This document shows, piece after piece, positions 1 to 46,153 of a stretch of 46,153 nucleotides of DNA. The position numbers and the translations under genes are program-made. Below the pieces are notes generated by a model. That model worked only from the letters and a program-made list of their open reading frames with translations. It did no database searches and had not been told where the DNA came from. Numbering within the stretch: the stretch's first letter is position 1; the number at the start of each line of letters is the position of its first letter. The stretch is from a virus. The DNA is taken from UHGV virus genome UHGV-0219331; one strand, written 5' to 3'.

Positions 1-589
1 CGAATGACTCCGGCAGGAACGTTGCTGGCTCCGGAGGAGGCGCAACTATCTCTTCTTTATTACTATTTAATTTACTTTCTTTTACTACAGGGTCATTTGC
101 AGCCGACATATCGCCATTTGTAGCCTGCGAATGGTCATTAGTTCCTGACATATCCTCAAAAAAGGGTACAAAAACCACACCTTTGCATTCATCATTTTGC
201 AAAAGCCACAGTTCCTTATATACGGTCTTGTCTCTTCTTCCTAAAGCGACAGTCCAATAACTCCTTTGGATACCTTTACTGGTTAAGACTCCCCACCTGT
301 CAAATACCCTTTTATCAAAGAGATTTATTTGCAGGCAGTAGCCCACTGCCTCACGGACAGTACCGGAACCTATGCCGCAGCCCATCTTCCTGGCGGTTGA
401 TGCACAATCGTCAAAGCCCCATCGGTAAAAATACCCTTCACTCCCAAATGCCCTTTGGCAGAGATAAAAGTATATGGAAAATCCTACCCATCCCTGCGCA
501 TCCAGGAGCTTATCAATTTTTGTATCACTGTCGAATATGTCAACTGACCAGCCGGCGTAATCAAGTTTCTTCTTTGCCTTGCCTGCCAT
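1..589 (-). CDS. Phage replisome organizer / DnaD-like N-terminal domain protein (3' end runs off window)
   Basis: Manual minus-strand translation from ATG at 589: MAGKAKKKLDYAGWSVDIFDSDTKIDKLLDAQGWVGFSIYFYLCQRAFGSEGYFYRWGFDD..., typical of phage replisome-organizer N-domains. The frame stays open to position 1. It lies in the same operon as RecT and the exonuclease. Confidence 0.5.
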   Translation of the reverse strand, partial: MAGKAKKKLDYAGWSVDIFDSDTKIDKLLDAQGWVGFSIYFYLCQRAFGSEGYFYRWGFDDCASTARKMGCGIGSGTVREAVGYCLQINLFDKRVFDRWGVLTSKGIQRSYWTVALGRRDKTVYKELWLLQNDECKGVVFVPFFEDMSGTNDHSQATNGDMSAANDPVVKESKLNSNKEEIVAPPPEPATFLPESF

Positions 590-721
590 GTTGCATTTCC
601 TTTCATTCATAAGTGGGAACGGGGCGGCGGTCAGAAAGCCATGATTGAGCCGCCCCTTGTAACACCTCCGGCATCCAATACCGTGACATATCAGCCTGGC
701 CGGAGGAGGTAAAGCACCTTA

Positions 722-1477
722 TTATCCTATGATTGTGATACGTCTGCTGATTTCCTCAGGCATTTCCATGATGGCATCCGCAAAGTACTTCTTAATGTTC
801 GCAACCGCCTCGTTCTTCCAGATGCCATTCTCCGCCTCGACAATCATGAAGGCCGGCTCATCCTTATCACCAATCCGGAACACAAACTTACTGGCAGGCT
901 GCGCAACCTCCTGGAACGTACGGTAAGGTATCAGTGTCACCGGGTTGGGGACAATCACATCAGCCTTGGCTGCCACACCCACGGTCATGGTGGCTACCTG
1001 GGACACGCCATCATCCGAATAGGACTGTTTATTCTTTCTCTCCACGTTCCCGGCCACTTTCATGATTAACTCCAGGTCCGGGCTGGGCTGGAAGTTGGCC
1101 TGTATCTCAATCATGAACTTCTCCTGGTCGTACCAATGACCAAACTGGAACTCGGAAGTCACCGCGCCCACTTCAATCAGGCATTCCCTGTTACGTTCCG
1201 CATCTAGTGAGGACATCAGCCTCACACGCTTCGGTCCCATGATATGGATGATCATATCCCTACCTTCCGGGAACTCCTGGCTACAGCTGCCTATGTAATC
1301 CACCATGGATGATAGGCTGTGGGTTTCGATTGCTTCTGCCCTCTCTGGCACATCATACCGTTTCAGGTTCTTGTTGGCATAGGTCCTGCCACATATTTCA
1401 ATCACCTCAGTCTTCTCATTTTCCCTTGCCAGTCCCTCTACATGTTCCAGCGCTTCTCTTAATCCTTCCATCATCAT
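722..1477 (-). CDS. Hypothetical phage early protein
   Basis: 251-aa ORF packed inside the minus-strand early operon. No recognisable motif. Confidence 0.45.
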   Translation of the reverse strand: MMMEGLREALEHVEGLARENEKTEVIEICGRTYANKNLKRYDVPERAEAIETHSLSSMVDYIGSCSQEFPEGRDMIIHIMGPKRVRLMSSLDAERNRECLIEVGAVTSEFQFGHWYDQEKFMIEIQANFQPSPDLELIMKVAGNVERKNKQSYSDDGVSQVATMTVGVAAKADVIVPNPVTLIPYRTFQEVAQPASKFVFRIGDKDEPAFMIVEAENGIWKNEAVANIKKYFADAIMEMPEEISRRITIIG

Positions 1478-1495
1478 ACTTATCTCCTTTTCTTT

Positions 1496-1930
1496 TTATT
1501 GGTTAGCCGCTGCCCTTAAATCAATAGGGCCTTTACGGGGTTCCTCATAAATTTCCCCAGTTGCTGGGTCAAATGTCTGTGCCGCTGGCTGCCGTACTTC
1601 CGTGTACGCCGCCGCTGGCGCCGCCGCAACAGATGTGACCTGCGGGCGGTCGCTCCCGTACTCGGACATCTCGATGCGTCCTGTGTTGATATCCTGCCCA
1701 ACCAGGAATACCGTCTGGGATTTCTGGAAGCCAGCCAGTTTGGTCTTAATATCAAACTCGATATCAATGGTCCCCCGGCTTCCTGGCTTGAATTTCAGGT
1801 TGATGGTCATCCCCCGTGCTGCTATTGGGTCCATGTTTGGGTCCAGGATATTCCGTCCTATCTGGGCCAGGGCCATTGTGAACTTTTCAGCCAGTTCCCC
1901 ACCGGCTATATTGTCAAATGTGATTGCCAC
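1496..1930 (-). CDS. Hypothetical phage protein (downstream of RecT)
   Basis: 144-aa ORF tightly spaced after the RecT stop. No family recognised. Confidence 0.45.
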   Translation of the reverse strand: MAITFDNIAGGELAEKFTMALAQIGRNILDPNMDPIAARGMTINLKFKPGSRGTIDIEFDIKTKLAGFQKSQTVFLVGQDINTGRIEMSEYGSDRPQVTSVAAAPAAAYTEVRQPAAQTFDPATGEIYEEPRKGPIDLRAAANQ

Positions 1931-1959
1931 TTACTCACCTCCTCCCACGCAAAGAATAT

Positions 1960-2854
1960 CTATGAAAAGAAATCATCAGCCACATTCCCTTCCGTCTGTG
2001 TCGGCGGTGCTTCCTGTGATGGTGTTTCCTGTTCCTGAAACTCTGGGTCCGGACTCTCTGCAGGCTGCTCTGCAGCAATGTTATCCACATCCGTCTCCAC
2101 ATACTCCTTGGTACCATCCGCATGGATGACAGCCATGTCCGCATCAATAGCCTGTATCAGGTCGATACTCATAATGCCCCACTTGCTGATAAGCTGCCGG
2201 AGCATCGTCTTATATGCCATTCCATCAAAATCCTTTGCCCAGAATGTCCACTGTGTCCCTTTTTCCAGGTCCTTCTTGTATCCTGGGCTATATTTCTTGG
2301 CATGGGCTACCATTTTTCCCTTGCTCCAGTACATAGCCTTTCGGAATCCGTTCAGATACTCAAACATAGCGTAATATCCAATGGTAGGGGACTGTTCCCT
2401 GGCTTCCTCATCCTCAATCAATTTGACTTCAATTTCCTCATTCAGGGGGTCAAACCGAAGCAGTTCCCCTTCCTTGATTGACATCACATTGAGTTTTTTA
2501 TACTGACCGCTTCGAAGGGCCAGCTGGATATATCCCTTATAGCCAAGCTGGAACTGCGCTTCCTTGGCTCCCTTGCTCCGGTTATCATATGGGACCATAT
2601 AATATTGCCCCAACTGTGGGCTTGGGGAAAGATTAAGTGATTCCCCCCAGAAGCGCAGCACTCAATATACTTGGATTCGTGCACTCCTGTAGCGCCGGGG
2701 TGGCCTGTACTGCAGAAATAATGCTGGAGATGAACCTCGTCCCATTCTTCCCACCGATTACACTGTTAATCTGATTCTTGACCGCATCCTGGGTAAGGTA
2801 TGCAGTCAGCCCCTGTTTCGGGGCCCTGCTGGCCAGACTGTTTCCTACTGCCAT
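1960..2854 (-). CDS. recT: RecT-family single-strand annealing protein, interrupted by a +1/-1 frameshift in a G6 run (the two ORFs are 2633..2854 and 1960..2661)
   Basis: The N-terminal ORF (MAVGNSLASRAPKQGLTAYLTQDAVKNQINSVIGGKNGTRFISSIISAV...) and the C-terminal ORF (…YMVPYDNRSKGAKEAQFQLGYKGYIQLALRSGQYK...) together make a ~295-aa RecT. The frames switch at homopolymer CCCCCC 2643-2648 (GGGGGG on the coding strand). Deleting one G gives a continuous ...AALLGESLNLSPSPQLGQYYMVPYDN... Confidence 0.7.
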
Positions 2855-2869
2855 GGTATTTTCCTCCTC

Positions 2870-3742
2870 TTATCGTTTCGGTACCGGCTCAAACCGGATG
2901 CCATTATTGTTTAAAAAGTCCTTAAGGGCCACTGCCTGTGACCGGGTCACGTACACCCGGAAATCAATCACATTGACCGGGTCCTCCACTGTTTCCGTTT
3001 TGGGCTGTGGTGCTGTCTGCACCGGCTTCCCTGCATTGATGACTTCCTGGGCCTCTGCCTTTATCCGGGCATCCCTCTCTGCCTTTATCCGGGCCTGCTC
3101 CGCTACATATTCCTGGCGCTTCTGCTCCGCGGCTTCCAGGCGGTTCCGCTCCGCCATCGCGGCGCCGATATCGTATGTCCGTAGGAATGCCTCCTTCATC
3201 TCCCCTGCATAAGGGCTGTCCACCTCATTCAGGATGGCCAGTCCCTCGTCCACTTTCTGGATAAGGGACAGGATTTCCTCCTTGATGGCTTTCATGGTTG
3301 TGGATGCCAGGGCATATTCCGGCTTCATCACGCGCTCAAAGGGCAGATACGTGATGATATCCTCATGGATGTTACTATCATAGAAATCCCTGACCTTGGC
3401 TGTCTTTTCCTCACGCTGGCGGCGCTCATAATCCTTGACCTGTCCGTCAATGTTATCAAGTGCCCTCTGGACAATCCCAATGATTTCCTGCACTTCTTTC
3501 CCAAACTGTTCATCCGGTTCCAGAAGCTTCTTGCGGATTTCTGTCCGCTTGCCTTTAAGGGCATCCACAAACTTATTAAGCCTGGCCCGGTCCGCCTTGG
3601 CCTGCTTGATTGTATCATCCGTATATACAGATACTGCATAGCTGTCAGCGGCGGCCACAACCTCTGTCTTCAGTTCCTCATAGTTCCATTCGATTTTCTG
3701 GACAAACCCGTCATCCTGCGGGTTGTATATCTTCAGTTCCAT
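2870..3742 (-). CDS. DUF1351-like phage protein (RecT-associated)
   Basis: 290 aa with a coiled-coil, charged C-terminal half. It lies directly upstream of recT, as is typical for DUF1351. Confidence 0.55.
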   Translation of the reverse strand: MELKIYNPQDDGFVQKIEWNYEELKTEVVAAADSYAVSVYTDDTIKQAKADRARLNKFVDALKGKRTEIRKKLLEPDEQFGKEVQEIIGIVQRALDNIDGQVKDYERRQREEKTAKVRDFYDSNIHEDIITYLPFERVMKPEYALASTTMKAIKEEILSLIQKVDEGLAILNEVDSPYAGEMKEAFLRTYDIGAAMAERNRLEAAEQKRQEYVAEQARIKAERDARIKAEAQEVINAGKPVQTAPQPKTETVEDPVNVIDFRVYVTRSQAVALKDFLNNNGIRFEPVPKR

Positions 3743-3750
3743 ATTGCCTC

Positions 3751-4026
3751 CTATTCCTCAAAAACAACGCCCATATCAGACAGGAACTCATAAATCTTAT
3801 CTTCAAGGGTCTGCTTATTCTGCATAGCCGACTGCTCTGCCTCTTCCTTACTACACTCAACAACAAATCCTTTCCTTTTAAGGCAGTCCGGGCATACATC
3901 AATGGTAATTCCGTTATATCCTACCCCCTTCATCCGGATTCCTTCTGACTGGATTGTTATCTTAGCCAGGTCATCCCGCCCCTTGCTCTGCTTACAGATA
4001 TCGCATGTATAAACTTCAGTCCTCAT
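3751..4026 (-). CDS. Small Cys4 zinc-finger protein
   Basis: CDIC...CPDC motifs, 91 aa. Confidence 0.4.
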   Translation of the reverse strand: MRTEVYTCDICKQSKGRDDLAKITIQSEGIRMKGVGYNGITIDVCPDCLKRKGFVVECSKEEAEQSAMQNKQTLEDKIYEFLSDMGVVFEE

Positions 4027-4034
4027 ATCCTCGC

Positions 4035-4688
4035 CTATATCGCCGGGAGAATCAAATCCGGCCTCCGCCCTGTGACCACGCAGTCCCAGAACCGCCTTTC
4101 GGCCTCAACCAGGTACTTGATATCCTCCTCAACGTCCTTTCTTTCAATTAAATAATGTTTTATTGTAATCCGCAGTTCCCCGCCCCAATCACTCTTTAAC
4201 TGGGCCTTAAGGACTGCAAAATCATATTCCGTCACGGCCAGGTAATGCAGGACCTGGCAGAAATAGTTATCCGGTATCCGGTCACGCCACTTCTCACGTT
4301 GCATACTCTGCAGGATGTTGGTGGTCTTAATCTCCAGGATTCCATGACGGCCATCGTTATCCACAAGTTCCCCGTCCAGGGAGGCGTGCATCCACGGATA
4401 GGCCGTGTTTATGAACATGTTATCCTCATCATAGGTCACCTGGTATTGTGGATAGTCCATGGCAAACAATGCCCTTAGGTGCTTCTCTGCTTCGGTCCCA
4501 TAGCGGACATAATCACGGTCGGAAATATCTTCTGGAATCACCAGTCCACGCTTCTCTTCCCACAGCTGCACATTATCCTTGTATGGATTCATCCCCACAC
4601 AGGCGCTGGCATCAGAACCGCCGATATGGCCTTTGCGTCCTTCCAGCCACTCTGCACGGCTCTTAAATATGTATTTGTTTACCGACAT
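4035..4688 (-). CDS. YqaJ-like viral recombinase-domain exonuclease (lambda Exo-like PD-(D/E)XK)
   Basis: IGGSDASACVG (YqaJ N-motif) and HGILEIKTT (catalytic E-x-K). Start placed at the internal MSVNKY... because the ORF-track N-extension looks spurious. Confidence 0.7.
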   Translation of the reverse strand: MSVNKYIFKSRAEWLEGRKGHIGGSDASACVGMNPYKDNVQLWEEKRGLVIPEDISDRDYVRYGTEAEKHLRALFAMDYPQYQVTYDEDNMFINTAYPWMHASLDGELVDNDGRHGILEIKTTNILQSMQREKWRDRIPDNYFCQVLHYLAVTEYDFAVLKAQLKSDWGGELRITIKHYLIERKDVEEDIKYLVEAERRFWDCVVTGRRPDLILPAI

Positions 4689-4848
4689 CCTGCCCACCTT
4701 CCCTTGCCATAATCCTCCCGCAGTAGGGACACGGTGTAATCTCCCCCAATAGGGACCAGGTCCGAAACCCACAGCTACAGTTAAGTACAAAAAACGGTGC
4801 CGTAATCTTTACCTGGCTGTCTGGGTACCGCTCTGGCCGGGGCATCAC
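4663..4848 (-). CDS. Small zinc-ribbon protein
   Basis: CSCG...CPYCG, 61 aa. Confidence 0.3.
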   Translation of the reverse strand: MMPRPERYPDSQVKITAPFFVLNCSCGFRTWSLLGEITPCPYCGRIMAREGGQDVGKQIHI

Positions 4849-5189
4849 ACCTTCTCCTTTTCCGCCAGGATTTCTTTGACATGGTCCATCATGTATTCAT
4901 TCGTTTCTTCTTTGACCAGTTTCTGGAACGTCATCATGGCCTTCAGGGTGGCATCTGCATTACCCTCGCAGTATTCCTTCAACATTGACATGATTGACTT
5001 CCCAAGGCACTCAATTACATAAGGGGGATTCATCCCCTCACCTATAATCGCGCACTGGGACAGGTGTCTGACTTGGCCGATGTTACTTTCCGCTTCATGG
5101 ATGCCAACTGCGAAAAGTAGCTTACATGGGTCTAACTCAGCATTAGTCTTAACTTCTCCGAAACTGCACTCGATTGTTCCTTTAACCAT
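4845..5189 (-). CDS. Hypothetical early protein
   Basis: 114 aa. RBS AGGAGGaaaaatcaATG upstream. Confidence 0.45.
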   Translation of the reverse strand: MVKGTIECSFGEVKTNAELDPCKLLFAVGIHEAESNIGQVRHLSQCAIIGEGMNPPYVIECLGKSIMSMLKEYCEGNADATLKAMMTFQKLVKEETNEYMMDHVKEILAEKEKV

Positions 5190-5313
5190 TGATTTTTCCT
5201 CCTGAATCCCTTATACTAAGGGTGATTAAATTTTATTAGTTTCCTTAATGCCGTTCGGTGCGCCAACACCTGCGGCATCTTTTTATTTCCGCGTTCATAG
5301 GCCCCACCTCCTC

Positions 5314-5511
5314 TCATATGATTATGTATCCGCCCCAGGTCAGTGCCAGCAGAACTGTGCTGATTACGGACGTAACCAATAATGCTGCATTCCATTTTCC
5401 CCTCTCCTTAAAGGCCCTGCGGCTCTCCCTAAGGCTACCTTTCAACCAGGCACATTTCTGCCTCAGTTCCTCATAGGTCGGCTCCTCCCGTGATGGCATC
5501 ACCTGTATCAT
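5314..5511 (-). CDS. Small membrane protein
   Basis: 65 aa with a C-terminal TM. Confidence 0.3.
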   Translation of the reverse strand: MIQVMPSREEPTYEELRQKCAWLKGSLRESRRAFKERGKWNAALLVTSVISTVLLALTWGGYIII

Positions 5512-5738
5512 TGCACTTGTCCTCCTTCTATTTCTTCAACAGCAGCGTCAATCTCTTTCATGGTTCTTCCCAGGTACTGGGCAACCAGATTCGTCTGTAT
5601 TACTATGTGCGCCCGCTTCCCATGCTTTTCGTAGATGCCTATGGGATACTTGCCAACCCTAACTTTCTCAATTAGGTAAGGCACATCAACGCCAAAGATT
5701 TTTGCTGCTGTTTTGGTTCTTATCCGGTTTGGACGCAT
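5508..5738 (-). CDS. Excisionase/MerR-like HTH DNA-binding protein
   Basis: AAKIFGVDVPYLIEKVRVGKYP is an HTH_17-like motif. It is the first gene of the leftward early operon after cro. Confidence 0.5.
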   Translation of the reverse strand: MRPNRIRTKTAAKIFGVDVPYLIEKVRVGKYPIGIYEKHGKRAHIVIQTNLVAQYLGRTMKEIDAAVEEIEGGQVQ

Positions 5739-5839
5739 CTCCTCTCACTCCTTTCTTACTATGTTGATTTTAATGCCTAGTTTACTGCTTTCCCTTCATG
5801 TGCTATACTTTTCTTAATTAATTGCAAAGGAGACCGGTT

Positions 5840-6181
5840 ATGAACCCACGCGATGAAAAAATCATTACTATAATTCATAAAAAACAACGATCTGACTATG
5901 AAAATTTTGTCCCCTTTGTCGTCATTCAACGCTCATTACCTTGGACAGATGGAACAGAACTCACAATTGATTTACTTAACCTGTCTGAACAGGGGTATCT
6001 GTGCGCAAAAAATCTTCCAACAGAATATTCTGGCTTTTGGTATGCTCTTACTGCTCAAGGAAATCGTGAATATGAACGCATTTTCTATGACAACACTGAA
6101 AAGAAAAAGAACCGAAATATACAAATTTTGAGTACTCTTATCGGTGTTGTTACAGGATTTCTCCTCGGAAAATTTTTTTAA
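5840..6181 (+). CDS. Hypothetical protein with C-terminal TM anchor (oppositely oriented moron)
   Basis: Start taken at the ATG 6 nt downstream of an AAAGGAGAccggtt RBS. AT-rich. Confidence 0.4.
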   Translation: MNPRDEKIITIIHKKQRSDYENFVPFVVIQRSLPWTDGTELTIDLLNLSEQGYLCAKNLPTEYSGFWYALTAQGNREYERIFYDNTEKKKNRNIQILSTLIGVVTGFLLGKFF

Positions 6182-6328
6182 AGCTTACTGGCAATTCCAA
6201 GTAACAAACCAATAATCACACTCAGTTCTGTAATTATGATTGTTGTTGAGTGATTTCTCATCCCTTCTTTTACTCCTTTTTTATTTGCTAACTTCCTCTG
6301 GTGTCATCCCCTCACTCCTTTAACGAAA

Positions 6329-6345
6329 ATTCAATTTAATTGGAT
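6329..6345. promoter_or_regulatory. Third copy of operator motif ATTCAatttaatTGGAT at the 3' end of the cro-like gene (OL-like?)
   Basis: Matches the extended consensus AAATTCAwTTTAwwTGGATTTTT shared with 6604-6629. Confidence 0.4.
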
Positions 6346-6566
6346 TTTTGGGGCAAAAAAATATAGTCTAATGGCATCTTGTAGAGTTCGCTCAGCTGCC
6401 TACTCTGCGACATTTTAGGCTCTGAGTTCCCTTTCTCCCAACTGACTATCGTCTGTTTTCCTACATTTAATGCCTTTGCTACTGCTTCTTGGGTCAATCC
6501 TGCATTTACTCTTGCGGCTGCTAAACTGATTTGAAACTCCGCCAACTTAATCACCTCACTTTCCAT
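6336..6566 (-). CDS. Cro-like XRE-family HTH regulator
   Basis: LTQEAVAKALNVGKQTIVSWEKG is an XRE HTH. It is divergent from the CI-like repressor and is served by the perfect promoter TTGACA-17-TATAAT. Confidence 0.7.
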   Translation of the reverse strand: MESEVIKLAEFQISLAAARVNAGLTQEAVAKALNVGKQTIVSWEKGNSEPKMSQSRQLSELYKMPLDYIFLPQKSN

Positions 6567-6571
6567 AGTGC

Positions 6572-6666
6572 CATTATAAATTCATTTTAATTGAATGTCA
6601 ATACTAAAATTCATTTTATATGGATTTTTAGTTGAAATTTATTTATTTTTATTGTATCATATAAGC
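6572..6666. promoter_or_regulatory. Cro/CI divergent switch: P(cro) TTGACA(6600-6595)-17-TATAAT(6577-6572) on the minus strand, P(cI) TTGAAA(6632-6637)-17-TATCAT on the plus strand, operators ATTCA-N7-TGRAT at 6579-6595 and 6608-6624
   Basis: Read directly. The operator palindrome sits in the spacer of the cro promoter. Confidence 0.6.
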
Positions 6667-6681
6667 ATGGAGGTACTTAAT

Positions 6682-7320
6682 ATGCCGGATGAAGAACAAA
6701 AAAAAATATTTGCAAAAAACTTAAATAGGTATCTATCCTTATCCAATAAAACACAAAAAGAAGTTGCCGATGCTATCGGTGTAATACCAAGTACGTTTAA
6801 TACTTGGTGTCAAGGTATAGCCTTGCCAAGGATGGGAAAAGTACAGGTCTTAGCTGACTATTTTGGTATAAATAAAACCGACTTAATTGATGAAAAATCT
6901 CCAATATCCATAAGTTCAAACAAAGGAATCATCATCAAGGTCCTCGGCTCCGTAGCGGCCGGCATCCCAATCAGCGCCGTTGAGGATATCATAGACGAAG
7001 AGGAAGTCACTGAAGACATGGCCCGCCAGGGAAATCTGTTTGGCCTGCGCATCAAAGGACATTCTATGGAGCCAAACATCTGTGATGGAGATACAGTCAT
7101 AGTCAAGGAGCAGCCTGATGCCGAAAATGGTGAGACTGTGGTTGTTCTAATCAATGGGGATGAGGCTACCTGCAAAAAAATATATAAGTATGAGGATGGG
7201 AGTATTCGTCTGGTACCAAACAATCCAGCATTCTCCCCCAAATTATATACACTGGATGAAATCAGTACATTACCAGTGACAATCGTTGGAAAGGTGATTG
7301 AGTTACGAAGGAAATTCTAA
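6682..7320 (+). CDS. CI-like prophage repressor (N-terminal HTH plus C-terminal S24 LexA-type peptidase)
   Basis: GGAGGtacttaatATG RBS. HTH QKEVADAIGVIPSTFNTWCQG. S24 Ser motif KGHSMEP and Lys motif ATCKKI. Confidence 0.8.
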   Translation: MPDEEQKKIFAKNLNRYLSLSNKTQKEVADAIGVIPSTFNTWCQGIALPRMGKVQVLADYFGINKTDLIDEKSPISISSNKGIIIKVLGSVAAGIPISAVEDIIDEEEVTEDMARQGNLFGLRIKGHSMEPNICDGDTVIVKEQPDAENGETVVVLINGDEATCKKIYKYEDGSIRLVPNNPAFSPKLYTLDEISTLPVTIVGKVIELRRKF

Positions 7321-7375
7321 ATATATAAAAAGCAATTGCTTTATATAAAAATTATTTACCGAGGAGGATAAAACT

Positions 7376-8086
7376 ATGGCACTAATCAAATGCCCAGAGT
7401 GTGGAAAAGAAATCAGTGATAAGGCAGCAACCTGTCCGAATTGTGGATGCCCAACAAATGAATCACCGAATAATGCCCAGACTCCACCATTAACAAATAC
7501 ATCGTCACCAACTGTGGCCAGAAAGAAGAAGGGGCATGGATGTCTTTTCTGTATTATTACTTTCTTTGCTCTATCAGCCTTTGTTGGGTTTTGGGCTTCC
7601 AAAGATAGTTCAACTGTTAAAAATGACAATGTAATTGAGTTCACTAAAGAAGATGCTGCAGACATAGACGATAAAGTCTGGGAAAACGTTGAGATTGCTA
7701 TCAAGGCAAATAATGTGATAGTAAATAATTTTGACAAGGCTCTATCTGGAGAAATATCCCTTGTAGACTATTATGATTCCTGTAAGGAGGCCTCAAAAGT
7801 TTTAGGCGGAAACTCAACCAAATTTCCTAAGTCAGACAATGACGGCGCCAAATCCTATATCCAGTCATCTACGCAATACGTTATACAGGTTCAAATTCTA
7901 TCTGATTCTGTAATAAAATACATTGACAAAGCAGAAACCAAAAATCTTTCAGCCGTTAAATCTAATATTGAACAGTGTTCTGAGTTAATAGCTGTCGTGG
8001 CTCAAAATCGGGGTGTGTTTTTAAGTACAAATGGCTTTACGGATGAAGAAATCAAGGAACGCGCTGAACAAATCTCTGTTGAATAA
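7376..8086 (+). CDS. Zinc-ribbon membrane protein (lysogeny-expressed moron, possible superinfection exclusion)
   Basis: RBS GAGGAGGataaaactATG. N-terminal CPECG...CPNCG ribbon, one TM (LFCIITFFALSAFVGFW) and a ~170-aa extracytoplasmic domain. Confidence 0.55.
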   Translation: MALIKCPECGKEISDKAATCPNCGCPTNESPNNAQTPPLTNTSSPTVARKKKGHGCLFCIITFFALSAFVGFWASKDSSTVKNDNVIEFTKEDAADIDDKVWENVEIAIKANNVIVNNFDKALSGEISLVDYYDSCKEASKVLGGNSTKFPKSDNDGAKSYIQSSTQYVIQVQILSDSVIKYIDKAETKNLSAVKSNIEQCSELIAVVAQNRGVFLSTNGFTDEEIKERAEQISVE

Positions 8087-8277
8087 TTAAATATCAAAAA
8101 GCCCCTGTGCTACCAACACAAGAGCTTTTAATGATACTATTGCCGGGCTGGAGCCACGGTATAATATCGGCCTCAACAACCATATTATATCATCTGGCAC
8201 CCATTCTGGCAATGGGTGTCTTTTTTATGCCCATTTTTAAGGACCGTTGCGATATCGCAACAGAAAGGATGATATAT

Positions 8278-9531
8278 ATGGCACTAATTCAATGTCCAGA
8301 ATGCGAGGGTAAGGTTAGTGACCGCGCCTCCTCCTGCCCACACTGCGGATTCCCGCTCAATACAACCGCTGCCCCTGCTCCTGCCCCAAAGCGTGGGCGC
8401 CCCAAAAAGCAGGAAGAGCCAGCGTTTCGGCTGCCAAATGGGTATGGAACCATCAGAAGATTAACAGGGAACCGTAGAAAGCCATACGTTGCCCTGGTAA
8501 ACCCTACACAGGTATTCAACGATGAAAAGGGAACCTCCCATTACAAATATGACCTGCTTGGGACCTTTGCGGAAAAAATAGATGCATATAATGCAGTCAT
8601 GCAGTATCACAAGAGTCCTGGAGGGCTGAACAGCAACATAACTGTCAAGGACCTATTTAATAAATGGGTTGAGCATCATATGCAGGTAAATAACTATCCT
8701 GATTCCATGCGGAAAAAATATGAAATGGAGTTTGCCTACTTGTCTCCTTTATACAAAATCAGGGTCCTGGATACCAGCCCGGCTACACTGAAAGAAGCAA
8801 TCGAGAATGCATCCAAAATTGGAACCCGTGGAAAAACCAAAGGACAGGTTGTTGCTGCCACGCCAAATATGAAAAGCAATATCAAAGGCCTACTGAATAT
8901 GATGTATGACCACGCCATATTTCTCCGCATCCTTACAGTAAACTATGCACGCACCTTTGAACTCAAATTCGATATCGTTCGCCGCGAGGGCCGCCCTTAC
9001 ACGCAGGCCGAAAGGGATATCCTATGGAGACATTCCGGAACCCTCTTTATAGACATGACCCTGGTGCAGTTCTATTCCGGCTGGCGCCCCAACGAGGTAC
9101 TTAACATCGGGATAGATAATGTGGACCTGCAAAACCGTACATTTACCAGTGGTTCCAAGACAGAAGCTGGAATCAACCGGACCATTCCCATACATTCAAA
9201 AATCATTCCTATAGTAGAGCATTACTACAAGGAGGCACATGATATAGGACGCAATGTACTATTTGGTCGTACAAGCCCACATAATGGCCAATATACTTAT
9301 ACAGACAATTCGTTCCGGTATGGCCTATTCAAAGACTTCGAGGAATTAGGAATCAAGGACCATGTGTTGCACGATGGCAGACATACATTTTCGACTATGG
9401 CAAAAGAAAATGGGGTAGATGACTTTGCCAGGAAAAAATTTATGGGACATAACATTTCAGACCTGACAGACCGGGTATATACACATTTAGATTTGGAGTG
9501 GTTCCGGACGGAGATAGAAAAGATAAAGTAG
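8278..9531 (+). CDS. int: Tyrosine integrase with N-terminal zinc-ribbon and AT-hook-like (GRPKK) segment
   Basis: Catalytic HDGRHTF...VYTHL (HxxR, Tyr). N-terminus MALIQCPECEGKVSDRASSCPHCGFP is paralogous to the 7376 product. Start ATG at 8278 chosen because the upstream ORF extension is not conserved. Confidence 0.8.
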   Translation: MALIQCPECEGKVSDRASSCPHCGFPLNTTAAPAPAPKRGRPKKQEEPAFRLPNGYGTIRRLTGNRRKPYVALVNPTQVFNDEKGTSHYKYDLLGTFAEKIDAYNAVMQYHKSPGGLNSNITVKDLFNKWVEHHMQVNNYPDSMRKKYEMEFAYLSPLYKIRVLDTSPATLKEAIENASKIGTRGKTKGQVVAATPNMKSNIKGLLNMMYDHAIFLRILTVNYARTFELKFDIVRREGRPYTQAERDILWRHSGTLFIDMTLVQFYSGWRPNEVLNIGIDNVDLQNRTFTSGSKTEAGINRTIPIHSKIIPIVEHYYKEAHDIGRNVLFGRTSPHNGQYTYTDNSFRYGLFKDFEELGIKDHVLHDGRHTFSTMAKENGVDDFARKKFMGHNISDLTDRVYTHLDLEWFRTEIEKIK

Positions 9532-9785
9532 TGTTGATTATTGTGTTGATTATTATGTTATTATTTATGGCCTTGCTTTCACTTTTGATAAAATACATCC
9601 TATCACAAAATAACGTATTTACAGTGTTCTCTCCATTTGACCAGATATTTCCCCCGCATTCACACTATGTTCATATTTCATATAAATGCTGTAAAAACGT
9701 AATGTAATCTTCGCATGTTTATTATTGTGTTATTACACAACTGCATTTTTATAATATTGTATTTTATTAATAGCAGCCCAGCATT

Positions 9786-9860
9786 CGAACGTTTGTTCTT
9801 ATCCCTATTGCATTCTCTATAGTTCTGTGCTAATATGAAAACATGCAGAACGTTTGTTCT
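9786..9860 (+). promoter_or_regulatory. recA SOS promoter: two Cheo-type LexA boxes (CGAACgtttGTTCt at 9786-9799, aGAACgtttGTTCt at 9847-9860) flanking sigma-A TTGCAT-17-TAATAT (9808-9836)
   Basis: Exact matches to the Firmicutes LexA box consensus GAAC-N4-GTTC, read directly from sequence. Confidence 0.8.
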
Positions 9861-9881
9861 TTTTCGAAAGGAGTTTACATT

Positions 9882-10895
9882 ATGGAGAATAGTTCAGACA
9901 AAATGGAAGCAATTGAAGATGCAATTGCAAAAATTGAAAAAGCATTTGGAAAAGGTACATTAATGAAATTAGGGGAATGTTCGCGTATGAACGTAGAAAC
10001 CTTCTCTTCCGGTTCTCTCGGCCTTGATATGGCATTAGGATGCGGCGGTGTTCCTAAAGGCAGGATTATAGAAGTCTATGGACCGGAGTCATCCGGTAAG
10101 ACCACGGTTGCCCTGCACATGGTTGCCGAGGTACAGAAGAGGGGCGGGATTGCAGGCTTCATCGATGCAGAGCATGCCTTTGACCCAGTATATGCCAGGA
10201 ATATCGGCGTGGATATTGACAACCTGTACATATCACAGCCAGATAATGGGGAGCAGGCTTTAGACATAGCAGAGAGACTAATATTATCCGGAGCCATGGA
10301 TATTATCATTATCGATTCAGTGGCTGCATTGGTTCCAAAGTCAGAAATCGATGGGGAAATGGGAGATGCCCACGTAGGTCTGCAGGCCAGGCTGATGTCG
10401 CAGGCACTCAGAAAATTGACTGCCATATTAAGCAGAAGTAATTGCACTATTGTATTCATTAATCAGCTCCGTGAAAAAGTAGCCACAAATTTCAGTGGTG
10501 GAAATAACGAGGTAACCACAGGGGGTAAGGCCCTTAAGTTCTATGCTTCTGTTCGGCTTGATATACGTAAGCAGAATATTCTGAAGCAAGGCACTGATAT
10601 TGTTGGGAACCATGTTAAGGTACGTGTAGTAAAAAACAAGGTGGCGCCCCCGTTTAAAGAAGCTGAATTTGATATTTTATTTGGGGAAGGAATTTCAAAG
10701 GAAAGTGAATTGCTCGAGATAGGTGTAAAACTGGGAATCATCGATAAGAGCGGATCATGGTACTCCTACGGTCAAACAAAATTGGGACAAGGCTCCGATA
10801 ATGTCCGGTTATTTTTAAAAGCTGATTCCGCGCTTGCAAACGAAATACAGGAACATATCGTTAATATGGATGCTGACAAAAAGAAATTAGCATAA
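9882..10895 (+). CDS. recA: Recombinase A
   Basis: Walker [11 protein letters not shown]1/L2 loops and the full RecA fold over ~338 aa. Start at MENSSD... after AAGGAG. Host-type SOS regulation. Confidence 0.95.
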
Positions 10896-10913
10896 TTAGG
10901 AAGGGGCCATCTT

Positions 10914-11123
10914 ATGGGTAACATGTACAATGATAATGACCAAATAGATAGTTTGGGAATAATACTTAATGCAGTGGTTCCCATAGCCGCTAAACTGAGA
11001 AGAGGTGAGGAAGCAACTGGTCAATGTCCTCGCTGTGGGAAAACTATGCGTGTATCTAAAAGTGGATACAATGGACATGTCTGGGCGGTCTGTGAAAAAT
11101 GTGGCGTATTAATATGTTCATAA
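10914..11123 (+). CDS. Small zinc-ribbon protein downstream of recA
   Basis: CPRCGK...CEKCG, 69 aa. Shares recA's terminator. Confidence 0.4.
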   Translation: MGNMYNDNDQIDSLGIILNAVVPIAAKLRRGEEATGQCPRCGKTMRVSKSGYNGHVWAVCEKCGVLICS

Positions 11124-11133
11124 TATAATATAG

Positions 11134-11172
11134 GCGGGTCCGTTTAATCCGGATCCCGCCACTTTTTATCCT
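11134..11172. terminator. Bidirectional rho-independent terminator (GGCGGGTCCG-loop-CGGATCCCGCC followed by a T-run)
   Basis: 10-bp GC-rich stem with one bulge. T-rich tracts on both strands. Sits between the recA operon and the convergent integrase. Confidence 0.6.
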
Positions 11173-12083
11173 GCATCACGCTTATTTAAAAAATCAACAG
11201 CAATCTGCTGCATGCCTGGAGCAATATGTGTATATCGCATTGTCATATTGATATCCGAATGTCCAGCCCGGTATTGAATAACCGGAAGTGGCAAACCAGC
11301 ATCAACCAGCTCTGTTATGTGTGTATGGCGCAAATCGTGGAATCTCCCGCTTTCAATCCCTACTTTATTAAGCGTTTTGCGAAAGTATTTGACTGTATAC
11401 CACGGATTCATTTCTTTTCCGTATTTATCTTCAAATACCCATTCGCAAGTAGCCTTTACTTTCCTTTTCAAAAACATCTCTTCTATCTTTTTGTCAAACA
11501 TTATAGTTCTTTGAGAAGTTCTTGATTTTGGGCCATTAATAAAATATTCGTGCGGAGAAATTGCCACAATCGTTTGGTTGACTGTAAGTGATTTAAATTC
11601 AAAATCTATATCACTCCATTGCAGTCCAAAAATCTCCTCTTTCCGCATACCTGTATGATATGACAAGAGAATCATATCACCTAACCATTTAGGTCTTGCG
11701 GCTTCTATCATTACTTTTACTTCTCTCGGCGTGTAAACATAGTATTTTTTACTTGGGACACGCTTAAGCCTTTTTACCAAATCCATCGGATTATTTCTGA
11801 TAATCCCTTTGTTTTTAGCATATGTAAAGACGCCATTCAGAATTTCCAAGGCTTTATTGATTGAGTTGGCGCACAAAGGGCCTCCAGTCAAATGATTCCC
11901 GTGCTCCAATTCTTCTTGTATATATAAGTTGATATCGACATCAGTTATAGCATCAATATCCTTATCATCAAAATATGGTACAATGTGACATCGGATAGTC
12001 TCTGATTTGCGATAGAGTGTTATTTCTCGTTTATCAAAGACTTGTCCCGTCCACCATTGCTCCCTAACTTCCATAAATTTCAT
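11166..12083 (-). CDS. int: Tyrosine integrase (phage integrase family)
   Basis: C-terminal HDLRHTHITEL...GHSDINMTMRYTHI gives the R/HxxR/Y catalytic set. N-terminal SAM-like domain. Confidence 0.85.
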   Translation of the reverse strand: MKFMEVREQWWTGQVFDKREITLYRKSETIRCHIVPYFDDKDIDAITDVDINLYIQEELEHGNHLTGGPLCANSINKALEILNGVFTYAKNKGIIRNNPMDLVKRLKRVPSKKYYVYTPREVKVMIEAARPKWLGDMILLSYHTGMRKEEIFGLQWSDIDFEFKSLTVNQTIVAISPHEYFINGPKSRTSQRTIMFDKKIEEMFLKRKVKATCEWVFEDKYGKEMNPWYTVKYFRKTLNKVGIESGRFHDLRHTHITELVDAGLPLPVIQYRAGHSDINMTMRYTHIAPGMQQIAVDFLNKRDAG

Positions 12084-12180
12084 TATTTGCCTCCTTGATT
12101 CATTCAGGCGGCCATGTTATAATATAGCCGCCTGGTAACGGGTAGCGGTTGCAGTGTACTTTGGTCGGTCATGCAGCCGC

Positions 12181-12459
12181 TTAATCTATTATAGTCCATC
12201 CAGCCTTCGTAAGTACCCTGATAGCATCATCGACATACCCTTTTTCATTTCCATACTCCGCATGCAGATTCTGGATGGTCTGTGATTTGTAGATTTTCCA
12301 GTTGTTTTCTGAAACGAATACATCCAACCAAATATCCCCATCTTCTGTGTCAATCATAATTTGGTAGCAACGACCGAAATCCTGACGGCACCAGTCTTTT
12401 GCCTCGGCGTATTTCTTCTTAATGTTCTGCATTATTTTCTTTCTACTAATTTGTTTCAT
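12181..12459 (-). CDS. Hypothetical protein
   Basis: 92-aa ORF in the moron region. Confidence 0.35.
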   Translation of the reverse strand: MKQISRKKIMQNIKKKYAEAKDWCRQDFGRCYQIMIDTEDGDIWLDVFVSENNWKIYKSQTIQNLHAEYGNEKGYVDDAIRVLTKAGWTIID

Positions 12460-12505
12460 ATTATCCTCTCTTTCCCCCTGCCATTACCCGGACGGGTACG
12501 GGTGA

Positions 12506-12748
12506 TTACCGATACCTTTTAAATAATTGATGATATTCAGATACCATCCTGTCCATTACTTTAATATCATTTTGGACAATTGCCCTTTCTAACACCTTAA
12601 TATCTGCCTCAATTTTATCTATGTCACAATCCTTGTCATCATAGTAATAATCGTCAGCTTTATTTTGCAGCTTACAAAGCAAAGTATCCGCATCATCAGT
12701 CACATAATATTTGATTCCGTTTACCATCCGATGTGCATTCATAAACAT
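12506..12748 (-). CDS. Hypothetical protein
   Basis: 80-aa ORF, acidic. Confidence 0.35.
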   Translation of the reverse strand: MFMNAHRMVNGIKYYVTDDADTLLCKLQNKADDYYYDDKDCDIDKIEADIKVLERAIVQNDIKVMDRMVSEYHQLFKRYR

Positions 12749-12783
12749 CCTTTCTGCCCTCGTTACCTCCGGGGCGGGTGAAT

Positions 12784-12984
12784 TTAACGATATTTTTCCA
12801 AGATTTCGCCGTCTAATGCTTTAATGATTTGATTTGCGTACCCATCAAACCACTGCACCCAAAGATGAACTTTCTCCTTTGTATCATCGTCCAGTATTAG
12901 ACCACAGGTCTCCATGGTAGCAAGTCCTTTTATTTCTTCAGCAGCTTCTCGTATCTGGGCTATCTGCCCATTCTTCATATACAT
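12784..12984 (-). CDS. Hypothetical protein
   Basis: 66-aa ORF. Confidence 0.3.
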   Translation of the reverse strand: MYMKNGQIAQIREAAEEIKGLATMETCGLILDDDTKEKVHLWVQWFDGYANQIIKALDGEILEKYR

Positions 12985-13023
12985 AGTATCTAATCCTCCT
13001 CTTCCTCATCCCTTCCACAGGTT

Positions 13024-13413
13024 TTATCTGCCGATGTACTGTCTGTTGGCTGCGTCTACATCGTCATACTTACCAACAACATACTGGTTAGTTACTAAAT
13101 CTACGTAACCGCATTTATAGGAGCCTTTGCTACGGCCATTTGCGGTGAAGCAGTTAATGGTGAGGTATGCCCTCTTTGCCCCTCCTTTTTCCCACACGTT
13201 TACGTTAACCTTGCGGTCAACGCCCGCGTTGATGTGGTAATCACCATAAGCCATGTCTTCCAGCGCTGCCTTTAATGCATCAACCATATTTTCCGCCATG
13301 CCCTTCGCTTCCTTCCATGCCTGGGTGAGCGCTGCGCTCATTCCCATGGCTACTTTCTTGACCAGTTCCCATGCCCTTTTCATGATGCTTGATAAGTTAT
13401 ATTTTTTCATTTT
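13024..13413 (-). CDS. Hypothetical protein, divergent from the XRE regulator
   Basis: Start at MKKYNLSS after GGAGGaaaacaaaATG. 129 aa. Confidence 0.4.
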   Translation of the reverse strand, partial: KMKKYNLSSIMKRAWELVKKVAMGMSAALTQAWKEAKGMAENMVDALKAALEDMAYGDYHINAGVDRKVNVNVWEKGGAKRAYLTINCFTANGRSKGSYKCGYVDLVTNQYVVGKYDDVDAANRQYIGR

Positions 13414-13444
13414 GTTTTCCTCCGTTCCTTTGATAACTATAGTA

Positions 13445-13866
13445 TACATCTTTATGTATCATTTTACTATATGAAAAATACACAAAGATGTACTTTATTT
13501 TCAGTGAAAATACACAAAGATGTATTAATTTGCATAATTGACAATATGTACATAATGATGTAATATTAGAATGAGAAGGAGGTGCAAGATGCCAGAACGA
13601 AGAAATTTTTATGATGGATCCATATCATACGAAAGATTATGGGAAACCATGAGAAAAAGGGGACTTAAGAAACAGGACCTTAAGGGAAGTCAATTTAATC
13701 TGTCACCAACATTGGTCAATAAACTTGCCAAAAATGAAAATGTGGCAGTGGATACAATCATGTACTTATGTGACAAATTAGGCTGTCAACCATGCGACAT
13801 ATTGGAGTATAAAAAATAGTACATTATTATGTATTTTTTTATTGACAATAAGTACATAAAGATGTA
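13445..13866. promoter_or_regulatory. Operator/promoter cluster: five copies of palindrome TACAy-N4-ATGTA (13445-13458, 13479-13492, 13511-13524, 13820-13833, 13853-13866) overlapping two consensus sigma-A promoters (TTGACA-17-TAATAT 13538-13566; TTGACA-17-TATAAT 13842-13870)
   Basis: Read directly from sequence. The promoters have perfect -35 and 17-nt spacers. Confidence 0.65.
13589..13819 (+). CDS. XRE/Cro-C1-type HTH transcriptional regulator
   Basis: GLKKQDLKGSQFNLSPTLVNKLAKNENVAVDTIMYLCDKLGCQPCDILEY is a DUF739/XRE HTH. RBS AAGGAGGtgcaagATG. Flanked by the palindromic operators. Confidence 0.65.
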   Translation: MPERRNFYDGSISYERLWETMRKRGLKKQDLKGSQFNLSPTLVNKLAKNENVAVDTIMYLCDKLGCQPCDILEYKK

Positions 13867-13920
13867 TAATAAGAATAGTTAAGGAAGGCAAGGTCCTTAA
13901 CGAATATAAGGAGAGAGGAA

Positions 13921-14076
13921 CATGGATGAGAACATGACAGACAAACAATATGACGGTATCCTACAAATGATTGGAATGATTTTAGATGGCTGCAAAGACT
14001 TAGAGGAAGCAAAACAGAAAATCACAGAACTTAGGGAAGGAAAAAAAGAAAAGCCTACAGAATAAGCTTTAGGGAA
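13921..14076 (+). CDS. Small hypothetical protein (51 aa)
   Basis: AGGAGAGAGGaacATG RBS after the second consensus promoter. Not in the ORF track because it is under 60 aa. Confidence 0.3.
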
Positions 14077-14165
14077 TCGGAAAAGGGGAGGGCGGGCTTG
14101 CCACCGCTCCCCCAATCCAATATCAGTATAACAGATGACAGAATGAAAATCAACGGGGGAAGATT

Positions 14166-14396
14166 ATGTATAAAAAAAGACCTGACTATGACTGCGCCAT
14201 AATTGGTCTGTTAACCGTCAGCGGAGTGGAGTATGGTAACTTGGGTTACGCGAGTGACCTGTATTATTGTCAAGGAGAGGAGTCACTTTACAAGGCGGGA
14301 CGGCTGGCAAAAAATATGCCAGAAGAAAAAGGACAGGAACTTATTGCTTTTATCAAAAAAAGCAATAATGAAATGGAAATGAGTTGCCGCGCTTGA
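14166..14396 (+). CDS. Hypothetical protein
   Basis: 76 aa. Followed by a small hairpin plus T6 terminator at 14437-14458. Confidence 0.35.
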   Translation: MYKKRPDYDCAIIGLLTVSGVEYGNLGYASDLYYCQGEESLYKAGRLAKNMPEEKGQELIAFIKKSNNEMEMSCRA

Positions 14397-14466
14397 ATGG
14401 AGACGTCGAATTTTAGATGAGTTTGAAGGCAGACTACCGGATTGACCGGGAAGCCCGCCTTTTTTA

Positions 14467-15309
14467 TTACGCCGCCAGCCCCGGCCAGCGCAACGCCCCA
14501 TCCTTATCCGGCGTCAGTGTCACAGGCTCCGTGGACATCTTACCGTCCGGCATCAGGTAATAGTAGTTGCCTCCACCGGCCTGCAGTCCCTGGACCATAG
14601 CCCCGTCCGCACCCAGGTAGTACCAGTCACCCTTGTACTGATACCAGGTGTCGGTGACCATGTGTCCCGCGCCGTCAAACCAGTACCACTTGCCATCCGT
14701 ATCCAGGTACCAGCTGTTGCGGACCGGCTCCCCGGTATTGCCCAAATAAAAGCTCCAGGCACCGTCCGCATCCTGCTCCCAGCCGGATTTCCTTGGCTGC
14801 TCCGGCTCCTGGATTACATCATCCTGTATGTATCTACGCACACACACCAGCCCCTTACGCCATCCTCCGGACGCCCAGGAATTGTACCGACTCTTACAGT
14901 AGGCCACCAGGTCCTTATAGGACGGCCTGCCGGAACCGTGTCCGCAGATGATGCCATCGCCACAGTACATCTCCACATGGCCTATCCTGAGTGGCCTGGA
15001 AGCATCCGTGCCTGCAAACAGCAGCATGTCCCCCGGCCGGAGCCTGGACGTATCCGGGATGCCCTGGGCTATGTCCGCATCCACCGTGGTCAGCTTGGCT
15101 GAGTTGTACATCCCAGCCGTATTGGTGATGCCGAAGTCCTGGCCCGCCTCCTTGTAGGCATAGCAGATGGAACTGCTGCAGTCACTGTAGTAGTTGCCAT
15201 CCCTGTATGTCTTATAGCAGTAGTCCCTCAGGGACTGGCTGTATATGTTGCGGCCTATAATCTCTGCGTACTTATCAATTACGGCCTGTCTCCTTAATAA
15301 TGCTGTCAT
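14467..15309 (-). CDS. Endolysin: NlpC/P60-family peptidase plus C-terminal cell-wall-binding (choline-binding-like) repeats
   Basis: Cys/His motif (SDCSSSICYAYKEAG ... GHVEMYC) and YW-rich repeats (WYLDTDGKWYWFDGAGHMV...). Start moved to ATG 15309 (GGAGGAaagatATG). The track's TTG start at 15378 lies inside the 16-bp palindrome. Confidence 0.8.
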   Translation of the reverse strand: MTALLRRQAVIDKYAEIIGRNIYSQSLRDYCYKTYRDGNYYSDCSSSICYAYKEAGQDFGITNTAGMYNSAKLTTVDADIAQGIPDTSRLRPGDMLLFAGTDASRPLRIGHVEMYCGDGIICGHGSGRPSYKDLVAYCKSRYNSWASGGWRKGLVCVRRYIQDDVIQEPEQPRKSGWEQDADGAWSFYLGNTGEPVRNSWYLDTDGKWYWFDGAGHMVTDTWYQYKGDWYYLGADGAMVQGLQAGGGNYYYLMPDGKMSTEPVTLTPDKDGALRWPGLAA

Positions 15310-15378
15310 ATCTTTCCTCCAATCAAAATAAGGCCCAGGGATATCCCCAGGCCTGCCTACATCGTTGCGATATCGCAA

Positions 15379-15603
15379 CTAATCCCGGACAATATTCCCG
15401 GATGCATCCACATGCCAACCGGATGCGATCACAAACTTCCCGGTATCATCGTGATAGTCAATCCCGTGGTCCGGGCCATCATACTGGGATTTAAGGGTGT
15501 CGTATTCAGGCGTTCCCTTGGCAGCCGCAATCTTTGCCTCCAGGTCAGGAATCTCTGCAATGTTAACAGGTTTCCATGGTTCATTCGGTAATGGATAATT
15601 CAT
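15379..15603 (-). CDS. Hypothetical protein between holin and endolysin
   Basis: 74 aa. RBS AAGCGAGGtacacaATG. Confidence 0.4.
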   Translation of the reverse strand: MNYPLPNEPWKPVNIAEIPDLEAKIAAAKGTPEYDTLKSQYDGPDHGIDYHDDTGKFVIASGWHVDASGNIVRD

Positions 15604-15648
15604 TGTGTACCTCGCTTTCTTGGTTGATTAATAGTTACGAGCATTATA

Positions 15649-15909
15649 TTACTGCTGACCCTCTATCATCTGTTTAAATGCCTGGTGCAGGCCTGTACTT
15701 GCAAGACCGCTAAAGGCCCCGGCCAGAATGATATCCGGACTTACACCGCCCATAATCCAAATGTTAAGCGCCGCTCCCAGTAGGGCCACCAGGGTTGGGA
15801 TGTACTTGTTATCCAGGTCCTTCACCCACTTCTTGGTTATGTATCCGGTCACCAGGCAGATTCCTACAATGACTGCCACCGTGTAGTTACTCAAAAACGA
15901 TAAATCCAT
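15649..15909 (-). CDS. Holin (phi-LC3/LLH-like, two TM)
   Basis: 86 aa with two hydrophobic helices and a charged C-terminus, upstream of the endolysin. Confidence 0.7.
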   Translation of the reverse strand: MDLSFLSNYTVAVIVGICLVTGYITKKWVKDLDNKYIPTLVALLGAALNIWIMGGVSPDIILAGAFSGLASTGLHQAFKQMIEGQQ

Positions 15910-15950
15910 AATCCATTCCTCTCTTTCTACTTGTTCTATGCTAAGTTTTA

Positions 15951-16325
15951 TTAATACAAATTCTTAAGTGCCTGCTCATGAAGGAAATCCTTTTGCTCAT
16001 GCTTGATTGTCTGTGCATACTCCAGTGCAGCATGCATATCTCCGTTGCAGTGTGCGTCAGGAATCCGCTGGACAGCACGAGCCGTTGCTTCCCCCAGAGC
16101 AATTGAAGCGCTTACACTTTTAATGATGTATAGTTCATTCTTCTCGCGCGTGGCTTCGCGCTCATCAAGAAGCTGCTGCCTTGCCTCACGCTCTGTTTTG
16201 TCTTTTTCATCGCGTTTGTTTATTTCCCGTTGTATTAGCCAGAAACAGAACCCCGTGATTGCTGATGGTATGCACATGGCACCAACAAGCGCTGCGATAC
16301 TGACACTTATATCCATGATTATCAT
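15951..16325 (-). CDS. N-terminal TM plus coiled-coil protein (XhlA/XkdX-like lysis accessory?)
   Basis: TM at residues 5-30, then a charged ER-rich coil. Confidence 0.4.
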   Translation of the reverse strand: MIIMDISVSIAALVGAMCIPSAITGFCFWLIQREINKRDEKDKTEREARQQLLDEREATREKNELYIIKSVSASIALGEATARAVQRIPDAHCNGDMHAALEYAQTIKHEQKDFLHEQALKNLY

Positions 16326-16339
16326 ATCCTTTCTTAGGT

Positions 16340-16786
16340 TTATCCATTAGGCCTGCGCCGTGTAATGCCTACATTATAACGCGGCCGCTCCGCGCCCCAC
16401 CACCAATACCGCAGCCAGTCATCCAGCACTATCCCGGCCAATGACACCGGCAACCAGAGCAGGCAGTATTGTGGGCATATCTGCCCCAGGACGTTGCCCG
16501 GAAGGCCGCTGTAGTCCCATACCCCCCAACCCAGCCACAGGTTGACGATGCACCCGGTCAGGAACTCCAGCGCCGTCACGATGCAGGCGCCGGTTAGTAT
16601 CTGCTGCCACAGGGGCATGTCCCAGGGCAGTACCTCATTGATTAGTCCCAACACCACGAAACAGATGCCGCCCAGAAGGAACATCGTCCAATGGCTCCTG
16701 CCGCGCCAGGCCATCTCCAGGATTATGTACAACAGCCCTCCGGTAGCCAGCAGGGCTGTATACTTGTTAATCCTTCGGTATCTCAT
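16340..16786 (-). CDS. Polytopic membrane protein (4 predicted TM)
   Basis: Start at MRYRRINKY after AGGAGGggcagaagATG. The track's N-extension was rejected. Confidence 0.5.
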   Translation of the reverse strand: MRYRRINKYTALLATGGLLYIILEMAWRGRSHWTMFLLGGICFVVLGLINEVLPWDMPLWQQILTGACIVTALEFLTGCIVNLWLGWGVWDYSGLPGNVLGQICPQYCLLWLPVSLAGIVLDDWLRYWWWGAERPRYNVGITRRRPNG

Positions 16787-17507
16787 CTTCTGCCCCTCCT
16801 GCCATAGCAGCAATCTCCACCAGATACGCCTGCAGTACATCGGACTGATACTGCTCCGGCACATCGGCGCCGTAGAATATCTCGGCCACCTCATCCGTGG
16901 TCTGGCAGCCAGCAATCCACATGTTAAGTGCATTACAGTACGTGGTGTGATAGGACACATGCCACATGGCCGCCTGGATAATGGCCTGCATGTCTGCCGC
17001 GCTGTAATACCTGCAGGGCTGCCCATCGGCGTGGTACTCCAGCTGCGTTGCCCCGGCAGTTATCTGGCTCAGCTTGCCGAACAGGTTAAGCTGGTCCTCG
17101 ATGGTCAGCGCATAATGCTCCACGCTGCCATCAGCCAACGCCACGTTGATACCGGCATAGATAAGCCGCTCACACTCCGCTGCCACCTCTCGGCGCTTGC
17201 CTACCTGCAGCTCCTCAAGTGTCGGGACATAAGGCTCCGGAGGCTCCCCTGGTCCATCCGGCGTCTCAGGCACCTGATACACGCTGCCATCATTGGACAG
17301 GTACACGGTCTGGCCATCGTCCCGATATACCGTGTCATACCCGGTCAGGGTTGCTGCCTCCGTGCCATCCTCGGTGTAGATGGCGATGTCTCCCCAGGAG
17401 ATGGGCACGGGGCCGGCAAACACAATCTGCATGACATTGGGAGACATGGGGCGGATACCCTTAATCTCATACAGCGGCTCATCCTTTCCTATTCTGATTT
17501 TTTCCAT
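16767..17507 (-). CDS. DUF4376/XkdW-like tail-fibre-associated protein
   Basis: Conserved AAECERLIYAGINVALADGSVEHYALTIEDQLNLFGK region. Follows the fibre module. Confidence 0.5.
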   Translation of the reverse strand: MEKIRIGKDEPLYEIKGIRPMSPNVMQIVFAGPVPISWGDIAIYTEDGTEAATLTGYDTVYRDDGQTVYLSNDGSVYQVPETPDGPGEPPEPYVPTLEELQVGKRREVAAECERLIYAGINVALADGSVEHYALTIEDQLNLFGKLSQITAGATQLEYHADGQPCRYYSAADMQAIIQAAMWHVSYHTTYCNALNMWIAGCQTTDEVAEIFYGADVPEQYQSDVLQAYLVEIAAMAGGAEDEIPKD

Positions 17508-17545
17508 GTTTTTACCTTCTTTCTGCATTTTTATGTATTATAAAA

Positions 17546-17560
17546 GGCCCTTGGAGGGCC
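17546..17560. terminator. Hairpin GGCCCttggaGGGCC with T-runs on both sides, bounding the shufflon on the left
   Basis: Seen in sequence. Confidence 0.45.
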
Positions 17561-17584
17561 TGAATTTTCGTTTTTGCTGTGTGT

Positions 17585-17863
17585 TATACCAATTTAACAG
17601 AGCGGTTTTCCAATAAAGTCTCTGACTGTAATTTCCTGACATATGGGAGAAGCGAGACAGTGGTAATTGGAATTTGGGATAACAGTACACTTAACACGCC
17701 ATATAAGCAGGCTGTTACTGGTTTTGGCAATGGGTTTATGATTGGCATGTCACTCGGAATAGAATGGTCTATTCAAATTGCCTTTGCTGTGTCTGATACA
17801 GATATCTTTGTTCGTAGTTATACCCTTGCTGGCATTGGATGGACTGGCTGGAGAACGATTTGA
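17585..17863 (+). other. Silent tail-fibre C-terminal cassette C1 (no start codon; begins at crossover site S1)
   Basis: The frame opens at ..YTNL encoded by TATACCAATTTA (17584-17596). ~90 aa. Confidence 0.6.
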
Positions 17864-17874
17864 TTATTTAGCAG

Positions 17875-18108
17875 CTATTGTAACAATCCGGTCCACGAAA
17901 CTTTCCATACGCCATCAATGTCCAGAAATCTTAATGTAATGCGTTTCTCACCATTAAAATAGAAATGTATTGCATAACCGGCGGTCATTGATACATCGTA
18001 ATATAGGCGGAAACCAAAGGATTTTTCAGCATCGTCAAAAAACGGTTGAACTAAGGCCACTTTGTCAAAATGGAATCTGGCATTAAGCCCTGCCAAATTG
18101 GTATTGCG
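17875..18108 (-). other. Silent tail-fibre C-terminal cassette C2 (begins at site S2, 18095-18108)
   Basis: Minus-strand frame ...RNTNLAGLNARFHF...WTGLLQ. Convergent, tail-to-tail with C1. Confidence 0.55.
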
Positions 18109-18163
18109 CCCATCAGTATAAATATTCAGGCAAAACTCAGTTTTATGCATTTTCCCTAGTGTG

Positions 18164-18463
18164 TTCAATACCAATTTAGCAGATGCAATAATCAAGTCTA
18201 CATATAAAACTGCTCTACGGTCACCCGATAAAACACATACCCTTGGTATCCATGATAACGGCACAGCATATATGGATGACACTAAGGTTATTACAAACTC
18301 GGATTTAGCTAATCGGTTAGTAATGAATACTGGAAGCACCGGGATACAGTCTCCCTTTTCAGGAAGTACATCACACAGGCTGCAAATTGGCATGGATGGA
18401 GGAGTTACTGTTTGGAAAACAACTGACGGCGGAACCACTTGGAATATCGTCAAAAATCTGTAA
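18164..18463 (+). other. Silent tail-fibre C-terminal cassette C3 (begins at site S3, 18166-18178)
   Basis: FNTNLADAIIKSTYK.... There is no ATG. The track used GTG. Confidence 0.6.
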
Positions 18464-18468
18464 GGTAA

Positions 18469-18708
18469 TCATTTTGTCCATATGTTAACCCAACTCCCAT
18501 GTTCTCTCCAATCAAAACCGATATTCACATTATCAAACCATAATGCCGCCACCTGTTCATCCGGGTCAGCATTATCGGTATAGTAAAAGATGATGCTCCT
18601 TCTTGGACCTGTGCCACTCTCGACTGTGTTGAATGATATGTATTTTACTGTGTTTTGAGTAGAGAATCTATATGTATGGTTCATGATATCTTTTAAATTG
18701 GTATAACG
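18469..18708 (-). other. Silent tail-fibre C-terminal cassette C4 (begins at site S4, 18694-18708)
   Basis: ...RYTNLKDIMNHTYRF...VNIWTK. Convergent with C3. Confidence 0.55.
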
Positions 18709-18841
18709 CCCTGAAGTCGTAAAATGTATCCTGCATAACAATTCCACGCAATTATAACTGTGCTCAACATTGCCTTTATACGTACAACAACTAAGCCTCC
18801 CGTCAGGCAGGCTTCAAAAAAAATCTATGTTATTTTAATCC

Positions 18842-19837
18842 TTATCCGGCAGCGTACATATCGTACTCATACTTCATCTTTCCGGCGCCGTTTTTGGCAT
18901 AGATACGCGTTGTCTCAACACTGGCATGTCCCATTATGTCACACAGTGTCGGCAGCGGCATCCCTTTATTCAGGGCGCGTGTTGCAAACGTATGCCGTAG
19001 CAGATGAGGAAATACCCGTTTTCCCAGCCCTGCCCGTTTTGCAATCCTGCGTATTATGTTCTCCAGGGCATTCTTCTTTAGGCCTTGATGCGGCGCCCGG
19101 CTGGAAAGTATGACTGGACCGCTGCGCCGGTCACCTAAATACTGCTCCAGATACTCAAGCGCCCGCTCTGAAAAGAATACTATCCGTTCTTTCTGTCCTT
19201 TTCCGATTACCTTCACATATCCTGCCTGTAGGTCAAGATTCCCCAAATCCATATTGACTACCTCAGATACCCGGCACCCAGTGGCCAGGAACAGCTCCAG
19301 CACTGCGTTATCGCGGATATTTGTGCCGCAGGCAATCCGCATCTTCTCCATTTCCCTTGGGCTCAGTGCTTCCCTTATCTCTGCCACATACTTAATAGGG
19401 TCCACAGTTGCCATAGGATTACGTCTGATATATCCCCGGTCATGCAGGAAAGCAAAGAAGGAACTGGCTATGCGCCGCTTATGGTCCTTTGTACTGGCAC
19501 TAATCTGACGTACTTGCTCATAGTAGTTCAGGCATTCCACCACATCCTCCCCCGTAATCTCCTGCACCGGCTTTCCCACATACACCAGTAGGTCTGTCAG
19601 GAAACGTTGATATTGATTGACTGTACTGGCCGAGTAATTCTCAAACCTCATTTTCCCTATGAATATATCCAATTCCGGGAAACTGATTACATTGGTGCTC
19701 AACCCAGTCTCCCTTTTGGCCACCTCATAGTTCCGGAGCACCGCTGACAGTGCCCCATCAATCACCTGTAGCGCAGGCCGTTCCAATTCATTGGACAGCC
19801 TGGCCATCAGTTCATCCTTCAGTCTTACTTCATCCAT
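18842..19837 (-). CDS. Rci/XerC-like tyrosine site-specific recombinase (candidate shufflon invertase)
   Basis: 331 aa. N-terminal SAM-like core-binding domain. Catalytic ATGCRVSEV, HLLRHTFATRAL and GHASVETTRIYAK supply R, HxxR and Y. Embedded between the cassette pairs. Confidence 0.8.
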   Translation of the reverse strand: MDEVRLKDELMARLSNELERPALQVIDGALSAVLRNYEVAKRETGLSTNVISFPELDIFIGKMRFENYSASTVNQYQRFLTDLLVYVGKPVQEITGEDVVECLNYYEQVRQISASTKDHKRRIASSFFAFLHDRGYIRRNPMATVDPIKYVAEIREALSPREMEKMRIACGTNIRDNAVLELFLATGCRVSEVVNMDLGNLDLQAGYVKVIGKGQKERIVFFSERALEYLEQYLGDRRSGPVILSSRAPHQGLKKNALENIIRRIAKRAGLGKRVFPHLLRHTFATRALNKGMPLPTLCDIMGHASVETTRIYAKNGAGKMKYEYDMYAAG

Positions 19838-19919
19838 TTAAATAACCCCTTTCCTTATGATTTTATGGTACTTTAATCATAAGCCAGGGGGCTTGATTTG
19901 GGCAATTTTCTTTACTGTG

Positions 19920-20468
19920 CGCAATACCAATTTGCCGTACAAATATCTAACGTCCTATAATGTACCCAATGGGGGAACATTACTGTCCGAGGTTGTGAGC
20001 GCACACAATGCCGGTTATAGATGTTTTATCGTCTACGCAATGGGCAATGTATTAGATGCGCCAAGTAATGCCTATGCGCAGGTACGTGTGACAAATGGCG
20101 ATAACCGATATATTGTCTGCGAGTGGATGAATGACAATGAGGCCAGAGGGTATGTTGCGAAGCGGATGATAGATACACAGACAATGCAATGGGCCGGTAA
20201 TTGGTCTGTTCCTGTCTTAAACTCGGATTTAATACACGGAAACACCGATGCATTTTCCATCCCTGCTAATTCTGAACGCCGTATTACTGTTGACCTAAGT
20301 CGATATAATGTAGGCACTAATTATCGTCTCTATGCTGTAGTTAGAGGGTCAACCTGGGCTAATGTAGGAGCCATATATTGCAATAATAACCAGACAATTA
20401 TTGATACTCGTAACCTCAATAGCACAGCTGTTAATATTTCACTTTGGTACACGATTATACGAAAATGA
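19920..20468 (+). other. Silent tail-fibre C-terminal cassette C5 (begins at site S5, 19917-19934)
   Basis: ...VRNTNLPYKYLTSYNVPNGG..., ~180 aa. Convergent with the expressed fibre gene. Confidence 0.6.
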
Positions 20469-21173
20469 TTATTTGGGGTATGTGCCGCTTACCCTAAAAA
20501 ATGCTATATTTCTGCCATCCGCTTGTAGCCGCATAAATGGACCAGTGTTGTCGCTTTCGTAAAACCAGATGACTTTGCCGGCTTTGACTCCATTAATGTA
20601 ATAAGCCATATCGGCGTTTGTGATAACATCGCCTTTTTTAACCCAGCTAGAGTCATTATCCGATGCGGATGTATATAGTGACACAATCCCCTTGTTTGAC
20701 ACATACAAGCGAGTTTTTTTCCCATCCGCATACAAGCTGTCAATTCCCGTAAAGGGATTTCCTTGGACTATTCTTTTTTCATAGTTCCCTAAATTGGTAT
20801 TGAGCACAGTATAAAGGTCCATCAAAGCCTTACCCTGTGCCGCCGAAAGTGGCAGTTTGGCATTATCCGTCACACAGTTGTTGACTATGCTGCCAATCAG
20901 GCAGACACCCGTCATCCAGTTCTTAGTATCCTCAAAAAATTTCTTGACCTTCCCCAGGAATGTCTTCGGCTTCTCACCGGCCACTGGGACCGGGAAGTCT
21001 GTGGTTATGTTATCCAGCGTCTTTACCGTCATCTCAGATATATCCCCACCGGAGGATTCTGCCTTCTTTTTCAGCGCTGCGTCTACCACATCTGCGTTGT
21101 CATTGAAATCCTGTATATCAACCGGGTCCGCACCTTCCGGCTTTTTCAGATTATAATTAGGTGTTAACTGCAT
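20469..21173 (-). CDS. Tail fibre protein: constant N-terminal anchor plus currently expressed variable C-terminal receptor-binding cassette
   Basis: Conserved fibre N-terminus MQLTPNYNLKKPEGADPVDIQDFNDNADVVD. Crossover site S6 (20790-20809) encodes LNTNLG, and the C-terminal ~105 aa are the variable part. Confidence 0.7.
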   Translation of the reverse strand: MQLTPNYNLKKPEGADPVDIQDFNDNADVVDAALKKKAESSGGDISEMTVKTLDNITTDFPVPVAGEKPKTFLGKVKKFFEDTKNWMTGVCLIGSIVNNCVTDNAKLPLSAAQGKALMDLYTVLNTNLGNYEKRIVQGNPFTGIDSLYADGKKTRLYVSNKGIVSLYTSASDNDSSWVKKGDVITNADMAYYINGVKAGKVIWFYESDNTGPFMRLQADGRNIAFFRVSGTYPK

Positions 21174-21176
21174 ATC

Positions 21177-21791
21177 CTATGCCTCCTTTAATGTCCTTAC
21201 GTCATCCCAGGTCATGTCCCCAAGACGGTTCCATGTATATGGTTTCAGTTCGTTCCATGTGGTGTATCGGTACTCAAACCGGTAGGCCAGATGCGCTGGC
21301 TTTATGTCCTCCAACATGGAGACAAATGCCTGCATGTTCCGCGGGATTCCTTTGATGCCAATAAACTGGATAATAAAAAAGTGATTGGGGTTATCCTCAA
21401 TCACCCTTACCTCCCCGCCTGAAAAGGCCGCGGCTGTATCCTCTATCATCTTCCGGGTTGTGGTCCCCTGGCCCCGGAACTTTGCCATGAGTATTTCCCG
21501 GCGCTGCTCATAGGTCAGGGACATGTTCGTGGCCACCCCCAGCATCTGCTCCCATCTGGACAGCCCCCAGGTGGCCGTCACGATATAGCATTGGTCAATC
21601 AGGTCCTCCAGGTCATGCTGCAGCTGCCCTACCTCATAGCCCTGTGTCCGGTATATCTCCGCCATTTCCCTGATTTCTGCCAGGAATGGCGGCGCATACC
21701 GCGCCAGGTCCACAAAATACTCCTCCGGGACAGTACTGCCTGAGCCCTCCTGGGCGTACTGGCTGCGGCCATATAATGTCTTCCCATACAT
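21177..21791 (-). CDS. DUF2313/XkdU-like (Mu gp48-like) baseplate-fibre protein
   Basis: 204 aa. Positioned between the baseplate J-side fibre and the shufflon fibre. Confidence 0.55.
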   Translation of the reverse strand: MYGKTLYGRSQYAQEGSGSTVPEEYFVDLARYAPPFLAEIREMAEIYRTQGYEVGQLQHDLEDLIDQCYIVTATWGLSRWEQMLGVATNMSLTYEQRREILMAKFRGQGTTTRKMIEDTAAAFSGGEVRVIEDNPNHFFIIQFIGIKGIPRNMQAFVSMLEDIKPAHLAYRFEYRYTTWNELKPYTWNRLGDMTWDDVRTLKEA

Positions 21792-21794
21792 GCC

Positions 21795-23552
21795 TTACAC
21801 CCCCTTCAGGTCATTCCATGTCAGCGCCGGATTACTGCCGGCTGTCACATGGCCCTGCGCATTGACCGTGACGCTCCGGTAGGTCCCGGCCGTCACCCCG
21901 CTGCTTGGATGGCTATATTTCGTATCAGGCGGTGTCTGCCAGATTCCATCCGCCCTTAAATATTTTGTCTGCGCCCCTGCTGCTGGGGCCGGGACCAGAC
22001 CAGTCCCGCCAGCGGCGCTTGAGGTGGCTGCCTTGAATACGGCATACGTGGTATTGTTATCTGTCCCCCACGCCGCAGTCCCATCAGCACTCCATCGTAG
22101 TATCTGCCCGCTGGACCCGCCGGAGGGGACGTGCTTATTCCCTGCCGTGGTGGGGTGCACATACTTATTGGCCCCCTCCGCAATCCCCGCCAGCTTATCT
22201 AACACGGCCTGGGTGATTTTGTCCAGTACCGTCTTATTCGCATGTGTGTGGTTCTGGCTGGTGTCCACATCCGCAGCAGTCAGGTAGCCGGAATCGTTCG
22301 TGAACTGTGACAGCTTTGTGGGCATGTCCGTAACCTGGCTTTTGGTATGGGTATGGGATGTCGGTGCCGCACCTGCCTGTGCAGCCGTCACACCATGAGG
22401 ATTACTCTTATTTCCTACATGTGTATAAGCGACACTCCAATTGTCCAGCAACGTCTGGGTAATCTTATCTATCACTGTCTTATTACTATGCTCATGGCGC
22501 TTGTTATAGGCGTCTGTCCAGTTGTTCAGCAAAATCTCTGTCAGCTTGTCCAGCACGTTCTTGTTTCCATGGGTGTGCTTCTTACTGCTCACATCAGCAA
22601 GTTCTGCCCTCTCCTCATCCGTATAATCATTGCTGGAGAGCTGTTTCCCGGCAACCTTATCAACCTTCCCTCCCAGGGCGGTCATGATAGTGGTTGCAAA
22701 ATTGGGGTCATTGCCCAGGGCGTCCGCAATCTCCCGGAAGGTATCCAATGTATCCGGCGCCGCGCCGATTAAATCCTCAATCTTTTTCAGGACTTCCGCT
22801 TTGGTGTATACCTGGTCTTTGGTATAACGGTTGCCCAGTTCCCGGTTTACGTCATCGACGTTGGCCTTTTTCTCCTCCAGTACAGTATCTGCGGCCCGTA
22901 AGGACTGTATTTCCAGGTTTACAGCGTCCGTATGCCCATCAATATTCTCCTGCAATACCCTTTCCGCTGCCTGTGCCCGGTTTGATTCAGTATTGATTGT
23001 GTCTGCATTTGCTTTCTCTGCGGCCTTCGCCCTGTCAGACTCAGCCTTAATAGACACGCTGTTTACCTGCTCAGCCTCCTTGGCCCTTTCTGCCTCTGTA
23101 TTAATACGGCCATCCAGACGGTCCTCCTCCTGCGTGGCGCGGTTTGTTTCTGCCCGCAGGTCATCTGTTAATTTCTTTTCTGCCCCCAGAGCGCGGCTCT
23201 CTTCTGCGTTCAGCGCCTCCTGTGTTGCAACGATGGATTCCTGCACCCGGTTGATGTCATCCCCCTCAACGGTATCCCCGTCAGTCTCATAGCTGATGTA
23301 GACCACCGGCGCATCCGCATACACCCGGACTATCCGTTTCCAGGGTGCCAGGCTGGGCGTTGACAGGGTATATGTTTCCAGGCGCTCCCCTGTCAGCTTC
23401 GGGCCGGTGAACACCGCGAAGGTAGCCTCATTGATGTTGTCATGCTGCAGCTCCGCCTCATACACACCATTGGTAAGGTGTATTTCCTCCTCCACGACAT
23501 AGATGCTCCCATCAACCTTATTCAGCTTATCGTAAAAGGTACTTACAATCAT
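21795..23552 (-). CDS. Tail fibre/spike protein with repetitive (HTH/NKTV-DK) and coiled-coil segments
   Basis: 585 aa. Repeats HGNKNVLDKLTEILLNNW / HSNKTVIDKITQTLLDNW / HANKTVLDKITQAVLDKL. Directly follows baseplate J. Confidence 0.6.
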   Translation of the reverse strand: MIVSTFYDKLNKVDGSIYVVEEEIHLTNGVYEAELQHDNINEATFAVFTGPKLTGERLETYTLSTPSLAPWKRIVRVYADAPVVYISYETDGDTVEGDDINRVQESIVATQEALNAEESRALGAEKKLTDDLRAETNRATQEEDRLDGRINTEAERAKEAEQVNSVSIKAESDRAKAAEKANADTINTESNRAQAAERVLQENIDGHTDAVNLEIQSLRAADTVLEEKKANVDDVNRELGNRYTKDQVYTKAEVLKKIEDLIGAAPDTLDTFREIADALGNDPNFATTIMTALGGKVDKVAGKQLSSNDYTDEERAELADVSSKKHTHGNKNVLDKLTEILLNNWTDAYNKRHEHSNKTVIDKITQTLLDNWSVAYTHVGNKSNPHGVTAAQAGAAPTSHTHTKSQVTDMPTKLSQFTNDSGYLTAADVDTSQNHTHANKTVLDKITQAVLDKLAGIAEGANKYVHPTTAGNKHVPSGGSSGQILRWSADGTAAWGTDNNTTYAVFKAATSSAAGGTGLVPAPAAGAQTKYLRADGIWQTPPDTKYSHPSSGVTAGTYRSVTVNAQGHVTAGSNPALTWNDLKGV

Positions 23553-24601
23553 CAGCCCACCTCCAGTGTGACCGTACCGGTCACCGCAATCTCATCCTCC
23601 ATCAGGGCCACATTGCCGGATACGCCGTTAAGCAGCAGGTTGGAATAATCCTCCACGCCCTCAGTCCCCAGCAGCAGGTTCCCTACCCTGGCCAGGCTCA
23701 CATAGGACAGGTCCAGGGCCTCATTGTGCAGGTAGTCTGTCAATGCCGCCTGGAATGCATTCTGGACAACCCCCAGGTTCATGCCTGCCTGCAGTTTGAT
23801 TCCAGCCGACACATTGACAGCCTTCTCCACGACAGATGCCACGGTCACATCCGCGCCAATGGGGCGCAGCTCCTCGATATGCTCCCGTACCATCTCCAAC
23901 AGGCCGGTACCGGCGGCGGACATGTTGGCGTCCGCTATGATGACCTTGACCGTCCCCGGTCCGCTGGACAGCGGGAAGACCTTGGCGGCCCCTACGCCCT
24001 CACACTCCATGGCCCAGTTGTAATAATCATACCGGTTGCCACTGGTGGAAGGCTTCTGTATTACATTCAACAGGCGTACCCTCAAAGCGTTGTCGCTTTC
24101 TTCTTCGGTGCCCGCCGAAAGAATTGTAGTTAACATTGCGGATGTCAGCCCTTGAGCATAGTCAATTGGGAGTAATTGTCCAGTATATGCATTTCCTATC
24201 TCCCCCTGCCTTTCACATTCCATGTCATATGTATGTGAGCCATCCAGGACTCCTATATATCCAACTGCCCTATATATGATGTGTTCTTCCTGTATTGCAG
24301 ATACCCTAAAACCAATCGGGACCTGGACATTGAAAATACCCTGCTTATGTGCATAGGTAGCGGGCTTTCGTGTAATTCCATATGCTTCAGCAATACGGTC
24401 AAGGCTCTCACCCCCTGCTGTTCCTGCATAGACATTGTCCTGTAATCGCTGCACGTCCATATATACCCCTTCAAGATACCAACTTACTGGCCCAAGGGCT
24501 GTCTGGATGATGGAGCCTTCCCTTTTGTCCAAATCATCAGGCACCCTGGACAGCTGGTCTGATAATATATTTGCATACGTTTTTCCACTAAAATCTATCA
24601 T
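23552..24601 (-). CDS. Baseplate J-like protein (Mu gp47/XkdT)
   Basis: 349 aa with the conserved Baseplate_J fold. Gene order is W-J-fibre. Confidence 0.7.
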   Translation of the reverse strand: MIDFSGKTYANILSDQLSRVPDDLDKREGSIIQTALGPVSWYLEGVYMDVQRLQDNVYAGTAGGESLDRIAEAYGITRKPATYAHKQGIFNVQVPIGFRVSAIQEEHIIYRAVGYIGVLDGSHTYDMECERQGEIGNAYTGQLLPIDYAQGLTSAMLTTILSAGTEEESDNALRVRLLNVIQKPSTSGNRYDYYNWAMECEGVGAAKVFPLSSGPGTVKVIIADANMSAAGTGLLEMVREHIEELRPIGADVTVASVVEKAVNVSAGIKLQAGMNLGVVQNAFQAALTDYLHNEALDLSYVSLARVGNLLLGTEGVEDYSNLLLNGVSGNVALMEDEIAVTGTVTLEVG

Positions 24602-24999
24602 ACCGTTACCTCTGCCTGTATCGGGCCAAAAATTGTGCTTACATCAAAAACACATTGTAAGGCACCCTGTCCCTGGTCTGTAAAAACGAAATTTCCTACG
24701 GACAGTACTCTGCCATCTGTAGAAAATGCGTCCTCCACCCGCCTCGCAATCTCACTGGTTACATAATCATATTCTTCACCTATCAGTTCCTCTAATTCAA
24801 CCCCAAAATTAGGACTGTATATCTGCCATCGGAACCGCTCCGTATTCAGGATGATGTCCACCGCCTGCCGCATGGCAGCAAGCCCGGAACCCATCCCACT
24901 AATCTGTCTGGATGACCAGTCAATCATGAATGTATTTGTAGGTCTGTCTACATACTTTAATGAAGTGTCCAGCCCTACCCCCTCCGGTAATGTTGCCAT
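24598..24999 (-). CDS. Baseplate wedge protein (gpW/gp25-like, DUF2634/XkdS)
   Basis: 133 aa, immediately upstream of J. Confidence 0.55.
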   Translation of the reverse strand: MATLPEGVGLDTSLKYVDRPTNTFMIDWSSRQISGMGSGLAAMRQAVDIILNTERFRWQIYSPNFGVELEELIGEEYDYVTSEIARRVEDAFSTDGRVLSVGNFVFTDQGQGALQCVFDVSTIFGPIQAEVTV

Positions 25000-25010
25000 A
25001 TCGTGCCTCC

Positions 25011-25316
25011 TTATACCTTTGATAGAATAATATATCTGTTCCCGCGTGAAACTCTAAGCATGACCACCTTATCGCCTACGGCCAGCCCCTCATTAATCAC
25101 AACAGTACCACCGCCTCCCCCCTGTACCTTAGCCGACCTGGCTTTCACATTTTCTGTCAGTACCAGTGCCACGTTTGGAATCGGCAGCATCGTGTCATCC
25201 AGCTTGATGGTTAGTGGGGTAATGGACGAGACAGTACCATATGCTATATCAGTGGGTTTATTGGCCTTTGTATTATCCTGGGCAATCATATTCAACACAT
25301 CAATCAATTCAGACAA
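25011..25316 (-). CDS. XkdR-like (DUF2577) baseplate protein
   Basis: 101 aa. Position conserved in PBSX-like modules. Confidence 0.45.
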   Translation of the reverse strand: MSELIDVLNMIAQDNTKANKPTDIAYGTVSSITPLTIKLDDTMLPIPNVALVLTENVKARSAKVQGGGGGTVVINEGLAVGDKVVMLRVSRGNRYIILSKV

Positions 25317-26325
25317 TACTTATCCCTCCCAGCTGTTGGAAATCCTTAAACTCGATACTCATGACATGGTCATCTGCCTCAAAGCTGTGTACAACCTTTT
25401 CGGTCAGTACCAGCCTGGACATGGATAAATCCTGAATCCTACTTATCCGGACAGGTACTATGGTCCCTGCCCGGATACCCGGAACCCCAATAACATCATC
25501 CATGGTCAACGTCTGCACTACACGGTTATAATACTGGAGATACTGTTGGCACATCTGGTCAATCTGTGCTTCGTTCAGGTTTTCGTCCACCTCATCGTAA
25601 TACTGGAGTAGTCCCCATTTGGATATGGTTTCCGAATCCTCATAGATGTAGGTATCTGCCTTCCCAGTCTCGCTATTTGGCCGTACCAGCTTCACTCGGT
25701 TATATGTATCAGAATCAATATCCCGGCTATAGGTATATTCCGTTGCCAGGCTTCTATCCCCTACTACGGTTGTGACGAACATGTCCTTTGCCTCAACCAA
25801 TGTCAATGCTCCGGAATTATCATAAAAATTATATATCTTTCCTGTTTGGATGATTGTCTCAGACAATGCACCATAAATGATATCCAGGCATGATTCATTT
25901 TCCTTGATAAGGCAGGGGAAAGGATATCCTGTATCCACCATTTTCCCAACTGTCAATCCGAAATCAGCCGCAATCTGTTGGATTATCTGTGCCAAGGTCA
26001 TATTAACGAAAGTATAACTTGCATTCGCTTTCAGATATCGTAGCTGGTCATATGCAGTGTATTCGGATTCCCCTAATTGATTTTCAGTAATCGTGAACAC
26101 ATATCCCTTGAACATCCTTATCCCATCTACCGTAAGTTCCACCGAACTTCCTTCCGCAATCAAAGGAGCATCAACACACGAAAACACCAGCTTGGCAGGG
26201 GAATCAAAACGGTTTGTGGTAAGTTCAGCTGATTCGATGATATTTGCATATTCCATAATTGTGGTCTGTGTGGCCCCACCAGGGGCGGGACCAACAGTCT
26301 GGACCTGTAAAGAAAAACTATCCAT
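25309..26325 (-). CDS. Baseplate hub / phage late control gene D-like protein (XkdQ)
   Basis: 338 aa. Follows TMP and the LysM-type protein. Confidence 0.55.
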   Translation of the reverse strand: MDSFSLQVQTVGPAPGGATQTTIMEYANIIESAELTTNRFDSPAKLVFSCVDAPLIAEGSSVELTVDGIRMFKGYVFTITENQLGESEYTAYDQLRYLKANASYTFVNMTLAQIIQQIAADFGLTVGKMVDTGYPFPCLIKENESCLDIIYGALSETIIQTGKIYNFYDNSGALTLVEAKDMFVTTVVGDRSLATEYTYSRDIDSDTYNRVKLVRPNSETGKADTYIYEDSETISKWGLLQYYDEVDENLNEAQIDQMCQQYLQYYNRVVQTLTMDDVIGVPGIRAGTIVPVRISRIQDLSMSRLVLTEKVVHSFEADDHVMSIEFKDFQQLGGISIV

Positions 26326-26329
26326 GGTA

Positions 26330-27040
26330 TTACCCCGTTACCTGCAACTGGTCTGCGGCCAGCCAGCCATATGAGCCAATATGCACCGGATAGGGATTGC
26401 CTTCTACTATCCGGGTCACGGTCGTACTTAAGTTATTTGCTGTGCCATAAGGCTTTGCCCCATAACTGTCACTCCAATACTTTCCATTGGCGATACAAGG
26501 GGCCCCTACCCGCAACACTGGTGTTTCTACCTCCCGCGCTACCTCAGTAGTGGCTTCCGGGGCATCAGCAAGTGGCGTGGCGGGAGTGGTGATGATTGAC
26601 ACCACCTCCGGCTCATAGTTCTTATATTCGGTCAATTCTACCTCATAGTAGATGTCATTCGGTTCACCGCCCTTATCCTTTGTCTTAAAATCGCTGATGA
26701 TGCATCGGATATTGGTGTCATAGAGTCCTGAACGGGATATGATTAGACGGCATTTTTGCTTCTTCTTTAATGCCTTCTCAAAATATTCAACGTAGCCATC
26801 TGGGCTCTTTGCATTACCATTGACATATGGGTCATCTAAGGAGCCAGGAAAGAAGCTTTCCCAGGAAACCACCTTTAGCGATGGCTTCCTGGGAACCACT
26901 ATCTCACCAATCCCTATCACGGAATATGTCTTGTGGTCGGTTGGGTACTTGATTTCTATCTCTTCTGGATTTACAGGCAGTTTTACCTTCCGGCTTCCAA
27001 ATTTTATATATATGGAGCAGCCATTTTTAATTTTTGCCAT
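26330..27040 (-). CDS. XkdP-like tail protein (peptidoglycan-binding domain?)
   Basis: 236 aa, directly downstream of TMP. Confidence 0.45.
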   Translation of the reverse strand: MAKIKNGCSIYIKFGSRKVKLPVNPEEIEIKYPTDHKTYSVIGIGEIVVPRKPSLKVVSWESFFPGSLDDPYVNGNAKSPDGYVEYFEKALKKKQKCRLIISRSGLYDTNIRCIISDFKTKDKGGEPNDIYYEVELTEYKNYEPEVVSIITTPATPLADAPEATTEVAREVETPVLRVGAPCIANGKYWSDSYGAKPYGTANNLSTTVTRIVEGNPYPVHIGSYGWLAADQLQVTG

Positions 27041-27057
27041 GGTGTGTATACTCCTAT

Positions 27058-29178
27058 CTATCCATGTGATACCGATGTATGCGCCGCGGCCTGCTGGATG
27101 AGCAATACCTTAAGCTTGTCCGCGATATCTTTTGATGTCAGGTTTTTTGCGGCGGATTCCGGTATGGATACCGATATCTGTGGTGCCAGGGTCTGAAGTT
27201 CCACATTGTTCATATATCTCCGTTCAGCCAGGTCACGGTACAATTTTATATCCTCATCAGATAGGTTGACATCTCCATCTATCTTTTTTACCCGGCCTAC
27301 ATCCCCTACATTTAAATCACCAGCTTCAGGGATGGATGACGTGTCAAACCCGCCAAATGTATCTGCAAGCGAGTCCAGACTGATGTCCATGTTGTCAAGT
27401 TTCGAACCTAAATCAGCGCCGTATTTTCCCCATTCAGCTGCAGTTGCACCTACATCCAGGTTTGCCATGCGCTTAATCTGGATGGCATTTTCCCCAAATG
27501 TATTGTCTACCCAGCTACTAAGGTTATCCCGGAATCCAGAGACAGCCCCCTGCAGGTTACTTCCGGTAAGAGCATCAATGGCGCCAGCGACAGTTTCCAC
27601 CATGCTTAAAATAGCATCCAATGCATCTGCAAACAGATGAGCAATTGCTGCTACCGGGTCATTAAATACATTGGCAAAAAACTCCGCAAAGGATGCAATG
27701 ACATTCCAAAGTGTAGCAAATACATTGTATCCAACCGCGTAAATCATGCCGAATACCTGCCCTACCCATCCACCTACTTCCTGCATTCCAAAACCAAATT
27801 GATGGGCCGCTATTAATGCACCTGCCAGGATTGCTATGAACAAAAGAACTGGCCAGTTTGCTGCCATCCACGCTTTTGCGGATGCAAGTGCTCCAGCCAC
27901 ACTAAAACCGGATGCCAGTATTGCCTGAATTTTCATCATCGCAAAGGCAAACCCAATAGCTGCCAGAACTGGAATAATGAAATCCAGGTTGTTCGACACC
28001 CAAAGTGCACCTTTCCCAATAATACTTAAGGCCCCAACACCAACTTTAGCTGCCAGGGAAAAGAGATTAATTAACCTTGTCATTGCCAGCTGTGCCTCAT
28101 CTGTCTGAAGATACTTGCTCCACCCCTCAAAGCTATCCTGTAGGCTCTTCTGGATTTCATTCTTTCCCATTGTAAAAGCCTGGCTTAATGTCATGGGCAT
28201 ATCCCTGAAATTTTTTTCAATATCATCTGTGGCCTTTAACATTGCATTTTTTACAATTTCAGCAGTGATGGCCCCATCTGAAGCCAGTTCCCTTATCTCT
28301 CCCACACTCACCCCTAGATAGTCTGCAATCGTGCGGATTATGTTTGGGGCTGACTCGAACACTGCGTTTAATTCCTCACCGCGAAGCACTCCGGATCCCA
28401 GTGCCTGTGTAAGCTGCAGGGAGGCGGAAGCAATTTCCTGCTGGCTTGCCCCGGCAATGACGAACTGTTTGTTCAGGTTCTCCGTAAACTGGATAAGCTC
28501 TGCATTATTGGAAAATGCTTCCTTTGCGTTTTGTCCTATTTTTGTAATAACATTTGCGGTATCCAGATAGGAGGTCCGTGTTCTCTGGGCTGATGCAAAA
28601 ATCATGTCCTGGAGTGTTTCCGTGGATTGGAGTCCATCGTTTATCAGGTTCAGCTTCGCGTTTACCTGGGACAGTGAATCAGCTGTTCCCAAAAACATTT
28701 CGGTAAGTTTGACCGTGCCGGTGACTGCTAATATCCTTCTGAATGTGGATAGCAGTTTCCCTGCCTCACTGTTAGTTTCCTTGACACTCTGGGTGTGCGC
28801 CTGCTGATTGGAGACTACCTGCTGCTGGTTGGACATAATCTGCAGCAACGTCTGGTTCGTCTGCTGCATCTGGCTGCCCAGCTGGCGGATTGCACCTATG
28901 ATGGCCCCAGCAGATTGCCCCATGGCATGTGTAAGGTTCTGCCCTAAAATGAATGATGCGTTATTCGCCTGCTGGAGGAGCTGGTTGGTTGTTGCAAGGG
29001 TGGTATTTATATCCTGTATTGCCGTAACGGTTTCCTCAGAATTTTTATTGAATAAATCCGTCACACTCTTGTCCAACGTGACAATCTGGTTCAGCGTGCG
29101 GTTCCCTGCGGCCTCAAATGTCTTAAAAGTAGAGGAAAAATTATCCGTCAGGACAAAAGCCTCATTTATTACACCCAT
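27058..29178 (-). CDS. Tail tape measure protein
   Basis: 706 aa, helical and Q/A-rich, with internal TM hairpins. RBS AAGGAGGtgaagcataaataATG. Confidence 0.85.
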   Translation of the reverse strand: MGVINEAFVLTDNFSSTFKTFEAAGNRTLNQIVTLDKSVTDLFNKNSEETVTAIQDINTTLATTNQLLQQANNASFILGQNLTHAMGQSAGAIIGAIRQLGSQMQQTNQTLLQIMSNQQQVVSNQQAHTQSVKETNSEAGKLLSTFRRILAVTGTVKLTEMFLGTADSLSQVNAKLNLINDGLQSTETLQDMIFASAQRTRTSYLDTANVITKIGQNAKEAFSNNAELIQFTENLNKQFVIAGASQQEIASASLQLTQALGSGVLRGEELNAVFESAPNIIRTIADYLGVSVGEIRELASDGAITAEIVKNAMLKATDDIEKNFRDMPMTLSQAFTMGKNEIQKSLQDSFEGWSKYLQTDEAQLAMTRLINLFSLAAKVGVGALSIIGKGALWVSNNLDFIIPVLAAIGFAFAMMKIQAILASGFSVAGALASAKAWMAANWPVLLFIAILAGALIAAHQFGFGMQEVGGWVGQVFGMIYAVGYNVFATLWNVIASFAEFFANVFNDPVAAIAHLFADALDAILSMVETVAGAIDALTGSNLQGAVSGFRDNLSSWVDNTFGENAIQIKRMANLDVGATAAEWGKYGADLGSKLDNMDISLDSLADTFGGFDTSSIPEAGDLNVGDVGRVKKIDGDVNLSDEDIKLYRDLAERRYMNNVELQTLAPQISVSIPESAAKNLTSKDIADKLKVLLIQQAAAHTSVSHG

Positions 29179-29329
29179 TATTTATGCTTCACCTCCTTCG
29201 CCTCCTTCTTAATCAGCTCCCACATCAGGAGTTTTTCTTTGAGGCTCCTGTTAAGGACATCCGTGGGGTACACGCCGTGCTGACAGAGCATGTATTGGCA
29301 CAGCTTTGAATCCAGCGTGTCCCCGGCAG

Positions 29330-29755
29330 CTAGTTTTTTGCTTCTTCCTCTACCTCACTAAGTTCGTCATCCGTTGATATGAAACCATTGAAGTTATTGA
29401 TTTCCCTGACGAGTCTTCCATATTCTCCCGAAGATAACATCCTGCCCGGCACATCCAGCGGGTCAGCTGTCTTGTAATAATCACATAGTTCCGAATCCTT
29501 AAAATTAGGGGATATGACACAGGCGTCCACCAGAAGTTTCCCGTATTTCACACTATCCAATTCCCGAACAACCTGCCCGTTGATTTTCTCCCTCTTGGTT
29601 GCTTTTGTGGTCAGTTTATTATTGGTTTCCTGGTCAATAATCCTGATTACAAAAGGTACAACGTTCCCAACCTCATCCTTGAACCGTTCGGAAACAATCA
29701 CCTCTTTAGTCTCATTCATGATTGGCGGCTGCAAAAAAGCTTTAATGTTTGACAT
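29330..29755 (-). CDS. Tail assembly chaperone (XkdN-like), with a predicted -1 frameshift extension to ~29179
   Basis: Slippery heptamer A_AAA_AAC (plus-strand 29333-29339) lies just before the stop. The -1 frame stays open ~50 codons (KKLAAGDTLDSKLCQYML...) and ends in the TAATG overlap with the TMP start. Confidence 0.65.
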   Translation of the reverse strand: MSNIKAFLQPPIMNETKEVIVSERFKDEVGNVVPFVIRIIDQETNNKLTTKATKREKINGQVVRELDSVKYGKLLVDACVISPNFKDSELCDYYKTADPLDVPGRMLSSGEYGRLVREINNFNGFISTDDELSEVEEEAKN

Positions 29756-29759
29756 GTTA

Positions 29760-30227
29760 TCATCCTCCTAATTGTGTTGGGTCATTAAACCAGTTCAGGA
29801 CCTCAATGCCTGTGTATGAGAATCCTACTTCCATCTCCAGGAAATCCGCATCTGCATCCAACATGGCCACAGGAAGCTTCTGAAGCTTCACATTGTAGAA
29901 TACCACTGTCTGGGTCCCTACACTGGTTGTCGGGTCATCATTGGTTATCTGGATAGTAAAATATGGCAGCTTCCCGGTCCTTAAATACTCCTGCAGGAGC
30001 CTTAAAAAATACGGACTCCCATAATAAATCGTCATGGACCCACTTAGGGAAACCCCGGTTGTTTTCTTCTGTACCAAGGTCGTTCCCACTACCTTAAAAT
30101 CACTCTCCTGAAATTCTGCATCAGACTGGAACTTCTTCAGCCCAAACATCTCATGGTTTTCCCCATCAATGGTCATGAATCCATTCCCGGATTTGCCATT
30201 AAGGGCATCACGTTCTAATAGAAACAT
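29760..30227 (-). CDS. Tail tube protein (XkdM-like)
   Basis: 155 aa, immediately after the sheath. Confidence 0.7.
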   Translation of the reverse strand: MFLLERDALNGKSGNGFMTIDGENHEMFGLKKFQSDAEFQESDFKVVGTTLVQKKTTGVSLSGSMTIYYGSPYFLRLLQEYLRTGKLPYFTIQITNDDPTTSVGTQTVVFYNVKLQKLPVAMLDADADFLEMEVGFSYTGIEVLNWFNDPTQLGG

Positions 30228-30242
30228 TTATTTTCTACCTCC

Positions 30243-31601
30243 TTATTGCGTGGCAGTGTTTACGGATACCGTCACTATCATGTAAATCTTCTCTATACTG
30301 TCCACTGGCTGGATGGCAACATCAATCCGCACGGAGTCAACACTGTTTCCTTCTCTCACCTGTACATCATCTGCAACAAAGTTCTGGATACCGTTGCCGG
30401 CCTGTATCTCATTCAGATAGCCTACAATCCATCCCTTCATAAGATTTCTCCCGGTCTCAGTATTATCAGTCTTTCCGATATAATATAAACTGAACTGTTT
30501 ATATACATCATTACAGAACTGATTAAGTACCCGCATTACCCGGTTCTTGGAAAATTCCTGACCTTTGTCCACACTGTAGGATGTCAGTGTATTGATATCT
30601 GTGCATACCTTGACGGAACCAAAAGTGTCAATGAACACAATCTCACCAGACTGTATGGCTGCTGTTATCTGCCCATCTGTCAGTTTCGGGTTGGCCTCAA
30701 CCGCATCCGGATATTGCGCATACGTCAGAGACTGGTTATATCTTGCGCCTGCCTCTGCACCTCCCAGCCACCATGTGGCCTGCTGTGCAGTCAGTACCGT
30801 ACCATCTGACAGCTTGACCCCATTGTTTACGGATATCACCCACTCGCTGTTTACTGTATGTGCATTAGCCATTACAGCCTGGCATTTCTGACCAATGCTG
30901 TTAGACACACGTTTTACAAACGCCGCAATCGCCTGTATGGCGGTATCATCAGTGCCATCATAGACCAATATATCAAACCGATATGGTTCAATGGCCGTCA
31001 AAAACGCTGCATAATCAGATGATGATATGGCCGGGTCGGTTCCTCCTGCTAATATGACCCCAGCCGTTTCTGTGATGTCAGCCCCGGTTCCATCAAATGT
31101 CACCCATGCGTTTTCTTTCAGGTCATCCAACTTTTTGATAGTCTGCTCATCAACTATGGTCCCGTCTATCACCGTACTGACATCAAATGCCCCAGCATGG
31201 TCTGCCTGTTCCTGCACGATGATGGAGATATCATTTCCCCTGATACCTTCATACAGCGCCGTGATGGTCAATGCTCCAGATGTGACCGTTGCCTTCTTAC
31301 CTCCACTTCCTTTTGGCCTGTAAAGCAGGATTTTGATAGGCCCTGTGCTGACATCGCTTCCTTTCATCATTTCTCGCAAAAACAAGGCCTTAGGACTTGT
31401 GATATCATAACCGATATATGGCCTTAAATCTTCGCCAGGCAATATTTCCTTAATGGTCTCCGTAGGTCCCCAGGAAAGCGGCTCTGCGATTACCACAATG
31501 CCTTTATCCCCAACATTGGTATTGATGTTGCCTTTGGACTTGACATTGATATATACACCGGGCTGCACTTTGTTCTGGTTTGTCCATGTACCTCCTGCCA
31601 T
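30243..31601 (-). CDS. Contractile tail sheath protein
   Basis: 452 aa with the sheath family N/C domains (GVYINVKS..., ...QPVDSIEKIYMIVTV). Confidence 0.85.
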   Translation of the reverse strand: MAGGTWTNQNKVQPGVYINVKSKGNINTNVGDKGIVVIAEPLSWGPTETIKEILPGEDLRPYIGYDITSPKALFLREMMKGSDVSTGPIKILLYRPKGSGGKKATVTSGALTITALYEGIRGNDISIIVQEQADHAGAFDVSTVIDGTIVDEQTIKKLDDLKENAWVTFDGTGADITETAGVILAGGTDPAISSSDYAAFLTAIEPYRFDILVYDGTDDTAIQAIAAFVKRVSNSIGQKCQAVMANAHTVNSEWVISVNNGVKLSDGTVLTAQQATWWLGGAEAGARYNQSLTYAQYPDAVEANPKLTDGQITAAIQSGEIVFIDTFGSVKVCTDINTLTSYSVDKGQEFSKNRVMRVLNQFCNDVYKQFSLYYIGKTDNTETGRNLMKGWIVGYLNEIQAGNGIQNFVADDVQVREGNSVDSVRIDVAIQPVDSIEKIYMIVTVSVNTATQ

Positions 31602-31603
31602 GT

Positions 31604-31807
31604 CTACTTACCTCCTTTCAAAACTTTGTCGAGGGCCGCCCTCGCGTCCTCTATGGTGTATTCCGGCTCCTGCAGGATTGCCCTGGCAAAATCCGGTTGA
31701 TATCCTGACAGGACCTTACTATGCAGTAATTTGTCGGTCGGATATTTCTTCAGCTTCTTCTGTTGCGATATCGCAATAGAGCCTTTAATTTTATTTGATG
31801 CTGGCAT
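31604..31807 (-). CDS. Small basic hypothetical protein (contains palindrome copy P3)
   Basis: 67 aa. The coding call is uncertain. Confidence 0.3.
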   Translation of the reverse strand: MPASNKIKGSIAISQQKKLKKYPTDKLLHSKVLSGYQPDFARAILQEPEYTIEDARAALDKVLKGGK

Positions 31808-32240
31808 TGTTTTCCTCCATTATCTGCATCAGTTCATTGTTTCTTGGAGCGCTTACCCGTTGCCGGATATGGAATTGATAATGCATTTCATCATCTTCTG
31901 TCTGCCATTGCCGCTCAAAAGTACGTATCTTGGCTGTCCTTCCACTACTGTCTACATAATCAAACAGTTCCAGCGTCCCATCCAGGTACTCTGCTATGGC
32001 CTGTATCTCCGCATTTCCATTTACGATATTACGTTGCTGCACAAACACGATATCAACACCCAGGTCACGCAGGAACCTATCATTCATATGTTTTTCAATT
32101 TTAGAGGGCATGAAAAAAATAAAAAAGCAAGGGTAGTCTGTCCCCTGCTGGTTTGGGCTGGCATATACCGGATAATCCGGATACCGTGCTGTAAGTACTC
32201 CGGCCAGGCTGTTTATGATGTTCTCCAACGTGAATATCAT
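31791..32240 (-). CDS. Tail completion/neck protein (hypothetical)
   Basis: 149 aa within the head-tail joining block. Confidence 0.4.
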   Translation of the reverse strand: MIFTLENIINSLAGVLTARYPDYPVYASPNQQGTDYPCFFIFFMPSKIEKHMNDRFLRDLGVDIVFVQQRNIVNGNAEIQAIAEYLDGTLELFDYVDSSGRTAKIRTFERQWQTEDDEMHYQFHIRQRVSAPRNNELMQIMEENNASIK

Positions 32241-32737
32241 TTGAATGCCTCCCTCACACGCTTTCCCAGTTCCATACGGACCACATCGCGGTATTTTCCG
32301 ATGGCCGCTTCTTTCATGTATTTTCCCTCCACATACTTAGTCCTGGTTCCAACGGTAATTCCGCCCATGGATGGATTTACCTTTTCCAGCATATTTCCGT
32401 TAATTATCAATCCTGGTACAAAATGCTGGTCCATCCGATGTCCATCATTAACATAGGATGCGTGCTGCATGTTATTAGCCAACGTTGTCCTCACGCTAAC
32501 ACCTGTGATGACTGGTTTCGTCACACTGTCCGTTGACCAATGCTGTGCCAATCCCCCAGAACGCGTCCCTGTCCCGGATATACTCACGCCTCCATTGGGC
32601 GGTGTCTTTTCCGTAGCACTTTCCACCGCTGCTATGGTTGCCCCCTCTGCGACTTCCACCATAATCCTCGGCACATCTTGCCCTGCCTTGTGCAGTTCTT
32701 CCAGGCGCTTACGCATCTGACTTCCAAAGCTTGACAT
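32237..32737 (-). CDS. HK97 gp10-family head-tail protein
   Basis: 166 aa. Position and size typical. Confidence 0.5.
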   Translation of the reverse strand: MSSFGSQMRKRLEELHKAGQDVPRIMVEVAEGATIAAVESATEKTPPNGGVSISGTGTRSGGLAQHWSTDSVTKPVITGVSVRTTLANNMQHASYVNDGHRMDQHFVPGLIINGNMLEKVNPSMGGITVGTRTKYVEGKYMKEAAIGKYRDVVRMELGKRVREAFK

Positions 32738-32741
32738 CCCA

Positions 32742-33161
32742 TCACCTCACGATCTCATCCTTGAGCAATCCAACTGCCTGATGCTCCAGGCCTGTAAGCG
32801 CCCCTCCTACCGGGTCATAATATCTTTGCGGCCCGCCAGCGAAATACCGTTCCGCCTGGTTTGTGTACCCCAGGTTACCGCCACGGACAATCATCAACTC
32901 ATCACCGGCCTGGATGTCCACTGACAGGTCACACGCCATCTTCTCCGTGGACCGTTCCGTTGCGGCTGTCCCTCCCATGACAGGACCATCCCGCTTAGAA
33001 CTGTATACCCTGCACGGGATGGGGTCCGTATTCTGCTTCTGACGCGCCTGTTTCGTTATATTCCCGTCTTTAACCGGTACTACACGGTATATGTCAACCG
33101 TATCCGTATACCATCCTCCAAATATCGGATTATCAAATAACATACATTCCCCCCATCCCAA
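32742..33161 (-). CDS. Head-tail adaptor (XkdH/DUF3599-like)
   Basis: 139 aa. Confidence 0.45.
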
Positions 33162-33627
33162 TCATACGCGCCATGGAAATAAGCTGCTGTCCGTACTGTG
33201 TCGCATTCCAACTTCCCCATTTTGCCATGGATAACGTTATGGCCTCATTATCGTACTTTATGGATGTATCCCCCATGGACGCCTCACTGATGAGGCCCGT
33301 CTGCTGACCACTTCCGGCTGCCTGTGCTGCCGTGGCAGAGCCATCTGAATAAGTCTTTAGGTATAGGGCGCTGAAATGTGCCACATACAGTCCTGCTGCA
33401 TATCTCCATGTTTCAAAGTAACGGCTTGGAAGGATTGACCGGTTTGCATTCCCAATAAAGATACCAAGGATTCCTTCTGGTACCAGGGGTTCCCTTGGTT
33501 TCATCCCAGCTTTTGAAAACTGGGGGAAATCCTCCAGGAACATTTCCACGGTGTAAGTACCGGTTTCACCATTTGCTGGTATATTAGCCGCTGTAGCTAT
33601 CACTCCGTTAAATTGCGCTCCATCCAT
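33133..33627 (-). CDS. DUF4054-like head-tail connector protein
   Basis: 164 aa following the capsid block. Confidence 0.45.
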
Positions 33628-33639
33628 GCCGGTACCTCC

Positions 33640-33915
33640 TTATGATTTGTCTTTGCCTCTCCTACCCGTTTGTTCCTTGGTTTCTTCCGGGCGGATATCA
33701 TATTCCTCTGCCCTCTCTTCTGCAACCGCATCCGCTGCTTCCAGTTCCTTATCCGCTGTATTATCCGGCGTGGCGATGGAGCCGTCCTGGATGGCTGCCT
33801 GTACCAGCCAGTGCCTTGCAGCCCAATCAGGGATGTTGCCAATAAAGTCACGGGCGATGACCAGCTTCTGGTCCCCCTCGCGAATTTCAAAACACTTCTT
33901 ACTGTTGATAAACAT
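33640..33915 (-). CDS. Hypothetical protein downstream of capsid
   Basis: 91 aa. Confidence 0.35.
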   Translation of the reverse strand: MFINSKKCFEIREGDQKLVIARDFIGNIPDWAARHWLVQAAIQDGSIATPDNTADKELEAADAVAEERAEEYDIRPEETKEQTGRRGKDKS

Positions 33916-33926
33916 AGACTTCCTCC

Positions 33927-34967
33927 TTAAATCCCATCCACATAACGCATGATGTTCTCATAATACATCTGCACCTCGGATATATTTGCCATGTATGCAG
34001 TGTCATAGCACACATTCTCCGCACTCGCCTGGGTCATGACACGGCTTAATGGGGCCAACTCATCCGTTGCCACGAACCGTTCTTTATTGAGATACACGAC
34101 CATACGGTCCTTTCCTCCCGTACCTGCCCCCTTACACCAGGAGCACCCGCCGATATACAGGTCGCTACCATTGGTCTTAGCTACATTGTTGTCCAGAAGG
34201 AACTGCAGTATGGTCTTTTCCGCCAGTTCTGATACCCTGGTGGTAGCCAGGTAATTGAACTGTTCGTAAGGCATGATTATATGGTTTGGGATGGCATCCC
34301 TATCATATTCAGCAGCACCCCATACGGCGAGGATGGCATCATTAATATCCTTCAGAATCTGGTCTGGCATCTTGGTGTTAAATGCAGTCCCACTGGATGT
34401 GCCTGTCGCTGCAGCACTTGCTATAGTGACGTTTGGGTTGTTAATAAGTCCTGTGGAACCGTACCGTTTAATACCTACATACACATTTGCATCCATATGC
34501 TTGTCATAGGTCATACGGATGCCGTCCCGCAGGATACTCTCAAGGCTACGCCCAGTCAGCTTCTCACGCTGCATGTCCACCCACATGACCCTCATACCAA
34601 TGGAAAAAATGTGGGTCTTGAACAGGCCTTTATCGAAATTGGCCTGTACCATCGGAATGCCATTGGCGCCGCCTGCATGTACCGGACCGTCATCACTACC
34701 ACCTGTCACACCATACTCCACGTTCATTGCGCTGATGAACTCTGCCCATCCGCCGCCAACCCTCATTGGGATATCACGACCATAGGTGAAGCTGGTAAGT
34801 GGCTGACGGACAGTGTTGTCCCGTTTTTCTAGTTCAGACTGCAGGAAGGCACCGCCATTAGCAATGGCAGCAGCATCCATGGTCTGATATTTATGTGGTG
34901 CTGCCGCTCCGGTCGGAGAGGATGTCACCACACCTGCGTCAAAAGTTCCCATGTTCTTGAATTTCAT
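33927..34967 (-). CDS. Major capsid protein (DUF2184/XkdG family)
   Basis: 346 aa. Position after protease/scaffold and the decoration protein. Confidence 0.75.
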   Translation of the reverse strand: MKFKNMGTFDAGVVTSSPTGAAAPHKYQTMDAAAIANGGAFLQSELEKRDNTVRQPLTSFTYGRDIPMRVGGGWAEFISAMNVEYGVTGGSDDGPVHAGGANGIPMVQANFDKGLFKTHIFSIGMRVMWVDMQREKLTGRSLESILRDGIRMTYDKHMDANVYVGIKRYGSTGLINNPNVTIASAAATGTSSGTAFNTKMPDQILKDINDAILAVWGAAEYDRDAIPNHIIMPYEQFNYLATTRVSELAEKTILQFLLDNNVAKTNGSDLYIGGCSWCKGAGTGGKDRMVVYLNKERFVATDELAPLSRVMTQASAENVCYDTAYMANISEVQMYYENIMRYVDGI

Positions 34968-34980
34968 GTCTCATTCCTCC

Positions 34981-35490
34981 TTATGCTCTGTTGCAGGACA
35001 TAATCCTGATTTCCGCCACGCCGTTTGCATCCTTCTCACCATGCCACTCGCAGTTGGTCAATTCCACCGTCTTCCCCTCATCTGCAGATGCCTCAAAGCC
35101 TCCGACAATACCAGTTGGGATTGTATCATTGGCCACAGTCCGGATATACACCTTTCCACCCAGTTTCGGCGTCCCTACGTTGCACAGCACGTTGATGCAT
35201 CCGCGCTTGAATACGCTCACTGCCTCATCCGGCCTATATTCCCCAGCGGACTGCGAAAGATAGGAGGTCGCGCTCTTAAACTCCCTGGAGGCAATACCAA
35301 CAAAATCAGCTGCCTTACTGCTCTCCCCAAAGGCAACCACTTTACTGTCTGCATCGTATACCAAGGGAAGTCCGAATGTTACCGCATTGTCCCCTCCCAG
35401 CGGATGGGTATCCACTATCATATCCGGCTGTCTGGCATAATCACCTGCATATCCATGTGTCATGTTCTTCCCAATAACCTGTCCTTTCAT
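34981..35490 (-). CDS. Head decoration/cement protein (DUF2190-like)
   Basis: 169 aa between scaffold-protease and capsid. Confidence 0.45.
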   Translation of the reverse strand: MKGQVIGKNMTHGYAGDYARQPDMIVDTHPLGGDNAVTFGLPLVYDADSKVVAFGESSKAADFVGIASREFKSATSYLSQSAGEYRPDEAVSVFKRGCINVLCNVGTPKLGGKVYIRTVANDTIPTGIVGGFEASADEGKTVELTNCEWHGEKDANGVAEIRIMSCNRA

Positions 35491-36719
35491 TACTTCGTAC
35501 CTCCATTCTGTTTGTGTGGGTTCATGGCATCGTATGAGGCCTGATAAGCCTCAAGGTCTGCCTGAGGATTCCTATCCGTCACTTTCGCTGCATTCTTCTG
35601 GGCGGTCTGTGCAATCTTTGCAATGTCGCTCACCTTTTCCTTATCAGTCAAGCAGGAAACCAGGGAATCCGTGACTGATTTTCTGGTAGCCTCATCCTTA
35701 ATTCCCGCAATCACCGGACGGAGTTGCTTGACTACCGCTGCCATCACGGCCCTGTCGGCAGCACATGCTGATTTATCCAGTTCTTCTGCCGGAACTACTT
35801 TCGCCTCAGTTGTTGGCGCCGATGGCTCCCCTCCTTCCCCCGTCAGTTCCTTTACCAGGCTGTCCAGCGGGTCTTCGGCCGGCTTCCCGGTAGGGGCACC
35901 GTTCTTTTCTCCTATGATTTCCTTAATCATATCCATCAGCATGTCCATTTTCCCGTCAAGACTGGCTGAATCCTGCGCGCCTTCCTTTGGCGGCTCCTCC
36001 TTGGCTGCAGATGCAGCAGGGGGTTCCTGGGCTGTCATATCCTCATCCATTGCCGCGGCTGCATCTACTGCCATCGTTTCCAGCTCTTCCGGTGATGCAT
36101 CCTTAGCCGCCTGGGCAAACCACTTGAAAAATAAACTGTTCTTCTTCATCTTCCCATTCCTTTCCGACCTTTTCACGGCCTCTACCTTTTTCTTTGAATC
36201 TAAAATCGCAACATGCTTCCCGGCCCTTCCCCGTGTCACCACGGCGATATGGTTCCCCCGGATATCATACTGCGAATAGGTCCCATCCTCATTTTCTGTG
36301 TAGCTGCACTCATATCCACAGCTGATTTCCCGTTTACCGCCCTGAACCGCCCGGATTAATTCCTCATCCTGGATGTGCAGGTCCGCTATCACATGTCCTT
36401 CCCATTCCCCTTCTCCCTTCCGGATATTCTGGGCATGTCCTCTGGCGTACTGGATACAGTTATCCGGCGTGAGAAGTTCCGGCGGGTGTTCATCCGTTAC
36501 CGGCTTCCCCTCAAAGCTGGACAGTGCCGCTTCAGAGAATACCTCATCTGGAGAGCGGCACACTGTTACCATCTTTGAGTTGCTCCCATCCGGCTTCAGT
36601 TCGCTTTCCAGGTACTCCATTTCCCCTGTCCGGGCAATGGGCACATTGCGGCAAATTAAAAAGCCCTCAACCGTTTCCATCTGGTTGGGGCTTATCGTAT
36701 AGCCATAATATGCAAGCAT
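35490..36719 (-). CDS. Prohead protease-scaffold fusion (DUF2213/XkdF-like)
   Basis: 409 aa. N-terminal DUF2213-like region, then an acidic A/E/P-rich scaffold-like tail. RBS AGGAGGGacaactaaATG. Confidence 0.6.
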   Translation of the reverse strand: MLAYYGYTISPNQMETVEGFLICRNVPIARTGEMEYLESELKPDGSNSKMVTVCRSPDEVFSEAALSSFEGKPVTDEHPPELLTPDNCIQYARGHAQNIRKGEGEWEGHVIADLHIQDEELIRAVQGGKREISCGYECSYTENEDGTYSQYDIRGNHIAVVTRGRAGKHVAILDSKKKVEAVKRSERNGKMKKNSLFFKWFAQAAKDASPEELETMAVDAAAAMDEDMTAQEPPAASAAKEEPPKEGAQDSASLDGKMDMLMDMIKEIIGEKNGAPTGKPAEDPLDSLVKELTGEGGEPSAPTTEAKVVPAEELDKSACAADRAVMAAVVKQLRPVIAGIKDEATRKSVTDSLVSCLTDKEKVSDIAKIAQTAQKNAAKVTDRNPQADLEAYQASYDAMNPHKQNGGTK

Positions 36720-36782
36720 TTAGTTGTCCCTCCTATTGCGATATCGCAATAAAAAATACCATCGGGAAATTACCTAATGGTA

Positions 36783-37001
36783 TCATACTTTTAACATATC
36801 CTTGATTTTCTCCGCTTCATCCTGAGTTATCTCATCATACTCCCAGTCCTCTCCAATAAAGATGCAGGCCTGTTCTGGCGCAGGAATCCACTTCCGTAGC
36901 CGTTTATCATACCGTTCAAAGTTCCCGTTCAGGTAGCGGTATAGACGGTCCGCTTTCTTATTCTTACTATCGAAACCATATACAAAATAAAAATCCTCCA
37001 T
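36783..37001 (-). CDS. Small acidic protein, candidate immunity/antitoxin for the MuF-fused toxin domain
   Basis: 72 aa. Start lies 8 nt after the MuF stop. Confidence 0.4.
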   Translation of the reverse strand: MEDFYFVYGFDSKNKKADRLYRYLNGNFERYDKRLRKWIPAPEQACIFIGEDWEYDEITQDEAEKIKDMLKV

Positions 37002-37009
37002 ATGACCTC

Positions 37010-38677
37010 CTACTTAATCCGGTCAATGTTTACCGGTACTTCCAACTGCGCAGACAATTCAAACATCTTCTTATTCAACTCTGCCTGTTTCTCCGGTGTC
37101 GTTGTCTCCAGCCTGGATTGCTCATAAAGTTTATGCATTGGTCCATCCTTAATTTTGAAGCTTTCCGGCGTATGGAATTGTACTTCAAATTTCTGCCCAG
37201 ATGGGGCCTTGAAAATACAGTTGACACCTTTATATGCCGAATGCTTATCCAACCAGGTATTCTTTACCCTTATCACCTCATACCCTTTTGCCTTCATAGC
37301 ATCCGTGACATTCATATATGCATTTGTTAGGTTCAGTGGATTATCCTGGTAGGTATACCGGATTACATCATTTGTGGAGTTAATAGTGTCCGTAATGACT
37401 TGTGCATCCAGGCTATGATTGCTGTCTGTTCCCACCTTGCGCAGGAAGGAATCTTTCGTTTTTACACGGTGCTCCAGTCCAATCATAGACACCCCTGTAT
37501 CATTTGATATCTTGGTCAAATCAGCAGTGATTTCCGGTTCTTTTGCAATGATTTTTCCATATGCATTTGATTTCCGATAAATGGCCTGCGTTTCCTTCCA
37601 TTTTACAGATTCATTATACTTCATGTCCCTGAACTTTTCAAAGGTTTTCGGCATGTCATTACCACATACCTTTCGATACCGATTATACTGCTTGTAATCA
37701 TTTAACAGCTTCTGTCGGTTCCTTACCTTTTCTTTATATGCCGCAATCTGCTTCTTGGTTCGTGGGTCCACTGTAATCGGATTCTTTTCAAAACTGGAGA
37801 AGTCCTTATCCTTCTGAATCTGCTTATCTGTCTTCCCTATAGTCGTGTATTTGACTAGGGAGTGCAGGCAGTTCGGATGGATGTTCAGATAGGTATTGGA
37901 CAGTTCATCCGGACCAGATGGGTCAATCTTTCCAAAAGCCTTCGCCAATGCGGGATAATCCGGATTAGTTCCGGAACGGCTATATACCCGGCCTTCCAGC
38001 GGGGCACATATCGGGCAGGTGCTGCCAATCTTAACAATCTTATACAGGTCATGCTCTGGGTCCGCTGTCAGGATGGCGGATATCTCCGCTTGCCTGGCAG
38101 TTGCCCTGGTTGCCATGTTACAATAGTCCTGCAAAGACCATTTTCGTCCTGCCTTATCCACAAAGGATGTGACTCCATTGCGTTCCAGTTCCTGGGCCAT
38201 ACTAACCGCTGCTTTCCCGGTGCCATAACCAGACGCTTGCTGCTCTGCTACAGCTTGCAAAGCAGTATTCCGAAGTGCCCCCTCCTGCTGCCTACCAACC
38301 TGAAACACTTTCTCAATCGTCTTTTGCGCGGTAGTTGACGCTTCCACAATGTCCCCCAGCAGATTGTTAGACAGCTGCTCCACAATCCCCATCTGCGTTG
38401 CCGTAAGCCCGGCTGCGTTGGCATAACCATTGGCGGCAGCTTCAGACCGATAAAATATGGACTCTATCATGGTCGGCACATAGTTCCAGCTCTCATCCAC
38501 CATCTCCTGCAGTATCTGCTGGGTACGTTTGAGGGCTGCCACTTCTGCGTAGTCTACATACCCATTGATACGTTTATGGTTAATCTCGGCAATCAGGCGC
38601 CGTTCCGTACGCAGGAATAACATCCGCAGGAACCTGGTCTTATCATCTTTATCCGGTGGCCGTATAAGTGTCGGCAT
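37010..38677 (-). CDS. Head morphogenesis (Mu F / SPP1 gp7-like) protein fused to a C-terminal RelA/SpoT-like nucleotide pyrophosphokinase (toxSAS-like) domain
   Basis: MuF motif CPICAPLEGRVY. The C-terminal ~200 aa show HRVKTKDSFLRKV (cf. GRPKHIYSIWRKM), DVIRYT and YKGVNCIFKAPSGQKFEVQFHT (cf. GYQSIHTVV..VEIQIRT). Confidence 0.7.
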   Translation of the reverse strand: MPTLIRPPDKDDKTRFLRMLFLRTERRLIAEINHKRINGYVDYAEVAALKRTQQILQEMVDESWNYVPTMIESIFYRSEAAANGYANAAGLTATQMGIVEQLSNNLLGDIVEASTTAQKTIEKVFQVGRQQEGALRNTALQAVAEQQASGYGTGKAAVSMAQELERNGVTSFVDKAGRKWSLQDYCNMATRATARQAEISAILTADPEHDLYKIVKIGSTCPICAPLEGRVYSRSGTNPDYPALAKAFGKIDPSGPDELSNTYLNIHPNCLHSLVKYTTIGKTDKQIQKDKDFSSFEKNPITVDPRTKKQIAAYKEKVRNRQKLLNDYKQYNRYRKVCGNDMPKTFEKFRDMKYNESVKWKETQAIYRKSNAYGKIIAKEPEITADLTKISNDTGVSMIGLEHRVKTKDSFLRKVGTDSNHSLDAQVITDTINSTNDVIRYTYQDNPLNLTNAYMNVTDAMKAKGYEVIRVKNTWLDKHSAYKGVNCIFKAPSGQKFEVQFHTPESFKIKDGPMHKLYEQSRLETTTPEKQAELNKKMFELSAQLEVPVNIDRIK

Positions 38678-40122
38678 TATCCATCATCCTCCCCGGCTCC
38701 AAAGGCTCCAGGCAATGCCAGTCCTGCCAGCGGGTCCTGCATAGCCTTGTAATCTGAGTATGTCCTGCCCTTCGCCTGTTCAATTGCTTCGTCTGATATG
38801 GTATTGTACATGCCTGTCTCATCAGCCAGCGCTTTAAGCTCCTTCTGGGCCGTGGCCGCGTCAATCAGGTCGCTCTGATAGACGGACAATACCGCCTGTG
38901 TCTTCTTCTCTGTTATATCCGCGACCTCATTGGAATCTGGGGTCTGAAGCGGCGGGAAATCTACGTCCATGTCATCAGGGACCGTCCCCCAGGCAGAGAG
39001 GGCCATGATTGGTAACAGGCGCTCCATGATTGGCCGCAGCTGGTTCTCCCGCAGGCCATCTATGTAATCGTAATAGTTGTTCATGTCGCTCTCACCAGTG
39101 GCATTCATACCAGCTGGCGACCGTCCAAACAGTTTCGTGACCGGAGTCTTGGCCGCGCCAGCTACATCCATCATCACCCGGTCATATACCTCTGGCAGGC
39201 CGGTAAACGTGTACTGGGTATTATGCATGACATCACCCTTGTTGACCAGACGCGTGCCAAAGTTGCTTTCTATCACGCTCTGGGCCTGCAGGGTCTGCCA
39301 GAACCGGCGCTGGGCCTCCGCATTGCTGGTTGCAAGCATCTGATCCAGGCTGTCTGTTTCCATGTAGTTAACATTGGCCCGGAAGGTCAGGGATGCTATG
39401 TTAGCGGATACATTGTCTCGCTTCACCAGTTCGCTGTATATGGCTTCCAGTTCTGATTCCCCCCAGTAATTCTCTGCTATTTTCTCATTGTACGGAAGTT
39501 CTCGGCCCGTAAAGCGCAGGACCCTGCTGTGGTGCACCCTGGATATCAGCGTGCCGCTCTCTTCATCTCGGATGGTATAGTATTCCGGTAGACCGAAGTC
39601 CTGGTCTGATGGGTCTGTCACCTGTCCCAATTCCGGATAGATGCCGCTCCATCTGTCCAATATCATCAGCCCAAGGAAGCATCCCGGAAGCACCAGTCCA
39701 TAGTCCAGCGGCAGTGATAGGTCATCCTGGCCGCGTACCATGATGATTCCGGCCGCACCCCCATACAGTCTGCCCCAATACATCCCTTCAAGGAGGGATT
39801 TGCGCAGGTGTACCTTCCGTTCCATCCGCTGCATGGAATCTATGTATTCAGGGGCCACATTGCTTTGGATGGTATACCACTTACGGACCATGTCTCCCGG
39901 TATCGTCTCAATGATGTTCTGGACAATCCAATTCTCCCGATACAGGCTGGTCAGCAGCTGGTAATTCTGGGTCATACGGGTAAGTGGGTATTGTGTGGCC
40001 TGCAGGAGGTCCTGAGTGCCATATCCCAGCCGCGCTATTGGATTAGAAAAGGCATCCATCGTTGTGACGGGTGCCTGCTTTGTGTCTGCCCGCACATGAC
40101 GGGTGCTCCTACGTTTTGACAT
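38677..40122 (-). CDS. Portal protein (DUF1073/XkdE-like)
   Basis: 481 aa. ATGA overlap with MuF. Follows terL. Confidence 0.8.
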   Translation of the reverse strand: MSKRRSTRHVRADTKQAPVTTMDAFSNPIARLGYGTQDLLQATQYPLTRMTQNYQLLTSLYRENWIVQNIIETIPGDMVRKWYTIQSNVAPEYIDSMQRMERKVHLRKSLLEGMYWGRLYGGAAGIIMVRGQDDLSLPLDYGLVLPGCFLGLMILDRWSGIYPELGQVTDPSDQDFGLPEYYTIRDEESGTLISRVHHSRVLRFTGRELPYNEKIAENYWGESELEAIYSELVKRDNVSANIASLTFRANVNYMETDSLDQMLATSNAEAQRRFWQTLQAQSVIESNFGTRLVNKGDVMHNTQYTFTGLPEVYDRVMMDVAGAAKTPVTKLFGRSPAGMNATGESDMNNYYDYIDGLRENQLRPIMERLLPIMALSAWGTVPDDMDVDFPPLQTPDSNEVADITEKKTQAVLSVYQSDLIDAATAQKELKALADETGMYNTISDEAIEQAKGRTYSDYKAMQDPLAGLALPGAFGAGEDDG

Positions 40123-41497
40123 ATATCCCTATCCTCCATTCCGGCAACTTCGTGAATATGTAATACCGCAAAGCATCCGGTCCATGGTCCAGCTGCTTCA
40201 CCGGCTTTTCCTCCCCACGTTCCCTGGCCTTGTCATCCCAGACATAGGACCGCAACTCTGTAATAAGGCCCGTGCATCTCTCATGTATCCTTATCTTGCC
40301 TCTGTAAAACATGGATGACACGGCCCGGATACCATCCTCCACATCGTTCTCAGCCGGTTTCACAACATAGCCCCGCCCTCGTAACTCCGTGATAAAGCTG
40401 GCCGCTGATGGGTCCGCTATGATATCAGCCATCAAATCCGGATTATTTCCCATGAAATCGACCATATCATCACCATATTGACTGTCCGTTTTCTGTACCT
40501 TCTCCACACGGCTGTCCCATCGGTATTCACGGTCCACCCAGATGATGTCTCCATCGTCATAGATGTCCAGATATACACATGGGTTAGTGGTCCCATAGTC
40601 CAGTGCAATTGTACGGACACTGAGATATTCCAGCCCTTTTGGCCTTGTATCATCATCATAGATATTAGCCTTTGTGAACATGGTATATATCAGGCCCTCA
40701 GCCACAGCCCATAGGCCTTTTATATAACGCAGGAAAAAGACACCTGCGTACATGCTCCGGTATCTCTTCTTTATTTCTTCATCTAAGGACAGGTTATCGT
40801 CCATCGTGAAGTGAAGGTATAGCAGCCGTTTAACTTCTTGTCCCTTCTCTTGCAATTCTCTGGCTCTTCTCTGTCCAATGAATCCAATTGCCCGGTCAAT
40901 CCATCCAACCTTAAACCAATGCATAGGTCCGGATGGATTACAGTTAAACCAGAATTTACTTCCGGTCACAGAGCATCGGCCTGTAGCCTGGTTGACAAAG
41001 GACTCGGGCATCAAGGCCACCTCATCGAAAAACGCCCCTGCCGCTGTGATACCCTGTACCAGTTCCTGGGAACCCTCGTCCTTACCACCGAAGATGTAGA
41101 AGTAATTGGTAACCCCCTTCCGGGTGACCTCCAGCATATTGGGTGTCTCACCAGACAGATGGTGTATGCATCTATATCCCCGACTCCGTAGCATGGTCTT
41201 AAGGTTAGTCAATACATTACGCTGGAAGGAACTGATTGTCTTGCCAGCCATGATGAAGTTTTGGCCGTCAAACGATTCCATTGCCCAGAATATAAATGAT
41301 AAGGACATGCTTACCGTTTTCCCGGAACGGATGGCCCCATCCGCTATGATGCCGTCATAGTCCTTCACTGGGCTATTTGGCATCCACCAGTGAAGGACCT
41401 TACGTTGCTTTTTGGAAAATGGTGCGAACTTAAATATCGGCCTCTTCTTCGTTTTCATCTGACCATCCATCCTCTTCGTTATTGTCAGCCCAATCAT
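40109..41497 (-). CDS. terL: Terminase large subunit (PBSX XtmB-like)
   Basis: Walker A GAIRSGKTVS, and nuclease motifs in the C-terminal half. Confidence 0.9.
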   Translation of the reverse strand: MIGLTITKRMDGQMKTKKRPIFKFAPFSKKQRKVLHWWMPNSPVKDYDGIIADGAIRSGKTVSMSLSFIFWAMESFDGQNFIMAGKTISSFQRNVLTNLKTMLRSRGYRCIHHLSGETPNMLEVTRKGVTNYFYIFGGKDEGSQELVQGITAAGAFFDEVALMPESFVNQATGRCSVTGSKFWFNCNPSGPMHWFKVGWIDRAIGFIGQRRARELQEKGQEVKRLLYLHFTMDDNLSLDEEIKKRYRSMYAGVFFLRYIKGLWAVAEGLIYTMFTKANIYDDDTRPKGLEYLSVRTIALDYGTTNPCVYLDIYDDGDIIWVDREYRWDSRVEKVQKTDSQYGDDMVDFMGNNPDLMADIIADPSAASFITELRGRGYVVKPAENDVEDGIRAVSSMFYRGKIRIHERCTGLITELRSYVWDDKARERGEEKPVKQLDHGPDALRYYIFTKLPEWRIGIYVKT

Positions 41498-41900
41498 CTT
41501 CTACTGTACTTTTCAATGCATCCAGGAATCCATCATCCTCCTGCGCCTCATCATCCACACCCATGTTGGCCTTAGTAGCATCCATACGTAGCTTCTGTTC
41601 TTCTAAATCCACATCAGATTTAGAGGTCTGCCCCAATACATCCTTAATGGCCATATATGCCTTGACATTCCCATTCATGGCCTCCCTGACCATGGCAGCG
41701 CTGATGACAGTTTCCAGCGTGCTGTCCAACCCCAAGGCCTCCAAAATTGGTGTCCAGTCCGGAATATCCACCTCGGAGGTGAGGATGGCGTTCATGGTCT
41801 GACGCAGGTTTGCCTTGCGGCGCCTGGCCTCGCCCGATGCTTTCCCGGCTTTGGAGGCATTCGCCCGGCGTTCGTCCGGTGTTGAACTCCTATACTGCAT
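41430..41900 (-). CDS. terS: Terminase small subunit (putative)
   Basis: Start at MQYRSS after TAAGGAaccta. Basic N-terminus, acidic C-terminus. Overlaps the terL start. Confidence 0.5.
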   Translation of the reverse strand: MQYRSSTPDERRANASKAGKASGEARRRKANLRQTMNAILTSEVDIPDWTPILEALGLDSTLETVISAAMVREAMNGNVKAYMAIKDVLGQTSKSDVDLEEQKLRMDATKANMGVDDEAQEDDGFLDALKSTVEDDWADNNEEDGWSDENEEEADI

Positions 41901-41958
41901 TAGGTTCCTTACATTTGCCAACCACCTCACCTTCCAATCCGGCTCATTTTAGGTACAG

Positions 41959-41990
41959 AAAAAGCCCCAAGCCTGTTACAGCCTGGGGCT
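41959..41990 (-). terminator. Rho-independent terminator downstream of tRNA (hairpin 41964-41990 plus T-run on minus strand)
   Basis: AGCCCCAGGCTGTAACAGGCTTGGGGCT-TTTTT read on the minus strand. Confidence 0.5.
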
Positions 41991-42033
41991 CTTAAAAAAG
42001 AGAAAATCAGGGTATCAAATGTATCTGTCTAAA

Positions 42034-42107
42034 TAGCGAGGGCAGGATTCGGACCTGCGACCTCCGGGTTATGGGCCCGGTGAGCTGCCAGACTGCTCCA
42101 CCTCGCC
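42034..42107 (-). tRNA. tRNA-Met (anticodon CAT), initiator-type
   Basis: Manual cloverleaf: acceptor GGCGAGG/CCTCGCT with G1-U72, D-stem GAGC/GCTC, anticodon stem CCGGG/CCCGG (three G-C pairs at 29-31:39-41), loop CCCAUAA, T-arm GCAGG-TCCGAAT-CCTGC, discriminator A. CCA is not encoded. Close to B. subtilis/E. coli tRNA-fMet. Confidence 0.7.
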
Positions 42108-42232
42108 TTAGTGCCCGGATGGGGGAACCGGGCAAATATCCTTGGGGAGGATAGGAAGCAGCCTTTACACCACTTCCAGTCTACACTATAACATTTTAAA
42201 TCGTGACATGTGTGACATTCGTGACATTTTTT

Positions 42233-42658
42233 TCATTTTCCGCTCATAAATCTTTCAAATTCTTTCTTAATGCCATTCTCTGTGGCCTTCCTTCCCATCC
42301 TGGCCGCCACTTCCCCCCAGGTCCTATCTTCAAAGAATTTCATCCTGATTATCCGCTGCATCCGCATCGGCACCGTAATCATCCATGCCTCCACCTCCAG
42401 CTTAAGTTCCCGCGCTCTGGCCTTCTGTTGTTCCAGGATACGCTCCTCCGCCTCAAGGCTCCCAGGATCCTGCACCACGGAGTATGGTATGCCCTCAATG
42501 TGGTATGTCTGCTCCGTATAAGGGAACCCTTGCATGGAACCTTTGACCACCCCCTGGACAATAGTCTTACGTTGCCGCTTAATCCTCCGGATTTCCTCTT
42601 CTGTCTCTTTGACTATCGCGCAGGCGTCTATGTACTGTCTTAATATGTCCTTGTCCAT
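42233..42658 (-). CDS. ArpU/RinA-like late transcriptional activator (sigma-70 region-4-like HTH)
   Basis: RMQRIIRMKFFEDRTWGEVAARMG. Start at MDKDIL after AGGAGGTGAtaccgATG. Upstream of the tRNA/terS. Confidence 0.65.
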   Translation of the reverse strand: MDKDILRQYIDACAIVKETEEEIRRIKRQRKTIVQGVVKGSMQGFPYTEQTYHIEGIPYSVVQDPGSLEAEERILEQQKARARELKLEVEAWMITVPMRMQRIIRMKFFEDRTWGEVAARMGRKATENGIKKEFERFMSGK

Positions 42659-42929
42659 CGGTATCACCTCCTGACACAATTGCAATCCTACTCAAGTCAT
42701 ACATGCTGTTCCTGAACCAAGATGTTACCTGGTCCCACTCAAGCTCCCATGATGACGGTTCCGCATCTATCCGTTTGAATGTGTACCTGCCCTTATAGGG
42801 TTTTCCACTGTCCGCATAGTGACTCGGTATAGACCGATTAATGCCCATTATAGCCTGCACTTGCGCACTGGTATATTGTCCTAGATAATTCTCATGATCA
42901 TATACTGCATAAGAGTATATAGGTTTCAC
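42579..42929 (-). CDS. Hypothetical protein (3' end overlaps the late regulator by ~80 nt; boundaries uncertain)
   Basis: 116-aa ORF. Confidence 0.3.
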   Translation of the reverse strand: MKPIYSYAVYDHENYLGQYTSAQVQAIMGINRSIPSHYADSGKPYKGRYTFKRIDAEPSSWELEWDQVTSWFRNSMYDLSRIAIVSGGDTDGQGHIKTVHRRLRDSQRDRRGNPED

Positions 42930-42959
42930 CCCCTACCGCTCCTTTCTTTAAATTTCAGT

Positions 42960-43280
42960 TTAATGTGTCAATGATGACTTACTTACCAACCCAATTTTTC
43001 TCATTTTTCTCATAAATAACTTCATTTCGTAATATGTAAGTCCGACACAGGTGTTACCAATCTTCTTATTGTCCATCAAATCTTTATCATATGACTGAAT
43101 AATGTGTTTACCTGATTTTTTATGTAATAAATCAACGCATTGTGTATACTTATATTTTTTATTGTATCTTTCGTAACAGGCTCCGTATTCATCGTATGAT
43201 ACCTTTGTAAATCCAATTTCTTTTAACTTGTCATCAATATTTTTAAATAATTTCATCATGTATTCCACTTTCTCCGACAC
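42960..43280 (-). CDS. Hypothetical protein in a conspicuously AT-rich segment
   Basis: 106 aa, K/Y-rich. Local GC is well below the neighbours. Confidence 0.4.
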   Translation of the reverse strand: MSEKVEYMMKLFKNIDDKLKEIGFTKVSYDEYGACYERYNKKYKYTQCVDLLHKKSGKHIIQSYDKDLMDNKKIGNTCVGLTYYEMKLFMRKMRKIGLVSKSSLTH

Positions 43281-43307
43281 TCAGCAGTCGGCTGCTAAAT
43301 TTTAATA

Positions 43308-43550
43308 TTAGTGGATTATCGCCTGTCCACATGTAGAGCAGCGACCCGTGCTTACGCAATCTTCCGTTGTTGATGTGCCACAATTGGGACAGGTATAAAA
43401 TCCCTTATCATATGTACATCTCTTGTAAATGTCCTTTTGCATAGATGCTATAGCGATTTTATACGCCTCCTCGATATCGGAAAAACTTTCACCATCATTA
43501 GGGATTGTTGTTTTTCTTCTTATAATTTCTATGGCCTTTTCAATTTTCAT
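43308..43550 (-). CDS. Zinc-ribbon protein
   Basis: CPNCG...CSTCG. Confidence 0.4.
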   Translation of the reverse strand: MKIEKAIEIIRRKTTIPNDGESFSDIEEAYKIAIASMQKDIYKRCTYDKGFYTCPNCGTSTTEDCVSTGRCSTCGQAIIH

Positions 43551-43573
43551 TAGCTACAGTCCTTTCTCAAATG

Positions 43574-43912
43574 CTAATTTTCTACTTTTCTACAATCACT
43601 GAACCATTCCAAATTAAAACGGTCCGGAACGTCAATTTCTAATACCGGCGAATACTCACAATCTCCATTAACCAACCTGATAGGCCAGTCTGGTAATGAA
43701 TCTCCTTCTGATTCCATGCTAAATCCAATCACCCAGCATCCTCCATTAATGTGGCTTGCTGTATAGTGCCCTACCACAAGAAGGCTTGCCGTCCCTGCTG
43801 TAATTAAACACTGAATCGGCTTACAGCTCCCGCAATTATCAACGTCCTGATTTGTTACCCCATACTCACCAAAAGTATCATCACTATATCCCTGAAATCT
43901 TAAAGTTTTCAT
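43574..43912 (-). CDS. Hypothetical protein
   Basis: 112 aa. Confidence 0.4.
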   Translation of the reverse strand: MKTLRFQGYSDDTFGEYGVTNQDVDNCGSCKPIQCLITAGTASLLVVGHYTASHINGGCWVIGFSMESEGDSLPDWPIRLVNGDCEYSPVLEIDVPDRFNLEWFSDCRKVEN

Positions 43913-43951
43913 TTTTCTTTCCTTTCCTCCGGTTCTATCGGAAATGTTAAA

Positions 43952-44134
43952 TTACTCCATCAACGCCGCTATCGCCAAGAAATAGCTTACACACTCACGG
44001 CACATGTAGTAGCTGTCACCGTGCCGATGAATAAGATACATCTCTGGTCGTCGATATCCACACGCAGAGCATTTTGCAGATTCCTTAGTGGTTTTCCTGA
44101 TGGACATTTCATAATCATTTATTTTTTCTTTCAT
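43952..44134 (-). CDS. Small zinc-finger protein
   Basis: CSACG...CREC. Confidence 0.35.
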   Translation of the reverse strand: MKEKINDYEMSIRKTTKESAKCSACGYRRPEMYLIHRHGDSYYMCRECVSYFLAIAALME

Positions 44135-45540
44135 GCTCCGGCTCCTTCATGTGCCGCCAGCAGCATCCTGTAAGCCTCCAGCGCCATCGTGTGTTTAGTG
44201 TAGTGGTATGGCTGTTTCTCCATCCAAGCTGGTCCCATTAGACGCAACTGATCCTCCTCAAACTTAATCATGCTTTGAAGGATTGACTTATCATACGTAT
44301 CTACTGGCTTAGCTTTTTTCGGCGGATACTTTGCAGCATCTTCCACTTTCTGCTGCACTTCCGCAGCGGATTCCCCATCATGTTCCTCTGGAACTACCTC
44401 TGGCCTGCGCTCTGAACTATAACACTCCAGCTTGCAGTCCCCACGCCTGACACAGTCCCAGCAGCACGCCTGGCTGCAGTTCTCCCCGGTACCTGGGGTA
44501 AGTTTATGGGCCTCCTCCAGGGTGCAGTCAAATTCCGGCCGGTGGATGCACTTCCCGGACTTTTCTGGATGGGTCTGTTCCGGCCTTGGTGGTTCTGGTC
44601 CCGTCTGGGATTCCCCACTGGGTTCCGGCTGTCCCTTATTCCTGTTCCAATACTGATATTCTTCCTCCAGGCGGGCATTTTCCACGTCAAACACTGTCCG
44701 GCCCGTATCCGTATAGAAAACTGTAATGTCCTGCCTTTTAAGGACTTTGTACGTCAGGCCAAGGGCCGCCACCTCACACTCCTTTTCAGGCCTTGCATAC
44801 CCGCTATCCAGGTATTTCCTGACAACCGCGGCAATCGTGGCACCATAGGCACCATCAATTGTCCTGTCACTGGCAGTGAAATGTATTACCTCTGGTCCTG
44901 AGTCCTGTTGCGATATCGCAATGGTTTCCTTCCCAGAATCCGGTTCATCCTGTGGCAGCAGGTCTGCCGCTGATATGGTATAGGCCTGTTTTTCAGGACT
45001 GCCGGTCACCATCTCTTTCCTGGCTTGGGCAGCTGCCGCTACATCTTCCGGTTCCACGCCGGGTAAGTCCGTCAGTTCAATCTGGCCAGGAATGGCAATG
45101 TAGGGTATTTCCTTCGGCTTCTTCATCTCCCGTATCTGGACCACCGTCATGTCCGGGGTGACTTTCTCCAGCTGCTCCGCGTCCAGGCTTAACATCTCCT
45201 GGAGCTGGGACTTGTTGAAATCCTTATACTTCTCATCCAGGATTGGGCTGTTCCCATTCACAGAAAACTTATCGTTCCGCGTTATGTACCTGGATGTGGT
45301 CGAAGCACTGAAACCGAACCGGTCCTTCGCATATTCGCATATATCCTTGTATCCAGCCTCCTTAAACAGCTCATTCCTGTTCACACATTTGAGATAATAG
45401 CCAATTGCTATCACGCTCCTGGCCGCTGACTTAAGGTTGGCCTGTATGTAGATTTCTGCATCCTCCAGGCTGACCCCCTCATACCACTTCTGTGCCGCTG
45501 GGGCTGTCTCCTCCACGGCGCCGGTTACCAGTTCTTCCAT
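44131..45540 (-). CDS. DUF3102/ParB-KorB-HTH-like phage early protein with Cys-rich C-terminus
   Basis: Start at MEELVTG after GAGGGGAGGAaaggacATG. Region SVIAIGYYLKCVNRNELFKEAGYKDICEYAKDRFGFSASTTSRYI. Contains palindrome copy P5. Confidence 0.5.
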   Translation of the reverse strand: MEELVTGAVEETAPAAQKWYEGVSLEDAEIYIQANLKSAARSVIAIGYYLKCVNRNELFKEAGYKDICEYAKDRFGFSASTTSRYITRNDKFSVNGNSPILDEKYKDFNKSQLQEMLSLDAEQLEKVTPDMTVVQIREMKKPKEIPYIAIPGQIELTDLPGVEPEDVAAAAQARKEMVTGSPEKQAYTISAADLLPQDEPDSGKETIAISQQDSGPEVIHFTASDRTIDGAYGATIAAVVRKYLDSGYARPEKECEVAALGLTYKVLKRQDITVFYTDTGRTVFDVENARLEEEYQYWNRNKGQPEPSGESQTGPEPPRPEQTHPEKSGKCIHRPEFDCTLEEAHKLTPGTGENCSQACCWDCVRRGDCKLECYSSERRPEVVPEEHDGESAAEVQQKVEDAAKYPPKKAKPVDTYDKSILQSMIKFEEDQLRLMGPAWMEKQPYHYTKHTMALEAYRMLLAAHEGAGA

Positions 45541-45775
45541 GTCCTTTCCTCCCCTCAGTTTTTGTGTATCTATACCCAGGTACCGTGATGGTCCTGGGAC
45601 ATTCGTCAATGTAATTAATCAGACCATCTGCCCGCATATCCCGTAAGTGGTTGAATATCGTAGATGTTGATGTATATCCTACCCCTTCCGATATCTCCCT
45701 GGTTGTAGGCGGGTATCCATGGTCCAGCATATAACCGGTTATGTAGTCAAGTATCTTCTGGTGTGTTTCCTTCAT
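45479..45775 (-). CDS. LexA N-terminal-domain-like winged-helix DNA-binding protein (no peptidase domain)
   Basis: ILDYITGYMLDHGYPPTTREISEGVGYTSTSTIFNHLRDMRADGLINY matches the LexA_DNA_bind architecture. 98 aa with an R/G-rich tail. Confidence 0.55.
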   Translation of the reverse strand: MKETHQKILDYITGYMLDHGYPPTTREISEGVGYTSTSTIFNHLRDMRADGLINYIDECPRTITVPGYRYTKTEGRKGHGRTGNRRRGGDSPSGTEVV

Positions 45776-46094
45776 TCCCTGCTCCTTCCCCGGCCCACTC
45801 CCTCACCTGCTTTAGCATAAGGGCATCATAGTCCGTATCCCTCTGGTCAAAATTGTGGAACTGGTTCTTTGGACTTGTTGCTACAGCCTTATCCTTTCTC
45901 TCTTTGCTCTGCAGATAAAGCGTTTCAAACTTCTCTCTGAACTTTCCGGCGCTCCGGATGTTACTTCTCCAAAAGGGGCTCTTGATAGCATAATCAAGGG
46001 CCTGCTTTATCTGCTCTCGGCTCCGCTTATCCAGACGCTGCATCCGCTCTATCTCCATTGCCCATTTCTGCCTCTCAGCATTTGTCCCTGGCAC
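45747..46094 (-). CDS. Hypothetical early protein
   Basis: 115 aa, basic, helical. Confidence 0.4.
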   Translation of the reverse strand: MPGTNAERQKWAMEIERMQRLDKRSREQIKQALDYAIKSPFWRSNIRSAGKFREKFETLYLQSKERKDKAVATSPKNQFHNFDQRDTDYDALMLKQVREWAGEGAGNEGNTPEDT

Positions 46095-46153
46095 CTTGGC
46101 ATTGGGCAGCTGCTCAAGGATGGATTTTATCAGTCTATCAATACATACTGCCT

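Follow-up and report, generated by a model that had tools for sequence, protein, structure and literature searches.

Why does the tail module of a gut prophage carry six copies of a short repeat, in alternating orientation and all in frame with coding sequence, with a tyrosine recombinase gene among them? The locus lies in UHGV-0219331, a 46,153-nt virus genome that was analysed as a single stretch (here called the window), and which belongs to a contractile-tailed prophage of Enterocloster-type Lachnospiraceae from the human gut. We consider it highly probable that the repeats are the sites of a multiple-inversion system, or shufflon, in the tail module of this prophage, as a preliminary description had proposed.

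The six sites are the only matches to YAATACCAATTTR, at one mismatch or fewer, in the 46 kb searched. This is a 13-fold enrichment over the chance expectation of 0.46, and six or more matches were reached in none of 100 shuffles. The sites span 3.2 kb and alternate strictly in orientation from S1 through S6 (Table 1). The preliminary description had six alternating copies in the right places, apart from errors of 1–2 nt in the coordinates of S2, S4 and S5. The conserved core of ~13 nt that it reported is also present, but S1 and S4 have TTATACC in place of (C/T)AATACC, which leaves the 10-mer ATACCAATTT as the truly invariant core common to all six sites. The left arm is partly conserved, as had been noted, and lengthens the repeat to about 21–26 nt (tttaCTGTGCGCA); little is conserved to the right (R-C/G-A-G). 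A check of the reading frames bore out the claim that every copy encodes TNL in frame (6/6). An interpretation of the repeats as prophage att sites was rejected, given six sites inside the tail module and a separate integrase beside a CI-like repressor (6595–9531).

S6 occupies residues 126–128 of the 234-residue product of the fibre gene, and does fall, as had been described, between a constant N-terminus and a variable C-terminal part. The constant region and the S6 core together encode 128 residues ending in ...LYTVLNTNL, and a ribosome-binding site, AAAGGAGG, lies upstream of the ATG. In 42 aligned homologues this N-terminus varies little or not at all, and the C-termini are unrelated. The other five sites each open a start-less reading frame, again as first described; these frames measure 72–177 codons and, with C6 counted, the cassettes make three convergent pairs, with 0–11 nt between paired stops. 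A spacer equivalent to segment B, of ~62 nt, is kept in two diverged systems (L030 and L026).

Table 1. Features of the tail-module locus, in coordinates of the window.
Feature	Position	Strand	Remarks
DUF4376 protein	16767..17528	-	Directly downstream of shufflon, fixed flank; Pfam PF14301, 1.8e-10
Bidirectional terminator-like hairpin	17545..17561		Between S1 and DUF4376 gene start; pattern match only
Core S1	17584..17596	+	Pattern search; outer boundary beside fixed flank
Invertible segment A	17597..18093		Cassettes C1 and C2
Cassette C1	17597..17863	+	88 aa; segment A
Cassette C2	17875..18093	-	72 aa; segment A
Core S2	18094..18106	-	Pattern search
Segment B	18107..18165		59-nt cassette-free spacer; supplies two back-to-back left arms
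Core S3	18166..18178	+	Pattern search
Invertible segment C	18179..18693		Cassettes C3 and C4
Cassette C3	18179..18463	+	94 aa; segment C
Candidate second-level exchange site AAACTCGGATTTA in C3	18295..18307	+	Encodes NSDL; at domain boundary
Cassette C4	18469..18693	-	74 aa; segment C
Core S4	18694..18706	-	Pattern search
Invertible segment D	18707..19921		Carries recombinase gene; both ends are left arms
Xer-like tyrosine recombinase, putative shufflon invertase	18842..19837	-	331 aa; between S4 and S5, segment D
Promoter-like TTGCCC-18-TATGAT	19876..19905	-	Upstream of recombinase; consensus match only
Core S5	19922..19934	+	Pattern search
Invertible segment E	19935..20789		Cassettes C5 and C6, tail to tail
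Cassette C5	19935..20468	+	177 aa; silent; segment E
Candidate second-level exchange site AAACTCGGATTTA in C5	20219..20231	+	Inside cassette C5
Cassette C6	20469..20789	-	106 aa; currently expressed; segment E
Core S6	20790..20802	-	Pattern search; expressed junction of constant region and active cassette
Full current fibre gene	20469..21173	-	234 aa
Constant 5' part of fibre gene	20803..21173	-	aa 1–~124; little or no variation across 42 aligned homologues
Upstream fixed tail genes	21177..24601	-	Pfam/PHROG
Mu Gp48-like	21177..21791	-
585-aa fibre-like protein	21795..23552	-
Baseplate_J	23552..24601	-

How might such a locus work? The single expressed gene would provide a constant 128-residue anchor, in baseplate or fibre, whose coding sequence ends in the recombination site, AAT ACC AAT TTR being read as N-T-N-L. 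The six alternating sites bound five segments. Three of these (A, C and E) each hold two convergent C-terminal cassettes lacking both promoter and start codon, and the other two, D with the recombinase gene and B as spacer, supply back-to-back left arms. The Xer-like recombinase would most likely bind the conserved left arm, TGTGCnCAATA, with strand exchange in the next ~7 nt (CCAATTT), where we infer the cleavage positions to lie, so that the DNA between any two inverted sites is flipped. Any odd-numbered block of segments could then invert; 384 arrangements are possible in this way, and six fibre variants in frame. A rare reciprocal exchange between C3 and C5, at a second site within them, adds two more variants.

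The proposed shufflon is supported by natural rearrangement products in public assemblies. The segments run E+D+C+B+A+ in the window, E+B-A+D+C- in one public locus (L014) and C+D+E-B+A- in another (L016); all five are 100% identical across these copies, and the flanks show no difference from the window over the 7.0 kb compared for L014 and the 3.9 kb compared for L016. The same behaviour is seen with other cassette sets (L002/L009/L012/L017 and L011/L013). Throughout the 24 arrangements (23 loci and the window) the cores alternate in orientation, cassette segments stand at odd positions and B and D at even ones, an invariant predicted by inversion between alternating sites. Segments are found inverted singly and jointly, and permuted: E occurs as E+ and E-, at positions 1 and 3, and B in both orientations, at positions 2 and 4. 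Segment D always keeps an even position (2 or 4); in L018 and L114 it lies the other way round with respect to the tail genes. The recombinase had been placed inside the invertible region, and the segment that bears it is indeed found both inverted and relocated (L014, L018 and L114).

The junctions tell the same story. Nine left arms and 16 right arms occur in 55 combinations, with the break always within ATACCAATTT. Searches of public contigs with exact 42-nt sequences recovered 26 of the 36 left-arm/cassette junctions possible for the window, including the constant arm joined to all six cassette starts. The fusions to C2 (P0003, indexed in 46 blocks of the collection) and C3 (P0004) have an unchanged constant region and the same cassettes as in the window; that to C4 (P0014) has the same cassette and two substitutions in the constant region, and that to C1 (P0072) is on a variant background, a 216-residue constant-C1 gene being called in L009, L012 and L017. 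The prediction that inversion joins other C-terminal domains to the constant N-terminus is borne out by these four proteins. The further prediction of six fibre variants holds for the junctions but not yet for every complete protein, since the full-length fusion to C5 (305 aa) was not found in public data, where only a constant-C5a-C3b hybrid is seen. None of the samples listed contained two alternative fusions. Overall, the locus has more than two sites in mixed orientation with independently invertible segments, and one constant 5' part with alternative promoter-less, in-frame 3' cassettes, two of the features that generally define a shufflon; for the third, a dedicated site-specific enzyme that is encoded at the locus and catalyses inversion, the embedded tyrosine recombinase is the candidate. 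Judged from these contigs, cassette shuffling is real and active in nature.

The comparison loci all come from short-read assemblies, in which the order of a whole locus could be a chimera pieced together from different members of a mixed population, and many contigs end at a core: truncated genes of 124–137 codons are called in the cluster of the fibre, and 13 of 68 IMG/VR contigs stop less than 150 nt from the constant end. Could the permutations simply be assembly artefacts generated by short inverted repeats? We find this scarcely credible. The repeats, at 10–26 nt, are shorter than the assembly k-mers (119 and 141, as read from contig names, and for Logan what we take to be 31), so that each junction needs spanning reads; each is in fact backed by k-mers exceeding the repeat length, and the same junctions recur across independent samples and assemblers. 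Breaks at the cores are also the expected product of a mixed population.

A static mosaic, in which the repeats are a linker-coding motif and diversity comes from occasional homologous recombination between phages, would accord with the conservation of the (V)LNTNL junction peptide and the internal ITN(A/S)DL peptide across more than 2000 homologues. Segment E is also found behind an unrelated N-terminus, so horizontal exchange does happen. As an account of the locus, however, we regard a static mosaic as very improbable, in view of the different signed permutations of identical segments between flanks without differences, the start-less silent cassettes that face each other, the strict alternation of sites, the positional rule obeyed in 24 of 24 arrangements and the embedded recombinase.

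This recombinase matches Phage_integrase (PF00589, 5.8e-38) and a SAM-like core-binding domain (PF13495). Alignment with XerA (5hxy) and XerD (1a0p) shows that all six catalytic residues are conserved (R189, K216, H278, R281, H304 and Y313), and the exact protein is present on 459 contigs. Its best NCBIfam models are XerA, XerC and XerD, all below cutoff, and no Rci-specific match was seen among the NCBIfam models. The promoter-like element upstream lies inside segment D and would thus travel with the gene; promoter-like matches in the region show no enrichment over shuffles. In relatives whose recombinases are 79–89% identical, the left arm TGTGCnCAATA is kept and the 7 nt that follow are changed, to CGGATTT, GTGATTT, GTAATTT or CCAAGCT, as expected of a crossover region.

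We infer from these features that the embedded recombinase catalyses the inversions. The rearrangements could instead be the work of another enzyme, the embedded gene having a different role; candidates are a host Xer-type recombinase, an enzyme of a co-resident prophage, or either of the two further tyrosine recombinases encoded in the window (8107–9531 and 11166–12083). Many IMG/VR relatives do have the site at the constant end and an inverted copy 500–800 nt away with no recombinase homologue within 5 kb, and loci L001 and L003 lack the recombinase. We nevertheless think another catalyst distinctly improbable: every full-length locus has the embedded gene between two cores, changes in the enzyme go together with changes in the site's central 7 nt among the relatives just described, and the gene at 8107–9531 is a separate integrase in the lysogeny module, adjoining the CI-like repressor, a position typical of integrases.

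What is the variable protein? The tail module is contractile, with sheath, Baseplate_J and Mu Gp48 proteins, and the variable gene follows the gp48 homologue, the position of fibre gene S in phage Mu. The protein has PHROG tail-fibre matches and a weak match, below cutoff, to Pfam Phage_fiber_rpt (21.3 bits). The model of cassette C5 (pLDDT 76.6) has matches to the fibre tips of R-pyocin and Mu, to the baseplate of phi812 and to H-type lectins. C5 thus models as a fibre-tip or lectin-like fold, in line with the expectation that cassettes would resemble receptor-binding domains, and Pfam H_lectin is found in some sister cassettes; in Eggerthella phages, Rin cassettes have such domains too (PMC8778435). 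The variants would recognise different receptors on the host surface and thereby change the host range. Another purpose for the switch, for example antigenic variation in an exposed baseplate protein or evasion of a host defence that senses the tip, with a variable protein that does not bind a host receptor, seems to us improbable on this evidence, even though no curated Pfam or NCBIfam family names the 234-residue protein as a fibre, the full-length model is poor (pLDDT 48) and a separate 585-residue fibre-like protein is encoded upstream. The DUF4376 protein on the other flank, which matches PHROG 1348 'tail fiber protein' (5e-7), is possibly fibre-associated.

The copies of AAACTCGGATTTA in C3 and C5 point to a further level of exchange. 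All four left-by-right combinations of these copies occur in public contigs, and both reciprocal C3/C5 recombinants are present in one locus (L019). On our own reading of the sequences, the C5 copy and its surroundings agree at 16 of 22 positions, including CGGATTT, with the primary site of an E. citroniae-type shufflon, a sister system for which CGGATTT is the crossover sequence. Whole cassette-pair segments also pass from one shufflon to another where the constant anchors are unrelated and the cores near-identical (L033). A two-tier shufflon with orthogonal crossover sequences is thus conceivable, though we think it unlikely: sites with central CCAATTT would exchange whole cassettes, and the AAACTCGGATTTA sites, with central CGGATTT, would swap only the distal tip domains of the two-domain cassettes C3 and C5, catalysed by the same recombinase or a co-resident sister. 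If so, the site would be a portable docking point for a gut-wide shared pool of receptor-binding modules.

The serine invertases Gin, Cin, Min and Pin (Mu G segment, P1 C segment, p15B Min) act with an enhancer and Fis. In them too, DNA inversion exchanges the C-terminal end of a tail fibre and changes host range, as the window system would also do; p15B Min likewise has six crossover sites, and in Mu the variable gene S similarly follows gp48. The window cassettes, unlike those of Mu with its U/U' genes, have no cassette-specific chaperone gene. A serine-invertase switch was rejected, as the embedded enzyme belongs to the PF00589 tyrosine family and the 39 window ORFs scanned, which include tyrosine recombinases, gave no match to any serine-recombinase family.

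Closer in architecture is the shufflon of R64/IncI1 plasmids, in which the Rci recombinase reportedly acts at sfx sites to vary the PilV adhesin. The two systems share a tyrosine recombinase, multiple inversion at more than two sites, segments with a pair of C-terminal cassettes in opposite orientations, expression of one constant N-terminal region, and a site of which only one arm is conserved. They differ in target, a phage tail fibre as against the tip adhesin of a type IV pilus, and in the recombinase gene, which lies inside a segment here but outside the invertible segments in R64. Membership of the Rci/sfx family was rejected, with the target in a phage tail operon and XerA/XerC/XerD as best models. 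The hsdS shufflons with tyrosine recombinases, such as the pneumococcal SpnD39III/CreX locus, similarly exchange target-recognition modules between a single expressed gene and partial genes that are silent, but usually through longer repeats inside the gene, with two recognition domains swapped, and their target protein and biological role are different.

The nearest counterpart is Rin, a phage-encoded tyrosine invertase that drives a shufflon on the receptor-binding protein in Bifidobacterium breve/longum prophages (Mavrich et al. 2018, PMC6109161) and in Eggerthella lenta prophages (2022, PMC8778435). This kind of system is therefore not new, and the novelty suggested in the preliminary description holds only in part: the Firmicutes, contractile-tail setting appears to be undescribed in the literature searched. 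Both enzymes are phage-encoded and Xer-like; for ours, Pfam finds only the SAM-like core-binding (aa 56–134) and catalytic (aa 158–316) domains, a lambda-Int-type arm-binding domain being undetected here as in Rin. Both systems are from temperate phages of the human gut. Each has the constant N-terminus of a receptor-binding protein, a putative one in the window, together with several C-terminal cassettes that lack starts and measure about 70–180 aa, H-type lectin domains in the cassette pool, and short asymmetric crossover repeats in frame at the constant/variable boundary; in both, the inversions are deduced by comparing near-identical phages. We consider them to be probably of the same kind, by a likeness of layout that does not imply common lineage.

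The differences are nevertheless marked. The host here belongs to the Bacillota (Lachnospiraceae) rather than the Actinomycetota, and the tail module is contractile. The site, ATACCAATTT with left arm TGTGCnCAATA, is unrelated to the 11-bp rix (TTCCCTAACCC; PMC6109161), and identity with rix-type sites was rejected. The Rv genes of the Rin system are tandemly oriented, with Rin at one end, whereas the recombinase here lies inside a segment that flips and moves, among cassettes in convergent pairs. A shufflon in a contractile-tailed phage of Lachnospiraceae, and this layout, appear to be undescribed in the literature searched; what is new is a recombinase embedded among the segments, convergent cassette pairs like those of R64 and the rare reciprocal second-site exchange in two cassettes.

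A search of the 46 kb window with YAATACCAATTTR, allowing up to one mismatch, gives exactly six matches, against 0.46 expected by chance; none of 100 shuffles reached six. Aligned in one orientation, the six sites (S1-S6) share an invariant 10-mer, ATACCAATTT, flanked on the left by a partly conserved arm with the consensus tttaCTGTGCGCA and on the right by weakly conserved sequence. All six copies encode T-N-L in frame. S6 supplies residues 126-128 of the fibre gene, at the end of its constant N-terminus, and each of the remaining five opens a start-less ORF of 72-177 aa. The six resulting C-terminal cassettes (C1-C6, of which C6 is currently expressed) are mutually unrelated and are arranged as three convergent pairs with 0-11 nt between stops; C1, C2, C3 and C5 had no matches in Pfam and PHROG scans. 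The sites thus delimit five segments: A (C1/C2), C (C3/C4) and E (C5/C6), together with a 59-nt spacer, B, and the recombinase segment, D. The preliminary description of sites, frames, cassettes and recombinase was correct, save that some of its coordinates were 1-2 nt off.

Coordinates of features in the window and in related loci
Feature	Source	Position	Strand	Remarks
Core sites	window	starts 17584, 18166, 19922	+	search with YAATACCAATTTR
Core sites	window	starts 18094, 18694, 20790	-	search with YAATACCAATTTR
Active fibre gene	window	20469..21173	-	234 aa
Embedded tyrosine recombinase	window	18842..19837	-	331 aa; between S4 and S5
Second-level repeat AAACTCGGATTTA	window	18295-18307		inside C3
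Second-level repeat AAACTCGGATTTA	window	20219-20231		inside C5
ORF running into C5	window	19857-20468	+	203 aa
Terminator-like hairpin AGGCCCTTGGAGGGCCT	window	17545-17561		between S1 and DUF4376 gene start
RecT/DUF1351/YqaJ early genes	window	1-5200		
Lysogeny module	window	6595-9531	+	S24/HTH repressor, Zn-ribbon protein, 474-aa integrase
RecA gene	window	9843-10895	+	full length; Pfam RecA, 438 bits
Another tyrosine recombinase	window	11166-12083	-	305 aa; then lysis end of prophage
Xer-like recombinase (L024)	Clostridium phage phiCp-D, MW478291	21639-22616		annotated 'integrase'
Xer-like recombinase (L025)	Terrisporobacter phage TPELB_ph1, PP197244	17645-18640		annotated 'integrase'
Sister shufflon (L030)	Enterocloster citroniae DSM 19261, NZ_JBEPLZ010000005.1	4387-7459		six sites
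Segment E (C5/C6) behind another N-terminus (L033)		680-800, 1560-1656		99% identical

The convergent cassettes of the window locus have no terminators between them, so transcription of the fibre gene would run antisense through the silent cassettes as far as the hairpin beyond S1, which is bidirectional and has T-runs on both flanks. In the window's arrangement, gene callers also report a 203-aa ORF (P0122) that begins with an ATG within the left arm of D and reads through S5 into C5; no ribosome-binding site is recognisable ahead of it, and it is unlikely to be expressed. Other left arms give similar spurious ORFs (P0123, P0125).

The prophage has a contractile tail, and the locus is part of its tail module. 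The minus-strand genes upstream are those for terminase, portal, capsid, sheath, tube, tape measure, Baseplate_J, a 585-aa fibre-like protein and a homologue of Mu Gp48, and downstream come genes for a DUF4376 protein and a lysin as well as holin-like genes. The variable gene thus follows the Gp48 homologue, the position of fibre S in Mu. A recA gene lies between the lysogeny module and the 305-aa recombinase, and in L018, one of the comparison loci, recA likewise adjoins the lysis end. Either recA belongs to the host and has prophage ends, or two prophages, on its sides, or it is carried by a phage genome that the window shows in permuted form.

The embedded recombinase matches Pfam Phage_integrase (5.8e-38) and a SAM-like domain, and alignment with XerA (5hxy) and XerD (1a0p) shows that R189, K216, H278, R281, H304 and Y313 are conserved. 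It scores highest against Xer models, in every case under the curated cutoff, and no arm-binding domain was detected in its 331 residues. The 84 nt that separate its start from S5, within segment D, contain a weak pattern match to a promoter, so that the gene may bring its own promoter along when it flips. Public annotation names the protein only 'integrase' or 'XerD'. A prophage integrase acting at att sites is ruled out, since the separate lysogeny module has its own 474-aa integrase; a serine invertase is likewise ruled out, no serine recombinase being found among the 39 ORFs scanned in the window.

Recombinases 79-89% identical to it, in E. citroniae DSM 19261, Clostridium sp. AM58-1XD and several MAGs, lie in loci of the same architecture, including a spacer B of ~62 nt. 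The left arm, TGTGCnCAATA, is kept in these systems, and the central 7 nt are CCAATTT in the window, CGGATTT in the E. citroniae locus L030, GTGATTT in L026, GTAATTT in L028 and CCAAGCT in L031. A conserved protein-binding arm beside a system-specific stretch that partner sites have in common has the look of a tyrosine-recombinase overlap, and from this we infer that strand exchange would occur inside the ~7 nt that follow the left arm. L028 and L031 have two sites only, that is, a single invertible segment, which in L031 contains the recombinase. The six-site version in the type strain DSM 19261 makes the system experimentally accessible.

Does the locus rearrange in nature? With the 234-aa fibre as query, more than 2000 homologues were found, in which the first ~128 residues are conserved and the C-termini are unrelated and of many lengths. 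The preliminary description had proposed that alternative C-terminal domains are fused to the constant N-terminus, and the predicted fusions are present in public data: constant region and cassette are both identical to the window in the fusions to C2 (P0003) and C3 (P0004), the fusion to C4 (P0014) has an identical cassette and two substitutions in the constant region, and P0072 is a variant version, joining a variant constant region to a C1-like cassette. Contigs encoding such fusions and the exact recombinase were cut at the 10-mer and the pieces clustered. In the orientation of the tail genes, the window reads E+ D+ C+ B+ A+, L014 reads E+ B- A+ D+ C- and L016 reads C+ D+ E- B+ A-. Segments A-E are 100% identical among the three, and the flanks do not differ from the window at any position in 7.0 kb (L014) or 3.9 kb (L016). 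Four orders were found for the cassette set A, D, I, B, G (L002, L009, L012, L017) and two for the set H, D, J, B, K, of which one comes from the assembly of a Dorea longicatena isolate.

Core orientation alternates in each of the 24 arrangements compared, those of 23 loci and of the window itself, and cassette-bearing segments always take the odd positions and B and D the even ones. Such a rule is expected where segments are rearranged solely by inversion between alternating sites of opposite orientation, and 3! x 2! x 2^5 = 384 arrangements obey it. Nine left arms and 16 right arms were found in 55 combinations, each broken inside ATACCAATTT. Exact 42-nt strings are seen for 26 of the 36 window-type junctions, and all six cassette starts are found joined to the constant arm. 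Segment D itself moves: it takes position 4 in L014, and in L018 and L114 its orientation against the neighbouring tail or lysis genes is reversed. Taken together, these observations support the interpretation of programmed shuffling.

All comparison loci are short-read assemblies, and the order of a whole locus could represent a path through a mixed population. The repeats span 10-26 nt, less than the k-mers used in assembly (119 and 141 according to contig names, and 31 for Logan), so each junction is read-supported. No sample among those listed (up to 10 each for the C6, C3 and C2 fusions, plus further look-ups) held two alternative fusions. Switching within samples is supported only indirectly, by contig breaks at cores, yet the indirect signs of mixed samples are strong. 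Contigs frequently end there, truncated gene calls of 124-137 aa fall in the fibre's own cluster, 13 of 68 IMG/VR contigs stop within 150 nt of the constant end, and in 529 of the 824 collection blocks bearing the recombinase the longest contig with it is under 2 kb.

The question of what makes an armless tyrosine invertase prefer inversion to deletion was raised by Mavrich et al. (PMC6109161). Several loci here are shorter: L003 has A alone, L001 has A-B-F and no recombinase, L004, L010 and L015 have three segments, and L110 and L113 also belong to this group. These look like deletions between directly oriented cores. They could instead be chimeric assembly paths; the L001 type is shared by several independent contigs, with five further similar places. 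Two shorter loci that lack the recombinase are apparent 'frozen' fibre variants. Read as deletions, such derivatives, recombinase-less loci included, bear on that question, in that they apparently occur in nature.

A further 13-nt direct repeat, AAACTCGGATTTA, encodes NSDL and marks the boundary between the two domains of C3 and of C5, and all four combinations of its left and right sides are present in public contigs. Reciprocal exchange of distal tips between C3 and C5 is seen in L019, L001 and L020-L023. In L019 both reciprocal products are present and both parental forms absent, which fits intramolecular inversion while C and E were opposed in orientation, as in L016. The central CGGATTT of the repeat is the crossover sequence of the E. 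citroniae-type shufflon, and by manual count the C5 copy matches that system's primary site at 16 of 22 positions. Use of this repeat as a frequent second tier is weakened by the flanks: the four hybrid-bearing loci whose flanks are long enough for comparison (L001, L019, L020 and L021) have the same five SNPs there, so that the hybrids look like one ancestral event. The exchange was thus probably a single rare event and not a routine tier. Cassette pairs also seem to be passed horizontally from one phage fibre to another, since in L033 segment E stands behind an unrelated N-terminus (MNNIENIQEY...AINDLNSNL) at a core, AATAGCAATTT, that differs by one base.

For the variable protein, the AlphaFold2 model of the full 234-aa active fibre, built with 42 homologues, had a pLDDT of 48 and was left out of the fold search. 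The model of the two-domain cassette C5 (pLDDT 76.6; distal domain 83-92) matches fibre tips and H-type lectins. Its top Foldseek matches are a phage phi812 baseplate chain, R1/R2 pyocin fibre tips, Mu fibre and H-type lectins in the PDB, and tail-fibre proteins and an H-type lectin domain in BFVD, with E-values down to 6.5e-7, single-domain rmsd of 2-3 Å and low whole-model TM-scores. Pfam H_lectin is present in sister cassettes, as has been reported for the Rin cassettes of Eggerthella phages (PMC8778435). With these matches and the sister cassettes, a putative receptor-binding role is well supported.

Among INPHARED records, the constant region had no tblastn match and all matches to the recombinase were at 36% identity or less, implying that no deposited phage record there carries the shufflon system. 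The best two, L024 and L025 (32-36% identity), are sited between the last tail/fibre gene and the holin in cultured Clostridia phages; TPELB_ph1 has an additional separate integrase, and no convincing inverted repeats were found at either recombinase locus. The fibre anchors form a large and varied family in IMG/VR (L034-L109), with identities as low as 41% and many different junction cores such as CAATACCAAGAT, CAATACTAATTT, AATAGTGATTTAG and AATTGTATAGTGAT, nearly all with an inverted copy 500-800 nt downstream. Some of these loci have recombinases just 28-31% identical, and many have none within 5 kb.

The human gut is rich in temperate phages of Lachnospiraceae, and to our knowledge almost nothing is known of their host-range biology. 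The exact recombinase is indexed in 824 collection blocks and 459 contigs; given this prevalence and more than 2000 homologues that share the anchor and differ at the tip, programmed tip-switching may be common, and may let these phages follow variable cell-surface glycans. The shufflon also explains why metagenome assemblies of these prophages break at the fibre gene. A 26-bp site, a 331-aa enzyme and tips of 70-180 aa make a compact natural scaffold for engineering the host range of gut phages. Prevalence, together with tractability in cultured Enterocloster strains, makes the system of solid interest to gut-phage biology.

The locus is not categorically new. The Rin shufflon of Bifidobacterium prophages, called the first phage-encoded tyrosine invertase (Mavrich et al. 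2018, PMC6109161), combines a constant receptor-binding-protein part with C-terminal cassettes 95-100 residues long; its rix sites are asymmetric and 11 bp in length, and its Xer-like enzyme is armless (PMC6109161). It was later found in Eggerthella lenta prophages (PMC8778435). The preliminary description knew of no characterised tyrosine-recombinase fibre shufflon of this layout in a Firmicutes myovirus. Rin is the same kind of system, and for Lachnospiraceae or Clostridia phages our literature search found none described. The one-sided conservation of the sites resembles that of R64 sfx sites. Compared with Rin, the window locus differs in host phylum, tail type and site sequence, and has convergent cassette pairs, as does R64, with the recombinase carried inside a mobile invertible segment.

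Follow-up and report, generated by a model that had tools for sequence, protein, structure and literature searches.

We have analysed a stretch of viral DNA of 46,153 nt (the window) and found in it a gene that joins a MuF-superfamily capsid domain to an alarmone-synthetase domain, followed immediately by a gene for a 72-residue protein. The locus is very probably an Apk2/IapK-type module of polymorphic toxin and immunity gene, carried by a phage. Systems of this kind have been described before; what is new here is the host, Enterocloster, in a prophage of which the module lies, and the lack of the hydrolase Aph1. [quoted passage not shown] Alarmone-synthetase toxins fused to MuF were discovered recently, and their sampling is still sparse. 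Experiments have been reported on four Apk2 toxin domains, and surveys in the literature contain 89 Apk2 sequences and 39 MuF-EAS sequences, the latter coming mainly from Streptococcus and forming the SPP1/MuF-fused relatives within the EAS family (Ahmad 2025, PMC12691689). The same module is now seen in a prevalent prophage of human-gut Clostridia. This leaves the concept unchanged, and provides a tractable gut-commensal example for the question of toxin packaging and injection.

Organization of the locus

The fusion gene (555 aa; 37010..38677, minus strand), identified from the ORF list and from matches to PF06152 and PHROG families, begins where the portal gene (38677..40122) ends. It is followed by the putative IapK/Tis1-like immunity gene (72 aa; 36783..37001, minus strand; ORF list), and the order of genes is terminase, portal (PF06381, E 5e-107), fusion, 72-aa ORF, DUF2213 gene, cement protein and major capsid. 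A first-pass annotation of this DNA had noted an acidic ORF of 72 aa starting 8 nt downstream of the fusion, and we found it as described, the product being mildly acidic (pI 4.9, with 16 D/E against 13 K/R). The 8-nt gap was read in the sequence between the fusion stop codon TAG and the ATG of the small ORF; a Shine-Dalgarno element, AGGAGG (37006..37011, minus strand), overlaps this stop codon and lies 4 nt to the 5' side of the ATG. By this arrangement the 72-aa ORF is translationally coupled to the toxin gene. A terminator scan revealed none around the locus, and the genes are therefore read through within the late operon.

The carrier is a temperate, myovirus-like prophage of Enterocloster (Lachnospiraceae), and the module sits in its head-morphogenesis operon. 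An identical 555-aa protein, entered as 'phage minor capsid protein' of Enterocloster aldenensis, is present in public databases on 547 contigs. When the locus was compared by blastn with 50,697 phage records, a single trivial match of 135 bp was obtained, and the PADLOC defence models gave noise only, with no defence-system match at the locus.

Residues 1-320 of the fusion (37718..38677, minus strand) constitute a capsid-targeting domain of the MuF superfamily (MuF2, or Phage_min_cap2), as judged from PF06152, hhalign and motifs. The Pfam match to PF06152 spans residues 44-277 (E 4e-16), and the PHROG matches are to minor head and head morphogenesis families. The domain contains CPICAPLEGRVY at residue 221, with a CxxC motif at residues 221-224 and HPNC at residues 267-270. 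This segment had been called a Mu F/SPP1 gp7 head domain, which is correct at the level of the superfamily, but the Pfam family is PF06152 ('MuF2' in Jamet et al. 2017, PMC5576092) and not Phage_Mu_F (PF04233). The two types are linked by hhalign with 92% probability over the CxxC...HPxC region. The GC content of the N domain, 50.6%, is similar to that of the flanking head genes.

The C-terminal synthetase domain

The toxin cassette, residues 326-555 (37010..37702, minus strand), consists of three leading helices and an RSH synthetase (SYNTH) core, and is basic (pI 9.2). All of the RSH motifs that had been quoted for the C-terminal region are present in the stated order, each on the minus strand: syn1, RVKTKDSFLRK at residues 404-414 (37436..37468; R404, K406, S410, K414), in which R, K and K414 do not vary across the family alignment; syn2, DVIRYT at residues 437-442 (37352..37369), likewise invariant and containing the Apk-type RYT; syn3, YKGVN at residues 482-486 (37220..37234), in which the Apk-type acceptor-site signature GxN replaces SxH; and syn4, EVQFHT at residues 498-503 (37169..37186), with E498, Q500, H502 and T503 invariant. 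There is in addition a syn5-like motif, HKLYE (37121..37135, minus strand), with H515, Y518 and E519 invariant in the family alignment, and the motifs syn1 to syn5 are all intact. In the published Apk-type signature, syn2, syn3 and syn4 carry RYT, GxN and YH in place of AVR, SxH and IR (PMC12226406), and the fusion has RYT, GxN and FH, with F for Y at syn4. In the phmmer alignment D437 of the fusion falls on D121 of SaEAS, the site of the inactivating catalytic mutation D121A (PMC12691689). The dN/dS ratio of the domain is 0.09-0.10; a degenerate, inactive C domain was considered and was ruled out by the conserved motif residues and by dN/dS of ~0.09.

Sequence and fold comparisons agreed with the motifs in identifying a synthetase, and the resemblance, like that of the N domain to PF06152, greatly exceeds chance. 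The C domain matched the structure of the alarmone synthetase SaEAS, 8vx3, at E 8e-22 (81 bits, phmmer), and a profile search of PDB sequences returned 8vx3 at 2e-29 and, weakly, Tas1 (E 0.15). With the AF2 model of the domain (pLDDT 94.8), the top Foldseek matches were all RSH synthetases, namely SaEAS (E 3e-13, TM 0.70-0.78, 28-31% identity), Tas1 (E 2e-6, TM ~0.5), RelP, SAS1, CapRel (E 1e-4, TM 0.46, 12% identity) and Rel. The C-terminal end of the XopAD/skwp effector model NF041399 also matched (E 3e-27). MuF and the XopAD/skwp effector are among the delivery contexts reported for EAS proteins (PMC12691689), and the fusion is built as an EAS, with a SaEAS/Apk1-like SYNTH domain joined to a delivery module (MuF).

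Pfam behaved differently from Foldseek in the profile and fold check that had been proposed for this domain. Down to E<=10, Pfam gave noise only on the C domain and no RelA_SpoT (PF04607); the MuF protein of a Streptococcus phage was likewise without a PF04607 match. The PF04607 model does not cover this clade, and membership in the RSH superfamily is indicated by the predicted fold. A test by Pfam alone would therefore have spoken falsely against the finding, and because RelA_SpoT misses the domain, the fusion carries no annotation beyond 'hypothetical' or 'minor capsid protein'.

The domain had also been labelled toxSAS-type. The RSH synthetase part of this label stands, but the domain is better described as Apk2 family, or SaEAS-like, than as a generic toxSAS. 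The toxSAS modules (FaRel, FaRel2, PhRel, CapRel) share the RSH synthetase fold, and are toxic and neutralised by a small adjacent protein. Unlike the present domain, which is the C-terminus of a capsid protein in a late operon, they are stand-alone type II/IV toxin-antitoxin systems or fused-antitoxin defence proteins, and several of them target tRNA. Modification of tRNA by the C domain is unlikely. A tRNA 3'-CCA pyrophosphokinase like CapRel, FaRel2 and PhRel would block translation rather than deplete nucleotides, and would accord with the activity of some toxSAS enzymes on tRNA and with the presence of CapRel among the Foldseek matches. We regard such an enzyme as highly improbable here, given that CapRel matched far more weakly than SaEAS in both TM score and identity, that the sequence homology is to Apk2 and SaEAS, which pyrophosphorylate nucleotides, and that Tis1 and IapK, to which the immunity protein is similar, act by blocking the acceptor site for a nucleotide.

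Relation to Apk2 and SaEAS

In tblastn the C domain matched the C-terminal parts of head-morphogenesis proteins from S. pneumoniae, Mannheimia and Pasteurella phages with 34-40% identity (E 1e-24 to 1e-35); these phages represent the Apk2 host species and not the exact strains of the published work. As in Apk2 loci, the gene directly follows the portal gene and encodes an N domain of the MuF superfamily with a C-terminal RSH synthetase, an immunity-type ORF of ~70 aa abuts the toxin gene, and the motifs are RYT/GxN/[YF]H. The differences are that the N domain is MuF2 (PF06152) here and MuF1 (PF04233) in Apk2, that syn4 has FH here and YH in the S. pneumoniae Apk2, that the host is a gut Lachnospiraceae (Enterocloster), and that there is no Aph1 (p)ppApp hydrolase, in contrast to the characterised Streptococcus, Mannheimia and Bacteroides loci. 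SaEAS (Streptomyces albidoflavus, PDB 8vx3, PMC12691689) resembles the fusion in its catalytic motifs and is the closest solved structure, yet it is a Sec-secreted single-domain enzyme without an immunity gene. The toxin domain of Tas1/Apk1, which is paired with Tis1 in Pseudomonas aeruginosa PA14 (PDB 6ox6), is only distantly related to the C domain, and its delivery is by PAAR and the type VI secretion system and not by a capsid protein.

These relationships bear on the product of the enzyme. The C domain might be a promiscuous or guanosine-specific synthetase, like SaEAS, VpEAS or AaEAS, that acts via (p)ppGpp and not exclusively via (p)ppApp. SaEAS is its nearest solved relative by both sequence and fold; this enzyme makes both alarmones, with a Km 20-30-fold lower for guanylate acceptors, and the RYT/GLN/FH motifs are common to it and the fusion. 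As the promiscuous SaEAS shares RYT/GxN/FH, the signature is no proof of (p)ppApp specificity; moreover, swapping of the syn motifs left the specificity of Apk2 unchanged, which means that the product is not set by the motifs. The locus also lacks Aph1, a (p)ppApp-specific hydrolase. [quoted passage not shown] On balance we consider a SaEAS-like product rather unlikely, and (p)ppApp the probable one; synthesis of (p)ppGpp in addition to (p)ppApp is a possibility for this clade without Aph1.

The 72-residue protein

The S. pneumoniae, Mannheimia and Pasteurella phages have an ORF of 68-72 aa, annotated 'hypothetical protein', at the position equivalent to that of the 72-aa ORF, and it is at this post-toxin position that published work places iapK in Apk2 loci. 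Against the small ORFs of the Streptococcus and Mannheimia phages the identity of the 72-aa protein is low, at ~25%, and its direct match to the IapK profile reached a probability of only 47%. The two were connected through intermediates. One BLAST chain led from the 72-aa ORF to locus L044 (4e-17) and on to the Javan119 small ORF (5e-7), and another through L016 and L084 to the small ORF of phiARI0462; the HMMs of both small-protein families matched identical downstream ORFs in intermediate loci, and the small-ORF family profiles A3 and A6 matched one another in hhalign (E 1.9e-4). Taken together, these comparisons indicate that the 72-aa ORF is homologous to the IapK/Tis1-type immunity proteins, of which Tis1 and IapK occlude the nucleotide acceptor site of the cognate toxin. 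A Foldseek search of PDB with the model of the 72-aa protein gave nothing with E<0.7, and the IapK profile found no Tis1 match among PDB sequences.

The profile of the 72-aa family did match Kelch-repeat proteins among PDB sequences (E 3e-6). We rejected these matches as spurious: the short strand-turn motif 'ERYDxxxxxW' was aligned with each Kelch blade, and the score is a sum of these sub-significant matches, no single stretch of which passes alone.

Aph1 is an HD-domain (p)ppApp hydrolase whose gene follows iapK; when the 46-kb window was searched by tblastn with three Aph1 proteins, none was found below E 1. Aph1 was present in 6 of 80 related loci, and according to the literature it is sometimes absent from Apk2 loci and is not a defining feature of them. 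As the locus lacks Aph1, the predicted binding protein would be its sole means of immunity, and most members of this clade would appear, from their gene content, to rely in the same way on a small binding immunity protein.

Mobility of the cassette

The C domain and the small ORF form a low-GC unit. Near residue 326 of the fusion there is a breakpoint in similarity, at which identity to proteins with unrelated N domains rises from ~20% to 50-65%. The GC content of the cassette (toxin domain plus immunity gene) is 41-42%, and that of the toxin domain 41.1%, against 50-54% in the flanks. Among 80 genome loci, almost every toxin gene was followed, within -25 to +14 nt, by an ORF of 67-82 aa. Immunity-protein identity tracked toxin identity (rho 0.42 overall, 0.92 within one backbone) and not MuF N-domain identity (rho 0.09), these pairwise-identity correlations having P-values that ignore phylogenetic non-independence and serving as indications only. 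Homologous toxin domains occur together with the small ORF in three unrelated head modules, which have different portal, MuF, scaffold and capsid families. Loci L022-L029 have the same head module with another toxin allele and a different small ORF of 82 aa, and at L010 an orphan copy of the small ORF lies away from phage head genes. The toxin domain and immunity gene have been passed together, as one low-GC cassette, among phages of unrelated backbone.

The same observations weigh on whether the 72-aa ORF could be an ordinary head-assembly accessory gene, located between the MuF and DUF2213 genes and having nothing to do with immunity. It does belong to an operon of structural genes, Pfam, PHROG and PADLOC left it without annotation, and Foldseek found no relative. 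But an accessory gene of a head module would not be expected to accompany the toxin domain through three unrelated head modules, to be exchanged for a different ORF where the toxin allele differs on the same module, to occur as an orphan apart from head genes, or to share the low GC of the cassette, and the ORF is in addition homologous, by the chains above, to IapK/Tis1. We therefore judge this explanation very unlikely, and the proposal in the first-pass annotation that the ORF is a candidate immunity gene is borne out by its homology to IapK/Tis1 and its co-variation with the toxin domain.

The family greatly exceeds in size what the published surveys imply: at E<=1e-30 we counted ~2,000 clusters formed at 50% identity, and in a genome collection with a single representative of each species tblastn (E<=1e-3) gave 425 confirmed matches.

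Proposed mode of action

By analogy with the characterised systems, the C domain would use ATP to pyrophosphorylate a purine nucleotide at its 3'-OH; most likely this acceptor is ATP or ADP and the product (p)ppApp, and the resulting drain of ATP and ADP would arrest or kill the cell. The 72-aa protein would bind the C domain and occlude its acceptor-nucleotide site, and would thereby protect the producing or lysogenic cell; the co-variation of the two and their complementary pI values (4.9 and 9.2) lend such binding indirect support. From the biology of SPP1 gp7, the MuF domain may bring a small number of fusion molecules into the capsid, to a site at the portal, and the enzyme could then be carried into a new host with the DNA. 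Other MuF polymorphic toxins (PMC5576092; Bxa of Bacteroides stercoris) likewise occur in temperate phages and have a MuF N domain, exchangeable toxin domains at the C-terminus and a small immunity ORF downstream, but their chemistries are those of nucleases, ADP-ribosyltransferases (Bxa) and others.

With the same enzymology, the packaged enzyme could be an aid to infection or lysogeny and not an interbacterial weapon. It would shut down the newly infected host transiently and so favour takeover or lysogenisation, and the immunity protein would only shield the producer during virion assembly. MuF/gp7 proteins leave with the DNA at ejection and aid infection; growth inhibition after lysogenisation has been proposed by Jamet et al. 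(PMC5576092); and the fusion gene is in a late operon, and its expression therefore comes at a time when the cell is bound to die. In contrast, toxin and immunity alleles that are polymorphic on one backbone, and the existence of orphan immunity genes, are hallmarks of strain antagonism. We hold the role in infection to be quite conceivable, if somewhat less than probable; the sequence does not discriminate between it and a role as a weapon.

A putative internal promoter

Within the toxin gene there is a promoter-like site, TTGAAA-17 nt-TATAAT (11/12; 37613..37641, minus strand), and it is doubtful, though conceivable, that the toxin-immunity cassette, consisting of residues 326-555 and the 72-aa gene, moves as a complete unit and brings its own sigma-70-like promoter. 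From such a promoter the immunity gene, and perhaps a free fragment of the toxin core, would be transcribed in lysogens in which the late operon is silent; prophage carriers would then hold standing immunity to toxin from sibling virions, and the pasting of one cassette onto unrelated MuF genes would be explained. The site is made of codons for the conserved FEK...KYN junction motif. Among homologous loci with KYN, which span different phage backbones, TATAAT was kept in 22 of 23, where 10.3 were expected from codon usage, a binomial comparison whose P-value, like those above, disregards phylogenetic non-independence and is an indication only.

Head operon and MuF domain

ORF calling and Pfam searches placed on the minus strand of the window a classical phage packaging and head operon, consisting of a small-terminase candidate (41430..41930), large terminase (40109..41497), portal (38677..40122; PF06381, E 5e-107), the 555-aa ORF (37010..38677), the 72-aa ORF (36783..37001), a DUF2213 gene (35490..36719), cement protein (34981..35490) and major capsid protein (33927..34967), with tail sheath and tape-measure genes farther downstream. 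The 555-aa ORF, the 72-aa ORF starting 8 nt downstream and all sequence motifs that the first-pass annotation had quoted for the 555-aa product were found as described. The 555-aa ORF begins on the final base of the portal gene and ends in TAG; the ATG of the 72-aa ORF follows 8 nt later, and a Shine-Dalgarno sequence, AGGAGG, overlaps this stop codon, leaving 4 nt to the ATG. On sequence grounds, the two ORFs are translationally coupled.

Residues 44-277 of the 555-aa product matched PF06152 (Phage_min_cap2; E 4e-16), and PHROG minor-head and head-morphogenesis families also matched this N domain. Within the MuF superfamily, PF06152 forms the 'MuF2' branch, and PF04233, the Mu GpF and SPP1 gp7 type, the 'MuF1' branch (Jamet et al. 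2017, PMC5576092). Because profile-profile comparison also linked the N domain to PF04233-type N domains (92% probability across the CxxC...HPxC region, including CPICAPLEGRVY), the earlier designation 'MuF' is right at the superfamily level.

The C-terminal synthetase domain

The C-terminal region had been proposed to be a RelA/SpoT-like (RSH) synthetase. By sequence, residues ~390-555 matched a single solved structure, 8vx3 'SaSAS' (E 8e-22), and a profile of the domain searched against solved structures matched 8vx3 at E 2e-29 and Tas1 weakly. The 8vx3 protein is SaEAS, an exported alarmone synthetase of Streptomyces albidoflavus (PMC12691689). An AlphaFold2 model of residues 325-555 was confident (pLDDT 94.8), and in Foldseek searches of the PDB every significant match was an RSH synthetase, the best being SaEAS (E 3e-13, TM 0.70-0.78), with Tas1, RelP, SAS1, CapRel, Rel, RelA and SpoT among the others. 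In a family alignment reaching down to 26% identity, the synthetase motif residues are invariant: R404, K406 and K414 (syn1), D437, R440 and T442 (syn2), Y482, G484 and N486 (syn3), E498, Q500, H502 and T503 (syn4), and H515, Y518 and E519 (syn5-like). D437 aligned with SaEAS D121, and the D121A mutation inactivates SaEAS (PMC12691689). Comparison with homologues of 90-93% identity gave a dN/dS of ~0.09, the mark of purifying selection on the C domain.

The proposed RSH assignment is borne out by the 8vx3 match, the Foldseek results and the intact motifs, whereas the Pfam RelA_SpoT model failed to match even at E<=10; the C domain had no other Pfam match, and PADLOC models found nothing in it. 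The streptococcal MuF protein likewise lacks a RelA_SpoT match. Because the Pfam model misses such domains, the window protein is publicly annotated merely as 'hypothetical' or 'phage minor capsid protein'.

Relatives and the likely product

When the C domain was compared by tblastn with 50,697 phage genomes, its homologues were the C-termini of 'head morphogenesis' or 'minor head' proteins, in phages of S. pneumoniae and other streptococci (36-38% identity, best E 1e-35), in Mannheimia phage vB_MhS_1152AP2 (34%) and in Pasteurella phage Pmp13 (40%). Prophage MuF toxins of these species define Apk2, 'adenosine 3'-pyrophosphokinase family 2'; Apk2 C domains are toxic in E. coli, and for S. pneumoniae and M. 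haemolytica (p)ppApp was shown to be their exclusive product (PMC12226406, PMC10083569). These comparisons establish the C domain as a homologue of Apk2 and SaEAS.

The Apk signature is RYT (syn2), GxN (syn3) and YH (syn4), as opposed to AVR, SxH and IR in (p)ppGpp synthetases (PMC12226406). The window domain reads RYT, GVN and FH, so that it shares RYT and GxN with Apk2 but has FH in place of YH. The product is not readable from these motifs, because SaEAS, with the same motifs as the window domain, makes both alarmones with a preference for guanylate acceptors (PMC12691689), and motif swaps left Apk2 specificity unchanged (PMC12226406). We favour (p)ppApp as the probable product, since the nearest relatives of the same architecture make it.

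The 72-aa ORF and the Aph1 hydrolase

The 16 homologues of the 72-aa ORF are 70-79 aa long and clearly patterned in their conservation, and against 81%-identical homologues the ORF shows pN 0.085 and pS 0.77-0.79; by these measures it is a real gene. Comparison with its closest relatives, at L001:6001-6219 and L015:4705-4923 in two related genome loci, showed the gene (36783..37001) to be synonymously saturated, with pS only 0.30 in the adjoining toxin C domain; this suggests that the gene was exchanged, or diverged, independently of that domain.

Downstream of the MuF gene, streptococcal and Mannheimia phages carry first a 68-72-aa ORF and next a ~137-139-aa HD-type phosphohydrolase; the genes at these two positions are named iapK and aph1 (PMC12226406). 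The 72-aa ORF agrees with the iapK-position ORFs in position and size. Alignment of its family with IapK by hhalign gave E 1.9e-4 over 47 columns, with a probability of only 47%. Downstream ORFs of intermediate loci (e.g. L044, L070, L084 and L085) were matched by HMMs of both families, and BLAST chains with E<=1e-5 at each step led from the window ORF to streptococcal small ORFs, through L044 (3.7e-17) to Javan119 (4.9e-7) and through L016 and L084 to phiARI0462. In the aggregate, these links show the 72-aa ORF to be homologous to IapK/Tis1, which, with its exchange together with the toxin domain (see below), supports the earlier suggestion of a putative immunity gene. Foldseek with a model of the 72-aa protein found nothing. 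A likeness of the family to Kelch repeats (KLHL20, E 3e-6, summed) was rejected, no single stretch being significant; we judge it a motif coincidence, arising because the 'FERYDxxxxxW' strand-turn at residues 26-40 resembles a motif repeated in each Kelch blade.

In contrast to the streptococcal and Mannheimia loci, no Aph1 is encoded anywhere in the 46-kb window. Aph1 is sometimes missing from such loci (PMC10083569), and we found it in only 6 of 80 related loci, in 2 of them fused to an immunity-like N-terminus. The latter are 211-aa ORFs after the toxin gene (L076:4621-5256 and L086:4669-5304), in which a segment of the class 'YYKL.D...W.RSGIM..Y.WPD' precedes an Aph1-like hydrolase (PF13328 HD_4, E 1e-5; Aph1 HMM, E 1e-43 to 1e-45); a single polypeptide would thus combine the two immunity functions.

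Exchange of the cassette between phage backbones

Prophages of E. clostridioformis (L001-L005) have the identical 555+72 layout. L007, a Paenibacillaceae prophage, and L011, a metagenomic phage, differ from it in having PF05133 portals and 582-aa, PF04233-type MuF proteins, and L007, on the longer contig, differs from the window in scaffold and capsid genes as well. Yet over the final ~230 residues these MuF proteins share 53-65% identity with that of the window, and a small-ORF homologue (70-72 aa, 57-68% identity) comes next. Identity changes near residue 326, from ~20% upstream to 50-65% downstream. The cassette also stands out in composition, with a GC content of 41.1% for residues 321-555 and 42.0% for the small ORF, against 50-54% for the MuF N domain and neighbours. 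Conversely, Lacrimispora and Hungatella prophages have the same head module as the window, with an N domain of 77-78% identity, but carry a toxin allele of 56-59% identity and a small ORF of another, 82-aa class (30-36%). Over 69 loci, immunity identity followed toxin-core identity (Spearman 0.42 overall, 0.92 in same-backbone pairs) rather than N-domain identity (0.09), values that are descriptive only, as the pairs are not independent. These comparisons show the toxin and immunity genes moving as one cassette.

An orphan small-ORF copy outside any phage head module (L010) and a stand-alone toxin-domain homologue arrayed alongside a deaminase-toxin cassette (L009) are among the classic marks here of a polymorphic toxin-immunity system. 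The L010 copy (1545-1784; 79 aa) lies between AAA_14/DUF4143 ATPase and nSTAND NTPase genes, with no MuF or toxin gene nearby, and may be an orphan immunity gene belonging to a defence island. The chromosomal L009 array of small cassettes (1227-6401) contains a 270-aa toxin homologue (P0010) and, among its other genes, a Toxin-deaminase gene (PF14424); a 77-109-aa ORF follows every gene, and the array looks like one of orphan toxin/immunity cassettes outside any phage.

Downstream of homologous toxin domains lie at least 3 sequence classes of 67-82-aa ORFs, all ending in an '...EI[ST]xxEA...' helix and linked to one another by BLAST single linkage (E<=1e-5); they include an 82/75-aa class (L022-L029, L038, L041, L056, L061-L068, L074) and a 67-71-aa class (L048, L053, L066, L072, L089). 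Lacrimispora amygdalina DSM 12857 has two prophages with differing toxin/immunity alleles (L019, L022). In L011, a Tad2-like gene (anti-Thoeris, PF11195; 5300-5545) directly follows the toxin-immunity pair, placing a counter-defence gene in the head operon.

Distribution and proposed mechanism

At a cutoff of E<=1e-3, a profile search over 1.84 billion cluster representatives matched the toxin domain in 4,968 clusters, and a cutoff of E<=1e-30 left 1,998; many are 520-600-aa proteins with the domain C-terminal, and others giant multi-domain proteins or stand-alone genes. A one-genome-per-species scan gave 425 confirmed matches; Lachnospiraceae (Lacrimispora, Hungatella), Paenibacillaceae and Collinsella account for most of the 80 loci kept. 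Public databases list the identical protein, under the name of Enterocloster aldenensis, on 547 contigs; the closest species-representative locus is that of [Clostridium] clostridioforme (93%). The extreme C-terminus (1949-2129) of NCBIfam NF041399 (XopAD/skwp type III effector, 2133 positions) matched the C domain (37010..37702, E 3e-27), in agreement with PMC12691689, and 84 Ralstonia phage records had tblastn matches; plant-pathogen effectors and their phages therefore appear to deploy the same synthetase domain.

The architecture, fold and intact catalytic residues of the 555-aa protein show that the fusion first noticed is real, and its interpretation is supported. By analogy with characterised relatives, the enzyme would carry out ATP-dependent 3'-pyrophosphorylation of ATP/ADP, possibly of GTP/GDP too, and would be toxic through nucleotide depletion, and the small protein would neutralise it by occluding the acceptor site. 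Judging only from SPP1 gp7 biology, a few fusion copies may be packaged at the portal and ejected into the next host. The system is an added member of the already described Apk2/MuF-EAS family rather than a system of a new kind; what sets it apart is modest, namely the MuF2-type N domain, lack of Aph1, gut Enterocloster host, divergent IapK and a promoter-like element conserved at the DNA level.

This element, the only lead with some potential for novelty, is TTGAAA-17 nt-TATAAT (11/12) at 37613..37641 on the minus strand, inside the toxin gene, and is formed by codons of the conserved junction motif F-E/D-K...K-Y-N. The observation also covers the homologous positions in L015-L029, L033, L035 and L038. 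TAT-AAT occurs in 22 of 23 KYN loci, where the codon usage of the individual genes predicts ~10, and a -35 box of at least 5/6 at 17-nt spacing in 16 of the 23, while third codon positions of the spacer vary. One possible reading of the element is an internal promoter that expresses the immunity gene in lysogens; another is a recombination junction conserved at the DNA level.

Elsewhere in the window, lower-GC stretches (5800..14000 and 18842..19837; 36-45%) encode a LexA/CI-like S24 repressor (6595..7320, plus strand), two zinc-ribbon proteins, three tyrosine recombinases (8107..9531, plus; 11166..12083 and 18842..19837, minus) and a full-length RecA (9843..10895, plus; PF00154, E 1e-131). 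Several integrases and a bona fide recA inside or beside the prophage point to a nested mobile element or to a boundary between prophage and host.
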